Origin: Bacilli bacterium
GTDB taxonomy: Bacteria; Bacillota_I; Bacilli_A; RFN20; CAG-826
Assembly (NCBI GenBank): GCA_045628045.1
Contig: JAZQOV010000006.1
Coordinates: 150,006-214,005 of the forward strand
Direction: 5' to 3'
Length of the DNA: 64,000 bases
This document shows positions 1-64,000 of the stretch, piece after piece; the stretch's first letter is position 1, and every line of letters begins with the position of its first letter. Made by a program: the position numbers and the translations under genes. The notes beneath the pieces were generated by a model. The model was not told the DNA's origin. It saw only the letters and a list, made by a program, of their open reading frames with translations, and did not search any database.

Positions 1-73
1 AAAGATTATAAATCTTTCCATCACTAATAACTTTATAATTTCCACCAACTATTGATAAAACTTTTCCCTTCAT

Positions 74-925
74 TTAGAAAAACCTTTCAAAAAATGAGCG
101 CTTTATCTTTTTGCCTTGTTGGAAAAGCATAATGTCTTTTTTAAATTCAGCAGCGTTATGATACCTTTTTCCAGGATTTTTATTAACTGCTTTTAAAATT
201 ATATAATCCAAATTTTTATCAATTGAATTAACAATATCTGAAGGTAGCGGACATGCTTTTGAAACATGCGCTTCCGCTATTTCCTTTGTGGTTCCATCAA
301 ACGGAAGAATGCCTGTTATTAATTGAAAAAAAGTGACTCCTGCAGCATAAATATCCGAGAAAACCGAGAATTTTTTACTTGTTAACACTTCTGGAGCAAG
401 GTAATGAACTGACCCCATTATCTCATCTTCAACAGAAGTATCATTTTCTTTTTTTGCAATACCAAAATCACCAAGTTTTATTAATCCGTTTGGAAGATAA
501 AAAATGTTTTGTGGTTTAATATCTCGATGCAAAATTTTATGATTATGAATGCATTCAATTGCGTCCAATAATTGAATCATAATTTCACATGCTTCTTTCA
601 CGCTAAATTTAGTGTAAAACTCAAGTTTATCAAGTAAAGTTTGGCTCTTTAAATATTCTAAAACTAAGTAAGGTCTATTTTCCCAACGACCTTCTTCATA
701 AATAGACATAATATTAATATGTGACATGGTCACACTTGCTTTAATTTCCTTCTCAAAATCCTTAATTGCAGTTGGATTATCAAGTAACTCTTCTTTTAAA
801 ATTTTAAGAGCCACCACTTTTCCAAGAAATAAATCTTTGCATTCAAAAACGACGGCCATTCCGCCTGTTCCTAAATGTGACAAAACACTGTAGCGATTAT
901 CAATAATATCGCCTATTTTAATCAT
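74..925 (-). CDS. Ser/Thr protein kinase (StkP/PrkC-like catalytic domain only, no TM/PASTA)
   Basis: GTGGMAVV, HRDIKPQN, DFG, APE motifs; start re-placed at MIKIGD (ATG 925, overlapping the phosphatase stop). Confidence 0.92.
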   Translation of the reverse strand: MIKIGDIIDNRYSVLSHLGTGGMAVVFECKDLFLGKVVALKILKEELLDNPTAIKDFEKEIKASVTMSHINIMSIYEEGRWENRPYLVLEYLKSQTLLDKLEFYTKFSVKEACEIMIQLLDAIECIHNHKILHRDIKPQNIFYLPNGLIKLGDFGIAKKENDTSVEDEIMGSVHYLAPEVLTSKKFSVFSDIYAAGVTFFQLITGILPFDGTTKEIAEAHVSKACPLPSDIVNSIDKNLDYIILKAVNKNPGKRYHNAAEFKKDIMLFQQGKKIKRSFFERFF

Positions 926-1664
926 TCTTGTATGGCTCCCAAAGTGAAATGGCAATGTTGTCTGTTCCACCATTTGAATTAGCTACACCAATTAGGCTAC
1001 TAATCTTTTGATCTAATCTTTCCTGGCTAGAAAGCACAGAAGAAATTTGTTTATTTGTTGCGTTATTGTATAAGCCATCTGAGCATAAAAGTATGGTTTT
1101 TCTATTGTTTTTTAGTACTTTTAGCTCATAATCAACGCTCTTTTTCTGTCCGATAAAGTTCATAAGAGCATGGCGATCTTTTGAAGTGAGTTTTTCTTCT
1201 TCCTTAATTTCTTTGTAAGAAGCCAAATATTCAACATATGTTTGATCTCTTGTGATTTGTTTAGCATCTTCATTTATCAAGATGTAGCAACGAGAGTCAC
1301 CAATATTTGCAACATAAATTCTTTCTCTAAAGAAGATGGCTATGCATAATGTTGTGCCCATTCCTTTTAACGTATCGCTATCGTTAGCTTGGCTAAAAAC
1401 AGAAGAATTTATTGTTTTAATGATTTTGTCAATCCATTGTCTAACTTGGAAAGCAAAAATCCATTTTCTCTTAGTTTTAAAAGCATTTGAGACAATATCT
1501 GCAGCTATTTTGCTTGCAAAATCGCCTTTCATGTATCCGCCCATTCCATCGCATACGCAAAGAAGGACGTTTCCATCAGCGTCGATTAAAGATAGTGCTT
1601 TGTCTTCGTTAGAAGCACGCACTAATCCAATATCAGTTGCACTACCAAATCTTCCTTTAATCAT
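918..1664 (-). CDS. PP2C-family Ser/Thr phosphatase (Stp1/PrpC)
   Basis: RASNED, VCDGMGG, GDSR, SDGL, GGTDN motifs; adjacent to kinase. Confidence 0.93.
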   Translation of the reverse strand: MIKGRFGSATDIGLVRASNEDKALSLIDADGNVLLCVCDGMGGYMKGDFASKIAADIVSNAFKTKRKWIFAFQVRQWIDKIIKTINSSVFSQANDSDTLKGMGTTLCIAIFFRERIYVANIGDSRCYILINEDAKQITRDQTYVEYLASYKEIKEEEKLTSKDRHALMNFIGQKKSVDYELKVLKNNRKTILLCSDGLYNNATNKQISSVLSSQERLDQKISSLIGVANSNGGTDNIAISLWEPYKND

Positions 1665-2698
1665 TTTTTAAGTATTTCCTTTGCACGAAGTTGACCACAA
1701 GCGGCGTCAATATCGTTTCCAAATTCTTTTCTTACTGTGGTATTTACACCATGTTGCATCAAGTATGAGAAGAAATTATGAACATTTTTGTCTGAACTAC
1801 GTTTAAATGAATGCTCATCAACTGGGTTATATGGAATTAAGTTAATATAACTCATTGTTCCTTTCACTAACTTCACTAATTCTTGAGCACATTCAATTGA
1901 ATCATTAACTCCATCAAGCATGATGTATTCAAATGTAACTCTTCTGCCTGCTGTTTTTTCGTAATAACGAACAGCTTCCATAAGTTTATCCATAGGATAA
2001 GCTTTTGAAATTGGCATTAATTTATTTCTAATTTCATCATTTGGTGCATGTAATGAAATTGCAAGATTAGTTTGAAGACCTTCACTTGCATATTTCATAA
2101 TGCCTGGCACGAGTCCACATGTGGAAACACTTATGTGTCTTGCACCTATTGCGAGTGCCTTCGGGTGATTTACAATGCGTATAAAGTCCATAACATTGTC
2201 ATAATTGTCAAAAGGTTCGCCAGTTCCCATCACAACAATGTGAGAAACGTGTTCGCCCTTTTCTTCAAGGAGTTTGTTCATTACTAAAACTTGACCAACA
2301 ATTTCATGAACTTCTAGATTTCTCTTCTTTTTAAGAAGACCAGATGCGCAGAAAGCACAGCCCATGTTGCAACCAACTTGAGAAGTAACACAAATTGCGT
2401 TGCCATAATTATATGGCATTAAAGCTGTTTCAACCTTTGCACCATCTTCAAGTTCTAAAAGAAGTTTAATTGTTCCGTCTTTAGACACTTGTTTTTTATA
2501 GATTGTTGGAAGAGTTAATGAGAAATCTCTATTTAATTCTTCTCTGAATGTCTTTGAGACATCACTCATTTCATCAAAAGAACGTGCTTTCTTTTCATAA
2601 ATCCATGTGAAAAGTTGCGTGGCACGATATTTCTTTTGACCACGGTCCATTAATAGTTTTTCTAATTTATGAATTTCTTGACCGTATAAATTAATCAT
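1661..2698 (-). CDS. rlmN: 23S rRNA/tRNA m2A methyltransferase RlmN
   Basis: SQVGCNMGCAFC, MGTGEP, IDAACGQL. Confidence 0.96.
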   Translation of the reverse strand: MINLYGQEIHKLEKLLMDRGQKKYRATQLFTWIYEKKARSFDEMSDVSKTFREELNRDFSLTLPTIYKKQVSKDGTIKLLLELEDGAKVETALMPYNYGNAICVTSQVGCNMGCAFCASGLLKKKRNLEVHEIVGQVLVMNKLLEEKGEHVSHIVVMGTGEPFDNYDNVMDFIRIVNHPKALAIGARHISVSTCGLVPGIMKYASEGLQTNLAISLHAPNDEIRNKLMPISKAYPMDKLMEAVRYYEKTAGRRVTFEYIMLDGVNDSIECAQELVKLVKGTMSYINLIPYNPVDEHSFKRSSDKNVHNFFSYLMQHGVNTTVRKEFGNDIDAACGQLRAKEILKK

Positions 2699-2708
2699 AG
2701 ATTAATAA

Positions 2709-3254
2709 TTAGTTTTTATGATGCTCGCAGCAGCATTCTCCTTCTTCGTGATCGCATTCGCAATCACCATCGCAATCACATTCGTGATCATGGCAATGAC
2801 ATTCTTCTTTTTCTTTATAAATTTCGTCTAATTTTTCTTCCATACCTTTGAAAATGTTTCCTTCATAAAGTTCTTCGTCTTCATCACCATCTTCTACGTT
2901 TACAAGATTTTCATCAGTTATAAAACGTGGATATTCCTTATTGTGATATTCATATTCATGATGTGAATGGAAATATTCAAAAGTAATTTTTATGTTTATT
3001 GCGAATTCACATAGTGTTTTCAAAATATAAGAAGCGATTCTATCTTCCATTGGTTCATATTTTTCAGGTGCATCAACTTTGACAAGCGCTTGCCATGAAT
3101 TTTGATCTACACCATCATGAAAAACGTATGCATCAGATGCAACAAAAACAATTTCTTCTTTTGTTTCAAAAAGAGAAGTTAAGTTTGCTAAGTGCTCTCT
3201 GGAATAATGACCAATTGTGTATTGATCTAAACCATAAACTGTAATTGTAATCAT
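2709..3254 (-). CDS. Hypothetical protein, possible tautomerase/DUF1904-like N-domain plus acidic, Cys/His-rich C-terminal tail
   Basis: GGAG RBS, in operon gmk-X-rlmN; tail ECHCHDHECDCDGDCECDHEEGECCCEHH; fold guess is weak. Confidence 0.7.
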   Translation of the reverse strand: MITITVYGLDQYTIGHYSREHLANLTSLFETKEEIVFVASDAYVFHDGVDQNSWQALVKVDAPEKYEPMEDRIASYILKTLCEFAINIKITFEYFHSHHEYEYHNKEYPRFITDENLVNVEDGDEDEELYEGNIFKGMEEKLDEIYKEKEECHCHDHECDCDGDCECDHEEGECCCEHHKN

Positions 3255-3263
3255 AATTTACTC

Positions 3264-3836
3264 CTACATTTTTGCTTTAATAATTTGACGAATTTCATCG
3301 ACTGCGTCTTCTAATTTGTCATTAATGACAACGTGTTTATAAAGAGACTTATATTCAAGTTCTTTTGCTGCAGCAGAAACTCTATTTGCAATAACTTCTT
3401 CAGATTCGGTACCTCTGCCTCTTAATCTATTGGCGAGTTCTTCAACTGATGGAGGTGCAATAAATATTGAAATGACATCTGGTACCTTTTTAAATACGTT
3501 TGAAGCTCCTTTAACATCGATTTCGAGTAAAACGTTTTTACCATCATTTCTCATTTCTTCAACTTTATCTCTTGGGGTTCCATAGCAATTTCCTACGTAT
3601 TCTGCCCATTCAAGTAAGTTGTCATTTTCGACGTTTCTCATGAATTCGTCTCTAGTTACAAAGTAATATTCGCGGCCATTAACTTCACCGGGTCTCATGT
3701 TGCGGGTAGTCATCGAAACAGAATAAAAAAGATTGAGGCTTTTATCCTCCATCAACAATTCGCGAATTGTTCCTTTTCCGACTCCGCTCGGGCCAGACAT
3801 GATAAGCAAAAGGCCCTTTTTCTTATTATTTTCCAT
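3264..3836 (-). CDS. gmk: Guanylate kinase
   Basis: SGPSGVGKGT, SVSMTTR, GEVNGREYYF, YGTP. Confidence 0.96.
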   Translation of the reverse strand: MENNKKKGLLLIMSGPSGVGKGTIRELLMEDKSLNLFYSVSMTTRNMRPGEVNGREYYFVTRDEFMRNVENDNLLEWAEYVGNCYGTPRDKVEEMRNDGKNVLLEIDVKGASNVFKKVPDVISIFIAPPSVEELANRLRGRGTESEEVIANRVSAAAKELEYKSLYKHVVINDKLEDAVDEIRQIIKAKM

Positions 3837-3921
3837 GCTTTAATTATATTAAATTGAAAAAGTTCTTTCAATTAGATAATTATGCTTTCAATTTTATTGA
3901 ATTTTTCATTATAATAATTTT

Positions 3922-5277
3922 ATGAGAATTTCACATTCAAGTTACCAAAATTACATTAAAAAATTGTCCAAAGAAATTGAGGGTAAAACTTTGTTTTCAC
4001 CTATTTTAATTAATAATGAAACTTTGCTTTTTCCTTTTATGGATAATTACGAAAATTCTCTTGTTATTTCGCTTAACAATAGATGCCCATTAATTTATAA
4101 AATTAACTGTAACATATTCTTTAAATCTTTTGGGAATACTTTTTTAGCAAAATTTAAGAAGATATTTAACCGCACAATAATTTCGAATTTAAAGTTATCA
4201 GATAAAGATAACATTGTTACCTTCACTTTAACCTCGAACGAAAGTGACGAAGAAAGAAAATTCGTCGCAGAATTAATTCCTAACTGCCCAAATCTAATTG
4301 TTCTTAAAGATGAAAAGGTTGAAGATGTCTTCTATAAAAATAAGAATAGAGATTTATCTTTTGGTGCAGTTTATTCTGCACCACTTTCCCTTGATTCACT
4401 AGCGGGTGAGCAAGAAATAAATGAAGAATTTTTAAAACAACACTTCAAAACTGAAGATGAATTAAGATTTAAAGAAAAGTATGCTGAATTCATCAAATTT
4501 TTAAACACAAAAATTAAATCTGTGAATAAAAAAATCGCATCAATAAATAATGACCTCAAGAACGCTGATGAAAATAGAAAATATAAAGATTATGCAGATG
4601 AAATTTATACACTTGGTCTTGATTTGAAAAGCAATTTATCATCTGTTGAATTATCTTCTGGAATTATTAAGCTAGATCCATCAAAAACTTTGGGTGAAAA
4701 CGTCCAACTTTTCTATAAAAAATCAAAGAAGGCAAAAGAGACAAGAAATCACTTTGAAATAAATATACAAAATGCTCAAAAATCACTTGATGAATTTAAT
4801 AGAATTTTATCGGAATTTGAGAAGGCTGATGAGAAAGAAAAAGACAAAATTATGCAAGCCTTTTTCCCAGTAAATAAGAAGAGAGAAACGACAGAGACGA
4901 TTTTTAATCGTCCTTGGAAATATAATCTTAATGGAACTTACATTTATTTTGGAAAGAATGCTTCTCAAAATGACTATCTAAGTTTCGTTATGAAATTAGA
5001 TAAAGAATTTCCTTGGCTCCACATCAAGAATGTAAGTGGCTCACACCTTGTAATTTGCAATAGAAAACCTACTGAAAATGAGCTACTTTTCGCATGTGAA
5101 TTTGCATTACTTTGTTCTCACCAAAAAACAGGCGAAATTGTATGGACAAAAAAGAAAAATGTCCGTAGGGGACATGTTCTTGGGGAAGCAATAATTAAGA
5201 ATCAACAAACTATTAAATTAAATAGAATAAGAGAAGAAACAATTGTTGCTTTTAAAAATGCAGTTCGCGTTGATTAA
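3922..5277 (+). CDS. NFACT/RqcH (Rqc2, FbpA-like) ribosome quality-control family protein, shortened
   Basis: ENVQLFYKKSKK coiled coil, GKNASQND, WLHIKNVSGSHLVI NFACT-R motifs. Confidence 0.8.
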   Translation: MRISHSSYQNYIKKLSKEIEGKTLFSPILINNETLLFPFMDNYENSLVISLNNRCPLIYKINCNIFFKSFGNTFLAKFKKIFNRTIISNLKLSDKDNIVTFTLTSNESDEERKFVAELIPNCPNLIVLKDEKVEDVFYKNKNRDLSFGAVYSAPLSLDSLAGEQEINEEFLKQHFKTEDELRFKEKYAEFIKFLNTKIKSVNKKIASINNDLKNADENRKYKDYADEIYTLGLDLKSNLSSVELSSGIIKLDPSKTLGENVQLFYKKSKKAKETRNHFEINIQNAQKSLDEFNRILSEFEKADEKEKDKIMQAFFPVNKKRETTETIFNRPWKYNLNGTYIYFGKNASQNDYLSFVMKLDKEFPWLHIKNVSGSHLVICNRKPTENELLFACEFALLCSHQKTGEIVWTKKKNVRRGHVLGEAIIKNQQTIKLNRIREETIVAFKNAVRVD

Positions 5278-5774
5278 ATTGTGTATTTTTTAATCATGTC
5301 AAAACTTGCCAAATTTGGGAAATTTTGTTGACGTAAAATTTCATAAACCACAATTGAAACTGAATTCGAAAGATTTAAACTTCTTGCAGTTGAAATCATT
5401 GGAATTCTTAGGGTTGTTTCTTTATGTGCGCTTAATATTTCTTTATCAATTCCAGTAGACTCTCTACCAAACATCACATAAACGTCTTCAGTAGGATCAC
5501 TTAAATCAACTTTGCTATAAATATTAGCGCCATATTTAGTGACATAATAAATCTTTTTATCTTTGAATTTTTCAACAAATGATTCATAAGAATCATAATA
5601 ATCATATTTTGCATCTTTAATATAATCCATTCCTGCTCTTTGAACAGCCTTTTCAGACATGTCAAAAGGAATAGGACCAATAATGTGAACAAATGAATTT
5701 GTCGCCATTGCGGTTCTTAAAATGTTTCCTGTATTTTGAGGAATTTCAGGATGATACAAAATAATATGAATCAT
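5274..5774 (-). CDS. trmL: tRNA (cytidine/uridine-2'-O)-methyltransferase TrmL
   Basis: PEIPQNTGN, RAGMDY, FGRESTG, RSLNLSN. Confidence 0.93.
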   Translation of the reverse strand: MIHIILYHPEIPQNTGNILRTAMATNSFVHIIGPIPFDMSEKAVQRAGMDYIKDAKYDYYDSYESFVEKFKDKKIYYVTKYGANIYSKVDLSDPTEDVYVMFGRESTGIDKEILSAHKETTLRIPMISTARSLNLSNSVSIVVYEILRQQNFPNLASFDMIKKYTI

Positions 5775-5776
5775 TA

Positions 5777-6337
5777 TTATTCTTCTTTTCTATATTCAAG
5801 AACTGGATCAACACCGAATTTGTCAACGTAAGCTTTGATACATTTTTCAATAACTTCCATTGCGATTTGACGTCCTCTAATTCTATTAACAACTGTTTCT
5901 TTACCTTCTAGTTGTTTATAAACTTGGAAGAAGTGCTGAATTTCTTTTAAGATATGATCAGGAATTTGTTTAATATCTGTAAATGAGTTATAAACAGGGT
6001 CATTTTTAGCAATAGCTAAAATCTTAGCGTCTTTACTTCCACCATCAACCATCTCTAAAAGTCCAATTGGATAGCATTCAACTAAAGCAAGTGGAACGAT
6101 TGGTTCACTACAAATGACTAAAACGTCAAGTGCGTCACCATCGTCTGCTAAAGTCTTTGGAATAAATCCATAGTTATGTGGATAGTGGGTTGATGTGTAT
6201 AAAATACGATCAAGTTTTAAAGCTCCTGAATATTTATCCAATTCATATTTGTTTTTGGAGCCTTGTGGAATTTCAATACATGCTAAGAAATTCTCTGGTT
6301 TAATGTTGTCTGGGTTAACTCTGTGCCATAAATTCAT
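5777..6337 (-). CDS. ppa: Family I soluble inorganic pyrophosphatase
   Basis: KYELDK, YPHNYGFIPKT, DGDALDV motif; GGAGG RBS. Confidence 0.95.
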   Translation of the reverse strand: MNLWHRVNPDNIKPENFLACIEIPQGSKNKYELDKYSGALKLDRILYTSTHYPHNYGFIPKTLADDGDALDVLVICSEPIVPLALVECYPIGLLEMVDGGSKDAKILAIAKNDPVYNSFTDIKQIPDHILKEIQHFFQVYKQLEGKETVVNRIRGRQIAMEVIEKCIKAYVDKFGVDPVLEYRKEE

Positions 6338-6348
6338 GGTTTTACCTC

Positions 6349-6743
6349 CTAATAATTTATTGTCTCTAAACGAGCTAAAGCTCGTTGCAAAGCTAATTCT
6401 GCACGTTTAATATCAATATCTGGTCCTTTTTCTAAGAGTCGTTTTTCTGCTCTTTCTTTAGCAGCCTTAGCTCTTGCAGCATCGATATCTTTCGCATGTT
6501 CTATAGCATTAGTAATAACAGTAATTTTTTCTTTTGTAACGTTTATTGCTCCACCATGAACCGCGTAGTAAATCGTTTTGCCATTTTTTATAATGTGCAT
6601 TGATGCATAACTGAGCGATCCAATTAAAGGCATGTGACCACACAAAAAAGTTCTATAACCACTTGTTAATTTAATAGTTAAAGATTCAACCTTTTCGCTA
6701 AGGTAAATTCCTCTTGGAGTAATTATTTCTAGAGAAAATTCCA

Positions 6744-6744
<1 letters not shown>
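6349..6744 (-). CDS. atpC: F1 ATP synthase epsilon subunit
   Basis: LEIITP, GHMPLI, C-terminal helical hairpin; operon position. Confidence 0.93.
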
Positions 6745-8153
<1,409 letters not shown>

Positions 8154-8999
8154 TTATTTTTGTTGACCCGCTACAACTTCAATAATTTCTTGAGTAATTG
8201 CAGCTTGTCTTGCTTTATTAAATTCAATTGTTAATTTATCAATTAACTCATCAGCGTTATCATTAGCGTTTTCCATTGCGGTTCTTCTAGATGCTTGTTC
8301 GCTAACTTGTGACTCAATAAGTTTTTGATATAAAGAAGAAGTAAGTTCAATAGGCATAAGCTCTTCGATCAAGGTCTTAACATTCGGGTCGAAGATTGGA
8401 GCGTATCCAACATTTGACTTATTTTCTTCTTTTTTAACTGGGAAAAGAGTATAAAGAGTTGGTTCAAATCTAAGTGAATTTATATACTTTGTATATATAA
8501 CTTTGATTTGACGATATTTTCCTTTTATAAATTCAGAGTGTAAAAATCTTCCAAGTTTTACTACATCGTCATAATCAAGTTTGTCATTAAGTGAAACGAA
8601 CTCACTTATTACTTGGTAACCTTCTTTTGAATAATTTGTTTCTCCTTTTAAACCAATAGTTAAAAGAACTGATTCTTTCTTAGAAATGTTGCTAGTAACG
8701 AAGTTAAATACGTTTGAGTTATAAGAAGCACATAAACCCAGATTTGAGTTAATAACCACCACTAAATCTTTTTCGCCTTTTCCATTATGTAAGTATGGAA
8801 TTTCTTCACTTGCATCAAGCATAGCAAAAAGATCAGAAATGACTTTTTCCATTTCTTTTACAAAGAACTGGTTCTTTTCCATCACATTTTTAAACTTTTT
8901 TAGTTTAACTGTGGCAACTAGTTCCATTGCTTCAGTAATCTTTTTAGTGGATTTAACTGAAGCTATTCTTCTTTTTGTTTTGTTTAATGCCTGTGCCAT
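8154..8999 (-). CDS. atpG: F1 ATP synthase gamma subunit
   Basis: KITEAMELVA, NKARQAAITQEI. Confidence 0.97.
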   Translation of the reverse strand: MAQALNKTKRRIASVKSTKKITEAMELVATVKLKKFKNVMEKNQFFVKEMEKVISDLFAMLDASEEIPYLHNGKGEKDLVVVINSNLGLCASYNSNVFNFVTSNISKKESVLLTIGLKGETNYSKEGYQVISEFVSLNDKLDYDDVVKLGRFLHSEFIKGKYRQIKVIYTKYINSLRFEPTLYTLFPVKKEENKSNVGYAPIFDPNVKTLIEELMPIELTSSLYQKLIESQVSEQASRRTAMENANDNADELIDKLTIEFNKARQAAITQEIIEVVAGQQK

Positions 9000-9000
9000 A

Positions 9001-10506
9001 TTACTTTAATGTTTCAAAGAAAGATTTCATAACTTCGTGAAGCTTTGCTTCAAGAGTTTCTGAAATAACTTTCTTAGTGTTGATTTCTTTTAGAATTTCC
9101 TTATGAGATGAAGAAATGTGTGAATAAAGTTTATTTAAAACTTTGTGCATATCTTCAATCTTAATTTCTTCAAGATATCTATGTTTTGCTGCGAAAAGTT
9201 CAATAATTTGTCTATCAACTGGGTAGGTATCGTATTGAGCTTGTTTAAGAATTTCCATTAAGACTCCACCATGAGTCAAAACTTTCTTTGTATCAGCATC
9301 AAGATCACTTCCAAATTGAGAGAATGCTTGAAGTTCGCGGTAGTTCGCAAGTTCAATCTTTAAAGAACCTGCAACTTGTTTCATAGCTTTGAGTTGAGCA
9401 GCACTTCCAACACGGCTTACTGATAAGCCAGAGTCAATAGCAGGTCTTTGACCTGCGTTAAACAAATCTGTCATTAAGAAGATTTGTCCATCTGTAATAG
9501 AAATAACATTTGTTGGAATGTATGCTGAAATATCTCCAGCTTGAGTTTCGATAATTGGAAGTGCTGTAATTGAGCCACCACCATTTTCATCATTTAATTT
9601 ACATGCACGTTCAAGAAGTCTTGAATGTAAATAGAAGACATCTCCTGGGTAAGCTTCACGTCCACTTGGTCTCTTTAATAAGAGAGAAAGTGTACGATAC
9701 GCAACTGCGTGTTTAGATAAATCGTCAAAGACGATTAATGTATCTTTTCCTTGTTCTAACCATTCTTCTGCCATTGCCATACCTGAATAAGGGGCAAGGT
9801 AAAGAAGAGGGGCAAGTTCGCTAGCTGTAGCAGAAACAACAGTTGTGTATTCCATAGCGCCAGCTTTAGTGAGTTTATCAACAATTGATGCTACAGTGGA
9901 ATTCTTTTGTCCAATTGCAACATAAATACAGTTAACGTTTTGACCTTTTTGGTTAATGATTGTATCAACTGCTATAGCAGTTTTTCCGGTTTGTCTATCA
10001 CCAATGATGAGCTCTCTTTGACCACGTCCAATAGGAATCATAGCGTCGATAGCCTTAATACCTGTTTGCAAAGGCGTATCGACCGACTTTCTATAAATAA
10101 CACCTGGTGCAATTCTTTCGACTGGACGTGACTTTTTTGTTTTAATTTCGCCAAGTCCGTCAAGAGGTTGACCAAGAGCATTTACGACTCTGCCAAGGAG
10201 TGCATCACCAACAGGAACTTCGACAACTTTTTTGGTACGTTTGACAATGTCACCTTCTTTAATATCGGTGTCACTACCAAGTAAAACGCAACCAACATTT
10301 TCTTCTTCAAGGTTCATAACCATTCCGTAAACGGAAGAGTTAAATTCAACTAGTTCGCCTAGCATTGCTTTATCAAGACCATAAACCAAAGCAACACCAT
10401 CACCTACGGTAATAACAGTGCCAACGTCGTTAGAATCAACCTTGCTTTCGAAATCAGTAATTTGCTTTTTAATTAATGCAGAAATTTCTGAGGTTTTAAT
10501 TTTCAT
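9001..10506 (-). CDS. atpA: F1 ATP synthase alpha subunit
   Basis: [27 protein letters not shown]. Confidence 0.99.
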
Positions 10507-11048
10507 TAGCCGTTTCTCCTTTCTTTTAATTGTTCTTTCATTGTTTCAAGTTTGTACTTAATAGATCCATCAAAAACATGATCGTGAACAACAACCTTAA
10601 CACCACCAATAAGACGTGAATCAAGTTTGTTAGTTAATTCAACTTTTCTATGGAGTTTTTCGGAAATAACACGGGAAATCTCCAGTATTTTTGAATTTTC
10701 TAATGGTTCAGTTGAATAAACAAAACCTTCAAAAATATCAAGTTCAAAGTTGATACCTTTTGTTATTTCTTTAACGATATCTTTGTAAATGTGAATCTTG
10801 TGTTTAATGACTAAAAGTTTGATGAAGTTGGTGAAATTTTCTAAACCAAAAGATTTAGTTAATTCTTCAACAACTTTTTCTTTTTCATCATCTTTCAAAA
10901 AGTACGATTTGAGGAACTTAAATAATTCTGGATTTGCATCAAGAGTTTCTTTCACGCTTAAAACAGCAGACTTATAATCTTCGAGTCTACGTTCATCTTT
11001 AGCTATGCTAACAAGTGCGCTAGCGTATCTTGAGGCAATTTCGTTCAT
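10506..11048 (-). CDS. atpH: F1 ATP synthase delta subunit
   Basis: [19 protein letters not shown]. Confidence 0.95.
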
Positions 11049-11623
11049 TATTTACCCTCTTTTAAATCATCGATGAAACTATCGATAAGTTTCTCGTTAT
11101 CTTTTTTAGTAACTTCTCTTTTGAGAACTTTACTAGATGCATCAATCGCGACCGAAACAATTTCGCGATGAATTTCATCTTTGCTTGCTTCAATTTCTTG
11201 AGCAATTTCGGCTTTAGCTTTTTCAACTTCAGCCTTTTTCTCTTGTTTTGCTTTTTCTAGGATTGCTTGTCTTTCGACATTTGCTTCTTCTTTAGCCTTT
11301 TCAACAATTCCTAAAGCTTCAATCTTCTTCTCTTTAATCTCGTTATTTGCGTTTTCTAAAAGTTTGGTTGCCTCTGCTTCTTTTGCTTCAGCATCCTTAA
11401 TTTTTCCTTCAACATAATCCCCACGCTTTTTAAGTAAATTCTTTACAGGTTTATATGCGAAGAAAAACACAACGAGAACAAGAAGAATAAAAGCGAGGAA
11501 CACTGCTAAAGCATCCCAAGGATTTGGGAATAATTTGTCTAAGAATTCATCTTTTTCAATTCCACAACTTGTAAGCACCACTGGAGCCCCAAGTAATGGA
11601 AGAAATTTGATAACTTTTTTCAT
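11048..11623 (-). CDS. atpF: Fo subunit b with an N-terminal lipoprotein signal
   Basis: GGAGG RBS at 11631-11635 supports start MKKVIK; LTSC lipobox, TM helix, YKPV...KR, coiled coil. Confidence 0.92.
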   Translation of the reverse strand: MKKVIKFLPLLGAPVVLTSCGIEKDEFLDKLFPNPWDALAVFLAFILLVLVVFFFAYKPVKNLLKKRGDYVEGKIKDAEAKEAEATKLLENANNEIKEKKIEALGIVEKAKEEANVERQAILEKAKQEKKAEVEKAKAEIAQEIEASKDEIHREIVSVAIDASSKVLKREVTKKDNEKLIDSFIDDLKEGK

Positions 11624-11636
11624 TAACAATCCTCCA

Positions 11637-11864
11637 TTACATAACAAAGATGATTAAAATTGAGATCAAAAGTGCATAAATACCACATGTTTCAACAAGG
11701 GCAGCACCAATGATCATGCTGGAACGTAATTTTCCATACATTTCAGGATTTCTAGCCATACCATCAATAGCCTTGGTTACAAGTAAACCTTCACCAATTG
11801 ATGAACATCCGGCTGAGAAAATAGCAATAGCTGCAGCAATTGCTCTTGCGCCTAAATCTGTCAT
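11637..11864 (-). CDS. atpE: Fo subunit c
   Basis: Hairpin with ARNPE loop and VETCGIY. Confidence 0.97.
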   Translation of the reverse strand: MTDLGARAIAAAIAIFSAGCSSIGEGLLVTKAIDGMARNPEMYGKLRSSMIIGAALVETCGIYALLISILIIFVM

Positions 11865-12631
11865 TTATTTCCCTCCTTTCTTGAAGTCATCATAACTTCA
11901 CTTTCTATAGAATCTGGTCTTTCTTGAGCGACGAATAAACATGTTAAGAACACGAATACCATCGTCTGAACAAAGCCAGAGAATAGATCAAAATATGCGT
12001 GTAACACTGGTGTTAAGATTGGAACCAATAAAATTTGGTTCGCTCCACCAGGAATAAAGCTAAATATAGAAGCAGACAATGATTCAAGTCCACCATTTAA
12101 TAAACCAAGTAAAACCCAACCAACAATCGCATTGCCAAACATACGAAGTGTCATACTTAAAAGTGGGGCCCACATTGAAAGTAAGTTGATTGGTAAGAAA
12201 ACTGGGAATGGATCAATATAACGTTTGAAATAACTCCATTTCGTATAACGAACCGACGTAGCGTGAATCAAAATAAACGTCACTAACGTAAGCGTTAAAG
12301 GGACCGCTAATGAATTCATTGGAGAAGGAAGCCCTACAATTCCGATTGTGAAACTCAAGAATAAGAATGGAATCATTGCTAAAAGATAACCACCAAAGTT
12401 TTCAAAACCTGGTCCCATTACATCTTTTACAAAGGCATCAAGTTTCTCAACAGCCCATTCAACTAATTTAAGAAGTCCTCTAGGACGTTTAAGTGGATCT
12501 GCTCTTTTTGCAAGGATTCCAACGATAATGGCAAGTACAATTAAAACAGCGATAATTGCTAAAGCAATAATCACTTCACCAGATGGATTAAATGATTTAT
12601 ATGTTTCTGGATTAGTGTACTTGTCCATCAT
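11861..12631 (-). CDS. atpB: Fo subunit a
   Basis: SMTLRMFGN, FVQTMVF; operon position. Confidence 0.94.
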   Translation of the reverse strand: MMDKYTNPETYKSFNPSGEVIIALAIIAVLIVLAIIVGILAKRADPLKRPRGLLKLVEWAVEKLDAFVKDVMGPGFENFGGYLLAMIPFLFLSFTIGIVGLPSPMNSLAVPLTLTLVTFILIHATSVRYTKWSYFKRYIDPFPVFLPINLLSMWAPLLSMTLRMFGNAIVGWVLLGLLNGGLESLSASIFSFIPGGANQILLVPILTPVLHAYFDLFSGFVQTMVFVFLTCLFVAQERPDSIESEVMMTSRKEGNK

Positions 12632-13028
12632 TTCCTCCTTTAAACTTTAGTTGAGTGATAATCGTTACAAATACTGATGGGAAGAATGCGATGATAAATC
12701 CCCAGCATGAATAAGTAAAAACCTCGATGTGAAGTTTGTATTGAAAAATAACAAGCATTGCGAAAAGACCTACAAACAAAATCATTCTTCCGAAATACGA
12801 AAGAAGATAAATACCAGTTTTAGAGTCTCTAAGTGTAGCAGTTGATGAGACTTGAGTTAAAAATACACTCACAAGACTAGCGAACCCTCCAAAAGCAACT
12901 CCAATCATCCAACCAGGTTGTTTGAAAAATAAACCAATTGTAGAAAGGGCTAATAAAATAACGGAAATTATTCCGGAAAGTAATAATGTTGCTTGAAGCT
13001 CTGATAACTTTGTTAAATATCTTTTCAT
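12612..13028 (-). CDS. atpI: AtpI-like membrane protein
   Basis: Four hydrophobic helices, SYFGRM, first gene of atp operon; start re-placed at MKRYL. Confidence 0.7.
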   Translation of the reverse strand: MKRYLTKLSELQATLLLSGIISVILLALSTIGLFFKQPGWMIGVAFGGFASLVSVFLTQVSSTATLRDSKTGIYLLSYFGRMILFVGLFAMLVIFQYKLHIEVFTYSCWGFIIAFFPSVFVTIITQLKFKGGNDGQVH

Positions 13029-13057
13029 AATACATATATTATGTATGTGAATAAAAT

Positions 13058-13090
13058 AAAAAGTCAACGATTAATCGCTGACTTTTTAAT
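13058..13090 (-). terminator. Intrinsic terminator after pfk, overlapping the atp promoter -35 (TTGACT)
   Basis: aaaaagtcaacgat-taatcgctgacttttt hairpin with A/T tails. Confidence 0.65.
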
Positions 13091-13107
13091 TTTTATATGT
13101 GTGTGAA

Positions 13108-14307
13108 TTAAGCTTTGACCTTTTTGAGGACAGTTGATTTAATAACGCCATCTTCCATTTGAACTTTAATTTCGCCTTGGATAAGTGGGAATAAGTAGTC
13201 CTTAAATTCTTTGGTCATGTGTCCTGGATCTTTGACCCATTCTACTGGAACTTTTTGTTCAACGTTTGCAATCTTTTTAATGTTAACTGCTTTGTAACTT
13301 ACTTTGTAAGGATTTGTAGAAACACGTTTAATTGCAATCATTTTTCCGGTCATTCCATTAACAGCTTTTTTAACTGCAAGAGAACCACATTTGAGTGCCT
13401 CTTTTTGGTCAACTTTTGATGTTAAGAATGAATAAGCTCTTTGTGGAAGTGAAAGTTCAATTGCTCTAATTTTGTAACCAAATTTTGATTCAACCATTTT
13501 TGCGAGTTCTGCACCTGCACCACCGAGTTGAGCGTGTCCGAATGAGTCATATTTGACGTTGGACATATCTCTTTCAAATTCAATACCTTCACTGACTGCA
13601 ACAATGGCGTTGCCTTTAGCCTCATAAAGGTCATGAACTTTTGAAAGGAAATCTTCGATATCAAGTTTTTGTTCTGGGAGGTAAATTAAGTCTGGTCTTA
13701 AGCCTTCTGGGAGAAGATCAACTGCTGCTGTTAACCAGCCTGCATTTCTACCCATAATTTCGATGACGTAAACCTTACCTTTTTTGTAACAAACTGCATC
13801 AATAATTATTTCTTTAACTGTGTTAATAACATATTTTGCAGCACTTGGGAAACCTAATGAGTGGTCTGTTTCTGCGAGGTCATTATCAACTGTTTTTGGA
13901 ACGCCCATAACCTTGATATCAAGGCCTTTTTCCTTGCAGAGTTTTGAGAGTTTCATGCAAGTGTCCATTGAGTCATTTCCACCATTGACAAAGACATAAC
14001 CGATATCATGTTTTTTGCATGTTTTTAAGATTGTTTCGTATTCTTCATCATGGAAATCTTTTGGAAGTTTATGACGTGATGTTCCAAGAATTGAGCCTGG
14101 AGTTTGAAGAAGCAAATCAAGTTGTTCTTGGTCTTCTTTTCCAAGGTCAATAATGTTGTCGGTTAATAAACCCTCAATTCCATTGAGTGATCCGTAAATA
14201 TGTCCGATTTCTGGATGTTTTCTTGCTTCCATAATAGCACCATAAAGTGATGTATTAATGACGGAAGTTGGTCCACCAGATTGGATATAAACCATATTTT
14301 TTGCCAT
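13108..14307 (-). CDS. 6-phosphofructokinase, PPi-dependent type (Pfp-like)
   Basis: QSGGPT, GGNDSMDT (Asp at the specificity position), PKTVDND, EIMGRNAGW. Confidence 0.9.
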   Translation of the reverse strand: MAKNMVYIQSGGPTSVINTSLYGAIMEARKHPEIGHIYGSLNGIEGLLTDNIIDLGKEDQEQLDLLLQTPGSILGTSRHKLPKDFHDEEYETILKTCKKHDIGYVFVNGGNDSMDTCMKLSKLCKEKGLDIKVMGVPKTVDNDLAETDHSLGFPSAAKYVINTVKEIIIDAVCYKKGKVYVIEIMGRNAGWLTAAVDLLPEGLRPDLIYLPEQKLDIEDFLSKVHDLYEAKGNAIVAVSEGIEFERDMSNVKYDSFGHAQLGGAGAELAKMVESKFGYKIRAIELSLPQRAYSFLTSKVDQKEALKCGSLAVKKAVNGMTGKMIAIKRVSTNPYKVSYKAVNIKKIANVEQKVPVEWVKDPGHMTKEFKDYLFPLIQGEIKVQMEDGVIKSTVLKKVKA

Positions 14308-14415
14308 TTTAAATATCTCCTTTAAATTAGCTTAACTTTTTAGGTTAATTTCTAAATCGTTTATAATTTTACTAAATTATATTTAGATGTAAAGACAATT
14401 TAGCAAATTATTTAA

Positions 14416-14429
14416 TGCAAGCGATTACA
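14416..14429. promoter_or_regulatory. cre/LacI-family operator-like palindrome between divergent pfk and the uridine-kinase-family gene
   Basis: aaTGCAAGCGATTACAtt resembles TGWNANCGNTNWCA (1 mismatch). Confidence 0.45.
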
Positions 14430-14494
14430 TTTTTATTGAAAATTTGCGCACGCTCTTGTATGATTATTTCACTCGCATAAAAGGAGAAATTGCT

Positions 14495-16132
14495 ATGTCA
14501 TTTACAATTAAATACCTCAATCAAGAGAAAGTTTTTGACAAAAAAGTCCAAGTTCTCGACCTTTTAGAAAAAGGTAATAGAGACGTCATTTGTTGTAGAG
14601 TTAACAATAAGTTAAGAGAACTCACTTACTACGTTGAAGAAGACGCAAAAGTTGAATTCCTCACAATTAAGGATGAAGACGCAGCAAAGATTTATGAATC
14701 AACCGTTAGATTCATTGCTGTTATGGCATTTGCTCGTTTATATCCAATGCTTAAAGTGAGATTAACACGTAACGTTTCACGTTCAACATTCATTCAAATT
14801 TTGAATGAAGGTGCTGTTACAACATCAAAGATGAGAGATGAAATTGAAGCAGAAATGAAGAAAATCATTGCTGCAGATTTCCCACTCGTTCGTCATAGCT
14901 ATGAAAAGAAAGAAGCAGCTCAAATCTACTCAAAGATGGGCTTAGAAGACAAACTCGAAGCTCTTGAATACCGTCCAGAGAAGTCAGTTCATTTATATGA
15001 ATGTGATGGTTATTATAACTACCTCTTCTCCAGAATGGTTCCATCAACTGGTTATATCAAAGACTTTAAACTTAATCTTTATGTTCCAGGTTTAATTCTT
15101 CAAACCCCAAGAAGCGAATGTAAAGGTGAAATCCCAGAATTCGTTGATGCTCCTACCTATGGTAAGACACTTAAACAAGCACACGTTTGGGCAAAACAAG
15201 TCAATGCTGAAACAGTTGTTAAAATTAATGAACACATCCACAAAGATGGTGTCATTGATTTCATTCAACTTTGCGAAGCAAGACATAACAGAATGCTTGC
15301 TGAGCTCGGCGAAATCATCGAAAAGAACGAAGATATTAAAATCATCTGTGTTGCAGGTCCATCAAGCTCAGGCAAGACAACGTTTGCAAACAGATTAAGA
15401 ATTGAACTTATGGCTCGTGGTTTAAAACCAATCAGAATTTCAATGGACGACTACTACCTCACAAAGGCACAAGCTCCAAAAGATGAAGATGGCAAACCAG
15501 ATCTTGAATCAATCGAAGCTCTCGACATTGAATTATTCAATCAAAACATGCTTGACTTAATCAATGGCGAAGAAGTTCAACTTCCAAAATTCGATTTCAA
15601 AGTTGGACACCGTATTCCAGGTAGAAAACTTAAAGTTGGTAAAGGCGAACCAATCATCATCGAAGGTATTCATGCCCTCAATGATCGTATGACAAGCCTC
15701 ATTCCAAGAAATCAAAAATTCAAAATCTTTATTGCTCCACAAGCTCAAATTAACTTAGATAACCACTACCCAATTTCAACAGTTGACTTACGTCTACTTC
15801 GTAGATTGGTTCGTGATTACAAGTTCAGAGGTGCTTCCGCAGAAGAAACGATTGGTATGTGGCCAAGCGTCAGACGTGGAGAATTCCGTTGGATTTATGA
15901 AACTCAAGAAGGTGCAGACTTTGTCTATAACTCAATGCTCTCATATGAACTTTGTGTTATGAAAAAGTATGCTCAACCACTTCTTGAAGCAGTTGAATCT
16001 GAATCAGTGTACTTCCCAGTCGCTGAAAGATTACTCCGCATGCTCAAATACTTTGATGACATGCCAGATGAATGGGTTCCATGTAACTCTCTTATGAGAG
16101 AATTCATTGGTGGCTCATGCTACGCTGACTAA
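14495..16132 (+). CDS. Uridine kinase/PRK family protein with N-terminal TGS and ThrRS-editing-like domains
   Basis: AAGGAG RBS before ATG 14495; AGPSSSGKTT, SMDDYY, IIEGIHALN. Confidence 0.88.
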   Translation: MSFTIKYLNQEKVFDKKVQVLDLLEKGNRDVICCRVNNKLRELTYYVEEDAKVEFLTIKDEDAAKIYESTVRFIAVMAFARLYPMLKVRLTRNVSRSTFIQILNEGAVTTSKMRDEIEAEMKKIIAADFPLVRHSYEKKEAAQIYSKMGLEDKLEALEYRPEKSVHLYECDGYYNYLFSRMVPSTGYIKDFKLNLYVPGLILQTPRSECKGEIPEFVDAPTYGKTLKQAHVWAKQVNAETVVKINEHIHKDGVIDFIQLCEARHNRMLAELGEIIEKNEDIKIICVAGPSSSGKTTFANRLRIELMARGLKPIRISMDDYYLTKAQAPKDEDGKPDLESIEALDIELFNQNMLDLINGEEVQLPKFDFKVGHRIPGRKLKVGKGEPIIIEGIHALNDRMTSLIPRNQKFKIFIAPQAQINLDNHYPISTVDLRLLRRLVRDYKFRGASAEETIGMWPSVRRGEFRWIYETQEGADFVYNSMLSYELCVMKKYAQPLLEAVESESVYFPVAERLLRMLKYFDDMPDEWVPCNSLMREFIGGSCYAD

Positions 16133-16142
16133 TTAGTAAAAT

Positions 16143-16175
16143 AAAAAGTGAACTCAATGGGGTTCACTTTTTTTA
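16143..16175. terminator. Bidirectional intrinsic terminator
   Basis: aaaaagtgaactc-aatg-gggttcactttttttt between convergent genes. Confidence 0.8.
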
Positions 16176-16190
16176 TATCTTTTTTTATGA

Positions 16191-17669
16191 TTAGAGTTTG
16201 AATTGCTGTGCACTTTGTACAGCTTTTTTCCAGCCTTTTGCTAAAGCAACAGCTTCTTTTTTCTCCATCTTTGGAGAGAAAGTTTTTTGGAAATTATGGC
16301 AAGACTTAATGTGGTCAATATCTTTAAAGAATCCAGATTCAAGACCTGCTAAATAGCAAACGCCTAAAGCTGTTGATTCAAGGCAACATGGTTTAGCAAT
16401 TTCAAGTTGAAGAATATCGCTTTGGAATTGCATCAAAACATTTGAATTTGTAGCACCACCATCAACTTGTAATGATTTAATGCTAATTTGAGATTCATCC
16501 ATCATGACGTCAAAGACGTCTTTAGATTGGAATGCAATTGATTCAAGAGTTGCTAAAACAATGTGATTTCTTGTGGTGCCTCTTGTCATACCAAAGATTG
16601 AACCACGAACATCATCATCCCAATAAGGAGTGCCGAGTCCAACGAATGCTGGAACAAAGTAAACTCCACCAGTATTTTCAACCTCTGATGCTAAAACATC
16701 ACAATCCGAAGCTTCTTTAATAATTTTGATTCCATCACGGAGCCATTGAATTGCGGCTCCTCCAATGAAAACTGAACCTTCTAAAGCGTAAGTTGTTTTG
16801 CCATCTAAAGTCCATGCAATTGTGGTCAAAAGTCCTTTACGAGAAAGAATTGGTTTTGAGCCTGTATTCATGAGCATAAAACAACCTGTTCCATACGTGT
16901 TTTTGCACTCGCCAGGTTTAAAACATGTGTGCCCAAACAAACTTGCTTGTTGGTCGCCAGCAACACCTAAGATATGAATATTTTTATAAAAATATTCAAG
17001 TTTACCAAAATCATGTTTTGAATCGTGAACTTTCGGAAGCATTTTCTTAGGAATATTAAACATTTTTAATAGCTCATCATCCCACTTTAAATCAAAGATA
17101 TTAAAGAGCATTGTTCTTGATGCGTTTGTTGTATCAGTTGCGTGAGTTTTTCCGTTTGTTAATTTCCAAATAATCCAGGTGTCAATTGTGCCAAAAAGAA
17201 GATCTCCTTTTTCAGCTTTTTCTTGAGCACCTTTTACTGCATCCAAGATAAACCTAATTTTTGACGCAGAGAAATATGGATTAATTAGTAATCCGGTTTT
17301 GTTATGAATTATTGTTTCTTTCTTTGAAAGTTTTTCACAAATTGGAAGTGATTGACGAGATTGCCAAACGATTGCGTTATAAATTGGTTTTCCACTCTTT
17401 TTATCCCAAACAACTGTCGTTTCTCTTTGGTTAGTGATTCCAACTGAATCAATCTCATCCCATTTGGCGTTTGCTTTAATTAAGACGTTATTAGTAACGT
17501 CTACAACTGAACTCCAAATCTCTAGAGCATCAGCCTCTACATAACCTTCTTTAGGGTAAATGAGTTTTATTTCTTTTGAGGCACTACAAACAATTTCACC
17601 TTTTTTGTTAAAAAGAATGGCTCTACTTGAAGTTGTGCCTTGGTCTATTGAAAGGATGTATTTTTTCAT
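16191..17669 (-). CDS. glpK: Glycerol kinase
   Basis: [29 protein letters not shown]. Confidence 0.97.
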
Positions 17670-18940
17670 AACCTTGTGTTAAGTAACCTTTCAATATCAT
17701 CAATTTCTTTTATAACGCCTTCAGAAAGAACTTTTGATCCTTCTTCAGTGATTAAGATGTCATCTTCAATTCTTACACCAATGCCAAGATCTTTAAAATA
17801 AAGACCTGGTTCACATGTAACAACATTGCCTGGTACAAGTTTGGTATTTTTGCTTACTGCTCTATCTCTTCCATCATGTGTATCAAGACCTAAATGATGA
17901 GAAACTGAGTGGTAATAAACTTTTCCTATTTCATCTTTAGATGAAATTAATCCTTTTTCGAAGCATTCTGATGCTAAGAAATTCTTTGCAAATTCATTTG
18001 CCTCATTTAGTGTAATTCCTGGACGCATAAATTTAGCGGTTTGTTTATTACAATTTAAAACAATTTCATAAATGATTCTTTGTTTTCCGATGAACTTACC
18101 ACTAACTGGATAAGTACGTGAAATGTCAGCGCAATAAAATTCATTTGCTGCACCAACATCAAATAAAACCAAATCTCCTTCTTTTACAACACTCTTTTGT
18201 TGTGGATAATGAAGCACAACAGCATTACTTCCCGCTGCAACAATTGAGTCAAAAGCGGTCTTTGAATCTTGAACTTCGCTTATAGCGAACTCAAATTCAT
18301 TACGTAAATTATATTCGTGTTTACCGGCTCTAAGATTACTTAGAACTGTCTTCAAACCTAAATCTGTTGTTTGAATTGCTTCGCAAATCATTTCAATTTC
18401 AGCTTCAGATTTGACTTCTCTCATTTCCATAATTATGTCATGAACATCGCTTACGACAATCTTGTGAGAGACTTCTAATTCTTTTTTATAGTTTTGAGTG
18501 GATTTGCATTCACCGATTTTAAGTTCGTTTTCAAGATCTAAATAAAATTTAGAAATTGGTTCTGAATCAGCTGAATTTGCAGAGAAAAATGCAAGCATTT
18601 TACCATCAAAATTTGATCTAACTTCAACATTTTCAATTCCGGAAATAACTTTAGCATCAGAAAGAGTCATTCTGTAGCCAGTCCATTTCTCTTTCATTTC
18701 ATCTTTTTCTTCTACAAATAAATAAGTGAGTTTTTCACCATTATTTCTTATTAATAAAAGGATAGAGTTTTCTTGAGAAATTCCAGTTAAATAGTAGAAA
18801 TTCTTGTTTACAACAAACTTATAGTTTTCATCTGCAGATGCTTTTTTGCCAACACCTGAAAATAAAATGGTGACTGAGTTGTCATCTAAAGCATCAAACA
18901 ATTTATTTCTTCTTAATGTGTATTCATTGCTATCAATCAT
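17666..18940 (-). CDS. pepP: Xaa-Pro aminopeptidase (M24B)
   Basis: [42 protein letters not shown]. Confidence 0.92.
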
Positions 18941-18944
18941 ATTT

Positions 18945-19538
18945 CTACCTTCTATAAACTTTCTTGTTTCCTAGTAACTCAATTGTGGAGTGAGGAAATG
19001 AATTCGCTAGTATTTCACCACTATTTTCATCTCCAAGTACATCTACACTAATTTTATCCTCATATTTAACATTTTCAAAGGAAAAACCATAAGTTTTTCC
19101 AATTCTTTTCAAATCATCAAACTCTTTGTAAGTTGTAACAAGCTTATAAACGAACCTATTTTGGATCTCAACAATGTCCGCAGAACTTACAACTTGAACA
19201 CCAGTTTCAAGATAAGTAGACATAAGTCTAGATGCTCCAAGAAGAACACCTCCAAAATATCTCACAACAATCAAAAGAGTTTCGTCCATTTCTTTCTTTT
19301 CAAGTAACTCAAGAAGTGGTCTTCCTGCAGTTTTAGCAGGTTCACCATCATCAGAACACTTTTTCTGACCACCAATTACATAAGCATAGCAATAATGTTT
19401 TGCTTTTGGATATTGCTTCCTAATATCTAAAAGATATTGTTTTGCAGATTCTACACTTGTAACGTGGATTAAAACACCAATAAAAGATGATTTATCTCTA
19501 ATTAAAGTAATTTCATTTCTTTCTAAAATGGTGTTCAT
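18945..19538 (-). CDS. YigZ/IMPACT family protein
   Basis: KSSFIG, HYCYAY, DDGEPAKTAG, RYFGGVLLGA. Confidence 0.92.
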   Translation of the reverse strand: MNTILERNEITLIRDKSSFIGVLIHVTSVESAKQYLLDIRKQYPKAKHYCYAYVIGGQKKCSDDGEPAKTAGRPLLELLEKKEMDETLLIVVRYFGGVLLGASRLMSTYLETGVQVVSSADIVEIQNRFVYKLVTTYKEFDDLKRIGKTYGFSFENVKYEDKISVDVLGDENSGEILANSFPHSTIELLGNKKVYRR

Positions 19539-19620
19539 TGGAATTAATTATACAATTTTTCAAAGAAAAAAGATATAATATAAAACAATAGATTTTGTTT
19601 ATTAATTTAAGGAGTTAGTT

Positions 19621-21678
19621 ATGTTTAAAGTCAAATCTCTTCTTGGTCTTGTTTCGGCCATATCTTCAATAGTAACTTATGTAAAATATGACCCTGAAGC
19701 TAAAATAAATGAGAATTTTAAACTTTCTGTAAATACTTTTGGAAATGAAGAATCTAGTTTTGACACCATAAGTTGGTTTGAAAATGATGACGAATATTCA
19801 CTTTTTTTGCCATCAGATGTAGATAGAAGTTCTCTTAAGATTTATTTTTCTGGCGCTGAAACAATTGAAATCGGAAATACAACCTTGCATTCTGGAGACA
19901 CCACAAATGTTTTCGCAGGAAGCGATTCATATTCAGTAAAAGTCGGAAATAATTCATATTCAGTAAAAATATTCCAATCAGAAAATATTCCATCAATGTT
20001 TTTAGAAACAAAAAAACCATTAGACTATATTAATGAAGATAAAAACAACAAGACAACTGCTAAAATTCGTACATTCGAAAATGGAGAAATGACCCTTGAT
20101 TCTGAATTAAAACAAATTAAAGGGCGTGGTAATTCAACATGGAACCATCCTAAAAAACCTTATAATATAAAATTTGATAAAAAGACCTCATTGCTCGGAA
20201 TGGAGAAAGCCAAAAAATGGACGCTTTTAGCAAATTATCTTGACCCAGTTGCCAGTAAGAATGCTATAGGGTGGGAATTAGCTAAATATTTTGAGCAAGA
20301 TTTTATTCCGGATTATCGATATGTTGATTTGTACATCAATAATGGCTATTACGGAAATTATATTGTTTGCGATCCTGTAGAAATCGGCGAAACAAGAATT
20401 GATATATTCGATCTTACAAAAGCAACCGAAAAAGCTAATGATGATGCAGATTTAGAAACATTCCCAATTGAATCTATGGAACCATTCAACAAACTTGCTA
20501 GAGCACAATGGGTTAATATTCCAAATGATCCAATAGATATAACTGGCGGCTATCTCCTTGAATGCGATTATCATGCTAGAGCCAGGAGCGAAGTGAGCCA
20601 TTTTGTAACCTCTAGACAACAACATATTACAATAAAGGAGCCAGAATATGCTTCAAAAAAGCAAGTTGAATATATTGGAAACTTTTTCCAGGAAGCAGAG
20701 GACGCTCTTGTAAGTCCAACTGGATATAACAATCACGGCAAACATTACACCGATTATTTTGATATTGATTCACTTGTAAATTTCTATATTTTGCTTGAAT
20801 TATCTGCGAACTCAGATGGAGGCATTTCATCAACTTTCTTTTATAAAGATAGGGGAGGAAAACTTTGTGCTGGGCCTCTTTGGGATAATGACTCAGCATT
20901 TGGAAACCTCGGCATTGCAAATAGAGTTACAAATACTGACCCAAGTCAATGGATTGTTAATCAGAATTATTACCAATACGATGATACTCCAGTAAATGAA
21001 TTACCGACAATTTACACAAGATTGTTTAGACTTCGTTCTTTTAGAGATAAAGTATGCGAAAGATGGAGCGAAATTAGGAACAATTTAACAGCAACTGTTA
21101 TAGATGAAACTGTTACTTCGATTCAAGAAATTACCAATAAATCTGTTTTAATAAACAGTTATAGATGGTATGGCGCAACAAACGAAGTAACTGCCAACTT
21201 ACTTTTTAACTTATCTAAGGATTTTTTAACTACCAGAATAAAATACTTTGATATCGGATTTTCTAAGCATGCAGCTTACTTATTCTATGATGTAAATGGC
21301 GGAAAAGGATACTGCGTTGAAAATAAAATAATGAGAGATGGACAATTTGTACTAGCAAATGGTCCTTATAACTCAGACATGAGAAAGATTACTAATGTTG
21401 ATAATATTTTTGGTGTTTATGAAGAAATAATTACCCCGATCAAACCTCCAAAAGACGACATGGTCTTTGTTGGATGGAACACTAGAAAAGACGGTAAGGG
21501 AAAAATGTATCGTCCAGGCGATCCAATCTTTATGTATGGCACCACCACTTTATACGCTCAATGGAAAGTCGCAACTGGAGATGAAAAAGATTACAATGAA
21601 CCAGGGCTTTTAGATAATCCTATCATTGAATTCTTGGGTTCAGTTCTTAATGCATTAAAACTTGTTTTAAATAATTAA
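19621..21678 (+). CDS. CotH-kinase family exported protein with a C-terminal InlB B-repeat-like domain
   Basis: KGRGNSTW..PKKPY.IKF, WTLLANYLD, GPLWDNDSAFG; FVGWNT...TLYAQW. Confidence 0.85.
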   Translation: MFKVKSLLGLVSAISSIVTYVKYDPEAKINENFKLSVNTFGNEESSFDTISWFENDDEYSLFLPSDVDRSSLKIYFSGAETIEIGNTTLHSGDTTNVFAGSDSYSVKVGNNSYSVKIFQSENIPSMFLETKKPLDYINEDKNNKTTAKIRTFENGEMTLDSELKQIKGRGNSTWNHPKKPYNIKFDKKTSLLGMEKAKKWTLLANYLDPVASKNAIGWELAKYFEQDFIPDYRYVDLYINNGYYGNYIVCDPVEIGETRIDIFDLTKATEKANDDADLETFPIESMEPFNKLARAQWVNIPNDPIDITGGYLLECDYHARARSEVSHFVTSRQQHITIKEPEYASKKQVEYIGNFFQEAEDALVSPTGYNNHGKHYTDYFDIDSLVNFYILLELSANSDGGISSTFFYKDRGGKLCAGPLWDNDSAFGNLGIANRVTNTDPSQWIVNQNYYQYDDTPVNELPTIYTRLFRLRSFRDKVCERWSEIRNNLTATVIDETVTSIQEITNKSVLINSYRWYGATNEVTANLLFNLSKDFLTTRIKYFDIGFSKHAAYLFYDVNGGKGYCVENKIMRDGQFVLANGPYNSDMRKITNVDNIFGVYEEIITPIKPPKDDMVFVGWNTRKDGKGKMYRPGDPIFMYGTTTLYAQWKVATGDEKDYNEPGLLDNPIIEFLGSVLNALKLVLNN

Positions 21679-21680
21679 TC

Positions 21681-22412
21681 ATGGAAGAGAATAGAACTAG
21701 AAATTTTGAACCTATTGAGATTGAACCAGGCAGACAAGTTGCCTTATTTTTGACTGGTTGGTTAGGATTTCAGTTAATGGCAATGTTATTGCAATTTATT
21801 TTTCTTGCAATTTTTAAGTACATTCCAGATACAACAAATAGTCTTTTTAACATGACAGTAAATTGTACTGCCTATGCTCTTCTATTTACTGCTTTACTAT
21901 TTATAGTAACACCTCTAGCATTTAAAGACTTATTAAAAGGATTTAAAAAGCTTACTCCTTATGTCGCTGGAATTGCTTGTTTAGTTGCTATTCTTTCATT
22001 CAATTTTGTCTATGGAATCATTTTAAGTTTCATTAAAGTTCCAGTTAGTGACAATGTGAACGAGCAAAACATTGAAACAATGACAAAGATGTATTTCTTA
22101 CCATCACTTATTTTCTTTGGGATTATTGGTCCTGTGTGTGAAGAATTAACCTACAGAGTAGGTTTGTTCTCACTTGGAGCACGTAAATCAAAATTCCTTG
22201 GTTACATTATTACCATTGTTGTATTTGCATTTATTCACTTTAATTTCGAACCAGATTCATTAGTAAATGAGCTTTTAAACTTACCTTATTATGCGTTCGC
22301 TGCACTAGCATTTTCATTTACATACGATAAATTTGGTTTTGCAGGTTCTGTCACAGGCCACATTCTAAATAATTTACTTTCAATTGTTTCAACATATTTA
22401 TTAACAAGATGA
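21681..22412 (+). CDS. CPBP (Abi/CAAX) family intramembrane metalloprotease
   Basis: PVCEELTYR, FAFIH, HILNN. Confidence 0.9.
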   Translation: MEENRTRNFEPIEIEPGRQVALFLTGWLGFQLMAMLLQFIFLAIFKYIPDTTNSLFNMTVNCTAYALLFTALLFIVTPLAFKDLLKGFKKLTPYVAGIACLVAILSFNFVYGIILSFIKVPVSDNVNEQNIETMTKMYFLPSLIFFGIIGPVCEELTYRVGLFSLGARKSKFLGYIITIVVFAFIHFNFEPDSLVNELLNLPYYAFAALAFSFTYDKFGFAGSVTGHILNNLLSIVSTYLLTR

Positions 22413-23251
22413 AAAAACAATTTTCGCTTCGTTCATTAACAGGTTTTTCTTTAAAAATAATCGCCATGATATCAATGACTTTTGATCATCTTGGTATTTT
22501 TGTGCCTTTAATTGATTCACCATCATCCTCTGTAATAGCAGACATATTTCGTGCAATAGGCCGACTTGCATTACCTCTTTTCATCTTTTTAATTTCAGAA
22601 GGTGTTAGACACACTAAAAATGAGAAAAAGTATTTACTTCGACTTGGAATACTAGCTTCAACTTATCTTATTGGACAATTATTTATTTATCTTTTAGCAG
22701 AAGAGGCAATTACTTCTCCAATTATTGATTTATTGCTAACTGCAATTACTTTAATTTTATTAAAAAGAAAAGATAAATTTTCATTTTTTGCAATACTTCC
22801 AATTGCATTCTCAATTCTTACTTTTGTGATTATAAATGTTAACCCGAATATCAAATGGGTCCCATTTATTTTAAGACCAGATTATTCGCTTTTTAGCATG
22901 CTTCTTGGCCTTGGATTTTACTACGCTAAACCAATAAGCATTTTCCTTCTTAAAAATAATCCAAATACTGCTAACTTAGTAGATACTTCATATCAAAGAT
23001 ATGCTGAGTCAATTATATCTGCTATTTTTGTTGTGGTATTATCTGGAATTTTCTACATTACTTTCTTAACTTTAGGAGTAAGTTATTCAGTGATTCCGGC
23101 ACAAATATTTGCAATGCTTTCGTGCATTCCAATTTTGTTTTATTCAGGAAAGCGTGGTTATAACGCTAAATGGTTTCAAATTGGTTGCTATATTTATGTT
23201 CCAACGCATTTGATTTTGATTGCAATTCCTTTCTTGCTAATATGTTTATGA
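22409..23251 (+). CDS. TraX-family membrane acyltransferase
   Basis: LKIIAMISMTFDH, IGRLALP.F..EG..HT, YSGKRG, Y.YVPTH. Confidence 0.85.
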   Translation: MKKQFSLRSLTGFSLKIIAMISMTFDHLGIFVPLIDSPSSSVIADIFRAIGRLALPLFIFLISEGVRHTKNEKKYLLRLGILASTYLIGQLFIYLLAEEAITSPIIDLLLTAITLILLKRKDKFSFFAILPIAFSILTFVIINVNPNIKWVPFILRPDYSLFSMLLGLGFYYAKPISIFLLKNNPNTANLVDTSYQRYAESIISAIFVVVLSGIFYITFLTLGVSYSVIPAQIFAMLSCIPILFYSGKRGYNAKWFQIGCYIYVPTHLILIAIPFLLICL

Positions 23252-23260
23252 GGTGAAGAT

Positions 23261-23560
23261 ATGATTAAGCACTTAGAAAAAGCCGAAGATTTTGAAAAAG
23301 AAGTACAAGGCGAACTTGTCGTTGTTGATTTTTACGCTGACTGGTGTGGACCATGCCAAATGCTTGCACCTGTTCTTGAACAACTTGATAAAGAAACAAA
23401 TATAAAAATTGTTAAAATTGACACAGATTTAGTTCCAGAAATTGCCAGAATGTTTAGAGTTATGTCAATTCCAACACTTCTTTTATTCAAAAACGGAAAA
23501 TTTGTAAAAAAAGATCTTGGTTACATGCCAATTGAAAGACTTAGAGAGTTCATTAAGTAA
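23261..23560 (+). CDS. trxA: Thioredoxin
   Basis: DFYADWCGPC, MSIPT. Confidence 0.96.
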   Translation: MIKHLEKAEDFEKEVQGELVVVDFYADWCGPCQMLAPVLEQLDKETNIKIVKIDTDLVPEIARMFRVMSIPTLLLFKNGKFVKKDLGYMPIERLREFIK

Positions 23561-23611
23561 AAAACTCTTTAATAAATTAAATCAGTGTGATATTATTTTT
23601 CTCGCTGATTA

Positions 23612-23687
23612 GGATCCTTGGTCTATCGGTTTATGATGCCTCCCTGTCACGGAGGCGAGACGAGTTCGACTCTCGTAGGATCCGCCA
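23612..23687 (+). tRNA. tRNA-Asp(GTC)
   Basis: GGATCCT/AGGATCC acceptor, CCTCC-CTGTCAC-GGAGG anticodon arm, TTCGA loop, encoded CCA. Confidence 0.95.
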
Positions 23688-23694
23688 GTATTTT

Positions 23695-23768
23695 GCAGGC
23701 GTAGTTCAGTGGTAGAACATCAGCCTTCCAAGCTGATTATACGGGTTCGATTCCCGCCGCCTGCTCCA
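23695..23768 (+). tRNA. tRNA-Gly(TCC)
   Basis: GCAGGCG/CGCCTGC acceptor, TCAGC-CTTCCAA-GCTGA, encoded CCA (one T-stem mismatch). Confidence 0.93.
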
Positions 23769-23801
23769 TTAGTTATTAATAGCTTATGCTATTGATATAA
23801 T

Positions 23802-23876
23802 AAGTAATTAGTTTAATCTGAGGTTAATGACCCCTGGCGACTCCGAACAAGATTTGGGGAACTAATTACTTTTTTT
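23802..23876. ncRNA. Putative small structured RNA or structured 3' UTR convergent with the 23866-24147 ORF
   Basis: 12-bp inverted repeat aagtaattagtt/aactaattactt enclosing a GC-rich core (CCCC/GGGG); TGaTATAAT at 23793-23801; T-run at the end. Confidence 0.35.
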
Positions 23877-24147
23877 CTTTCACTTTAATAAAATCGAGTT
23901 GAACATTATAAGGAAGTTTGCCTGAAAACAAATACTTAAAGTCTTCTTCTTGATTATGAATAATGTACATCGGTTGATTTTTGGTTGAATCAGGATTTGG
24001 ATCAATTTTCCAATTTAAATGATGACCTGATTTTGGTGATTTTGTCACTCTATGAAATTGATATTTGTCGCCATTCTCATCAACAATATAAGCAGGATGG
24101 CCACTTTTTAAATAAATTCGAAAATGTCGTCTAAAAACTCTTTTCAT
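23866..24147 (-). CDS. Small basic hypothetical protein, possibly PemK/MazF-like fold
   Basis: AAGGAG RBS; GHPAYIV...Y.F..VT.S pattern; start 24147 or 24156. Confidence 0.6.
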   Translation of the reverse strand: MKRVFRRHFRIYLKSGHPAYIVDENGDKYQFHRVTKSPKSGHHLNWKIDPNPDSTKNQPMYIIHNQEEDFKYLFSGKLPYNVQLDFIKVKEKK

Positions 24148-24299
24148 AAAAAACATAAGCTCCTTCAAAACAAATTAATAGACATGTGAGAAGAAGGAAT
24201 CACATGGTTTTTATGAATCCCAAATCATAATACCAAATTTTAATTAAAAATTAAATGTTTCTTGAAAGCATTTTTTTATTACTTTATAATAAAGAAATT

Positions 24300-25331
24300 A
24301 TGACACCTGTATTATGGTTATTACTATATTTAGTACTTGCAGCAATAGTCGTATTTTTAGCTATTAAACTTTCAGACTATGTTGATCTTTTAGATAAGAA
24401 AACAAAACTTTCAGGAGCTTTACTTGGAGGCATTCTTTTAGCAGCGGTAACCTCGTTACCTGAGCTTTTTACTTCTCTAACCGGAACAGTTATTCTTGGA
24501 AATAACCAAATGGTTTTAGGCAACATTATGGGAAGTGATTTCTTTGATATTGTTATTTTTGGTGTTGTTTATTTCCTTTTCTTTAAAAAAATAACTGAGG
24601 GAAAAGTTGGAAAGCAACATTATTACACCATTTTCTTTACAGCCTTAATGGTTGCTGCGGTTACAGTTGCATATTTTGTATTCCATAAACAACATTGGTT
24701 AATTGGCGGTTATTTTAACCCAATGTCAATTGCAATAATTGCAATTTATTGCATTTCTGTTTGGAAAACACCAAAAACTGAAGAAAAAGAGAAAGAAGAA
24801 GATACTTCAAAACTCACTGTAAAACAAATCTGGACTTTATTTGCAATTTGCTCGGCTTTATTAATTGCTGCATCAATCTTTGTCACAATAGTCACAGATA
24901 AAGTTATTAGCGAGGATGAAGGCTTTGGGTTTGGTGCCACCTTTGGTGGTTCACTCTTCCTTGGCGTTGCAACATCTCTTCCAGAAGTCACCGCTACCAT
25001 CGCTCTTTGCAAAAAGAAAAACTTTGATGCAGCTTATGGAGATATCTTTGGAAGTTGTGTTTTCAACATCATAATTCTTGCAATTGCTGATGCTCTTTCA
25101 TTTAAAGCAAGTACTCATTTATATCAAGTTGATGCTTCATCATTTATGTTAATTATTGGAACAGTCTTCGCACTTATTGTTTCATTAATTTCAATCATCT
25201 TTATTCGTTCAAAGAAATTCAAAAATAATATTCAATCAAGAATCGTCTTATATTCAATTGGAGCTTTGCTCATTGCTTCATATATCGCTTATCTAGTTTT
25301 ATCAAATATGGGCCTAGTTTTACCTTTCTAA
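24300..25331 (+). CDS. Sodium:calcium (CaCA family) antiporter
   Basis: Two alpha repeats TSLPE...GNIMGS / ATSLPE...GDIFGS; TTGAAA-17-TATAAT promoter 9 nt before ATG 24300. Confidence 0.9.
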   Translation: MTPVLWLLLYLVLAAIVVFLAIKLSDYVDLLDKKTKLSGALLGGILLAAVTSLPELFTSLTGTVILGNNQMVLGNIMGSDFFDIVIFGVVYFLFFKKITEGKVGKQHYYTIFFTALMVAAVTVAYFVFHKQHWLIGGYFNPMSIAIIAIYCISVWKTPKTEEKEKEEDTSKLTVKQIWTLFAICSALLIAASIFVTIVTDKVISEDEGFGFGATFGGSLFLGVATSLPEVTATIALCKKKNFDAAYGDIFGSCVFNIIILAIADALSFKASTHLYQVDASSFMLIIGTVFALIVSLISIIFIRSKKFKNNIQSRIVLYSIGALLIASYIAYLVLSNMGLVLPF

Positions 25332-25332
25332 T

Positions 25333-25926
25333 ATGTTTGAACTTTTAGTAGCATCCAACAATCAACACAAAATCCACGAATATGAAGAAATGTTCGCCGG
25401 TTTTGATGTAAAAATTCATTCTCCAAAAGAGCTTGGAATTAACGTTAATCCAGATGAAAATGGAGAAACTTATGAAGCAAACTCATTAATTAAAGCAAGC
25501 GCTTTAGCTGAGTTCACAAAAATGCCAATTATTGCTGATGATTCTGGTTTAAATGTTGTAGCCTTGGATAACTTCCCGGGAATTCATTCTTCAAGATTCG
25601 CAGATTCGTGCGGAGGAAATAAATTCGCTAATCCAGAATTAATTAAAAAACTTCTTCCGTTTGAAGATAAATCAGCGTTCTTTACATGTGTAATTACTTT
25701 AGTAAATGTTGAAAATAGTCCTGTTGTGTTCAAAGGAATTTGCCCTGGTAAAATACTTGATAAACCAGAAGGAGAGGGTGGATTTGGTTATGATCCAATC
25801 TTCTACTCAAACGAAGCTAAGATGTGCTTTGGAACAGCTCCTGAAGAAATTAAAAACAAATATTCCCATCGTGCTAAAGCAATGGAACAATTACTTAATT
25901 ATTTAAAAGAAAAGCATCTTATTTAA
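25333..25926 (+). CDS. rdgB: dITP/XTP pyrophosphatase (HAM1)
   Basis: ASNNQHK, ADDSGL, GFGYDPIF, SHRAKA. Confidence 0.95.
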   Translation: MFELLVASNNQHKIHEYEEMFAGFDVKIHSPKELGINVNPDENGETYEANSLIKASALAEFTKMPIIADDSGLNVVALDNFPGIHSSRFADSCGGNKFANPELIKKLLPFEDKSAFFTCVITLVNVENSPVVFKGICPGKILDKPEGEGGFGYDPIFYSNEAKMCFGTAPEEIKNKYSHRAKAMEQLLNYLKEKHLI

Positions 25927-25972
25927 AAACTTACTTTATAAAAAGTAGAAAAATGATATAATACTTCTCGCT

Positions 25973-26063
25973 GGAGTAGTACCCAAGAGGCTCAAGGGGA
26001 CGGTTTGCTAAACCGTTAGACCGGGTTACTGGTGCATGGGTTCGAATCCCATCTACTCCGCCA
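25973..26063 (+). tRNA. tRNA-Ser(GCT)
   Basis: GGAGTAG/CTACTCC acceptor, ACGGT-TTGCTAA-ACCGT, long variable arm, GCCA end. Confidence 0.96.
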
Positions 26064-26074
26064 TTAAAAATTTA

Positions 26075-26098
26075 AATAGCGCTAAGCGCTATTTTTTT
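26075..26098 (+). terminator. Intrinsic terminator after tRNA-Ser(GCT)
   Basis: aaatagcgct-a-agcgctattttttt. Confidence 0.7.
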
Positions 26099-26112
26099 AT
26101 ATAATAAGAACT

Positions 26113-27006
26113 ATGAAAAAGATATTTCCATTACTCTTATTCTCGTTAACCTTAACAGGTTGTGATTTTTCATTCTTTGCTCTAAAAGAGCAAGAAACCA
26201 CCACTCAAGATGATAAAGAAGATTCTGAAAATCATGATTGGATTATTTCTTATGATGATTATGGTGCGTTTTTAGGAAGAAGCGAAAACAACACTCAAGG
26301 ATTCGAGAACTACAATTATTTATCTTTTGAATTTGATGAATTTTCTGACTCAAACATTCAAAAACTTAACAATAAAGGAATTAAAACTTTTGCATATTTA
26401 AATGTTGGTTCCTTAGAAGAATATAGATCTTATTACAATGATTTTAAAAATATCACCATAGGTGAATATGAAAACTGGGAAGATGAAGCTTGGATTGATG
26501 TTTCAAATTCTTCTTGGCAAAATTTCATCGTTAACACCATTGCTAAAGGTTTTAAAGATCGTGGAGCATTTGGAGTTTACATGGACAATGTTGACGTCTA
26601 CACTGTCGCTAAAGAAAGTAGACTTAATTACTCAAGCTATGCTTCCGGACTTAAAAATATTATTAAGGGAGTCTCTGACCTTGGATTAAAAGTTATGATT
26701 AATGGCGGATCAGAATTCCTTGATGATATGAACGATAAAAATGATGATATTTTTGATTCTATTTGGGGTTATCATCAAGAAGAAGTCTTCTCACTTATTG
26801 AAGATTACGACAAGAATATTTTCGGAAAACAAACAGCTGAAGATAGTGAATATTACAAAGAAATTGCAAGTATGATGGCAAATAAAGGTAAAAATATGTT
26901 TTTACTTGAATACACAAAAGACGAAAATTTAGCTCAAACAATTAAACAATATTGTGAAATAAATCATTACCATTTCTACATAGCAAAAAGTATCGAACTT
27001 GATTAG
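26113..27006 (+). CDS. Lipoprotein, GH114-like endo-alpha-1,4-polygalactosaminidase
   Basis: LTGC lipobox; AYLNVGSLEEYR, YENWEDE.WID, GVYMDNVD, LLEY. Confidence 0.8.
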   Translation: MKKIFPLLLFSLTLTGCDFSFFALKEQETTTQDDKEDSENHDWIISYDDYGAFLGRSENNTQGFENYNYLSFEFDEFSDSNIQKLNNKGIKTFAYLNVGSLEEYRSYYNDFKNITIGEYENWEDEAWIDVSNSSWQNFIVNTIAKGFKDRGAFGVYMDNVDVYTVAKESRLNYSSYASGLKNIIKGVSDLGLKVMINGGSEFLDDMNDKNDDIFDSIWGYHQEEVFSLIEDYDKNIFGKQTAEDSEYYKEIASMMANKGKNMFLLEYTKDENLAQTIKQYCEINHYHFYIAKSIELD

Positions 27007-27091
27007 TAAAAATATTTTTTAAAAAATTTTTTACTCTTTTTTTACGCTGTGTAATAATATAGGTGCTTTTATAAATAAAGGAGGAATATTG

Positions 27092-27760
27092 ATGGATAAA
27101 ATAAAAACAACCGATTTATTTGAAAAAAGCAACATCGATTATATCGATAACTTTGTATTTTCAAAGGAAAACCCTTGGGAATTGCTCAAAGATATAAAAG
27201 ATTACGTTATGTCACTTATATCAAAAGGAATGGAAGGTTTTACCTTACTTGATAAAGATGTTTTAGTTGGTAAAGATGTTAAAATTGCAAAAACTGCAAC
27301 AATCATCGGACCAACAATCATCGGCAATAACGTTGAAATTAGACCAGGAGCTTATATTCGTGGTTCAGTCATTGTTGGAGATGAATCTGTAGTTGGTAAT
27401 TCTTCGGAATTAAAGAACGCAGTTTTAATGAGGCACACACAAGTTCCACATTATAACTATGCTGGAGATTCAATTCTTGGAAACTATGCTCACATGGGGG
27501 CAGGTTCAATTCTCTCAAACCTTAAAAGCGATGGCAAAAACATTGTTATTCATGGTGAAAAAGAACACGAAACCGGTTTAAGAAAAATCGGCGGAATTCT
27601 TGGAGACCACGCTGACATCGGATGTGGTTCAGTTCTTAATCCAGGAACAATCGTTGGTAAAAATACTCAAGTATATCCATTAAGTATGCTTAGAGGCGTC
27701 TATAAAGAAAACTCAATTGTAAAATCAACCAAAGAAGTTGTAAAAAAGGAGATCAGATAA
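27092..27760 (+). CDS. Hexapeptide-repeat acyltransferase (GlmU C-terminal-like, no nucleotidyltransferase domain)
   Basis: IRPGAYIRG, ELKN, VPHYNYAGDSILG, GSVLNPGT. Confidence 0.85.
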   Translation: MDKIKTTDLFEKSNIDYIDNFVFSKENPWELLKDIKDYVMSLISKGMEGFTLLDKDVLVGKDVKIAKTATIIGPTIIGNNVEIRPGAYIRGSVIVGDESVVGNSSELKNAVLMRHTQVPHYNYAGDSILGNYAHMGAGSILSNLKSDGKNIVIHGEKEHETGLRKIGGILGDHADIGCGSVLNPGTIVGKNTQVYPLSMLRGVYKENSIVKSTKEVVKKEIR

Positions 27761-27761
27761 T

Positions 27762-28484
27762 ATGAAAATTGTAGTTAACAAAGAAGAAGTCATCTCAAAG
27801 ATGATCGCAGAAGATTTTATTAATGTTGTACTTAAAAAACCTAACGCAGTTTTAGGTTTAGCAACCGGAACTTCACCACTTGGCGTTTACGCCAACATGG
27901 CAAAAGCTTGCAAAGAAGGCAGAGTTTCATTTGCAAAATGTACTTCATTCAACCTTGATGAATATGTTGGCCTTGAAGGCACACATAATCAATCATACAG
28001 ATATTTCATGAACGAAAATCTTTTCAACCACATCGATATTGATAAAAAGAACACAAACGTTCTTCTCGGTGTTGGCGATTACAAGAAATTCATGAGTGAA
28101 TACGATGGCATGATTGCAAAAGCAGGCGGAATAGATATTCAAATCCTTGGCATTGGTTCTGACGGCCACATCGCATTTAATGAACCAGGTACACCATTTG
28201 ATTCATTAACACATGAAACTGCACTTACTGAACAAACTATCAAAGATAATTCTCGTTTATTTAACGATATCAGCGAAGTTCCAACACGCGCAGTTACAAT
28301 GGGACTTAAATCAATCATGAACGCTAAAAAGATCGTTCTTATCGCTACAGGCAAAAATAAAGCAAAAGCCGTTTACGGCTTAATCAAAGGTCCTATGACC
28401 GAAGATATGCCTTGCTCAATTCTTCAAAAACATAACGATGTCACTGTTTATGTTGATGAAGATGCATATTCACTTTGTAAATAG
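27762..28484 (+). CDS. nagB: Glucosamine-6-phosphate deaminase
   Basis: LGLATGTSP, FNLDEYVG, GHIAFNEPG. Confidence 0.96.
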   Translation: MKIVVNKEEVISKMIAEDFINVVLKKPNAVLGLATGTSPLGVYANMAKACKEGRVSFAKCTSFNLDEYVGLEGTHNQSYRYFMNENLFNHIDIDKKNTNVLLGVGDYKKFMSEYDGMIAKAGGIDIQILGIGSDGHIAFNEPGTPFDSLTHETALTEQTIKDNSRLFNDISEVPTRAVTMGLKSIMNAKKIVLIATGKNKAKAVYGLIKGPMTEDMPCSILQKHNDVTVYVDEDAYSLCK

Positions 28485-28489
28485 TGTCA

Positions 28490-29365
28490 ATGAGTATTCT
28501 AGAAATTAAGCAAATAACTAAAAGTTATCCATCATTCAAATTAGATGATGTTTCTTTTAGCATTGAAGAAGGCTCCATTTGCGGTTTTATTGGCCGTAAT
28601 GGCGCAGGAAAGACCACTACTTTAAAAGGAATCATGGGTCTCATTCATCTTGATGGAGGTGAGATTCATGTTTTCGGACACAATATTCTTGAAAATGAGG
28701 ATGAAAATAGACAAGATATTTCGTTTTCTCTTTCAGAGCTTAATTATTTTACCGAAGTTAAAATTGGTAAATTAACCGAAGTCACAAAACGTTTCTACAA
28801 GAACTGGAATGACGAAACATACGAGAAAATCTGCAAGAAGTTTAATCTAGACCAAAATAAACGTGTTAAAGAACTCTCAAGCGGAATGAAAGTTAAGTAT
28901 GGACTTGCTGTCGCTTTATCGCATAAAGCAAAGCTTTTAATTTTTGATGAGCCAACAAGCGGACTTGATCCAGTAAGTAGAGACGAAATTTTAGACATTT
29001 TTAAATCTGTTGTTAAAGATGGACAAAGAAGCATTCTTTTCTCCACTCATATTACTTCAGATTTAGAGAAATGCGCTGATCATATTGTCTATATTAGAAA
29101 TGGCAAAATTGTCGCTTCTAATACAAAGGATGAATTTATTAATTCATACAAGACAGTTAATGGCGAAGTTGCAGAACTTGAAAAAACTAAAGAACTATTA
29201 ATCTCCTACAAAGTAGATGGAGACAAATTTGAAGGTCTTGTGAAGAAAGAAAATGTTTCTAAACTTGCAAAATCTTTGAAGACTTCAACACCAGCTTTAG
29301 ACACAATTATGGTTTATGAAGATAATATAGGGGAGGAAATTAAAGATGAAGAATTTGATTTTTAA
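28490..29365 (+). CDS. ABC-2 type transporter ATP-binding protein
   Basis: GRNGAGKTT, LSSGM, DEPTSGLD. Confidence 0.93.
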   Translation: MSILEIKQITKSYPSFKLDDVSFSIEEGSICGFIGRNGAGKTTTLKGIMGLIHLDGGEIHVFGHNILENEDENRQDISFSLSELNYFTEVKIGKLTEVTKRFYKNWNDETYEKICKKFNLDQNKRVKELSSGMKVKYGLAVALSHKAKLLIFDEPTSGLDPVSRDEILDIFKSVVKDGQRSILFSTHITSDLEKCADHIVYIRNGKIVASNTKDEFINSYKTVNGEVAELEKTKELLISYKVDGDKFEGLVKKENVSKLAKSLKTSTPALDTIMVYEDNIGEEIKDEEFDF

Positions 29366-30011
29366 AGAATTTAAACTCTCCGTTCATCCATTAACTTACT
29401 TAATGATGATCTTAATTTCCCTTTCTTCCTTATCAGGACTTGGACCTTCTTATCCATTAATGTTGTTTGGTGTTTTCTACACATTTTTATTCATTGGAAT
29501 AAAAAAGGGAGTCACTAATAACGATTTATATTATTCACTTCTACTCCCAGTAAGAAGAGAAAAGGTTGTCTTAGCAAGGGTTACTTCCACCACATTTTTA
29601 CAAATTCTTTACACTGTGATGGTTTTTATTACATGTGTTCTTGCAAAATTTATTCCTCAACCAAATCCGGTTCCATCCATTGGAATTGAACAATCATTTG
29701 TTTATATAGCAATTGCATTAATCAACTATACAATTTTTGATTTTGTTTACTTTCCTTGGTTTTACAAGAAAGGTAAAGAAGTTATCTGGAACATGCTTGT
29801 TGGAACTATTGCTTGTGCAATAGTAACAATAGGTTTGTGCATTGGTTTAGCGGTTATTCCAGGTGTTAAAGATGTTTTAACAATTGGAAGTCCTAACGCT
29901 AACTATTTAATTCAAATTGTGATTTTAATACTTGGAATTGCTATTTACATTCTTGGCAAGTTTTTACTTGTAAAAATCTGCACAAAAGAAATTAAGAAAT
30001 TGGACTTTTAA
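29346..30011 (+). CDS. ABC-2 transporter permease
   Basis: MKNLIFKEFKL, LLPVRREKVVLAR, six TM helices. Confidence 0.85.
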   Translation: MKNLIFKEFKLSVHPLTYLMMILISLSSLSGLGPSYPLMLFGVFYTFLFIGIKKGVTNNDLYYSLLLPVRREKVVLARVTSTTFLQILYTVMVFITCVLAKFIPQPNPVPSIGIEQSFVYIAIALINYTIFDFVYFPWFYKKGKEVIWNMLVGTIACAIVTIGLCIGLAVIPGVKDVLTIGSPNANYLIQIVILILGIAIYILGKFLLVKICTKEIKKLDF

Positions 30012-30012
30012 T

Positions 30013-30453
30013 ATGATTCAAAACGGCATAAATAAAGAATTTATTAAAAAAGACAAATCTCATACACAAAAGATTGTTAAGTTAACAATCATGTGCATGG
30101 TTTATAAAGATGACGGATCTTTCTTAGTGGAAAACCGCTTAAAGAAAGATTGGCCAGGTTTAACTTTCCCTGGTGGTCATGTCGAAGATAATGAATTCAT
30201 CACTGATGCTGTTATTCGTGAAATGAAAGAAGAAACTGGTTTAGAAGTCTCCAACCTTGAACCTAGAGGTTATATTGAATGGAATGATTTTGGAGATAAC
30301 GTAAGACACCTTGCAATGTTATTTAAAACAAAATCATTTAAAGGGACTTTAAAATCATCCAAAGAAGGTAAAATCTTCTTCATAAGAGAAGAAGATATTG
30401 AAAAATATCCTCTTTCAAATGATTTTTTAGAAATCTACAGAAAGTTAAAATGA
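30013..30453 (+). CDS. NUDIX hydrolase (MutT-like)
   Basis: PGGHVE...REMKEETGL Nudix box. Confidence 0.92.
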   Translation: MIQNGINKEFIKKDKSHTQKIVKLTIMCMVYKDDGSFLVENRLKKDWPGLTFPGGHVEDNEFITDAVIREMKEETGLEVSNLEPRGYIEWNDFGDNVRHLAMLFKTKSFKGTLKSSKEGKIFFIREEDIEKYPLSNDFLEIYRKLK

Positions 30454-31268
30454 AGAAAATAATACTTTTGTTGCCGCTACTTTTAGTTAGTTGCAAAGAA
30501 AAATATGAAGCGCCAACCTTCACCATTTTTAGCATTCAACCACTTTATGATGATTTAAAAGAAAGAACAGATTCCTATATGGAACTTCCTTTAGATATTT
30601 CATCACAAGCTGACATTCTTATTAATGGATGCGAAAAATTAAAAGAAAATGCTTCAAATGTTACTTTTCCAGAAGAAAACAAAATTTGTAATAAGCCTTT
30701 AACTAAAGAATTAGTTTCTTCTTTTAAGAAGAATTCCATCATCGTTTTCCAAAATCATGGATTTTACGACGAAGAACATCACTCAATAATCGCAAGTGGA
30801 GCGTATTATCCTTGGGGTGAAGAAAGCGAAGATTATTTAATGGATGTGAATGAAGGAAGAATTATTGATTATTTCGGCTCCATGACTGGAGAATGTTACA
30901 CATCAAAATGGATTGATAAATATTGTCCAAATATTGAAGGCTCGATTGTATATTTAGATTGTTGCTATTCAACATTTGATAATACACTTGCAAACGCCTT
31001 TATTAATAAAGGCGCAAAAGCAGTATTTGGTAACTCAACATATGTTATGATGAGATATGGCGATTTAATGTGCAATGAAATTATTCAAAGTTTAGGACAA
31101 GTAAATCCTAAAACAAATAAATATTTCACTACAGGAGAAGCACTTCAAAAAGCAAAAGATAAATATGCTGAAAACCAAAGAATCATTTATGATTATGATC
31201 CTGTAGAGGAATGTGAAGTTCAGTTAGTTGGTTCACAAGACTATAGAATCTCAGAACAAAAGTTTTAA
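30450..31268 (+). CDS. Lipoprotein with a putative clan-CD (caspase/gingipain/CHAT-like) peptidase domain
   Basis: LVSC lipobox; IVFQNHG, VYLDCCYS, FINKGAKAVFG. Confidence 0.6.
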   Translation: MKKIILLLPLLLVSCKEKYEAPTFTIFSIQPLYDDLKERTDSYMELPLDISSQADILINGCEKLKENASNVTFPEENKICNKPLTKELVSSFKKNSIIVFQNHGFYDEEHHSIIASGAYYPWGEESEDYLMDVNEGRIIDYFGSMTGECYTSKWIDKYCPNIEGSIVYLDCCYSTFDNTLANAFINKGAKAVFGNSTYVMMRYGDLMCNEIIQSLGQVNPKTNKYFTTGEALQKAKDKYAENQRIIYDYDPVEECEVQLVGSQDYRISEQKF

Positions 31269-31295
31269 AAAAAGACCAGTCAAACTGGTCTTTTT
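31268..31295. terminator. Bidirectional intrinsic terminator
   Basis: aaaaaagaccagt-caa-actggtcttttt. Confidence 0.8.
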
Positions 31296-31307
31296 ATTAA
31301 TCTTTGA

Positions 31308-32735
31308 TTAATATGCTCTTGCGAAGAAGACAACTTTCTTAGCAGGTTTTCCGCATACTGGGCACTTTGTATCAAATGGGCTTTGATCAAATGGTAAGCA
31401 ACGAGCAGTAGCTTGATAAAGTTCTTTAATCTTAACTTCACATTCTTGTTCGCCACACCACATAACTTTTGCATATCCACCACGATCAAGAATTTCTTTA
31501 AGTTCATCAAGTGAATGTGCTTCTGTTGTGTGATCAAGTAAATACTTGAATGCTTTCTTATACATTTCGTCATGAATAACATCAAGTAAACGAGCAGCTT
31601 CTTTCACTACGTCTTTGTCGTTAACAGTAACTTTGGTTCCATCATTACGTTTTGCTAAGACTGCAACGCCTGCGCCAACATCTCTTGGTCCGATTTCCAC
31701 TCTTAGTGGAATACCTTTCATTTCATGTTCAGCAAACTTCCATCCTGGAGATCTATCTGAATCATCTAATTTAACTCTAATTCCAGCCTTTGCTAAAGCA
31801 TCTCTATATTCGATTGCTTTCTTCATAACATCTGGATTCTTTTGCATAATAGGCACGATCACAACTTGTGTAGGTGCAACTCTTGGTGGGAGAACAAGGC
31901 CATTATCATCACCATGAACCATAATAATTGATCCAAGAAGTCTCGTTGAAACACCCCAAGAAGTTTGATGTGGAGTCATAAGCTTTTGGTCTTTAGATTG
32001 ATAAGAAATACCAAATGCTTTAGCAAATCCATCGCCAAAGTAGTGAGTTGTACCACTTTGAAGTGCTTTTCCATCTGGCATTAAAGCTTCAATAGTATAA
32101 GTTTCTTTTGCACCAGCAAATTTTTCTTTATCAGTCTTAATACCTTTAACAAATGGAACTGCTAAAAGTTCACGACCCATTTCATCATAAATCTCAAGCA
32201 TACGAAGAGCATCTTTTCTTGCTTCTTCTTCTGTTTCATACATAGTATGACCTTCTTGCCAAAGGAATTCTGATCCTCTTAAGAAAGGACGAGTTGTTTT
32301 TTCCCAACGGACAACGCTACACCATTGGTTATAACGTTTTGGAAGGTCTCTATAAGATTCGATAATATTTTTGTAGTGTTCGCAGAATAAAACTTCACTT
32401 GTTGGACGAACAATAAGTTCATCATCAAGAGTTGTTTCTCCGCCTTTAGTACAAATTAAAGTTTCAGGAGCAAAACCTGAAATATGATCTTTTTCCTTTT
32501 GAAAAAGACTTGCAGGAATAACCATAGGCATATAAACATTTTCAACACCAACGCCTTTAAATTTAGCATCTAAATAATGTTGAATTTGCTCCCAAATGGC
32601 ATAGCCATATGGGCGATAAATAATAAAACCTTTAACGGATGAATAATCCATTAATTCGGCTTTTTTACATACATCTGTGTACCATTGAGCAAAGTCTTGC
32701 TCTTGAGTGGTAATTGCATCATTCTTAATATCCAT
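31308..32735 (-). CDS. proS: Proline--tRNA ligase (archaeal/eukaryotic type with C-terminal Zn domain)
   Basis: RPTSE, QWCSVVRWE, EFLWQEGHT, TSWGVSTR, C-terminal ARAY. Confidence 0.97.
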   Translation of the reverse strand: MDIKNDAITTQEQDFAQWYTDVCKKAELMDYSSVKGFIIYRPYGYAIWEQIQHYLDAKFKGVGVENVYMPMVIPASLFQKEKDHISGFAPETLICTKGGETTLDDELIVRPTSEVLFCEHYKNIIESYRDLPKRYNQWCSVVRWEKTTRPFLRGSEFLWQEGHTMYETEEEARKDALRMLEIYDEMGRELLAVPFVKGIKTDKEKFAGAKETYTIEALMPDGKALQSGTTHYFGDGFAKAFGISYQSKDQKLMTPHQTSWGVSTRLLGSIIMVHGDDNGLVLPPRVAPTQVVIVPIMQKNPDVMKKAIEYRDALAKAGIRVKLDDSDRSPGWKFAEHEMKGIPLRVEIGPRDVGAGVAVLAKRNDGTKVTVNDKDVVKEAARLLDVIHDEMYKKAFKYLLDHTTEAHSLDELKEILDRGGYAKVMWCGEQECEVKIKELYQATARCLPFDQSPFDTKCPVCGKPAKKVVFFARAY

Positions 32736-32749
32736 AAATAAATCTCCTT

Positions 32750-34477
32750 TTATGACTTAAGATTAATCATCTTAGTAAGTATTTTCTTTTGAAGTGGCAA
32801 TATGTTTTCAGCAGGTAAAGCTATAGCATCACTACAAATTGCTGAAATGCCAAGTTTATAAACAAGTTCCACAATATCCCAGCTTTGAATATCGTAAGCT
32901 AGTATTGTTTTGTTGTAATGTAACAATTTTTCAATTAAACCTTGGAATGTCGGAAGGTTCTTACTAGCATTCTTCTTTTGAATGTGAGTGTTGACACTCA
33001 AATTGAAATAATCAAATACTTCGTAGAGTCGGGGTGTTAGAGTTAAGATATCATCATCAATCTCAAGTGCTACAGAGTAGCCTTTTGATTTTAAAGATAA
33101 GATTGCATCAACAATTGTTTCTTCTTCATAATCTGTAGGCAATGCAGATAAATCTTTTTCTTTTAAGGTGAGAACTAGATTTACACTACCTGCACCATTA
33201 ATTCTTCCTAAAGTTCTAGAAGCATAAGCAAGTTCATTATATGAAATCGGGAATAATAGCTTAGTGTGGCTATCATCTCTTTCTTGAACAAATTGTGCGA
33301 ATGTATTCCTTGCAATTGTTGAGAATAATTCTTTTTCCTCTTGAGTACGTGCAGCGTAGCTCTTAAGCATGTCTATGCTAGTAAAGAACTCGTCTTTAGG
33401 TTGGAAAGTTGCCTTATAGGCAGTGACTTTACCTCTTTCAACATTAAAGATTGGCTGGAAGAAATAACTAATCTTGTTTTCTTCAATAATTGCTTGAACA
33501 TCATTCTTATATTCATCACCTTTTTCTTCGGTTAACAAAGCTTTGTTTTCGCTATAGAAACCTAAGAGTTGATCATTGTCTTTGCACATATTAGAAACTG
33601 CAATAACGTTTTTTATTAAGTTATTTGCGTCTCTAAAGCTTTCTTCGTTTTCAATGATACCAATTGATAAATGAATATCATTTGAATATGACTTAATAGA
33701 TAAATATCTATTAACTTTGGTTGTAATTTCATTAGCAAATGTTAAGATTTCAGCTTTATTCTTTAAATCAAAGTTTGTGACAATGATTTGACCGAATTCT
33801 TGTTCTACAATAAGAACTTTCTCACTTGCAAATGTAAGAATGATGTCTCTTAAGTCTGCATATGCAAGTTGTGAAATGTCTGATGTTTTTGTAACTTGGT
33901 TATAGAAGTTAAAATAAAGCGTTGCGCCTCTACCATTGCTCATGAGAATCTTTTTATTAAGGTAATCACGTTTTGAAAATGATACTTTTTCGCCTTTTCT
34001 ATGAGCCTCTAAGTCTGTTTGCAAAAGATGGGATTCAATAAAAATTAATTTCTTTTCAAATTCAATCTTTTGAACTTCAAGAATTGTGGAAACAAGTGAT
34101 TTAAGTGATTTAATGTAGACTTTTGTCTCCATAAATTTAGGAGTTTGAGTGTTTTGATCAAGCAAATCACCAACCCAATGAATAATTTTTTCTCTATCCT
34201 TTGGTTCATATTGATTATAGAACGCTGTAATAGATAAAGCTCTACGGTTATGTAAATGGGCTGAATTAAAATAATTTACTTTGTCATTTTTAACATCAAT
34301 AATGAATGCGCGAGTTGAGTTTGATAATTCCTTAATTTCTTTTTGGTGTTGAGATTGTTTATGATTCGAAACACCAAAAAAGAAACAAAGGAAAACTAAA
34401 CATACAAAAGCTGCTAATGCAAAGATAGCAACTTCGAATTTAGAAATAGTGAGAAATGTTGTTAAAATTAAACGCAT
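32750..34477 (-). CDS. Membrane protein with degenerate GGDEF/EAL domains
   Basis: N-terminal TM; YFFQPIF...AYKATF in place of EAL; start re-placed at MRLIL (TATAAT 6 nt upstream). Confidence 0.7.
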   Translation of the reverse strand: MRLILTTFLTISKFEVAIFALAAFVCLVFLCFFFGVSNHKQSQHQKEIKELSNSTRAFIIDVKNDKVNYFNSAHLHNRRALSITAFYNQYEPKDREKIIHWVGDLLDQNTQTPKFMETKVYIKSLKSLVSTILEVQKIEFEKKLIFIESHLLQTDLEAHRKGEKVSFSKRDYLNKKILMSNGRGATLYFNFYNQVTKTSDISQLAYADLRDIILTFASEKVLIVEQEFGQIIVTNFDLKNKAEILTFANEITTKVNRYLSIKSYSNDIHLSIGIIENEESFRDANNLIKNVIAVSNMCKDNDQLLGFYSENKALLTEEKGDEYKNDVQAIIEENKISYFFQPIFNVERGKVTAYKATFQPKDEFFTSIDMLKSYAARTQEEKELFSTIARNTFAQFVQERDDSHTKLLFPISYNELAYASRTLGRINGAGSVNLVLTLKEKDLSALPTDYEEETIVDAILSLKSKGYSVALEIDDDILTLTPRLYEVFDYFNLSVNTHIQKKNASKNLPTFQGLIEKLLHYNKTILAYDIQSWDIVELVYKLGISAICSDAIALPAENILPLQKKILTKMINLKS

Positions 34478-34626
34478 GCTTGTATTATACATCATTACGT
34501 GTTTTATACAACGTATGTTTGTTAAAATAAGCCAAAAAATCTTTGATTTGTTCACTTATAATCCTAACAGCCAAGAATATAGAAAAATGTAAATAATATA
34601 ATCTCAGTTGTGTTATAATCTTTCAC

Positions 34627-34719
34627 GGAGGAATACCCAAGCCCGGTTGAAGGGGTCGGTTTCGAAAACCGATAGTAGTCGCAAGATTAGCAGGGGTTCG
34701 AATCCCCTTTCCTCCGCCA
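34627..34719 (+). tRNA. tRNA-Ser(CGA)
   Basis: GGAGGAA/TTCCTCC acceptor, TCGGT-TTCGAAA-ACCGA, long variable arm, GCCA end. Confidence 0.96.
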
Positions 34720-34728
34720 GAATTTAAT

Positions 34729-34765
34729 AAAAAAATCAAGCCGTTTCTAGCTTGATTTTTTCTTT
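34729..34765. terminator. Bidirectional terminator (tRNA-Ser / VanZ gene)
   Basis: aaaaaaatcaagc-N8-gcttgatttttt. Confidence 0.7.
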
Positions 34766-35256
34766 TTGTTTGATTTGATTTTTTGTATCAATTTTACGAT
34801 CAAATATATCAAAATTAGCAGGAAAACCCCCACTAAATAGCCCGAAACGTCAATTCCAACATCTCTAAAATTTCCGCTTCTTCCAGCAGTAAAAAGTTGG
34901 AAAAGTTCAGAGAGAAATGCAATGAATGCACCAACGCAAATTGAGTATAAAACTTGAAAGAATTTTTTCTTTGAATCACCAACTAAAACTAAGCTCCAAG
35001 TTGTGAAAATTCCTGATGCAACAAATAATGAAAAATGCCCTAAAATTTTTCTTAATTTGGCAGCAAATGTTGGGAAATTGCTTTGAGTTATTGTTTCAGG
35101 TTTTACAGTGTTAATAACATCTGCAGTTGTGTGTGCAATTTGATTAGATTCCTGTGCGGATGCTTCACCATTAATGCAAGCATTAACCAAAATAAAAATA
35201 TTTATTGCTAAAGCAATAATTATGACAATAAAGGTTAATACTTTTCTCTTTTTCAT
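34747..35256 (-). CDS. VanZ family membrane protein
   Basis: LRKILGHF, SELFQLFTAGRSG...DVGID..G. Confidence 0.85.
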   Translation of the reverse strand: MKKRKVLTFIVIIIALAINIFILVNACINGEASAQESNQIAHTTADVINTVKPETITQSNFPTFAAKLRKILGHFSLFVASGIFTTWSLVLVGDSKKKFFQVLYSICVGAFIAFLSELFQLFTAGRSGNFRDVGIDVSGYLVGVFLLILIYLIVKLIQKIKSNKKKKSS

Positions 35257-36278
35257 TATTTAATAGGCTTCATATGGAACTTTCCATAAACTCCAATTAG
35301 TGATGAAACATTGATGAAACTATCTGGGTCAAGTTCTCTAATGATATCAACTGATCTTTTGATTTCAGGTGTGGAAACAACCATGTAGATGATAATTTTT
35401 GAGTCATCTGTATAGACGCCTTGAGCCTCTACAATAGTAGCACCGTGAGGAATATTTGCGAGCAATAATTTTGGTAAATCCTTGTTCGAACTAATGATTT
35501 GTATTTGTGCTTTCTTATTACGGATGTTGATTACATCAATAACAAGCATAACTGTTAATAAATATACGAGTGAAAAAAGCACACCAGTAATTGATGATGC
35601 AACGTCTTTTGTTTTTGCTCCAGTAACGATAGCGAATGATGCAATGATAATAGCGTTAATCATAACGCCGTATTTACCTGCTAATTTTGATTTTTTATTA
35701 GAAATATAATAAGAAACAATATCGAAACCACCAGCAGATGAATCTGCTTTGAATGCGATAGCACTACTTAAGCCCGTACAAATGCCTGCGAAAAATGAGC
35801 GAGAAAGCATGCCTCCGCCTCTTTCATTAACATATGTTGAAACTTCGTACAAGACTTTGGCCATTCCCGAACCTTCTATTGCGAATAAAAAGTCAAATAG
35901 AACAACACAACCAACATTGATTAATGTAAAAATAGCAAATCTTTTGCCAACTCCAAAGTATGCAAGTACGAGTAAAGGCACATTAATTGCGAAATAGAAA
36001 ACGTTATAAACTATAATTTGCTTTTCTGGTGAAAAATCTTTACCAATTATTAATTCAACGAATGCTTTGAATACCTGCGCAAGACCAGAAGATCCGCCTG
36101 AAACCATTGTTGTAGCATTTGCGACTTTAACAAGTTCAGGTTGAATAAAAGCTGTCATTCCAAAAGCGAATATTGCCGCACTTAAGACTGACAATAATAA
36201 TGGAACAGCGTAATCATAAATATGTTTTAACCATAAATGGTTATAAAGAAGTGAGTTAAGTTTTTGTTTTGTTTTCAT
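35256..36278 (-). CDS. YitT family membrane protein
   Basis: SGGSSGLAQ, INVPL, SSAGGFDI, HGAT, DPDSF. Confidence 0.9.
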   Translation of the reverse strand: MKTKQKLNSLLYNHLWLKHIYDYAVPLLLSVLSAAIFAFGMTAFIQPELVKVANATTMVSGGSSGLAQVFKAFVELIIGKDFSPEKQIIVYNVFYFAINVPLLVLAYFGVGKRFAIFTLINVGCVVLFDFLFAIEGSGMAKVLYEVSTYVNERGGGMLSRSFFAGICTGLSSAIAFKADSSAGGFDIVSYYISNKKSKLAGKYGVMINAIIIASFAIVTGAKTKDVASSITGVLFSLVYLLTVMLVIDVINIRNKKAQIQIISSNKDLPKLLLANIPHGATIVEAQGVYTDDSKIIIYMVVSTPEIKRSVDIIRELDPDSFINVSSLIGVYGKFHMKPIK

Positions 36279-36429
36279 AAGTTGCTAGAAATATTCTATA
36301 CGTTTTTACGTATAAAGCAATCTTTACTTAGATATTTCTAATTTAAAAATATCTTGTGTTTTTTTCTGTTGAGTCTATATTAATATAGTGCTAAAATATA
36401 ACAGCATTTTATCCCGGAGGTAAATTGAT

Positions 36430-37242
36430 ATGGCAGTTTTATTAGCAATTGGTAGATTCTTTAAAAAGATTTGGGATTGGATTAAACAAACAGCATGGAT
36501 CCAACCACTTTTAATAGTTGGTATCATTTTCGGAATTATTTTCTCAATCCGTCCAATTATTGAAGCTACAAAGAAACACAGAGCAAAACAAGGTGAATTT
36601 GATAAATTCTACACAACATACAGACTTTCTCTTAATGGAGAAGGCGAAGAAAGTTCTTCAGAAGCAGGCGTCTTCACCACAAAATTAACTATGTTAATGA
36701 ATGGTGAAATCGACAAAGAAACATTCAAATCAGAATGTGGTAGAGATGTTGAAGACAAATTCTTCTTTGCAGTTGTTGCAAAAGAATGTACAGAATGTGA
36801 TGAATGTAAAGAAGGTTTCGCAACATTCAAGAGCAAATTAAACAATGCTGCTGAATATTATGGCGCAAATACTGAAGAAAAATTCGATATGGTTACAATC
36901 TTCCAAGACGAAGAAAAATATAAAGATTCAGAAGTCGAAGATACACCATTCTATGATTATTGCTTAAATCACTCTGACTTCTTCGCAGAAGCAGCAGGTG
37001 TCGCAGAAGGTTCTTATTACTATAAGAATAACGGAATCAGTGATTCAGACATTGCTGACTTAGCAGAAGCTCAAGCAGAAACATTCAATACTCCAACAAT
37101 CTTACTCATTGATTTAAATTCTGAAGAATCAATCATCAGCGAAGTTATGTTTGGTGTTGAAGGTTCATCCAAAGATCAAAAAGCAAAAACATTATTCAAC
37201 TGTTGGGAACACAAAGGTAAGTTCTCCGAATCAGGAAAATAA
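36430..37242 (+). CDS. Membrane-anchored hypothetical protein, thioredoxin-like fold suspected
   Basis: GGAGG RBS; N-terminal TM; FFAVVAKECTECDEC and FNTPTILL. Confidence 0.65.
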   Translation: MAVLLAIGRFFKKIWDWIKQTAWIQPLLIVGIIFGIIFSIRPIIEATKKHRAKQGEFDKFYTTYRLSLNGEGEESSSEAGVFTTKLTMLMNGEIDKETFKSECGRDVEDKFFFAVVAKECTECDECKEGFATFKSKLNNAAEYYGANTEEKFDMVTIFQDEEKYKDSEVEDTPFYDYCLNHSDFFAEAAGVAEGSYYYKNNGISDSDIADLAEAQAETFNTPTILLIDLNSEESIISEVMFGVEGSSKDQKAKTLFNCWEHKGKFSESGK

Positions 37243-37258
37243 TTATTTACTAGTAAAT

Positions 37259-37288
37259 AAAAAGTAACTCAATCGAGTTACTTTTTTT
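37259..37288. terminator. Bidirectional terminator
   Basis: aaaaagtaactc-aatc-gagttactttttt. Confidence 0.8.
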
Positions 37289-37748
37289 GATATTTCTTAA
37301 CGACTGATTTCGGAACCAAATGTCTAATATCAACTTTTGATTTAGCCATTGAATCAATTACGCTACTAGAGATAAATGAATATTCAGAGTTAGCCATGAA
37401 AAAGACCATGTCAATTGATGAATCAATGTATTTATTAGCTTCAGCTAATGAGAATTCATATTCGAAGTCTGTGACAGCTCTAAGACCTCTAATTAAGTGT
37501 TTAGCACCAACCTTTTTAGCGTATTCCACTGTTAAGCCATGAGTTGAATCGACTTTGACTCCTTTTAAGCCCTTTGTTGCATCTTTAATCATTGAAACCC
37601 TGTCTTCGACAGAGAATCTAGATTTTTTATCTTGATTGTCTGCAACAAGCACAATAACTTCATCAAATACTTCAAGAGCACGTTGTAAGATATCTAAGTG
37701 TCCATTGGTAATTGGATCAAATGATCCTGGATAAACTGCTTTCTTCAT
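37278..37748 (-). CDS. coaD: Phosphopantetheine adenylyltransferase
   Basis: YPGSFDPITNGH, RGLRAVTDFEYE, ISSS. Confidence 0.97.
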   Translation of the reverse strand: MKKAVYPGSFDPITNGHLDILQRALEVFDEVIVLVADNQDKKSRFSVEDRVSMIKDATKGLKGVKVDSTHGLTVEYAKKVGAKHLIRGLRAVTDFEYEFSLAEANKYIDSSIDMVFFMANSEYSFISSSVIDSMAKSKVDIRHLVPKSVVKKYQKK

Positions 37749-37750
37749 AA

Positions 37751-38284
37751 CTATTTCCTTAATATATATACTTTCGCGAGTCCGTATTTATAGAAGCGAA
37801 CTTCTTTAAACATTGTTTTATCAATATTTAATTCTCTTTCACTCTCTAACACTATTATACCACCATCATTTAATGAATTATTTGATATAAGCGTTTTCAC
37901 AATATCTTCATATACTTCTAATTTATATGGAGGATCTACAAAGACAATATCAACTTTTTCATTAAATTGTTTTAGAAAATCTAAAACATCACTTCTAATT
38001 ATCTCAAAATTATCTTCTTTTAATTTTAAAGCATTATCTTTGATACATTTAATTGCGTCGATTGATTTATCAACAAAAATAGCACTCTTTGCACCTCTTG
38101 ATAAAGACTCGAAGCCATATGAACCTGATCCAGCGAATAAATCAAGAACAGACGCTCCTACTACTTTATCTCCAAGTGCAGAGAAAACTGCAGAACGAAC
38201 TTTATCCATTGTTGGTTTAGTGAGTTCTGTATTTGGAGTATCTAATAATCTTGATCTATTTTGACCACCAGTAATGCGTATCAT
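37751..38284 (-). CDS. rsmD: 16S rRNA m2G966 methyltransferase
   Basis: RITGG, LDLFAGSG, SRGA, DPPY. Confidence 0.94.
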   Translation of the reverse strand: MIRITGGQNRSRLLDTPNTELTKPTMDKVRSAVFSALGDKVVGASVLDLFAGSGSYGFESLSRGAKSAIFVDKSIDAIKCIKDNALKLKEDNFEIIRSDVLDFLKQFNEKVDIVFVDPPYKLEVYEDIVKTLISNNSLNDGGIIVLESERELNIDKTMFKEVRFYKYGLAKVYILRK

Positions 38285-38286
38285 AA

Positions 38287-38625
38287 TTAATTAAAAGGAT
38301 TAAATATTTCCTCATTTATTTTATCATAAAGTTTTCTAACTTTTTTAAATTGATTGTTATACATCATAACAAGCTCATTTTTATCAAGCTCAAGCTTTGC
38401 TTGATGTAGTACTTTTTGGGCTGCTAAAACTTCATCTGAATTCTCTCCAAAATATCGCATTGCATCTTCATATTTTGTGATAGCGATATCTTTCTTGTAA
38501 GCAAGCTTCATAACTTCATCATTTTCATTCAAAAGTTTGTCTAATTCGTTAAGTTTTATAACATCAGGATGATTTTCAATTTCGCTTTTAAGTAAATCGA
38601 GTTTATCAGCTAAAATTTCATTCAT
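38287..38625 (-). CDS. YlbF/YmcA family protein
   Basis: All-helical, about 112 aa, syntenic with rsmD-coaD; start MNEIL 6 nt after TGnTATCAT. Confidence 0.65.
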   Translation of the reverse strand: MNEILADKLDLLKSEIENHPDVIKLNELDKLLNENDEVMKLAYKKDIAITKYEDAMRYFGENSDEVLAAQKVLHQAKLELDKNELVMMYNNQFKKVRKLYDKINEEIFNPFN

Positions 38626-38671
38626 GCTTTTATGATACCAAATTATATTCATTTATGATAGAATTTGATGC

Positions 38672-39229
38672 ATGAAGATATATTTCAAAATTGTTAAAGA
38701 TTCAGAACCTTCATTAAGACAAAAATGTGAGGAAATAACCGAAATAACACCAGAAATTGTGCAACTTCTTAATGATATGCATGATTATTTAGTGGATTCT
38801 CAAGACGAAGAAATATCAAAAAAGTATCACATTAGAAGCGGAGTTGGTTTAGCAGCTCCTCAAATTGGTAAGAACATTAAAGCAATTGCTGTTTATTTTA
38901 AAGAAAGAACAGATGAAGGCGAAATTATAGTTGATCACCGCCTTGTTAACCCAAAAATAATTTTAGAATCAGTAAAAGAAACATACCTTGAAGATGGGGA
39001 AGGCTGCCTTTCAGTAGACAATGTCCATGAAGGATATGTCTATAGACATAACAAGATACAAGTTAAGGCATTTAACGTCAAAACAATGAAAGAAGAAATA
39101 ATCACTGCACGTGGTTATGAAGCCATTGTTTTACAACACGAAATTGACCATTTAAGTGGAATTCTTTACTACGATAGAATTGATAAAAAAGATCCATTTA
39201 ATAAAAAAGAAGACGCAATTAGACTCTAG
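38672..39229 (+). CDS. def: Peptide deformylase (type II)
   Basis: GVGLAAPQIG, EGCLS, QHEIDH. Confidence 0.97.
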   Translation: MKIYFKIVKDSEPSLRQKCEEITEITPEIVQLLNDMHDYLVDSQDEEISKKYHIRSGVGLAAPQIGKNIKAIAVYFKERTDEGEIIVDHRLVNPKIILESVKETYLEDGEGCLSVDNVHEGYVYRHNKIQVKAFNVKTMKEEIITARGYEAIVLQHEIDHLSGILYYDRIDKKDPFNKKEDAIRL

Positions 39230-39309
39230 TCTTGACAAAGACTAATTTTAAACTAAAATATTATTGCTTTTTATAGCAACGAAAATAATTCATCTATTGG
39301 AGGAAATTT

Positions 39310-40977
39310 ATGGCTATTTCCGAATCTCCAATTTGCATATATGCCTTAGGCGGTTTGTGTGAAGTTGGTAAAAACACTTATTGTATTGAATCAGAAAACT
39401 CCATCGTAATTATCGATGCTGGAGTTCTTTTCCCAAGCGGAGATTTACCAGGAGTTGACTATGTCATTCCTGATTACTCAAAACTTAAAAACTCACGTCA
39501 AAAAGTAAAAGCGTTATTTATAACGCACGGACACGAAGACCACATTGGAGGCATTCCATTTTTGGTCCAATCTTTACATATTCCAGTAATTTATGCTCCA
39601 AGACTCGCCATAAAGCTCATTAGACATAAATTAGATGACATGAAAGTTCGTGAAGAAGTTAATCTTGTTGAATACGATGCAGACTCAGTTATAAATGTAG
39701 CTGAATTTAAATTCAGCTTCTTCCAAGTAACTCACTCTATTCCAGATTCATATGGAATTGTCGTAGACACTCCACAAGGAAGAATTGTTCATACAGGAGA
39801 CTTTAAGATTGATTTAACTCCTGTTGGACAAAAGATTGAGTTATCAAAGATAGCTCAAATAGGAGATAAAGGCGTTGATTTACTTCTTAGTGACTCCACA
39901 AACGCAGAAATTGAAGGTTACACTCCAAGTGAGAAAAACGTATTAAATTCAATTAAAAATATATTTAAGCACGCACACGGAAGACTTATTTTGTCTACAT
40001 TCTCCTCAAATATCTCTCGTATTGAGCAGATTTGTGAGGTTGCAGTCTCATATAATAGAAAAATTGCGATTATTGGAAGATCAATGGAAGCCGCAGTTCA
40101 AGCTGCAAGAGACTTTGGTTACATCAAAGTTCCTGATACATCGTTCATTCCAATAAGCGAAGTAAATGAATTCAAACTAAATGAAGTTTGTATTTTGTGT
40201 ACAGGTTCTCAAGGAGAACCTATGGCAGCGTTATCTCGTATCGCCAATGATGAACACAAAGAATTAAAGATAATTCCTGGAGATACAATTGTTTTCTCAT
40301 CAAGTGCTATTCCAGGAAATGGCATATTTATTGATAAGGTTGTTAACCAACTTGTTAAAAAAGGTGCTACTGTTATGACTAACTCAGTTTTATATGCAGT
40401 ACACTCATCTGGCCACCCATCAAAACAAGAATTAAGAATCATGCTTCACCTTATTCATCCAAAGTATTTCATGCCAATTCATGGTGAATATAGAATGCTA
40501 AAAATACACGGAGAAATCGCAGAATCCCTGGGAATTCCCGCACAAAATGTATTTGTAATGGATAATGGTGACTCACTCGTTTTATCGAAACATCGTGTTG
40601 TAAAAGGACCACATTATGATGTTGATCCAGTCTACATTGATAGCAAGAATATTAATGGTACAAATGAGGCAGTTATTAAAGATAGGGAGATCATGAAAAA
40701 TGATGGAATGATTACTGTCGCTGTATCAATTAATTCAAAAACATCAAAGATCATTGTTAACCCAAAATGTCTCACTAAAGCCTTTATAGCTAATGACACA
40801 AATATGGTGAGAAAGATTGAAGACTTATGTCTTCAAAAGTTAAATGAAATAATGCCAACAAAGCCAAGCTTTGCAACCATTAAATCTGCGCTTAAGAAAG
40901 AAATATCACTTTACGTTTTAAGAAAAACAGAAAGGCAACCACTTATTATTCCAGTGGTTATGGATGAAAATTTATGA
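39310..40977 (+). CDS. rnj: Ribonuclease J
   Basis: ALGGLCEVGKN, THGHEDHIG, HTGDFK, TGSQGEP, HSSGH, PIHGE. Confidence 0.97.
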   Translation: MAISESPICIYALGGLCEVGKNTYCIESENSIVIIDAGVLFPSGDLPGVDYVIPDYSKLKNSRQKVKALFITHGHEDHIGGIPFLVQSLHIPVIYAPRLAIKLIRHKLDDMKVREEVNLVEYDADSVINVAEFKFSFFQVTHSIPDSYGIVVDTPQGRIVHTGDFKIDLTPVGQKIELSKIAQIGDKGVDLLLSDSTNAEIEGYTPSEKNVLNSIKNIFKHAHGRLILSTFSSNISRIEQICEVAVSYNRKIAIIGRSMEAAVQAARDFGYIKVPDTSFIPISEVNEFKLNEVCILCTGSQGEPMAALSRIANDEHKELKIIPGDTIVFSSSAIPGNGIFIDKVVNQLVKKGATVMTNSVLYAVHSSGHPSKQELRIMLHLIHPKYFMPIHGEYRMLKIHGEIAESLGIPAQNVFVMDNGDSLVLSKHRVVKGPHYDVDPVYIDSKNINGTNEAVIKDREIMKNDGMITVAVSINSKTSKIIVNPKCLTKAFIANDTNMVRKIEDLCLQKLNEIMPTKPSFATIKSALKKEISLYVLRKTERQPLIIPVVMDENL

Positions 40978-41513
40978 TTATTCTCGCAAGTGAATCTCCA
41001 CGTAGAAAAGAATTAATTAAGAAGATTGTTAAGGATTTTACAGTAATTCCTGCAAATGTTGATGAATCTTCTCTTCACATCCCAGCATGTGACCTTCCAG
41101 GAGAACTATCTAAGCTAAAAGCTTATGATGTATTCGCTAAATACCCAAACGATACAGTTTTAGCATGTGATACAGTTGTTATTCTTGATGGAGTTGTGAT
41201 GGGAAAACCTCACACAAAAGAAAAAGCATCTGAAATGCTTCATAAACTTTCTGGAAAAAGACATGTTGTTATTTCTGGATACACATTTGTTAATAAAAAT
41301 GTAGAAATAACAAAAACTGTTAGAACTTATGTTTATTTTAATAAACTAAGTGATGAACTAATTGATAAATACATCGCTACAGGTTCTCCAATGGATAAAG
41401 CTGGAGCGTATGGAATCCAAGATAAAGAATTTGATCTAGTAAATCACATTGAAGGAAGTTTCGATAATGTTATGGGACTTCCTACTGAAGATATTAAGAA
41501 ACACTGCTTCTAA
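40974..41513 (+). CDS. maf: Maf-family nucleotide pyrophosphatase
   Basis: ILASESPRR, DTVV, GKP, DKAGAYGIQ, NVMGLP. Confidence 0.95.
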   Translation: MIILASESPRRKELIKKIVKDFTVIPANVDESSLHIPACDLPGELSKLKAYDVFAKYPNDTVLACDTVVILDGVVMGKPHTKEKASEMLHKLSGKRHVVISGYTFVNKNVEITKTVRTYVYFNKLSDELIDKYIATGSPMDKAGAYGIQDKEFDLVNHIEGSFDNVMGLPTEDIKKHCF

Positions 41514-41516
41514 AAC

Positions 41517-41541
41517 AAAAGGACACTTAGTGTCCTTTTTT
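41517..41541. terminator. Bidirectional terminator (maf / small membrane ORF)
   Basis: aaaaggacac-tta-gtgtcctttttt. Confidence 0.8.
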
Positions 41542-41670
41542 CTTACTTAATAATAAAATAACTAGAATTATTATTAGCAGCACTCCTGCAACAGAGATTG
41601 CTACATATAATCCGTTTTGTCTAAGCCATTCACTGAATGGATTATTAATGAGTTCACTTAATGTAACCAT
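41527..41670 (-). CDS. 47-aa single-pass membrane protein not in the ORF track
   Basis: MVTLSELINNPFSEWLRQNGLYVAISVAGVLLIIILVILLLSKKKGH*; TGaTAACAT 6 nt upstream; stop lies in the terminator. Confidence 0.75.
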   Translation of the reverse strand: MVTLSELINNPFSEWLRQNGLYVAISVAGVLLIIILVILLLSKKKGH

Positions 41671-41697
41671 GTTAATATGTTATCATATTTTACGTTT

Positions 41698-42258
41698 ATG
41701 AGTACAAATCTTGAATTTGAAGCTAAATCAATGTTAGAAAAAAGCGAGTATGAATTACTCAAAAACGAGTTTTCAAGTTCCAAAAAATACACTCAGAAAA
41801 ATTACTATTTGTCCTCTCCAAAACTCTCAAAAAATTTAGGCATGAGAGTAAGAGAAAAATCTCATAAATTTGAACTCACAATTAAGGTGGATTTAGGGGA
41901 TCACAAAAAAGAAATAAATCAAAAAATATCCAGGATTTCCTGGGGATTTCTTAGATTTCTTCGTATTTTTCCAAAAGGCGAGGTTTCTTCATGTTTAATT
42001 GAAAATGACATCATTGATCCACGAGAATTACGCGTTATTGGATGTATGAAAACTAAGAGAATTGATGTTAAATTTTTGACCTCTTTAATTTCAATTGATA
42101 GGTCCAAATATAATCACATTACCGATTATGAAATTGAATGTGAAGATTCTTCATACAAATTAGCAGAAGCCAATCTTCTTAAATTTCTAAAAACAAGAAA
42201 TATTGAGTATAAAAAAAGCAAGTTTTCTAAGCTTGCTAGATTTATTAACTCTAAATAA
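41698..42258 (+). CDS. CYTH domain protein (YjbK-like)
   Basis: LEFEAK, Q.NYY, MRVR, ELTIK, DYEIECE, SKLARF. Confidence 0.88.
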   Translation: MSTNLEFEAKSMLEKSEYELLKNEFSSSKKYTQKNYYLSSPKLSKNLGMRVREKSHKFELTIKVDLGDHKKEINQKISRISWGFLRFLRIFPKGEVSSCLIENDIIDPRELRVIGCMKTKRIDVKFLTSLISIDRSKYNHITDYEIECEDSSYKLAEANLLKFLKTRNIEYKKSKFSKLARFINSK

Positions 42259-42657
42259 CTACTTGTTATCTTCACAAGTATCACAAACGAAATCTTTTAA
42301 TCTGCGTGCTTTTGGGATAAATGTGGTCATTTCATCAGTGTCATATCCAACTTGAATGTGTGAATCATCCACCATTATCGGTCTTTTTAAAACTGTTGGA
42401 TTTTGACGAATAAATTGAATCATTTCAGACACTGACATGTCATCAAGTTTTACATTCTTTTCTTTTATGATTTTACTTCGTAAAGAAATGATATCATCGG
42501 TTCCATTTTCGCTTTTTTCAAGCATCTCTTTAAGCTCTTTTTCGCTTAAACCTTGACCATTGATATTTTTCTCGACATAAGGAATCTTTTGATCATCAAA
42601 CCATTTCTTCACTTTAATGCAAGAAGAACAAGATGGGGAAACATAAATCTTAATCAT
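42259..42657 (-). CDS. spxA: Spx/MgsR family transcriptional regulator
   Basis: SPSCSSCIK, ENGTDDIIS, LKRPIM, QVGY. Confidence 0.9.
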   Translation of the reverse strand: MIKIYVSPSCSSCIKVKKWFDDQKIPYVEKNINGQGLSEKELKEMLEKSENGTDDIISLRSKIIKEKNVKLDDMSVSEMIQFIRQNPTVLKRPIMVDDSHIQVGYDTDEMTTFIPKARRLKDFVCDTCEDNK

Positions 42658-42753
42658 GCTTTTTATTGTATCTTCAAATAGGGCAAAGTCAATAAAATTG
42701 ACATCAATTATTTAAATAACATATAATATTCGCATTACTCGGAGGATATCAAA

Positions 42754-43737
42754 ATGGATCATATCTTAAGTGGAATTAAACCGACAGGCCAATTAACACT
42801 TGGTAACTACATCGGAGCTATTAAAAACTTCGCAAAAGTACAAAATGAAGGCGAAGCATTTTTGTTTATTGCAGATTTACATGCCTTAACTCTTCCAATT
42901 GAAGCTGAAGTATTAAGAAATAACTCAAGAGATATTGCTGCTTATTATTTAGCAGCAGGTCTTGATCCAGAAAAAGCAAACATCTTCCTCCAAAGTGATG
43001 TCCCTTCACATAGTGAACTTGCAATCATTCTTCAAAATTATCTCTACATGGGTGAACTTTCAAGAATGACTCAATTTAAAGATAAATCATCAAAAATGAA
43101 AGAAGAAGCCATTGGCTTAGGTCTTTTTGCTTATCCTGTCTTAATGGCAGCAGATATTGTTTTGTATGATTCAAAACGTATTCCTGTTGGAGAAGACCAA
43201 GTTCAACACGTTGAACTCGCTCGTGATTTAGTGAAACGCTTTAACAACCGTTATGGTGATGTTCTTGTTATGCCAAAGGCAGAAGTTGCAAAAGTTGGCA
43301 AAAGAATCATGTCACTTTCTGATCCAACAAAGAAAATGTCAAAATCTGACCCAAAAGGTGACATTTATCTAAAAGATGACCTTGCAACAATCAGAAAGAA
43401 AATTATGTCCGCTGTTACCGATATGGAAGCACACGTACATTATGATTCAGAAAAACAACCTGGTATTTCAAACCTTATGACGATTTTATCGTCACTTACC
43501 AATAAATCTTTTGAAGAAATTGAAAAAGAATTCGAAGGAAAAGGTTATGGTGATTTCAAGCGTGCAGTCGCAGATGCTGTCTGTGCTGAACTTGAACCAT
43601 TCAAAGCTAAATATGATAAAATCATTTCTTCTGGTTTAGTGGATAAAGTTTTAGAGAAAGGCGCAAAACGCGCAAACGAAATTGCAAAAGTAACACTTGC
43701 AAGAGTTCAAAAAGCTGTTGGCTTATATCACAAATAA
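42754..43737 (+). CDS. trpS: Tryptophan--tRNA ligase
   Basis: SGIKPTG.LTLGNY, YPVLMAAD, GEDQ.QH, KMSKS. Confidence 0.97.
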   Translation: MDHILSGIKPTGQLTLGNYIGAIKNFAKVQNEGEAFLFIADLHALTLPIEAEVLRNNSRDIAAYYLAAGLDPEKANIFLQSDVPSHSELAIILQNYLYMGELSRMTQFKDKSSKMKEEAIGLGLFAYPVLMAADIVLYDSKRIPVGEDQVQHVELARDLVKRFNNRYGDVLVMPKAEVAKVGKRIMSLSDPTKKMSKSDPKGDIYLKDDLATIRKKIMSAVTDMEAHVHYDSEKQPGISNLMTILSSLTNKSFEEIEKEFEGKGYGDFKRAVADAVCAELEPFKAKYDKIISSGLVDKVLEKGAKRANEIAKVTLARVQKAVGLYHK

Positions 43738-44555
43738 TGAGAAAAGTCGTTGAACCTTACTTATTAGCGTTTGATATGGATGGAACTCTTCTTGATGATA
43801 AGAAGAAGATTTGTCCTAAAACTTTAAGATATCTTAGAAAGCTTATTAAACAAGGACACAAAGTTGTTATCTCTAGTGGTAGACCAATTAGATCTATCAT
43901 GTCTTATTATAATAAGCTAGGTTTAGACACTCCTGTTGTTTGCTATAACGGAGAGCTCGTATGTTCTCCAAAAGATCCAAATTTTAAAGAAGAAAGATAT
44001 GAAATTCCAAGAGAAGTTATTCTTGAAATTTTAAGCAAAATAAAAGATAACGCTTTAAATGTTATGTGCGAAACTGATGATGAAGTCTTTATAGATAAAG
44101 AAGATGAATATCTTGATAGATTTTTCTGGTACGAAGGAATGAAAATAAAAAAAGGAAAAATAGAAGATGTTCTTTCAAAAGACACAATGACATTCCTTGT
44201 AAAAGCACCAAAAGAATATAAGACTCTAGGTCAAATAGAAAAGGTTGTTGAAAAATGGCCTGAATTAGTGCCTATTTTCTGGATTGGAAGTCCATATTTT
44301 GAAATCCATCATAAAGCAACCTCAAAAGGCACTGGAGTTAAACATGTTGCAGAATACTTTAACATCCCAAGAGAAAGAGTTATTGCCTTCGGTGATGCTA
44401 CTAATGATATTGAGATGTTTGAATACGCTAAAACATCAGTGTTAATGTCTAATGCTAAATTTGATCTAAAAGATAAAGTCACTATGGTATCTTTAAAAGA
44501 TAATAATCACAATGGCATTTACCATACGCTTAAGAAAATTTTAAAAAATTATTAG
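43737..44555 (+). CDS. Cof-type HAD-IIB hydrolase
   Basis: DMDGTLL, SGR, NG, SKG, FGDATNDIEM. Confidence 0.93.
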   Translation: MRKVVEPYLLAFDMDGTLLDDKKKICPKTLRYLRKLIKQGHKVVISSGRPIRSIMSYYNKLGLDTPVVCYNGELVCSPKDPNFKEERYEIPREVILEILSKIKDNALNVMCETDDEVFIDKEDEYLDRFFWYEGMKIKKGKIEDVLSKDTMTFLVKAPKEYKTLGQIEKVVEKWPELVPIFWIGSPYFEIHHKATSKGTGVKHVAEYFNIPRERVIAFGDATNDIEMFEYAKTSVLMSNAKFDLKDKVTMVSLKDNNHNGIYHTLKKILKNY

Positions 44556-44598
44556 CAACTAATTGCAATTACGTAATTGTATCATATGATACAAACAC

Positions 44599-45555
44599 CT
44601 ACTTTAATATTTGAAGTAATTTATCCTCTTCTTTAGGAAGAGAGCATTCAAATGATTTGCCACTTAAATAACTTAGGTGGCCTTTTAAATTTTTAAATGT
44701 AAGTTTATACGCAGTTAAAAATTGGTTTTCAAAACCATATAATTCTTTAACTTGTTTATTAACTTTAAAATCTCCGTATTTAGAGTCTCCCACAACCGGA
44801 TGAGAGATAGAGGCTAAATGAACTCTTATTTGATGAGTTCTTCCAGTTAATATCTCAACATTAACAAGTGTGTAATTTCCATATCTTTTAATTGGTTTAA
44901 CAATACTTTTCGCAGTTTTGCCAAGTTTTGATATTCTCACAAGGCCTGTAGAGACGTCTTTTAAAAGTGGGGCGTCTATTTCCCTTTGGGATTCTAAATT
45001 ACCCACTACAAGGGCCTTATATTCCTTTTTAATGTCATTTTTCTCTTTAAAGAGAGTCTCAAGTTCTTGCAAAGAAACAAGATTTTTCGCAAATACGACT
45101 AAACCAGAGGTATTTCTGTCTAATCTATGTGCAGGGGCAGGAGTAAATGCTTTTGTTTCTTTTGGATCATATTCACCTTTGAAATAAAGATAATTAATAA
45201 CTTCATTTGCAAGGGTAAGTTTCTTTTCACTTTCATCACCATGTACTAGTAAGCCTCTAGGTTTATTAATTATGATTATGTTTTCATCTTCATAAATAAT
45301 TTCATGGTTAAGGTTAACTTTTTCAATTTCTTTTTCTTTGGAGAATTCCTCTATTTGAGAATCTGTTACATAAATAGAAAGTTCTTCACCTTCATTTAAT
45401 ATGTAAGATTCCTTAACCCAATGCCCATTTATCTTTACATCTTTCTTTCTAAAAAGTTTATAGATGAAAGATAATGGAGCAAGGTTAAGATATTTCTTAA
45501 CATATTTATCCACTCTTTGATTTGCTTCTTTAGAAGAGACAATAATCTTTTTCAT
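44599..45555 (-). CDS. RluA/RluC-family 23S rRNA pseudouridine synthase with S4 domain
   Basis: QRVDKY, NKPRGL, HRLDRNTSGL, TGRTHQIRVH. Confidence 0.94.
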   Translation of the reverse strand: MKKIIVSSKEANQRVDKYVKKYLNLAPLSFIYKLFRKKDVKINGHWVKESYILNEGEELSIYVTDSQIEEFSKEKEIEKVNLNHEIIYEDENIIIINKPRGLLVHGDESEKKLTLANEVINYLYFKGEYDPKETKAFTPAPAHRLDRNTSGLVVFAKNLVSLQELETLFKEKNDIKKEYKALVVGNLESQREIDAPLLKDVSTGLVRISKLGKTAKSIVKPIKRYGNYTLVNVEILTGRTHQIRVHLASISHPVVGDSKYGDFKVNKQVKELYGFENQFLTAYKLTFKNLKGHLSYLSGKSFECSLPKEEDKLLQILK

Positions 45556-45607
45556 GTAATTTCCATTATACTTTTAAGTTGCTTTAATGTATAATACTTT
45601 CGCTAAT

Positions 45608-45698
45608 GGAGGATTACCCAAGTGGCTGAAGGGGCGGGCTTGGAAAGCTCGTAGGTATCGAAAGGTGCGCTAGGGTTCAAATCCCTAATCCTCCGCCA
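45608..45698 (+). tRNA. tRNA-Ser(GGA)
   Basis: GGAGGAT/ATCCTCC acceptor, CGGGC-TTGGAAA-GCTCG, long variable arm, GCCA end. Confidence 0.95.
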
Positions 45699-45710
45699 TC
45701 ATTGATTGTC

Positions 45711-45750
45711 AAGACACGTACAAATTGTATGTGTCTTTTCTTTTTTCTTT
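45711..45750 (+). terminator. Terminator after tRNA-Ser(GGA)
   Basis: aagacacgtaca-aat-tgtatgtgtctt followed by T-rich tail. Confidence 0.7.
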
Positions 45751-46125
45751 TATCATTAATATATAAAAATAAGGGAGTTGAAATTCAATCCTTTCACCCA
45801 TATCTAACTTGATCCAGTATTTTTGACCTTTTTAATGTGAACTCACACTACTTCAAAAAAACTGGACAGACACGAGGGTTGAACCCACTTAAGTGATCAA
45901 AAATAAAAGCGAAACAACTATAAAAAAGCTATCGTTATCCTGACTATATTGGTACTGCTTGCAAGTTTAACGTTCCTAATTTGATACTTTTCAATCAAAG
46001 TTAACGTATATTCAACTGTATAGAACAAAACCTCCTGATTTGAAGGATAACATAGATTATGTTTTACATTAAAATGAATATCTTTTAGGCACGCTGACAG
46101 TTGGACGAATCCGGATATTTTTTAA

Positions 46126-46410
46126 TTAAAGAATGCAAGGTGTTGTGCAATCAGTACAATCGCTATTACAGTTGCAGTCACAATCGCAGTCACAATCGCA
46201 GTTTTGTTCGCAAACACAGTCGCATGCTCCGCGGCAATCACTTGGTCTACAATCATATCCACAATCGCAGTCACAATCGCAGTCACAATCAACGTTGCAG
46301 TTACAATCCGCTTTATAGTAGCAGCAGCATCCTCTAATTGGCTCCATTTTCACGTCAATAAAATCTCCTCTTAAATTTAATTTTAAAAACAATTCCTTGA
46401 TTGGTTCCAT
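46126..46410 (-). CDS. 94-aa Cys/Asp-rich peptide, putative radical SAM substrate or metallothionein-like protein
   Basis: GAGG RBS, ATG 11 nt after the SPASM ORF stop; 24 Cys in the last 67 aa. Confidence 0.8.
   Translation of the reverse strand: MEPIKELFLKLNLRGDFIDVKMEPIRGCCCYYKADCNCNVDCDCDCDCDCGYDCRPSDCRGACDCVCEQNCDCDCDCDCNCNSDCTDCTTPCIL
46174..46291. repeat. Two blocks of a 12-bp tandem unit (cagtcacaatcg; minus strand encodes Asp-Cys-Asp-Cys)
   Basis: gcagtcacaatcgcagtcacaatcgcag at about 46174-46201 and a matching block at about 46260-46291. Confidence 0.85.
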
Positions 46411-46421
46411 AAAATCTTCCT

Positions 46422-47422
46422 CTATTCCTTTATCCATCTTAATAAGCACCCTCCACCACAACTCTTGTAATTACTACACAAAGAACATTTTTTAAAAGGT
46501 GCTTTTAATATGGTTTGATAAATCTTGTAAGTTTTATTGCTTTGAAGATATTTCTTTAATGTGTCAAAGTCGTAGTAATCAACATTGTAGCGACCATATT
46601 GATAATTGTATAATGAATTGCACAACAACAAGTCTCCGTTTTCGTCAAAAATAAGACCCTTTTTCTCTTGCAATTGACAAATTGTTCTAATGTGTGGCTT
46701 TGCTATATCTATAAACCCATTAGGAAAAAACAAAAAGGTATATTAATGTGCACGCTAAATTGCTTTATTTTTTCAAGAAGCTCACCATAGGAATTCACAA
46801 ATTCCATAATTATATTTCTTTGATTTAAACCATAATTTGAAATTGCATCATTAACAAAGAACGGATTACAAAATGAAATATAAAAATTTTTAGCGCCTAA
46901 TTCTTTAGCTTTTTTCAAAACACTTACATATCCGTTGATTGTTTTATCAGAAAGAACATATGAAACAATAAATTTTATTGATGAAGATGATAAATTTTTT
47001 ATTGCTTCAAAAACATTTTCAAAACAATCATTTTGTGTCAATGCACAATAATCTTCTTTCGTTGGTGCTTTGATCGAAATGTTTACTGATTCTAACCCAG
47101 ATTGTATCAGTTCTTTTAAATATGAATTGTTTGCTAATTTGATTCCGTTTGTTATTAACCCTGTTTTTATCCCTTTTGATTTGCAATATGAAATGATTAG
47201 CGGAAGGCTGCTATAGCAAGTAGGCTCACCACCTATAATGTTAACATGTCTTATACCAAATTGTTCGATTATATCGATAATTTTATAGGCCAAATCTTCT
47301 TTCATTTCGGAAGCATATTTTGTTCCTTGAGCATAGCACCATTCGCACCGCAAATTGCAATTTCTATTAATGGTTAGCCAAGCACATTGAGGCATGTCCG
47401 AAAACCTTATATTTTTCTTCAT
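46422..47422 (-). CDS. Radical SAM/SPASM enzyme (about 333 aa), split by a -1 frameshift at 46724-46730
   Basis: CNLRCEWC, GGEP, TNG in ORF 46709-47422 (GGGAG RBS); C..GDLLLC and CSLCSNYKSCGGGC in ORF 46422-46733; one extra T joins them. Confidence 0.85.
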
Positions 47423-47496
47423 ATTTCTCTCCCAACAATGATTAAAGCAGTCATTTTTCTTCCCTAAACACAATTATTGATACTTGCAAAAATAAT

Positions 47497-47703
47497 TCAG
47501 GTAATGTTAGAACCTATTAGCGTATATCGACAATAAAAAATAAAGCGATCTTTTCTATATTCTCTTTTGTAGGTTGCCGCATCACATTCGTATTTCGCAA
47601 TCACACTACGAGATAAAAATAATTTAGAAGCAAATTCCGCTTGAGTTAAATTATGTTTTATTCTAAGTTCCTTTAGACTTTTGCTAAATTTCACTATGCA
47701 CAA
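47497..47703 (-). pseudogene. XRE-family HTH regulator, frameshifted
   Basis: LKELR...LTQAEFA...SRSVIAKYE; the typical continuation RQPTKENIEKIALFF is in another frame; GGAGG RBS. Confidence 0.7.
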
Positions 47704-47829
47704 TCCTCCTTACGCTTAAAATATAACTTCAAATAAACAAATTTAATTGTTCTTTTTATGGAACATTTTGTTGTAACAATCTACAAATGGTTTTTGCAAT
47801 GATTCTTTTGTGGTATTTTATAACAAAAT

Positions 47830-48228
47830 TTATAAACATCCACCTAGTGTTAAAACTATTCTCGTATGTCTGTAGCCTTTATTTTTAGAACTACATTCCA
47901 TAACAATATAATAATCATCATCTCCATCAACCTTAACAACTATACCTTGTGAATAATCTGTCTTCCACAAAGGCCTATTTCCATAAAAAGAAGATACAAA
48001 TGCATTGGTTGGATTTGGCGAATTAATATCAAATCCATTTTTGTATAACCATGCATGATAATTTTTGAGGGCTGGCGGAGCACCCATTATCTGAAAAGAC
48101 ATTAGAATGGCGGATTGCATTTTTAATTCTGATTCAAAATCGATTAGCACATATTCTTGTGTTGGATCTAGCTCGTATTCATCCGAAATTTTATTTGGAT
48201 TTTTATACTCAGATAACTTAATATTCAT
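47830..48228 (-). CDS. Hypothetical protein translationally coupled to the DUF4365-like gene
   Basis: TAATG overlap at 48228; 132 aa. Confidence 0.75.
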   Translation of the reverse strand: MNIKLSEYKNPNKISDEYELDPTQEYVLIDFESELKMQSAILMSFQIMGAPPALKNYHAWLYKNGFDINSPNPTNAFVSSFYGNRPLWKTDYSQGIVVKVDGDDDYYIVMECSSKNKGYRHTRIVLTLGGCL

Positions 48229-49199
48229 TAATAATCATCCTCTTCTTTTGGCCTAGTAGAATTATATGGTTGGTCATTAGATAAGAATTCATCAACTCTT
48301 AAAAATGATTTTCCTAAATCGTTTAATGTAAGAATCAACATATATTCGGCAACTTCCCCAGCATGGTCAACGCTCCTCATTGGATTAAGACTTTTGCGAA
48401 ATTCTTCAAAAGATTCTCCTACAACAATCCAATCATCTTCTTCTTTGTCATACCAACAATTTAAATCTTTCCACAGTGTTTCATCACTATCTTGGTAAAA
48501 TTCCTCGTCGACAGAAAAAGAAGCCCAAGGAAATAAACGCGGAAAAACGTCTTCGTATGGAGTAAAAGGGAACCAATAGGGATAGGAATATTTCTTTATT
48601 TCATTCCCATCATCTATTATTAGTTCGGTTTCACCCCTGCCACTAGATTTATTTACCCATTCATACGAATGTAGTTTCACAACCCCACCATTGTTAATCA
48701 CTTCCATAAACACCTTTTGAGATAACAGGAAATTATAATTTACGATATGTTCAGGAAGATTGGTTAATGAAAGCAATTTTTCATTTGATGAAGAATCTAA
48801 AAAAATCTGGTTAAGTGGGATTTTAACAAAATAGCCTTTCCCATTACCATTTTTTGTTTTTTCTATTGTTTTATTTGATAACTCCTGCCATATACAAACT
48901 TTATCATTAGGATTATACAGAACTATAATGCAAGGTAAGGAGTTCATTGTCCAATATGAATATTGCCTCTCGTCGATATCGCGAAAAACAACATAATCTT
49001 TTGTTTTCTCATTAAACCAACTACTGCCAGATTTTATTTGTAAGGCAATTAGTTGTTTTGGTTTATTAGATGAATCAATAAACTCAATATGAGCGTCAAT
49101 ACCGATATCATTTGTTAGCTGTTCGCGAAATAACCATCCACTACTTTCTGCTATTTCGCCTATATGATGAATTCCCTTTCTTTCGGTTGAATTTGCCAT
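48228..49199 (-). CDS. DUF4365-like (PD-(D/E)XK-related) domain protein with an unknown C-terminal domain
   Basis: GWLFREQ..DIGIDAHIE...ALQIKSG, YW...SLP.IIVLYNP. Confidence 0.8.
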   Translation of the reverse strand: MANSTERKGIHHIGEIAESSGWLFREQLTNDIGIDAHIEFIDSSNKPKQLIALQIKSGSSWFNEKTKDYVVFRDIDERQYSYWTMNSLPCIIVLYNPNDKVCIWQELSNKTIEKTKNGNGKGYFVKIPLNQIFLDSSSNEKLLSLTNLPEHIVNYNFLLSQKVFMEVINNGGVVKLHSYEWVNKSSGRGETELIIDDGNEIKKYSYPYWFPFTPYEDVFPRLFPWASFSVDEEFYQDSDETLWKDLNCWYDKEEDDWIVVGESFEEFRKSLNPMRSVDHAGEVAEYMLILTLNDLGKSFLRVDEFLSNDQPYNSTRPKEEDDY

Positions 49200-49223
49200 A
49201 ATATTTCCTATTTGAATAACGAA

Positions 49224-49850
49224 CTAATAGTTTCCTTTATGATTAATTCCTTTATAAGTTACACACTTAGCAATTGGTTCATTGATCTTATCATATGCTC
49301 TATCAATATATTTTTCAGGGTCATTCATAAATTCACTATATCGACACAAAACACAAAACCGTCCATCTTCACAATAATGTCCACATTGATCTGCTTTTAA
49401 ATAATAATTCTTGGAGAACTCTCTAATCACAGTTGAATCATTTATATTAATGACATTTATAAGTTGTTGACAATGTTCACACTTATACGAACCACCATAA
49501 ATTTTCTGCTCCATTTCTGGCAAAACTACGCCAAGAATGCCATCGCGAGGATTACCATCTCTATCAGAAAGAGCCGATCTTAATTCCCTTATAATAAAAC
49601 TTTGATGATTTCTTCCGTATATATCAACGCCCTCATTTTCTGAAGAATGTAACCCAATCAAAAAAATAGTAACTGTTGTTGAACCTTGCCATTTATCACG
49701 GATTTGTTGCATTACATAATCAATATTGTTTGATTGAATTGTTTCATCTAAGTGATTAACTTGTATTTCTTTTTCTTCAAGCCTTTTAACAATCGCATCT
49801 TTATATCGACAGTCTTCTTTTTTAAAACTAATAAATACCCTATGATTCAT
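49224..49850 (-). CDS. thsB: TIR-domain protein (Thoeris ThsB-like / MTH538 family)
   Basis: HRVFISF, IRDK..GSTTVTIFLIG, IIREL (catalytic Glu), GILGV; AAGGAG RBS. Confidence 0.82.
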   Translation of the reverse strand: MNHRVFISFKKEDCRYKDAIVKRLEEKEIQVNHLDETIQSNNIDYVMQQIRDKWQGSTTVTIFLIGLHSSENEGVDIYGRNHQSFIIRELRSALSDRDGNPRDGILGVVLPEMEQKIYGGSYKCEHCQQLINVININDSTVIREFSKNYYLKADQCGHYCEDGRFCVLCRYSEFMNDPEKYIDRAYDKINEPIAKCVTYKGINHKGNY

Positions 49851-49861
49851 ATAACTTCTCC

Positions 49862-49900
49862 TTAATCATAAATAGAAACTTTATCTCTAGGCCCTTCATA
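49862..49900 (-). pseudogene. Remnant of a thsA 3' end
   Basis: Encodes YEGPRDKVSIYD*, versus FEESRDKVSIYD* at the end of 52483-53337. Confidence 0.8.
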
Positions 49901-50017
49901 TAATGCATTGGTTCCGTAAAACAAGATATTGTTAAAATAATAGTTTGTCCATATTTTTTAAATTCTAATTATATTTACAATTTTTGTAAATTTAAAGAAA
50001 CAAAAACTAGGCAAACG

Positions 50018-51490
50018 CTAATTATACTTAACCTCGAAATTATCAAGGCAGATCCTCCCTTTATTTCTGTTCCCTGAAGGCGAATTGTGTTCAGCTATGA
50101 ACCTAATTCTTGATGTATTTTTCGGCAATAAAACGATAAAATCATCAGGATAATCTTTTAGACGCGAGAGACTGTTCAAATCAATCTCTACATGATTAAT
50201 CCATCCGCTATCCCAATATTGTATTTTAAAGCTTTCTCCAAAAATACCTTCCTGTCCGCTCCATAACGAAGCTGAGAACGATAAATAAGGAACATGGTGT
50301 TGGAAGGTTATATCGAGATATGCAGTTCCAGCATTTGCTCTATTTGGTGATAAAACCAAATATTGGTTCTCAATGTAACTCGTTCTTAATCGTTGAGTTT
50401 GAAGAAGCATTCCGTTCGGGAGATAAAAGGATTTATTAATATTGTAGAAAAAGTATTGTCCACCACCATCATTGTTGACAAAGCAATCGAAATCATTAGC
50501 TTCAAATGAATAAGAATGTGAATAATTTAGATTATATGTAATTATTCCTATTTGGCCACAATTAAGAATATCTGCATCGCAATAATAAAAGCAATAGTCC
50601 CAGCCCCAGTTTAAACGGGCTTTTATAAATTTCTTAGTTATTGTCTCATTATTGTTACCATATCCAACCCAAGTTTCGTAACCGTATATATTTGTATAGT
50701 GTTGTGAGAAATTCCCATCTCCACATGCTAATCCAGTGAAAAGAGTAACTGGCAATCCAGAATCAATGTTTGCAACAACTGCATTCCAATAATTATTTCC
50801 TTGTCCACCAAATAAAGTCCATTGTTCATTTGCAGAAATAACATTAGATAAACCATGCAAATTAATAACCGAATTAAAACAACTTTTATAATCCCAAGGC
50901 CAAACTAGCGTGTTGTCTACGCCTCCAAAAATAGAGAAATGTGTTCTTGTCAAAACTTCTGTTGCTAAAATAACTCTTTTGTCAGAATCCGTTGGGTCAC
51001 TAATGATTTCGTTATAACCTAAATATCTAGCAAAATAATCTAGCACGCCCATTGCGGCTATAGGTCCACATCCACCATATGATGTATAGTTACTAACGTT
51101 TGCTACTTGAATTGCTCTTTGAATATCGCTTTCAGGAAAATCAGATGATTGCATTTCAATTGGTATATTATTTGAAACATTGCTAGTTAAACCACAGCTG
51201 CTATTATCTTTTATCCAATAATATTCGCTATATGAATTGTTTAAATATTCAGAAACGTTTGTTATAGAATCACTTACCGAACCAGAACCACCGTTGTTTT
51301 TGCCCTTGCTATTATTTTTGTTTTCTTTGGTGCCCAAATATAAATAATACTCTTCCCAACCATTAATAGAATTTGATTCAGCCATTTGAATTTCAGAATC
51401 AGAAGTTTTGCTCAACAATTTTGAAAAAGAAGATTGTTGATTTGACAAGAGTAATGGAAGCAAATTCGCTAAAATTAAAAGATTAGACAT
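50018..51490 (-). CDS. Secreted papain-like cysteine peptidase (C10/C39-like) with a C-terminal beta-sandwich
   Basis: Signal-like N-terminus; GGCGPIA (Cys), SQHYTNIYGY (His), RLNWGW (Asn) as in streptopain-type enzymes. Confidence 0.75.
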   Translation of the reverse strand: MSNLLILANLLPLLLSNQQSSFSKLLSKTSDSEIQMAESNSINGWEEYYLYLGTKENKNNSKGKNNGGSGSVSDSITNVSEYLNNSYSEYYWIKDNSSCGLTSNVSNNIPIEMQSSDFPESDIQRAIQVANVSNYTSYGGCGPIAAMGVLDYFARYLGYNEIISDPTDSDKRVILATEVLTRTHFSIFGGVDNTLVWPWDYKSCFNSVINLHGLSNVISANEQWTLFGGQGNNYWNAVVANIDSGLPVTLFTGLACGDGNFSQHYTNIYGYETWVGYGNNNETITKKFIKARLNWGWDYCFYYCDADILNCGQIGIITYNLNYSHSYSFEANDFDCFVNNDGGGQYFFYNINKSFYLPNGMLLQTQRLRTSYIENQYLVLSPNRANAGTAYLDITFQHHVPYLSFSASLWSGQEGIFGESFKIQYWDSGWINHVEIDLNSLSRLKDYPDDFIVLLPKNTSRIRFIAEHNSPSGNRNKGRICLDNFEVKYN

Positions 51491-51968
51491 ATGTAATGTT
51501 CTCCTCGCTAATAAAAAGTGTAAAGTAGAAATGTTGTTGTTTTAATTCATAATTGCTTTCTATCACATAACATGCACTATCAGAAGCATTTTTACCACCG
51601 GTAAATAATGGCTTAATATATATAAAATTTTCATCGACATATGTTACAGGTGCGCCTTTTGATCCCTTATGAGCGTCAACTAAATTAAAAAAATCTATAG
51701 CTTTTTTAGACCCACCTTCATCATAAACATAGAACGACAAAAGAAAATAATTTTTCCCAACTAAATCTTCCACAGCATTTCTACCATTGCATAAGATATA
51801 TTCATCTTTATCAATTTTGGAAACAACCAAGTGGCAGCTTTCAGATGAGTTATATGAATTGAATCCGCTATATATGCCCTCAACAAAAAAATTTTTACGA
51901 TGATCAACGCAGCTAGTCAAAGCATTTAAAAAAGTAAACAAGATTGCAATTGAAATATTTTTTTTCAT
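51483..51968 (-). CDS. Lipoprotein of unknown function coupled to the peptidase
   Basis: LTSC lipobox; 8-bp overlap with the peptidase gene. Confidence 0.75.
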   Translation of the reverse strand: MKKNISIAILFTFLNALTSCVDHRKNFFVEGIYSGFNSYNSSESCHLVVSKIDKDEYILCNGRNAVEDLVGKNYFLLSFYVYDEGGSKKAIDFFNLVDAHKGSKGAPVTYVDENFIYIKPLFTGGKNASDSACYVIESNYELKQQHFYFTLFISEENITYV

Positions 51969-52353
51969 ACTAACTTATAATTTATCTTACCAATCATTTT
52001 AATAAAATTCAATTATTTGAAAGTATCATTTTCTGTCGCCAAATATAATAGTTATGTCCAGCTCATTAGCTTCGTATAAGGAATGAGGTATTTTATGAAG
52101 TGAAAATATCAAAGGGATACAAATACAAAAAAACAATTTAGAAAATTGTAGAAGATTTAACAAATCCAAATATCAAATCAGCAAATGAGACTGCTAGAAG
52201 TAGAGGCTTAGAAATTTCAAATTATATAAACATATTAAGCAATTCCGTACTTAAAAAGAAACATCCGAAATAAATAAACTTTCAAAGAAATACGTTTGTT
52301 CAATTAAAACCAAAACTTGTTCTAAATAGTTTTACATAATCAATCTTGCCAGA

Positions 52354-52471
52354 TTAAATCATACCATTTAAATGATTGACTTGTATTTCTTTTTCTTCAA
52401 GGCTCTTAACAATTGAGTCTTTATATCTACGATCTTCTTTTTTTATAACTTATAAATACTCTATGGCTCAT
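52354..52471 (-). pseudogene. Truncated, frameshifted 5' copy of thsB
   Basis: MSHRVFISYKK(+1 A)EDRRYKDSIVKSLEEKEIQVNHL versus MNHRVFISFKKEDCRYKDAIVKRLEEKEIQVNHL. Confidence 0.88.
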
Positions 52472-52482
52472 TTTGTGTCTAC

Positions 52483-53337
52483 TTAATCATAGATTGAAAC
52501 TTTATCTCTAGACTCTTCAAAGATGACGATAGATATAGATGCCCTCAAGGAACATTTTTTATTTAATGCTGCATTCTTTATATATTCAAATGAAGATAAA
52601 TCATCAATTCCAAAAAGAGCAATTTTTGTTCCCATTACAGGAATATAGACGTGTTTACCAGCACATTCATCAGTGATATCCATAAGTTTTTTCATTAAGA
52701 TAGTAAATTCCTCAACATCTTTTTTTATAACTTTATTATGTTCGTTAAATTCAGTTAGCGCGAATAACAAAAAGATACAATCGTTTGTTTCAATGAATAC
52801 ATAGCTTCCTAGAGGATAAACATCTTTCTTGCCTCTTTTATTGTCTAGCACTTTAATCGGAATCCAATGTTTGTTAGCAATAAATTTACTAATATCCCTA
52901 TCAAGTTTTTCTAATAATCTAGGTGTTGAGGCATATTGTCTTAACCATTGTCCATGAATCGAAGTCCCCTCAACAATTCTATCTACAATGCTTGGGCTAT
53001 CCTCCACTATAGTGTCAAACGAAGAATTAACAGGAATTACAACAACTGGTTTTGATTTTTCACGTTTGTCCTTTTTGATGTTCAAAACATTACCATACCT
53101 AGATTCAATAAAAACCGAGCCTCTGCCAGAGATTCTGTGGCGTTTCTTGAATCTTAAAACTAAATATATTGTAAGTAACACTATTATAAATGTTGCTACA
53201 AATATAATTAGCCCAATCCACCAAAAATTACTTGGAAGTAATATAAAAGACAAAAGTGCCCCAATAAAAGAAGAAATAGATAGAGACCAGTTTAGAGATT
53301 TGATTGCATTTTTCTTTTTCCACATATCTAAATTCAT
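52483..53337 (-). CDS. thsA: TM-macro domain effector (type II Thoeris ThsA / DUF6430-like)
   Basis: Two N-terminal TM helices, then YGNV, VVIPVNSSFDT, SIHGQW, YPLGS, FLLFALTEFN, IPVMGT; followed by a TIR remnant. Confidence 0.78.
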   Translation of the reverse strand: MNLDMWKKKNAIKSLNWSLSISSFIGALLSFILLPSNFWWIGLIIFVATFIIVLLTIYLVLRFKKRHRISGRGSVFIESRYGNVLNIKKDKREKSKPVVVIPVNSSFDTIVEDSPSIVDRIVEGTSIHGQWLRQYASTPRLLEKLDRDISKFIANKHWIPIKVLDNKRGKKDVYPLGSYVFIETNDCIFLLFALTEFNEHNKVIKKDVEEFTILMKKLMDITDECAGKHVYIPVMGTKIALFGIDDLSSFEYIKNAALNKKCSLRASISIVIFEESRDKVSIYD

Positions 53338-53440
53338 TATACATCATTTGTCCTTGTTTGTTATAAACAATGTTTTTTATATCCAAACAAGCAGTAGTTA
53401 ATATTTTCTTACAATAATTAGGAATTATGGAGACAAAACA

Positions 53441-54754
53441 ATGGGTATTTTTGATTTTGAAAAATCATTGGTCCACAATGATGAAACCATAGGCAATAGT
53501 GATTATTTTTCAGAGTTGCTACAACAACCAAGAAGCAGTCATAAGAGAAACTCAGCAAAAGATGTTACAGTTTCAAACATATTCTCTAAAAGACAATGTT
53601 GGTCATTTTCTTCTTTTAAAAACGTTTCTTTCATCAACACAAAATTAAGCAATTTTTCATTTCAAAGTTGTTATTTGGATGGATGTTGTTTCATTAATGA
53701 TAAGAAAAAGAAATGGCTTCATACTGTTTATTACACCAATTCTTTTATAAAGAACACAACTTTTAAAAAAATCGATTTTACAAATGTAGATTTTTCAAAT
53801 GCTATTTTCCAAAACTGCATTTTTTATTCAGTCTCTTTTAGATCATGCAATTTTATGCACTCAAAATTTATTAATTGTTCATTTAGATTTGTTTCAATGC
53901 GATATTCTAATTTTGAGTATTCTATGTTTATAAATCCTTCTGTAAGTTCATCCGTCTTATCGTTTAATCAATCACCGTACATTATTGGTGGCATTGAAAT
54001 GGTTAAAAATGGTAAATATATTAGACTCAATCAAAAAGGTGTCTTCATGAAAGCTAATGAATATGGCGATTATTTTCAAGACTTTATTAATTATTATTTA
54101 GAAAAAAACGAATTCTTCCCTCTTGTTAATCTTTATATGAATTTAAAAGAAGTCGAAAAAGCAAAAGAAGTTGCTTCAATGGGATTTAAAAAAGCAATCA
54201 TGTTAAATAATCATGAACTAGCTTTTTCGTTTGCCAGATTGATTAATTATTATGGATTTTTATCTTTTGATGAAAAAAATAGCCTTCTTGAATTTGCGAA
54301 TCAATCATTAGCACAGCAAGAAAATAACGATTATTTAAAAGAAAGATTCTTTTCAATTCAAAATATTGAAGAAGAATTGTTATATCGACCATCTCAAGGC
54401 AGCATGCTTGTTGCAGTTTTTAAAACTAATTTGTTCGAGGGTGATGAAAGACTAAATGATACATTAAAAGATATCGATGAATTTGGCGAGGGGTGTAGCG
54501 ATGAAAATGGATATCATGTTTTAAAAGTCTCGCACAACTCTCCGTTCGAAATAGTTTGTTTGATTGTAGAGTTTATTGGGAGTGTTGCTTCTATTTCAAG
54601 CGTTATCGATACGGTTATCAAAAAAATCAAGGAGCGGAAAGCTAAAAAAGATAGCCGCAACAACGAAGTTGATAATGTTGCTATTTCTGGGGCGATTGTC
54701 ACCATTACATATTCTGATGGCAAGGTAATAAGAATTGAAAAAAAGATAAACTAA
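53441..54754 (+). CDS. Pentapeptide-repeat protein with helical middle and unknown C-terminal domains
   Basis: FKNVSFINTKLSNFSFQSC...FTNVDFSNAIFQNCIFYSVSFRSCNF repeats; GGAG RBS. Confidence 0.82.
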   Translation: MGIFDFEKSLVHNDETIGNSDYFSELLQQPRSSHKRNSAKDVTVSNIFSKRQCWSFSSFKNVSFINTKLSNFSFQSCYLDGCCFINDKKKKWLHTVYYTNSFIKNTTFKKIDFTNVDFSNAIFQNCIFYSVSFRSCNFMHSKFINCSFRFVSMRYSNFEYSMFINPSVSSSVLSFNQSPYIIGGIEMVKNGKYIRLNQKGVFMKANEYGDYFQDFINYYLEKNEFFPLVNLYMNLKEVEKAKEVASMGFKKAIMLNNHELAFSFARLINYYGFLSFDEKNSLLEFANQSLAQQENNDYLKERFFSIQNIEEELLYRPSQGSMLVAVFKTNLFEGDERLNDTLKDIDEFGEGCSDENGYHVLKVSHNSPFEIVCLIVEFIGSVASISSVIDTVIKKIKERKAKKDSRNNEVDNVAISGAIVTITYSDGKVIRIEKKIN

Positions 54755-55890
54755 TATCTTTTATAAATAAGTTTTAATAAGTACGTCTTGTTATCATATT
54801 CTTCGTATTGTTCTACAGCATCTGTCTTTATCTTATAAAGATAGCCATTACTAATTCTTTTAACATTAAAGAAATCCTCGTTCGTTAATATAATCGAAGA
54901 ATAATTAATAACTAATGTTTCACATTTTTTAATTGTTTCTAAATCGAAGAATTCTTTTGAAAACCAGGAAAAATAATTCAGCTCTTGCAAAGAAGGTAAA
55001 CCGTTATCCTTTAACGACATGTTGATTAAAAAGGAAGATGCTTGAAAGCGAGCGTTTATTTCGATTGCATATAATGTGTTTTTTCGATCACACATAAAAT
55101 CGACACCACATATGCCTCTATATCCAAACAATTGCATCTTATGGGCAATTTCTTTAGCCGCAAAATAAGATGACTTAAGAATTTCGTTACCAAGTATTTC
55201 GTTAGCATTGATAAAGTCTGCACCTTGATATGATTGCCTTTTTAGGTCGATTATTTGTATGGATGGTTGGAATATTATTACATCTTTTTCACTTATCAAA
55301 ATATGTCTATTAAAGCTAATTGTGTTTTCAATAAATTCAGAAACAAGGTAAGTGGTTTCGGGTTTTGTTTCTAGTAATAACTCATCCTTTCTTAACAAAA
55401 GAGTATTGTCACATCCTGCGCCATAAGGCTGTTGCAGAACGAACAATTCAGTATCCTTAAAATATGACGAAAGAGCTTTGTCATTTATTTGAGAACCTTT
55501 CAAAACAACATATTTCGGAAAGTGAAAAGAAGACAAATTGAATAGTTTTCGAAATTCGATTTTATTATTAAATAAATCAACAACTTTTTTATCGTTTACA
55601 ACAAGAAAATTATTTTTAATAATTTCAGCATCAAAAGAATATGCTCGGCATTGATTATAAAACATGAATTTTGTATTGTGATTCAAAAACAATATGTTTT
55701 TGATTTGTTTTTCTATAAATTCGCTTTGGGCAGCATTTGACGCTAAATTTGGAGTTCTTATCTGCTTGAATGAAATATGGTTCGAATCATTGCCCCCATA
55801 TAAAGAAATTGTTTTGCTAAAAAAGTCTCCACAATCATCGACATCAGATTGTTTGTTTCCAACCCAAATAAAACAATTATTGTTAAACAT
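54751..55890 (-). CDS. ATP-grasp domain protein
   Basis: NNKIEFR, FVLQQPYGAG, YLVSEFI, GYRGICGVDF, IEINARFQAS. Confidence 0.82.
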   Translation of the reverse strand: MFNNNCFIWVGNKQSDVDDCGDFFSKTISLYGGNDSNHISFKQIRTPNLASNAAQSEFIEKQIKNILFLNHNTKFMFYNQCRAYSFDAEIIKNNFLVVNDKKVVDLFNNKIEFRKLFNLSSFHFPKYVVLKGSQINDKALSSYFKDTELFVLQQPYGAGCDNTLLLRKDELLLETKPETTYLVSEFIENTISFNRHILISEKDVIIFQPSIQIIDLKRQSYQGADFINANEILGNEILKSSYFAAKEIAHKMQLFGYRGICGVDFMCDRKNTLYAIEINARFQASSFLINMSLKDNGLPSLQELNYFSWFSKEFFDLETIKKCETLVINYSSIILTNEDFFNVKRISNGYLYKIKTDAVEQYEEYDNKTYLLKLIYKRY

Positions 55891-55964
55891 AATTCCTAAT
55901 TACTGTAAGAAAATTTTAGCAAATTAATGTTATATTTACAAATAAAACAAAGGAGCAAACTGCA

Positions 55965-56870
55965 ATGAAAATAAAAGAGTTACTAGAAAATTACTTATGT
56001 TATTTAGAATCATCCTCTAATAAAAGCAAAGAGACAATAAGTGCATATAAATATGATGTGTCAGCGTTTATTACATTTTTAAAAGATGGTCAATTATGCA
56101 AAAAATCGATTGTATATTATTTTCAATCATTAATTAAAAACGAGTATGCGACATCGTCGATAAAAAGAAAAAGAATCTCAGTTTCATTATTTTTGGATTA
56201 TGCAAAGCAAAAGAAGAGAATCAGAACAAACTTTATTAAAGACATTAGTTTAAATTTAAAGGATGAAAAAAGAATGCCAAGAACAATACCAGTACCAATC
56301 ATTAAAAGGATGCTTAATTATTTGAATGATGAAAGAAACAATTTGGGGTCTGAATATGATTGTTTCAAAACTAATCGCGATTTAGCGTTATTTGATTTAC
56401 TAATTACTACAGGAATTCGCATTGGTGAGGCAAGCGCTATTAAGATTAGCGATATCGACTCTATCAATAGAACAATTCTTATTCATGGCAAAGGAAAGAA
56501 AGAACGAATTGTTTATATTCCAAACAATGGCTGTTGGGCTAATATTCAAAACTATCAAAGAATAAGAGGGCAGATTGCGTGTTCAAACGATTATCTTTTC
56601 TTAAACAAATACAAAGAAGGACTAGGAACGCATTCAATAGATTTGTTATTTAAGAAAATGATGAAAGAATTACATATATCTTCTATATTCACACCTCATT
56701 GTTTAAGACATACTTTTGCAACAAATCTTTTATCTAATGGAGGAGATTTAAGAACAGTTCAAGAATTGATGGGCCATTCTTCAATATCCACTACTGAAAT
56801 ATACACACATGTCGACTTTAAACGAAAGAAATTTGTACTCGATAATTTTAATTATAGAAATAAAATTTAG
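55965..56870 (+). CDS. XerC/D-like tyrosine recombinase
   Basis: SAM-like N-domain; TGIRIGE, GKGKKER, HCLRH, MGHSS, TEIYT (all catalytic residues present). Confidence 0.93.
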   Translation: MKIKELLENYLCYLESSSNKSKETISAYKYDVSAFITFLKDGQLCKKSIVYYFQSLIKNEYATSSIKRKRISVSLFLDYAKQKKRIRTNFIKDISLNLKDEKRMPRTIPVPIIKRMLNYLNDERNNLGSEYDCFKTNRDLALFDLLITTGIRIGEASAIKISDIDSINRTILIHGKGKKERIVYIPNNGCWANIQNYQRIRGQIACSNDYLFLNKYKEGLGTHSIDLLFKKMMKELHISSIFTPHCLRHTFATNLLSNGGDLRTVQELMGHSSISTTEIYTHVDFKRKKFVLDNFNYRNKI

Positions 56871-57216
56871 TTACTAAATCTAGTCTTGCATAACAACCAT
56901 TCGTATTGATTGCGGGTATGCGCTTTGGTTTATGTCCCGCCATTTTACATTGTTGGTTAACAATGAACAATCTCATATCAAATGAAGAAAATATAACAAT
57001 AGTAACCTTATATATGATTATGGAATATAAACAACAGTTTAATAATGATAAAATATACATTGATTTGTTTTGTTTTTCTTTGATAGTATTAAAGCACTAT
57101 TTTAAATCATAGAAATAACCAACAATATACCAAAACATTGAATACTATTTTAGTTTTTAAAAAATTGAGGAGGCTAAAAGGTAAAAAACAAAAAAATGAG
57201 GAATTGAAGGAAAAGA

Positions 57217-57621
57217 TTGATGTTTTACAGACAAAATTTAAAAAATATAAAGATGTTTGATAATGAATTTTATCGCGAGGTCAATAAAGCCTATAAGAAA
57301 AAGCTCAAACCTTTATATCTTAGAAAAGTAGCTCTAGAAAACATGATCTCCACTGCTACAAACATTTCTGATTATCTTTATCAATTTAAGAAGACCTTAA
57401 TGCCTAATAACCGCATTATCTCTTCACTATCTGAATTTCCGTTAAGCAAGGTGTTTAGTAGGGTAATTATACATGATAGAGAACACATTACTTTTGTATT
57501 AGGAAATGCTGGTGATATTTCTCTTATTCAGAATATGGATGACGATATACTTCTCGAGGAAGAAACATACTACATTAGAAAGAAGAAATTCGTTCTCCAC
57601 TACGGCATTTACATAAATTAA
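57217..57621 (+). pseudogene. Probable C-terminal remnant of a large serine recombinase
   Basis: Coiled coil then FSRVIIHDREHITFVL, typical of LSR C-termini; no catalytic domain or good start. Confidence 0.4.
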
Positions 57622-57688
57622 AAAAATAAATTGTATAATATATCAGTCGAGAGTAAAGACATTAAACCTCTAAATGGAGACTAGAACA

Positions 57689-57784
57689 ATGACAGAATTT
57701 ATTGTTGCCGTGTTGGCCTCCATCGTAGCAAACATAATTTGATGAGCAATCATTAAATTGTTACGATGGCTGAAGCGCAAGTAG
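57689..57784 (+). pseudogene. Type I toxin-like small hydrophobic ORF with two in-frame TGA codons
   Basis: MTEFIVAVLASIVANII**AIIKLLRWLKRK*; GGAG RBS inside a CTCT/GGAG hairpin; TATAAT at 57634. Confidence 0.55.
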
Positions 57785-57905
57785 AAGCCCACGGCAGTGC
57801 ACCGACACTATAATCCGGTTTTTCTTTTATTTGCATATTCTCATACCCTAGTGTGTTTTGACATTTAAGGACATTTATAAAAAAATTCGATATATTCGAA
57901 CTTTT

Positions 57906-58802
57906 CTAATATTTAATGTGAAAATAATCCAAATAAGTCTTAACAATATCTTGCCCATGCAAACAAGTATCAATTAAATAACCTTTTTCGTATTTCCATT
58001 CTTTAAGACCGCGATAATAAAACTCTTTAAATTCATCCAAAATTATTATTGGGACAAAGTTGTTTCTCAGGCATTCTTTAAACATTAACAATCTTCCGAC
58101 TCTTCCATTGCCATCTTGAAATGGATGAATTTCTTCAAATTTTTTGTGAAATTCAATAATATCTTCGATGCCAATATTTATTTTGGAATTATATTCAGAT
58201 AATAGTTTTACTATTTCTTGTTTTACATTTTTAGGCTCGGTAGTGCTTTGACCTCCAACTTCATTAGGTAAAGCTTTGTAATCTCCAACTTTAAACCAAG
58301 GTTTTAAAGCATCGCTTGTTCCTGATTTTAAAACGAAATGTAATTGTTTAATGAAAGATTCAGATAATTTATAATTTGCTGCATCAATAACTAAATCAAT
58401 GCACCTAAAATGATTGACGGTTTCTATAATATCATCCACTTTAACGTCAGTATCTGATATTCCAATCGTATTAGTTTCATAAATATGCCTTGTTTGATCA
58501 TGGGTTAATTTGCTCCCTTCAATATGATTGGAGTTATAAGTCATTTCAATTTGTATTTTATGATAAATGCCACCTTTTAATGAACTTTGTTTTTCTTCTT
58601 TTAAAACTTCAGATAGTTTCATCACTCTATTCGAAAAGCGAACTTGCCTTTTAGGTTTTTGAGCTTCTTGAGGTATTAACCAAGTTTTTCCATTCAAAAT
58701 TGCACCTGGAACTTTTCCATGATTGCAGTAATTTCTTACGCTTCTGTCAGATAAACTCCAAATTTTAGCAATTTCAGAAGATGTTAAATATTTATTTTTC
58801 AT
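57906..58802 (-). CDS. HTH-Fic family protein
   Basis: N-terminal HTH (EIAKIW.LS.RSVRNYC), YNSNHIEG, HPFQDGNGRVGR; start MKNKY. Confidence 0.92.
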   Translation of the reverse strand: MKNKYLTSSEIAKIWSLSDRSVRNYCNHGKVPGAILNGKTWLIPQEAQKPKRQVRFSNRVMKLSEVLKEEKQSSLKGGIYHKIQIEMTYNSNHIEGSKLTHDQTRHIYETNTIGISDTDVKVDDIIETVNHFRCIDLVIDAANYKLSESFIKQLHFVLKSGTSDALKPWFKVGDYKALPNEVGGQSTTEPKNVKQEIVKLLSEYNSKINIGIEDIIEFHKKFEEIHPFQDGNGRVGRLLMFKECLRNNFVPIIILDEFKEFYYRGLKEWKYEKGYLIDTCLHGQDIVKTYLDYFHIKY

Positions 58803-58808
58803 GCCAAA

Positions 58809-58876
58809 ATTATACAATGTATCGGCAAATTATACAAGTATTTTCAAGTTAAATTTTCTACGATATTTTGCCGATA
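58809..58876 (-). promoter_or_regulatory. Leaderless sigmaA promoter of the Fic gene with an inverted-repeat operator
   Basis: TTGTAT-17-TATAAT-6-ATG; tatcggcaaa (58820-58829) / tttgccgata (58867-58876). Confidence 0.55.
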
Positions 58877-58952
58877 AATCTTCTATTTAAATATCTGTGT
58901 AATGGCAATGTCGTTATACATCAACATTTAATTATTCTATTTCTTTAACAAT

Positions 58953-58982
58953 AAAAAAGGCAGGAGCATTACGTTCCTGCCT
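58953..58982 (-). terminator. Terminator of the large surface protein gene
   Basis: aaaaaaggcaggagc-atta-cgttcctgcct. Confidence 0.75.
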
Positions 58983-59021
58983 GTATACGTATCATATACG
59001 AATTACTAGATATCTAAGTGA

Positions 59022-62000
59022 TTAGATTTCTTTACGTTTTCTGTAGAAGAAGTAACCACCTATAGCGGTTAATCCCACAAGTGAGACCACTGCAATGATC
59101 CATGTAGAATCAGTGATATTCTCTAATGAGATAATTGGATTAATTCTTGAACCCGATGAAGCAACGCTTCTACCAAGATAGTTATAATCAGTCTCTGTTG
59201 CGTAATTGCTAACAACACGATCATATTTCTGTAAGAATTCAATAACCATGTCTGAGGATTGCTTTTCGCCACTTGCGACATAAACACCATCAGGGCCGTA
59301 AGCACCTTCACCACAGATAGCAGATTTTAATAGGTTATAGCTATTTGTATCTGCTAAAAGTGCTTCGTATTCATCACTCTCAAGAACTGAACGCCATGTG
59401 GTTAAATCTGGTTTTAAATTATTACCTTCAGAGCCACATACACTAGCATATGTTTCATTTGCTAAAGCAATAAAGTTATAAATTGTTGCTGTCATAGCGT
59501 TATTTGAATATGTCGTGTTGTATGTGCCTTGACCTGGTGTAGTTTTTGAAATATACACAATGAATGGATCATATGAACTGGTTGTTTTATAGCAACGCAA
59601 ATAGTTACCATTTGCATATAATCTTCTCTCATCACCGCTGCCATCAACATACACTAATTCACCATCTTCATCTACTGTGAAAACAGCACCTTTTCCGCTA
59701 TCTGCACTGATTGTAAATTTATTGCTTGAAAGGCTCGAAATTTCTTTTTTTGAAGTTGGATCACACAATCTAAATGTTCCTTCACTTGAATCAACAATGA
59801 TTACATCGAACTTAATACATGAATTCAAATTATCAACAACAGTGGCATCGGAACTGCTGTAACCGCTGACGTATCCTTTATCAGCATTATAGATATAAAC
59901 TTTTTCAGCAGCATCTAATTGACCGGCACCAGTAAGTTTGCTCCATGAAGTTGTTGGTGTCCCTGGTGTGTATGATGTACTTGATGTAACAAGGTTTTCA
60001 CCTGTTGGCATTCCGACACTTATTGTTACGGAAGCAGTTGCTTCAGCATTTTCTGCTGAAGTAATAGTTAATTGATATGAAGCAACTCTATTGAATGATC
60101 CTTCTGGTAATCCAGAAACTGTAAATTCAGAACTCAATAATGTACCATTGGCACCAGAATCTCTTACGTATGTAACGGTTAAGTCATCTTTGCTAAATGT
60201 TTGACCTTGTCCAGCAGTGTATGTAACACCAGATTTTAATGCTGCCGAAATGGATTTAATGTTATCATTAACAGCTAATACTTCAATATCAACTGATAAT
60301 GTTTCACCCTTTCCTGTAACTGCGCTAAATGTAAGTGTATCTAAAACTTCGTCTGTGAAATAAATTGTTCCAACAAAGCCTGTGTTATCTTCGGTTTCTG
60401 ATTCGATAACAAAGTCACCTTGTGGAAGAGTCCATGTAGCAGATTCAACGTTATTTAATTGAATATTAATATCATAAGAGAATGATGAGCCAACATAAGC
60501 AACAATTTCATTATTGGAAATTAATTGAATTCCTTCAGCTGCACTAATATTGACTGTTAATGTAGCGCTAGCGCTACCAGCCTTAAATGAAACTGTGATT
60601 TGTTCGTTTGTTTTTGTTGAAGAATTGACACTTAACTTTCCATTTGCGAATGTAACAACGTTTTGATCGCCTTGAACGAATTCAGCTGTCTCATCACCAT
60701 CACATCCTAATGTTAAATCAACTTCATTTGTTACACCTGAAGCTAATGTATATGCGCCATTTGAACCTTCGATACCATCACCAGCGATTGTTACGCTTGT
60801 TGATACCTTTGGAGTAACTGTAACACTATAAATTGTGTTCTTAGTAACTCCATTTTCTGTATATGAAACTGAAACATCGTATGTATCAGCAACATTCATT
60901 TGAGCAGATGTTAATGGAGTCACAGTAAATCCTGATGAAAGTTCACGATCTGGGAACTTTGTTTTATCAGTATTACTGTAGTAAGCTTTAATCTTAAGAC
61001 CTGTTGAGTTGAATGATGTACCACGTGTAAATGAGCGTGTTCCAGTACCTTCAACGACTTCAATATGATCTAAGTGTGCTGATTCAGCAGCATTAACAAT
61101 GACTTTCGTTGTAAAAGTACCATAATTGATGGTAATTTCATTGCTTCCTGCAGAATACTTTTCATTAACTATACTGTAATCTGTGATTGGCGAAGAAGTA
61201 CCTGTATTATATAATACAGAAACGTTGAAATGAGATTTGGAAACAGTATCGCCTTCATTTACAGAAAGATTTGCAACAGGTGAAGCATTTAATTTTATAG
61301 CTGTTGGTTGTTCACCTTGTGTTTGGCATCTCTTGTATATGTCAACAAACCCATAACCCGAGGTATCGTCTTTTGGGGTTTGACTTGCATAACAAGCAAA
61401 TCTTGGAGAACCATAGTTCCAAAGCATTATTCTTGATGTATCATTTGCATTTTTAATACAAGTGTGTCCAGAATATGTTGACCAGTCTATATACCATGAT
61501 GTATTTTTAGCAACGTCTGTTCCTGCCATATCCAATGAGTTGCCGGAATTCCATCTTAAATAATTGGTACCATTTTTAAAACTAAATGAACCGGTTTCAG
61601 ACCCAGCAATAACATCAAATTTTAATCCGTTTGTAACATCTAAATGACTCTGGGAGTCTAATTCGACATCAATTGCAACACCATATTTTGTACTAGTTGT
61701 AGAAATTGACGTCATAAGTTTTTTAACATAAGGAGCATAGAAAACAACAGTATCACCAACACTGATGCTGTCTGCAAATGCATAATAATCTGCACCAGGT
61801 TGCAATGTCTTCTTATTAACTGTAATAGTATATGTTCCAGTTACACTACCATTTGTTTTTAAACTTGCTGTGACTGTTTGTGTTCCCTCTGTGTATGGAT
61901 CATATCCCTCAAAATTAACTTCTGAAGAGGTGACGGTTTTGGTTGTTTTATTATCATTATAATAACCAGTTATAGTTCCAGCAAAACTAAATTGATCACC

Positions 62001-63905
62001 TAAAGTAAATATTGTTTTTGTTGCATTAACAATTAAGTGGTCCAATTCAAAAGCTGTGACTGTGACATTGATATTTTTTGTTGGCTCAGTGCCTTCATAT
62101 CCTTGATAATGAGCCGTGACTGTAATTTGTGTTGTGGATGTTGCAACAACGGCGTCAGTACTGAAACTGACCTTTGATGAATCAATTTTTGCTTGCCTTC
62201 CTGAATCCATTGTTCCAACAATTGAAAGGCCGCCGAAATTCCAGGTTTCATTTGTTAAATATGATTTTTTGGTCATATCGCATCCTTCAGTGAATGCAAT
62301 TGATACGACAGTATCATTAACAACTGTAACTCCTGTGATTATTACTGTGAATTCACCATCAGCACATGAATATGTACCGGTTGGATTTGATCCAGCTACC
62401 AATGCATTCCATGAAATATCATTAGCGGTAATTACTACATCGTCGTGATCACCTTCTGACCAAGTTGGTGCAAAAGAGAAACCTTGAGGGTCAAATGCAT
62501 CACCGACATATTGTTTTGCAACGATTTCGCCTGTTGCAGATGCTGTAACACCAGTAATATTTGCGATTTGAGCAGCTTGTACTGAATAAACAACTATTGC
62601 TGTTTTTGATGAATTACCAGTTGCAGTAGCTGTAAATTGAATTGTTCCTTCAACGACGTTGTTTGCATCAATTGCTAATTCATGTGTTGAAGGATCATAA
62701 GTGTATACAATTCCTTCAGTAGCAACTGGATCACTCCAAGAATAATTTTGGTTTGCATTTGCAGGTTCAATTGTGACACCTGGTAATGTTGTTTGTGCAC
62801 CTTTACCAAGAGTGCCTTCTTCATAGTCTAATTCGACTGATTCAACTGCTGCATAGTTAACATTAATTGAATAAGTAGTTGATTTTCCACCCGCATTGAC
62901 TGTAACTGTTTGAGAACCAACAGTGTTAAGTTTGGTTCCTGCGGCAGGAGATGTAGTAATTCCAGTACTTATTTGTTCTTGTGAATCACCATCGCCATTC
63001 GTGTGTGAATAGGTTCCAGTAACAACTAAACCTGTAGTTGCAAAAGAATCACCTAATGTGAATGTTGATTGAGCACCAGAAGCAGATATTGATTGTAAGG
63101 TTTTGGTATCTGCTTTAACTGTAATTGTTTTTGTTGCATCTTCATAGCCATCTTTTTTAGCTGTGATAGTTACGCTAGCACCAGAAGTTGTGCCACCAAC
63201 ACCTGTGACATCACCAGTATTGCTAACTGTTGCAACACCAGTGTTACTTGAAGACCAAGTGACTCCACTTACAGCAGTGCCGTTTGAAGATGCACTTAGT
63301 GTAATTGTTTTTCCGTTATAAACAGTAGAATCACCAGAAATAGACAAAGGTAATGCTGCAGCCTTCTCTTCATAAGTAACCTTAATATCGGATGTAAGTA
63401 AAACACGATCACCACCATTAACGATTTTAAAATATGAATAATTTTTAGTTGTATCAAAAGTTATAGTTTGGCTATTAGCAGTTGATGATAATCCAGTAAT
63501 TGATTTTACATCAACAAAAGTTGAACCGTTGGTGCTTCCTTGCACCTTAAACGAACCATCGGTTTTACTGGATGTTGTTTTACAATCCGCAACATAAACA
63601 GAAGATATTACTCCTGGAAATTCAGTACTAATAATAGTGCCGCTTTTTACTAATTGTATGCAAGAGCCGTTTTTAGCACTAATACTTGAAGCCGTTAAAG
63701 TTACATTGCTTTTGGTATATGAAAGATTGCTTTTCGTACCGCTAGTATATCCAAATCCGTTAATAATATCGTTAAAGTCAATTGTGACACTTCCTGCATT
63801 AACTTCACTAGCCTTATTTCCTGCTGTCACACCGGCGGCGACACCAAGACCCATAGCTAAGCCTAGGAATAAGCCTCCTATTTTTTTGAATATTGATTTT
63901 TTCAT
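59022..63905 (-). CDS. Large surface protein (about 1627 aa) with bacterial Ig-like repeats and a C-terminal membrane anchor
   Basis: GGGAGG RBS before MKKSIF; signal peptide; VTWSSSNTGVATVS (Big_2-like), F.LGD.F...GL.V (Big_3-like); TM plus RKRKEI tail, no LPXTG. Confidence 0.88.
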   Translation of the reverse strand: MKKSIFKKIGGLFLGLAMGLGVAAGVTAGNKASEVNAGSVTIDFNDIINGFGYTSGTKSNLSYTKSNVTLTASSISAKNGSCIQLVKSGTIISTEFPGVISSVYVADCKTTSSKTDGSFKVQGSTNGSTFVDVKSITGLSSTANSQTITFDTTKNYSYFKIVNGGDRVLLTSDIKVTYEEKAAALPLSISGDSTVYNGKTITLSASSNGTAVSGVTWSSSNTGVATVSNTGDVTGVGGTTSGASVTITAKKDGYEDATKTITVKADTKTLQSISASGAQSTFTLGDSFATTGLVVTGTYSHTNGDGDSQEQISTGITTSPAAGTKLNTVGSQTVTVNAGGKSTTYSINVNYAAVESVELDYEEGTLGKGAQTTLPGVTIEPANANQNYSWSDPVATEGIVYTYDPSTHELAIDANNVVEGTIQFTATATGNSSKTAIVVYSVQAAQIANITGVTASATGEIVAKQYVGDAFDPQGFSFAPTWSEGDHDDVVITANDISWNALVAGSNPTGTYSCADGEFTVIITGVTVVNDTVVSIAFTEGCDMTKKSYLTNETWNFGGLSIVGTMDSGRQAKIDSSKVSFSTDAVVATSTTQITVTAHYQGYEGTEPTKNINVTVTAFELDHLIVNATKTIFTLGDQFSFAGTITGYYNDNKTTKTVTSSEVNFEGYDPYTEGTQTVTASLKTNGSVTGTYTITVNKKTLQPGADYYAFADSISVGDTVVFYAPYVKKLMTSISTTSTKYGVAIDVELDSQSHLDVTNGLKFDVIAGSETGSFSFKNGTNYLRWNSGNSLDMAGTDVAKNTSWYIDWSTYSGHTCIKNANDTSRIMLWNYGSPRFACYASQTPKDDTSGYGFVDIYKRCQTQGEQPTAIKLNASPVANLSVNEGDTVSKSHFNVSVLYNTGTSSPITDYSIVNEKYSAGSNEITINYGTFTTKVIVNAAESAHLDHIEVVEGTGTRSFTRGTSFNSTGLKIKAYYSNTDKTKFPDRELSSGFTVTPLTSAQMNVADTYDVSVSYTENGVTKNTIYSVTVTPKVSTSVTIAGDGIEGSNGAYTLASGVTNEVDLTLGCDGDETAEFVQGDQNVVTFANGKLSVNSSTKTNEQITVSFKAGSASATLTVNISAAEGIQLISNNEIVAYVGSSFSYDINIQLNNVESATWTLPQGDFVIESETEDNTGFVGTIYFTDEVLDTLTFSAVTGKGETLSVDIEVLAVNDNIKSISAALKSGVTYTAGQGQTFSKDDLTVTYVRDSGANGTLLSSEFTVSGLPEGSFNRVASYQLTITSAENAEATASVTISVGMPTGENLVTSSTSYTPGTPTTSWSKLTGAGQLDAAEKVYIYNADKGYVSGYSSSDATVVDNLNSCIKFDVIIVDSSEGTFRLCDPTSKKEISSLSSNKFTISADSGKGAVFTVDEDGELVYVDGSGDERRLYANGNYLRCYKTTSSYDPFIVYISKTTPGQGTYNTTYSNNAMTATIYNFIALANETYASVCGSEGNNLKPDLTTWRSVLESDEYEALLADTNSYNLLKSAICGEGAYGPDGVYVASGEKQSSDMVIEFLQKYDRVVSNYATETDYNYLGRSVASSGSRINPIISLENITDSTWIIAVVSLVGLTAIGGYFFYRKRKEI

Positions 63906-64000
63906 AATTTTCCTCCCTTTTGAGTAATGTATGATTGAATCAATTTGACGAATTGTTTCTGAGACGATCTTCTCATACAATTTAATTCGCCAATTAATTT

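Follow-up and report, generated by a model that had tools for sequence, protein, structure and literature searches.

The window, the whole stretch of 64,000 nucleotides that was analysed, contains a mobile island with a tRNA-Ser(GGA) gene at its left edge (Table 1). A pair of inverted sites on this island bounds two convergent genes, one for a pentapeptide-repeat protein and the other for an ATP-grasp ligase-like protein, just upstream of a tyrosine recombinase gene. An att-like copy of the post-tRNA sequence was not found at the right end of the island. In one related locus (L019, in genome G015), a Fic gene lies within ~25 bp after the tRNA region.

Table 1. Features of the island and of the invertible segment (positions are those of the window).
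Feature	Position	Strand	Remarks
tRNA-Ser(GGA), left edge of the island	45608..45698	+	island ~45720-57900
thsB (TIR), intact	49224..49850	-	PADLOC ThsB
Left copy of the ~189-bp thsB-start/thsA-end duplication	49712..49900		reported site 2 lies 10 bp beyond
Right copy of the ~189-bp duplication (thsB remnant)	52332..52520		contains most of reported site 4
thsA, macro-domain Thoeris type, fixed far-side flank	52483..53337	-	PF20016, PADLOC ThsA
Weaker promoter-like sequence, far side	53376..53404	+	TTTATA-17-TAATAT with TG, 8/12
Left recombination site, thsA side	53403..53429	+	inverted repeat I1; kept in relatives
Parts of the left site			outer arm 53409-53417; 7-bp spacer TTAGGAA 53418-53424; inner arm TTATG 53425-53429
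Cargo gene A, 437-aa pentapeptide-repeat protein	53441..54754	+	PF00805/PF13599
Cargo gene B, 379-aa ATP-grasp ligase-like protein	54751..55890	-	PF02655
Right recombination site, recombinase side	55888..55914	-	spacer 55899-55893; public-run contigs end here
Predicted fixed promoter outside the segment, pointing in	55913..55941	-	TTGTAA-17-TAAAAT with TG extension
Xer-like tyrosine recombinase, 301 aa	55965..56870	+	PF00589+PF02899; transcribed away from the segment

Site pair, cargo genes and recombinase

Both sites have the design arm-7 bp-arm plus a ribosome site, and within the window they are identical at 26 of 27 bases. The 17-bp core occurs in two exact copies genome-wide, both at this locus and inverted. 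Both have a ribosome site, internal or adjoining, directly 5' of a start codon; the inner arm of the right site ends in the start codon of the ATP-grasp gene. The shared repeat stops at or before the start codons, and crossover inside coding sequence, the mark of shufflons and hsdS, was not found. All seven spacer types with complete pairs have a 7-bp spacer, not the 11-6-11 geometry. No further site was found in the same genome with the general pattern plus GGAG, a pattern whose strict form also misses both real sites.

The two cargo genes are unrelated to each other, overlap by 4 bp, and have no PADLOC match. The pentapeptide-repeat protein has one C-terminal hydrophobic segment (residues 367-385). 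Its matches to the HalA and Qnr models are weak, partial and far below cut-off (for HalA, 26.8 against 250 bits, in the repeat region only), and its Atlas matches are all below 0.9. A homologue with 28% identity adjoins a related recombinase in G607. For the ATP-grasp protein, 31 homologues were found at E<=1e-10. A strict toxin-antidote reading of the pair is weakened by G003, where the pentapeptide gene is on the promoter side and the ATP-grasp gene is split.

In the recombinase, the R-K-H-R-H-Y motif blocks are intact. It does not reach the cut-offs of the XerC and XerD equivalog models (213.6 against 335 and 192.9 against 330 bits) or of the integron integrase model TIGR02249 (103.9 against 265 bits), whose best stretch covers only residues 225-287. 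The two host Xer proteins are 29-31% identical to it, and in the tree this host pair stands on a separate, long branch. Of 16 genomes that have a recombinase match at E<=1e-60, 11 carry the 17-bp core upstream of the gene, and these 11 make up one side of a branch in the tree (support 80/95). The site pattern was observed in 19 of 401 family genomes, against two for the reversed control. In metagenomes, a contig scan yielded no recombinase relative among 127 candidates, and a site-pattern scan yielded 16 stretches: two, on one contig (L131/L132), represent the system and 14 are chance-like. The sole viral match to the site pattern was judged to be chance.

Orientation and probable exchange of the cargo

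The 300-bp flank on the thsA side is at least 0.91 identical in nine other genomes. Behind this flank, the identity drops to 0.44-0.52 at the site in six of the eight genomes with inside sequence; the remaining two contain the window cargo, inverted. G003 has the window cargo at 98% and a recombinase 71% identical, and G017 has a recombinase 94% identical and a different cargo. The cargo of relatives includes ThsA-like SIR2-STALD and PNP-STALD proteins, TIR proteins, PDC-M50A-like membrane proteins, and P-loop NTPases. Several other cargoes are enzymes without a defence label, such as glycosyltransferases, SHMT-like and radical SAM proteins. Among relatives, only the commonest cassette encodes two distantly alike membrane proteins. 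For the commonest middle gene, there was no sequence match in Pfam or PDB and no Foldseek match at E<=0.001. The N-terminal strand of its product hints at a possible TIR-like fold, for which the model (pLDDT 82.5, seven sequences) gave no match at that threshold. An Atlas lead to DNA polymerase B was set aside owing to low recognition.

Six of 12 more distant loci have an inverted pair A(A/G)TAA-7-TTAT(T/G) with a ribosome site. They show six other spacers, identical within each pair. Four of the 12 have no site and two have an unpaired site. A perfect inverted repeat of at least 22 bp was seen in 0 of 600 random windows. Some of the loci compared in this work were chosen for carrying the site, and the kin among them are not independent. 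It is somewhat more likely than not that cargo is exchanged through recombination at both sites.

Both orientations of the segment are found among relatives. In G003, window positions 53386-55922 are present at 98% identity, reversed relative to both flanks, and the same ~2.5 kb is likewise reversed in G199. G120 and G168 share another cargo in opposite directions.

These features probably represent a switch in which the recombinase inverts a segment and so swaps genes, with cargo that is exchangeable and often defence-like; it would work like Xer1/vpma of Mycoplasma. The adjacent recombinase would cut and rejoin within the 7-bp spacers, so that the 2.5-kb segment of two facing genes flips between the inverted sites. 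The flip would bring one gene or the other behind the predicted fixed promoter next to the recombinase, and the slot would be reloaded with other gene pairs, often defence-like. The 55965-56870 protein is likely the invertase; that this adjacent recombinase would catalyse the flip we consider very probable. Crossover within the 7-bp spacer is only slightly less probable. Between the window and G003, the outer arm shows an A/G difference that goes together with the cargo; a spacer crossover does not predict this, unless the difference is plain polymorphism. The purpose may well be a mixed population with two defence states, a reading that we hold by a narrow preference.

The predicted promoter on the recombinase side scored 9/12 plus TG in a consensus scan, which by itself performed no better than on shuffled sequences. 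Its hexamers and spacing are kept in the recombinase-side flanks of relatives, and the bases between them vary. Outward promoter candidates inside the cargo genes are at chance level; the conserved candidate is outside the segment. It is likely that orientation decides which gene is strongly expressed. The far-side promoter-like sequence was read by eye from printed flanks and is below the 9/12 threshold of the scan, and the far-side gene may be non-silent. Where the far site follows a terminator-like hairpin, the switch would be on/off; in the window it is perhaps high/low.

The flipping could also be a by-product, with sites that mainly load and exchange cargo and with both genes expressed either way from promoters on the two sides. 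This is unlikely, although it fits the great variability of the cargo, the 8/12 plus TG sequence kept in thsA-type flanks, and pairs that resemble mutually needed partners, such as SIR2-STALD with TIR in G071. In G120, G087, G168, and G147 (flanks read by eye), the far site comes after a hairpin and a T run with no -10-like hexamer, whereas the recombinase-side promoter is kept throughout and each site has its ribosome site directly before a start codon.

The public sequencing runs speak partly for the switch reading. All eight are contigs and not raw reads, and no strand-changing joint is among the joints listed, which counts against it. In X9, 39-base contigs connect the start of the ATP-grasp gene with two flanks, one of the recombinase type (depth 4) and one other (depth 11.4), at a cassette depth of 16.6-17.5. 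The cassette forms a single contig in X2 (53403-55914) and in X6 (53415-55902), ending in both exactly at the shared repeat. Its depth equals that of the flanks: 21 against 23.6 and 23.3 in X2, and 136.4 against 138.2 and 139.6 in X6. X6 narrows the exchange to 53415-53429, spacer included. In G017, the cassette stands alone as a contig of 1,679 bp bounded by a site at either end, and the assemblies of G017, G199, G147, and G051 break at the site. Against the switch reading, X12 shows, among the connectors listed, the window orientation only, and the cassette in X10 has a far lower depth than its flank. Two strains fixed in opposite orientations could yield the same contigs, and inversions would then be rare and historical. 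Metagenome contigs drop rare variants, and X13, where one flank meets two cargoes, has neither a break at the right site nor a sign of inversion. Nevertheless, the equal depths and clean repeat breaks in separate studies (X2 and X6), both joins in X9, and the four assembly breaks make this explanation quite improbable.

Five dif-like sites reported earlier

An earlier note on this DNA had described five 28-mers, numbered here 1 to 5 from left to right, as dif-like 11-6-11 sites at module boundaries, through which the local recombinase might shuffle cassettes of an integron-like array. Their coordinates and strands are right, but the one at 49910 reads TATTG, not TTATG. Their placement near gene ends was also reproduced: site 5 begins 12 bp past the stop of the recombinase gene (56870), 10-12 bp separate site 2 from the break of the thsA remnant (49898-49900), and site 4 overlaps the break of the thsB remnant (52332).

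Likeness to dif did not hold. Compared with the host dif (G000:C3:11509), the five sites share 12, 12, 10, 12, and 9 of 22 arm bases, scores reached by 16,935 to 314,855 genome positions. Compared with the dif arms quoted in that note, they share 9, 12, 11, 13, and 11 of 22, which is equalled at 319,031, 18,085, 55,767, 4,922, and 55,767 of 2,142,526 genome positions. TTATG is as dense in the island (3.55 per kb, 43 copies) as in the genome (3.61 per kb), and both real sites are among the island copies, listed at 53408 and 55882. Enrichment by a weight matrix, proposed as a check, failed: a leave-one-out matrix expects 14 to 1,190 equal matches per 12.1-kb island. No two of the 6-bp spacers are the same, and in all 10 pairings they have 0-4 of six bases in common. 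Compared with 5,000 random sets of five TTATG 28-mers, the five show weak mutual likeness: p is 0.035 for the right tail, 0.038 for all free columns, and 0.037 for pairwise identity. It is higher for arm symmetry (0.063), the left arm (0.14), and the spacer (0.40). The likeness is probably due to the selection of the five by hand, from 43 candidates, for resemblance to dif. Among them, site 1 has the greatest symmetry (7/11 arm bases). A 17/22 dif-like match at 55978-56005 lies inside the recombinase ORF with TTATG lost in all homologues shown, and was rejected as chance.

Module breakpoints were not found at the sites. Among 99 alignment ends from 46 related loci, none is within 15 bp of site 1 or 5; site 3 has no homologue among these loci. 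Sites 1 and 5 are within conserved blocks, and one of the three loci homologous at site 5 has TTATT there. Eight ends near site 2 and eight near site 4 come from the same eight loci and reflect one event, in which ~189 bp at the thsA/thsB junction were duplicated on either side of an extra module. This module parts thsB from thsA in this genome; the two genes are contiguous in eight related loci and four of four runs. Neither break is at a spacer edge. The TTATGTAA of site 4 corresponds to the D-Y-V codons of thsB and occurs in intact thsB genes. A cluster of alignment ends at 47818-47833, considered as a module border, represents a 97-bp deletion in this genome.

The integron-like array finds no counterpart here in an integrase-level match, tandem cassettes, or directly repeated sites, and none of the 20 largest repeats is an intergenic repeat family of the island. 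Shuffling through the five sites, by the local recombinase or by host XerC/D, is hardly credible. Their weak mutual likeness (p about 0.04), the symmetry of site 1, and two sites at or near real breakpoints are outweighed by background-level scores, unlike spacers, breakpoints off the spacers that belong to one duplication, and the location of sites 1 and 5 in conserved blocks and of site 4 in coding sequence. The proposal for the recombinase survives in part: Xer-like sites nearby do delimit cargo of a defence-like kind, but these are a different pair of sites, in inverted orientation, and what takes place is inversion, probably with exchange of cargo. Flipping of the segment by the host XerC/D pair instead of the adjacent enzyme is just as improbable. 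The genome has two Xer homologues and the inner arm bases (ATAA and TTAT) match host dif; however, the spacer is 7 bp and not 6, the real sites score 10-11/22 against host dif, and their position is immediately 5' of a single recombinase clade in several families.

Comparison with known systems

Tyrosine recombinases adjoining defence genes are usually taken as integration relics. Here, such a recombinase comes with defined sites, a mixed population, and a slot of changing content. In integrons (IntI, attI, attC, and Pc), the recombinase is transcribed away from a promoter facing promoter-less, exchangeable and often anti-phage cargo. The locus shares this layout, with a tyrosine recombinase transcribed away from the predicted promoter, but it has two inverted double-stranded sites and no tandem array, and its score with the integrase model is far below cut-off. 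Exchangeable cargo is also bounded by pdif sites, as it is by the sites here; unlike dif and pdif, the present site doubles as a ribosome site behind a predicted promoter. The inverted arms, the ATAA/TTAT inner bases, and the short spacer resemble dif/XerCD, where the geometry is 11-6-11 and the enzymes are host XerC/XerD, in contrast to the 7-bp spacer and dedicated enzyme here (PMC2731167).

No description of this design was found in the literature searched. The closest systems are Xer1/vpma of Mycoplasma agalactiae and vsp of M. bovis, in which inversion connects an otherwise silent ORF with a fixed promoter (PMC2268961). Common to these and the present locus are an adjacent Xer-like tyrosine recombinase with intact catalytic motifs and inverted sites just 5' of start codons, seen in both orientations. 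As far as that source describes them, vpma and vsp are multigene loci of paralogous surface lipoproteins, whereas here there is one pair of usually unrelated, often defence-like genes, which differ from genome to genome on a mobile island; the likeness is in locus design (PMC2268961). In Ureaplasma parvum, XerC inversion acts at the mba/UU376 and UU172 loci (PMC3599477). There, likewise, two opposed ORFs are switched at short AT-rich inverted repeats, with either/or expression by inversion. The products are surface antigens, the recombinase serves a second locus too, and cargo exchange does not appear in the parts of the account cited (PMC3599477).

Inversion beside a recombinase is shared with fimS-type switches, shufflons, and hsdS, including defence loci (DISARM-like and BREX), but here the predicted promoter would stay put, no coding sequence is recombined, and whole genes trade places (PMC9881135). 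PinQ of the E. coli prophage Qin also drives inversion, with an anti-phage outcome, and the role of recombinases adjoining defence genes is stated there to be unknown. PinQ is a serine recombinase of a cryptic prophage and blocks adsorption; an exchangeable slot is not part of the account as far as cited (PMC12529663).

As a tentative and broader view, which we regard as possible but less than likely, the recombinases may form an undescribed, widespread Xer-like family in small-genome Bacilli. Its two-position slot would capture and exchange immune-type gene pairs and flip them behind one promoter, giving sister cells different defence programmes or keeping a signal-making enzyme apart from its effector. 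Neighbouring slots would be independent through their differing 7-bp spacers, as a double-stranded, inversion-based counterpart of the integron. If the switch is real, defence genes in these bacteria would be phase-varied via whole-gene swapping. The site pattern would be a rule to find candidate defence genes without a known family, such as the pentapeptide/ATP-grasp pair and the common middle gene, and the spacer series would be a natural set of probably orthogonal recombinase sites. The switch reading would also explain the assembly breaks beside this recombinase family.

The five reported sites

The five 28-mers, described in the earlier note as dif-like 11-6-11 sites possibly forming an integron-like cassette array, are present as claimed, but the array is not real. 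They match the host dif at 9 to 12 of 22 arm positions, a score equalled by at least 16,935 genome positions. The probable host dif is the top-scoring 28-mer genome-wide; it lies where the GC skew turns negative, with one of the two Xer homologues 4 kb away. The density of TTATG in the island is no higher than genome-wide, and no spacer is shared between any two of the five sites. As a set they are weakly alike (p about 0.04), a likeness that can be obtained by hand-picking from 43 candidates. Tests of membership placed the locus outside the dif/pdif, XerCD and integron systems.

Module boundaries were not found at sites 1, 3 and 5: none of the 99 alignment ends mapped across 46 related loci falls at them, site 3 has no homologue, and the RiPP block begins 110 bp outside site 1. 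Breaks do exist near sites 2 and 4, but both belong to a single ~189-bp duplication, in which the thsA/thsB junction is repeated, and mark its two limits. The break lies 8 bases into the right arm of site 4, an arm that is thsB coding sequence, and 10-12 bases ahead of the left arm of site 2. The duplication surrounds a module absent from all eight informative loci and from four of four runs. The junction copies on either side of the exported-protein pair have diverged to 81-82% identity. No family match was found for either of these probable exported proteins.

Table. Positions of features in the window, and in the host genome or related loci where a contig (C) or locus (L) is named
Feature	Position	Remark
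Window in host genome G000	C6:150006-214005	genome size 1.07 Mb
Probable host dif (G000)	C3:11509-11536	
tRNA-Ser(GGA)	45608-45698	island boundary
Sequence directly behind tRNA	45697-45749	
RiPP block	from 45930	
Reported sites 1 to 5	46040, 49910, 52035, 52329, 56883	28-mers
Cys-Asp-repeat peptide, radical SAM gene	46126-47473	enzyme split at about 46724
DUF4365 nuclease-like gene and partner	47830-49199	partner 132 aa
Probable exported-protein pair	49900-52332	490 aa and 161 aa; parts thsA from thsB
Module flanked by the duplication	50018-51968	
thsA	52483-53337	
Inverted site pair	53403-53429 / 55888-55914	26/27 identical
Pentapeptide-repeat gene	53441-54754	
ATP-grasp gene	54751-55890	
Tyrosine recombinase, Xer-like	55965-56870	
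Remnant of probable large serine recombinase	57190-57624	91% match to G007 and G200
Surface protein	59022-63980	1,652 aa, Ig-like repeats
Cassette ends in G329	L114:10399 and 11922	
Second site in G607	L151:10763	
Second promoter plus site in G646	L156:12879	
Insert in G168	L054:13233-14503	
Insert in G017	L014:70-378	308 bp
Split ATP-grasp gene in G003	L012:3620-4760	two frames
Middle gene of commonest cassette	L131:4577-5134	alignment A2

The inverted site pair and its predicted promoter

What underlies the finding is probably a switch that swaps genes by inversion and whose cargo is exchangeable and often defence-like. An inverted repeat flanks the convergent pentapeptide-repeat and ATP-grasp genes. 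Its 17-bp core, CA(A/G)TAA-TTAGGAA-TTAT, occurs exactly twice in the host genome and has the look of two inverted arms with a 7-bp asymmetric spacer between them. This is the usual build of tyrosine-recombinase sites. The segment is reversed, at 98% identity, in the relatives G003 and G199. Of 401 family genomes, 19 contain the 20-base site pattern with at most one mismatch, against 2 for the reversed control. Ten have an inverted pair on one contig, two have their sites on separate contigs, at the contig ends or close to them, and four have a single site; the other three, one-mismatch matches, were set aside without annotation. The core lies upstream of the recombinase in 11 of the 16 genomes with a close recombinase.

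The recombinase would likely bind the four arms, exchange strands across the spacers and invert the segment. The gene adjoining the recombinase-side promoter would be transcribed, via a ribosome site in or beside the recombination site, and the population would divide into two states. The predicted promoter (TTGTAA-17-TAAAAT, with a TG extension) is directed into the segment. Since a promoter scan alone yields fewer matches than shuffled sequences, conservation is the evidence for it: the hexamers are conserved in relatives while the intervening bases vary, and a variant is retained in a group of 47-48% identity, which has a hairpin and T run on the far side. The thsA-type flank carries a promoter-like candidate matching 8 of 12 positions, read from a flank comparison whose hexamer columns are offset there by one base. 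Thus, the switch in the window may be high/low rather than on/off. In G168 and G017, extra DNA lies between promoter and recombinase, which might alter flipping; the G168 insert is presumably two transposase-like ORFs.

Eight of the 24 listed public runs were examined, all as assembled contigs. Assembly words of 31 bases were assumed from the tool description, so that a 15-27-base repeat breaks a contig only where paths branch. X2 and X6 each have the cassette as one contig, cut off exactly at the shared repeat and as deep as both flanks; the X6 ends confine the exchange to 53415-53429. In X9, the ATP-grasp start is joined to two different flanks, at depths 4 and 11.4, and the pentapeptide start is joined at depth 10.3 to a presumed recombinase-type flank, judged from three trimmed letters, giving a ratio of about one to three. 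Contigs are also broken at the sites in X1 and X12. One end of another cargo is attached to both arms in X11, the cassette is scarce in X10, and in X13 one flank is shared by two cargoes and the right side is unbroken. Co-occurring strains may account for mixed contigs. No strand-changing joint is listed among the contigs of the eight runs. In the assembly of G329, the thsA-type flank adjoins the cassette at either end, as expected from mixed orientation.

The inversion switch would work like the Mycoplasma Xer1/vpma promoter swap (PMC2268961) and the Ureaplasma mba switch (PMC3599477), but its cargo is neither of the vpma nor of the mba kind. No published description of the design was found in searches of mostly open full-text literature, among them searches on defence-gene inversion and on integron-like systems in Bacillota, with PMC2731167, PMC9881135 and PMC12529663 among the sources consulted; such loci may be included in the supplements of inverton catalogues.

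Probable cargo exchange and the wider recombinase family

Nine other genomes share the thsA flank at an identity of at least 0.91. The gene that follows it first is ATP-grasp in two of them and unrelated in six, and in one the contig ends there. In those six, identity is at background from the site inward. The histories of cargo and recombinase cross: the same cargo occurs with a 71% identical recombinase and another cargo with a 94% identical one. Half-cassettes are also mixed, a membrane-plus-unknown half standing opposite another membrane gene in G017 and G136 and opposite a PNP-STALD gene in G117. The simplest reading is that cargo would be exchanged by recombination at the sites; a loaded slot could also have spread through homologous recombination in the flanks. 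In G003, the pentapeptide gene is on the promoter side and the ATP-grasp gene is split. The middle gene of the commonest cassette belongs to a conserved family with invariant Y, E, G-x-W-Q and E; its structure model is confident, yet no family or fold match was found.

Among 12 loci with recombinases ~39-44% identical, complete inverted pairs were found in six and unpaired sites at short contigs in two, and no site was seen at four. The six spacers (TAACGGA, TTATATA, TAACAAA, TTATGAA, CGATAGA and CTATTAA) are each identical at both ends. Such variation between elements, combined with identity inside each pair, is required by strand exchange and argues against plain regulator boxes. The distant loci carry these cargo pairs: SIR2-STALD and TIR; ATP-grasp and a P-loop NTPase; an SHMT-like protein and a 588-aa protein without assigned function; an NTPase alongside DUF6270 and two glycosyltransferases; radical SAM and a TIR protein; and, downstream of PNP-STALD, a protein of 447 aa and a probable glycosyltransferase, the latter so labelled from sequence. 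A pentapeptide homologue in another family is likewise back to back with a related recombinase. Among the cargoes, a recurring arrangement is a small enzyme opposite a protein of sensor- or effector-like type, which suggests that they may function in signalling-type defence. The window's gene pair has no PADLOC match, and the likeness of its pentapeptide protein to the Hailong effector model is confined to the repeat region. In G607, a second site with the spacer of the window's sites lies downstream of the recombinase, and G646 has a second promoter plus site with a different spacer; both are candidate tandem slots.

The island setting

The island, ~12 kb, is bounded by tRNA-Ser(GGA) and a Fic gene, which are nearly adjacent in the related locus L019. 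It contains a Cys-rich peptide with the split radical SAM gene, the DUF4365 pair, thsB, an extra two-gene module, thsA, the pentapeptide-repeat and ATP-grasp genes, the tyrosine recombinase and a remnant gene; a longer homologue of this remnant, in G003, gives a weak match to a serine recombinase model. In G016 and G010 (L022, L024), the sequence directly following the tRNA recurs at a greater distance, as if marking stacked insertions; a copy was looked for at the right end of the island and not found. The radical SAM frame is intact (333 aa) in L051 and L131, and runs X1 and X10 have one extra base at the split. The DUF4365 pair accompanies thsA-thsB in several relatives, and in G003 the partner gene occurs a second time, as a partial copy. 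Large genes comparable to that of the surface protein are present beside several related recombinase loci.
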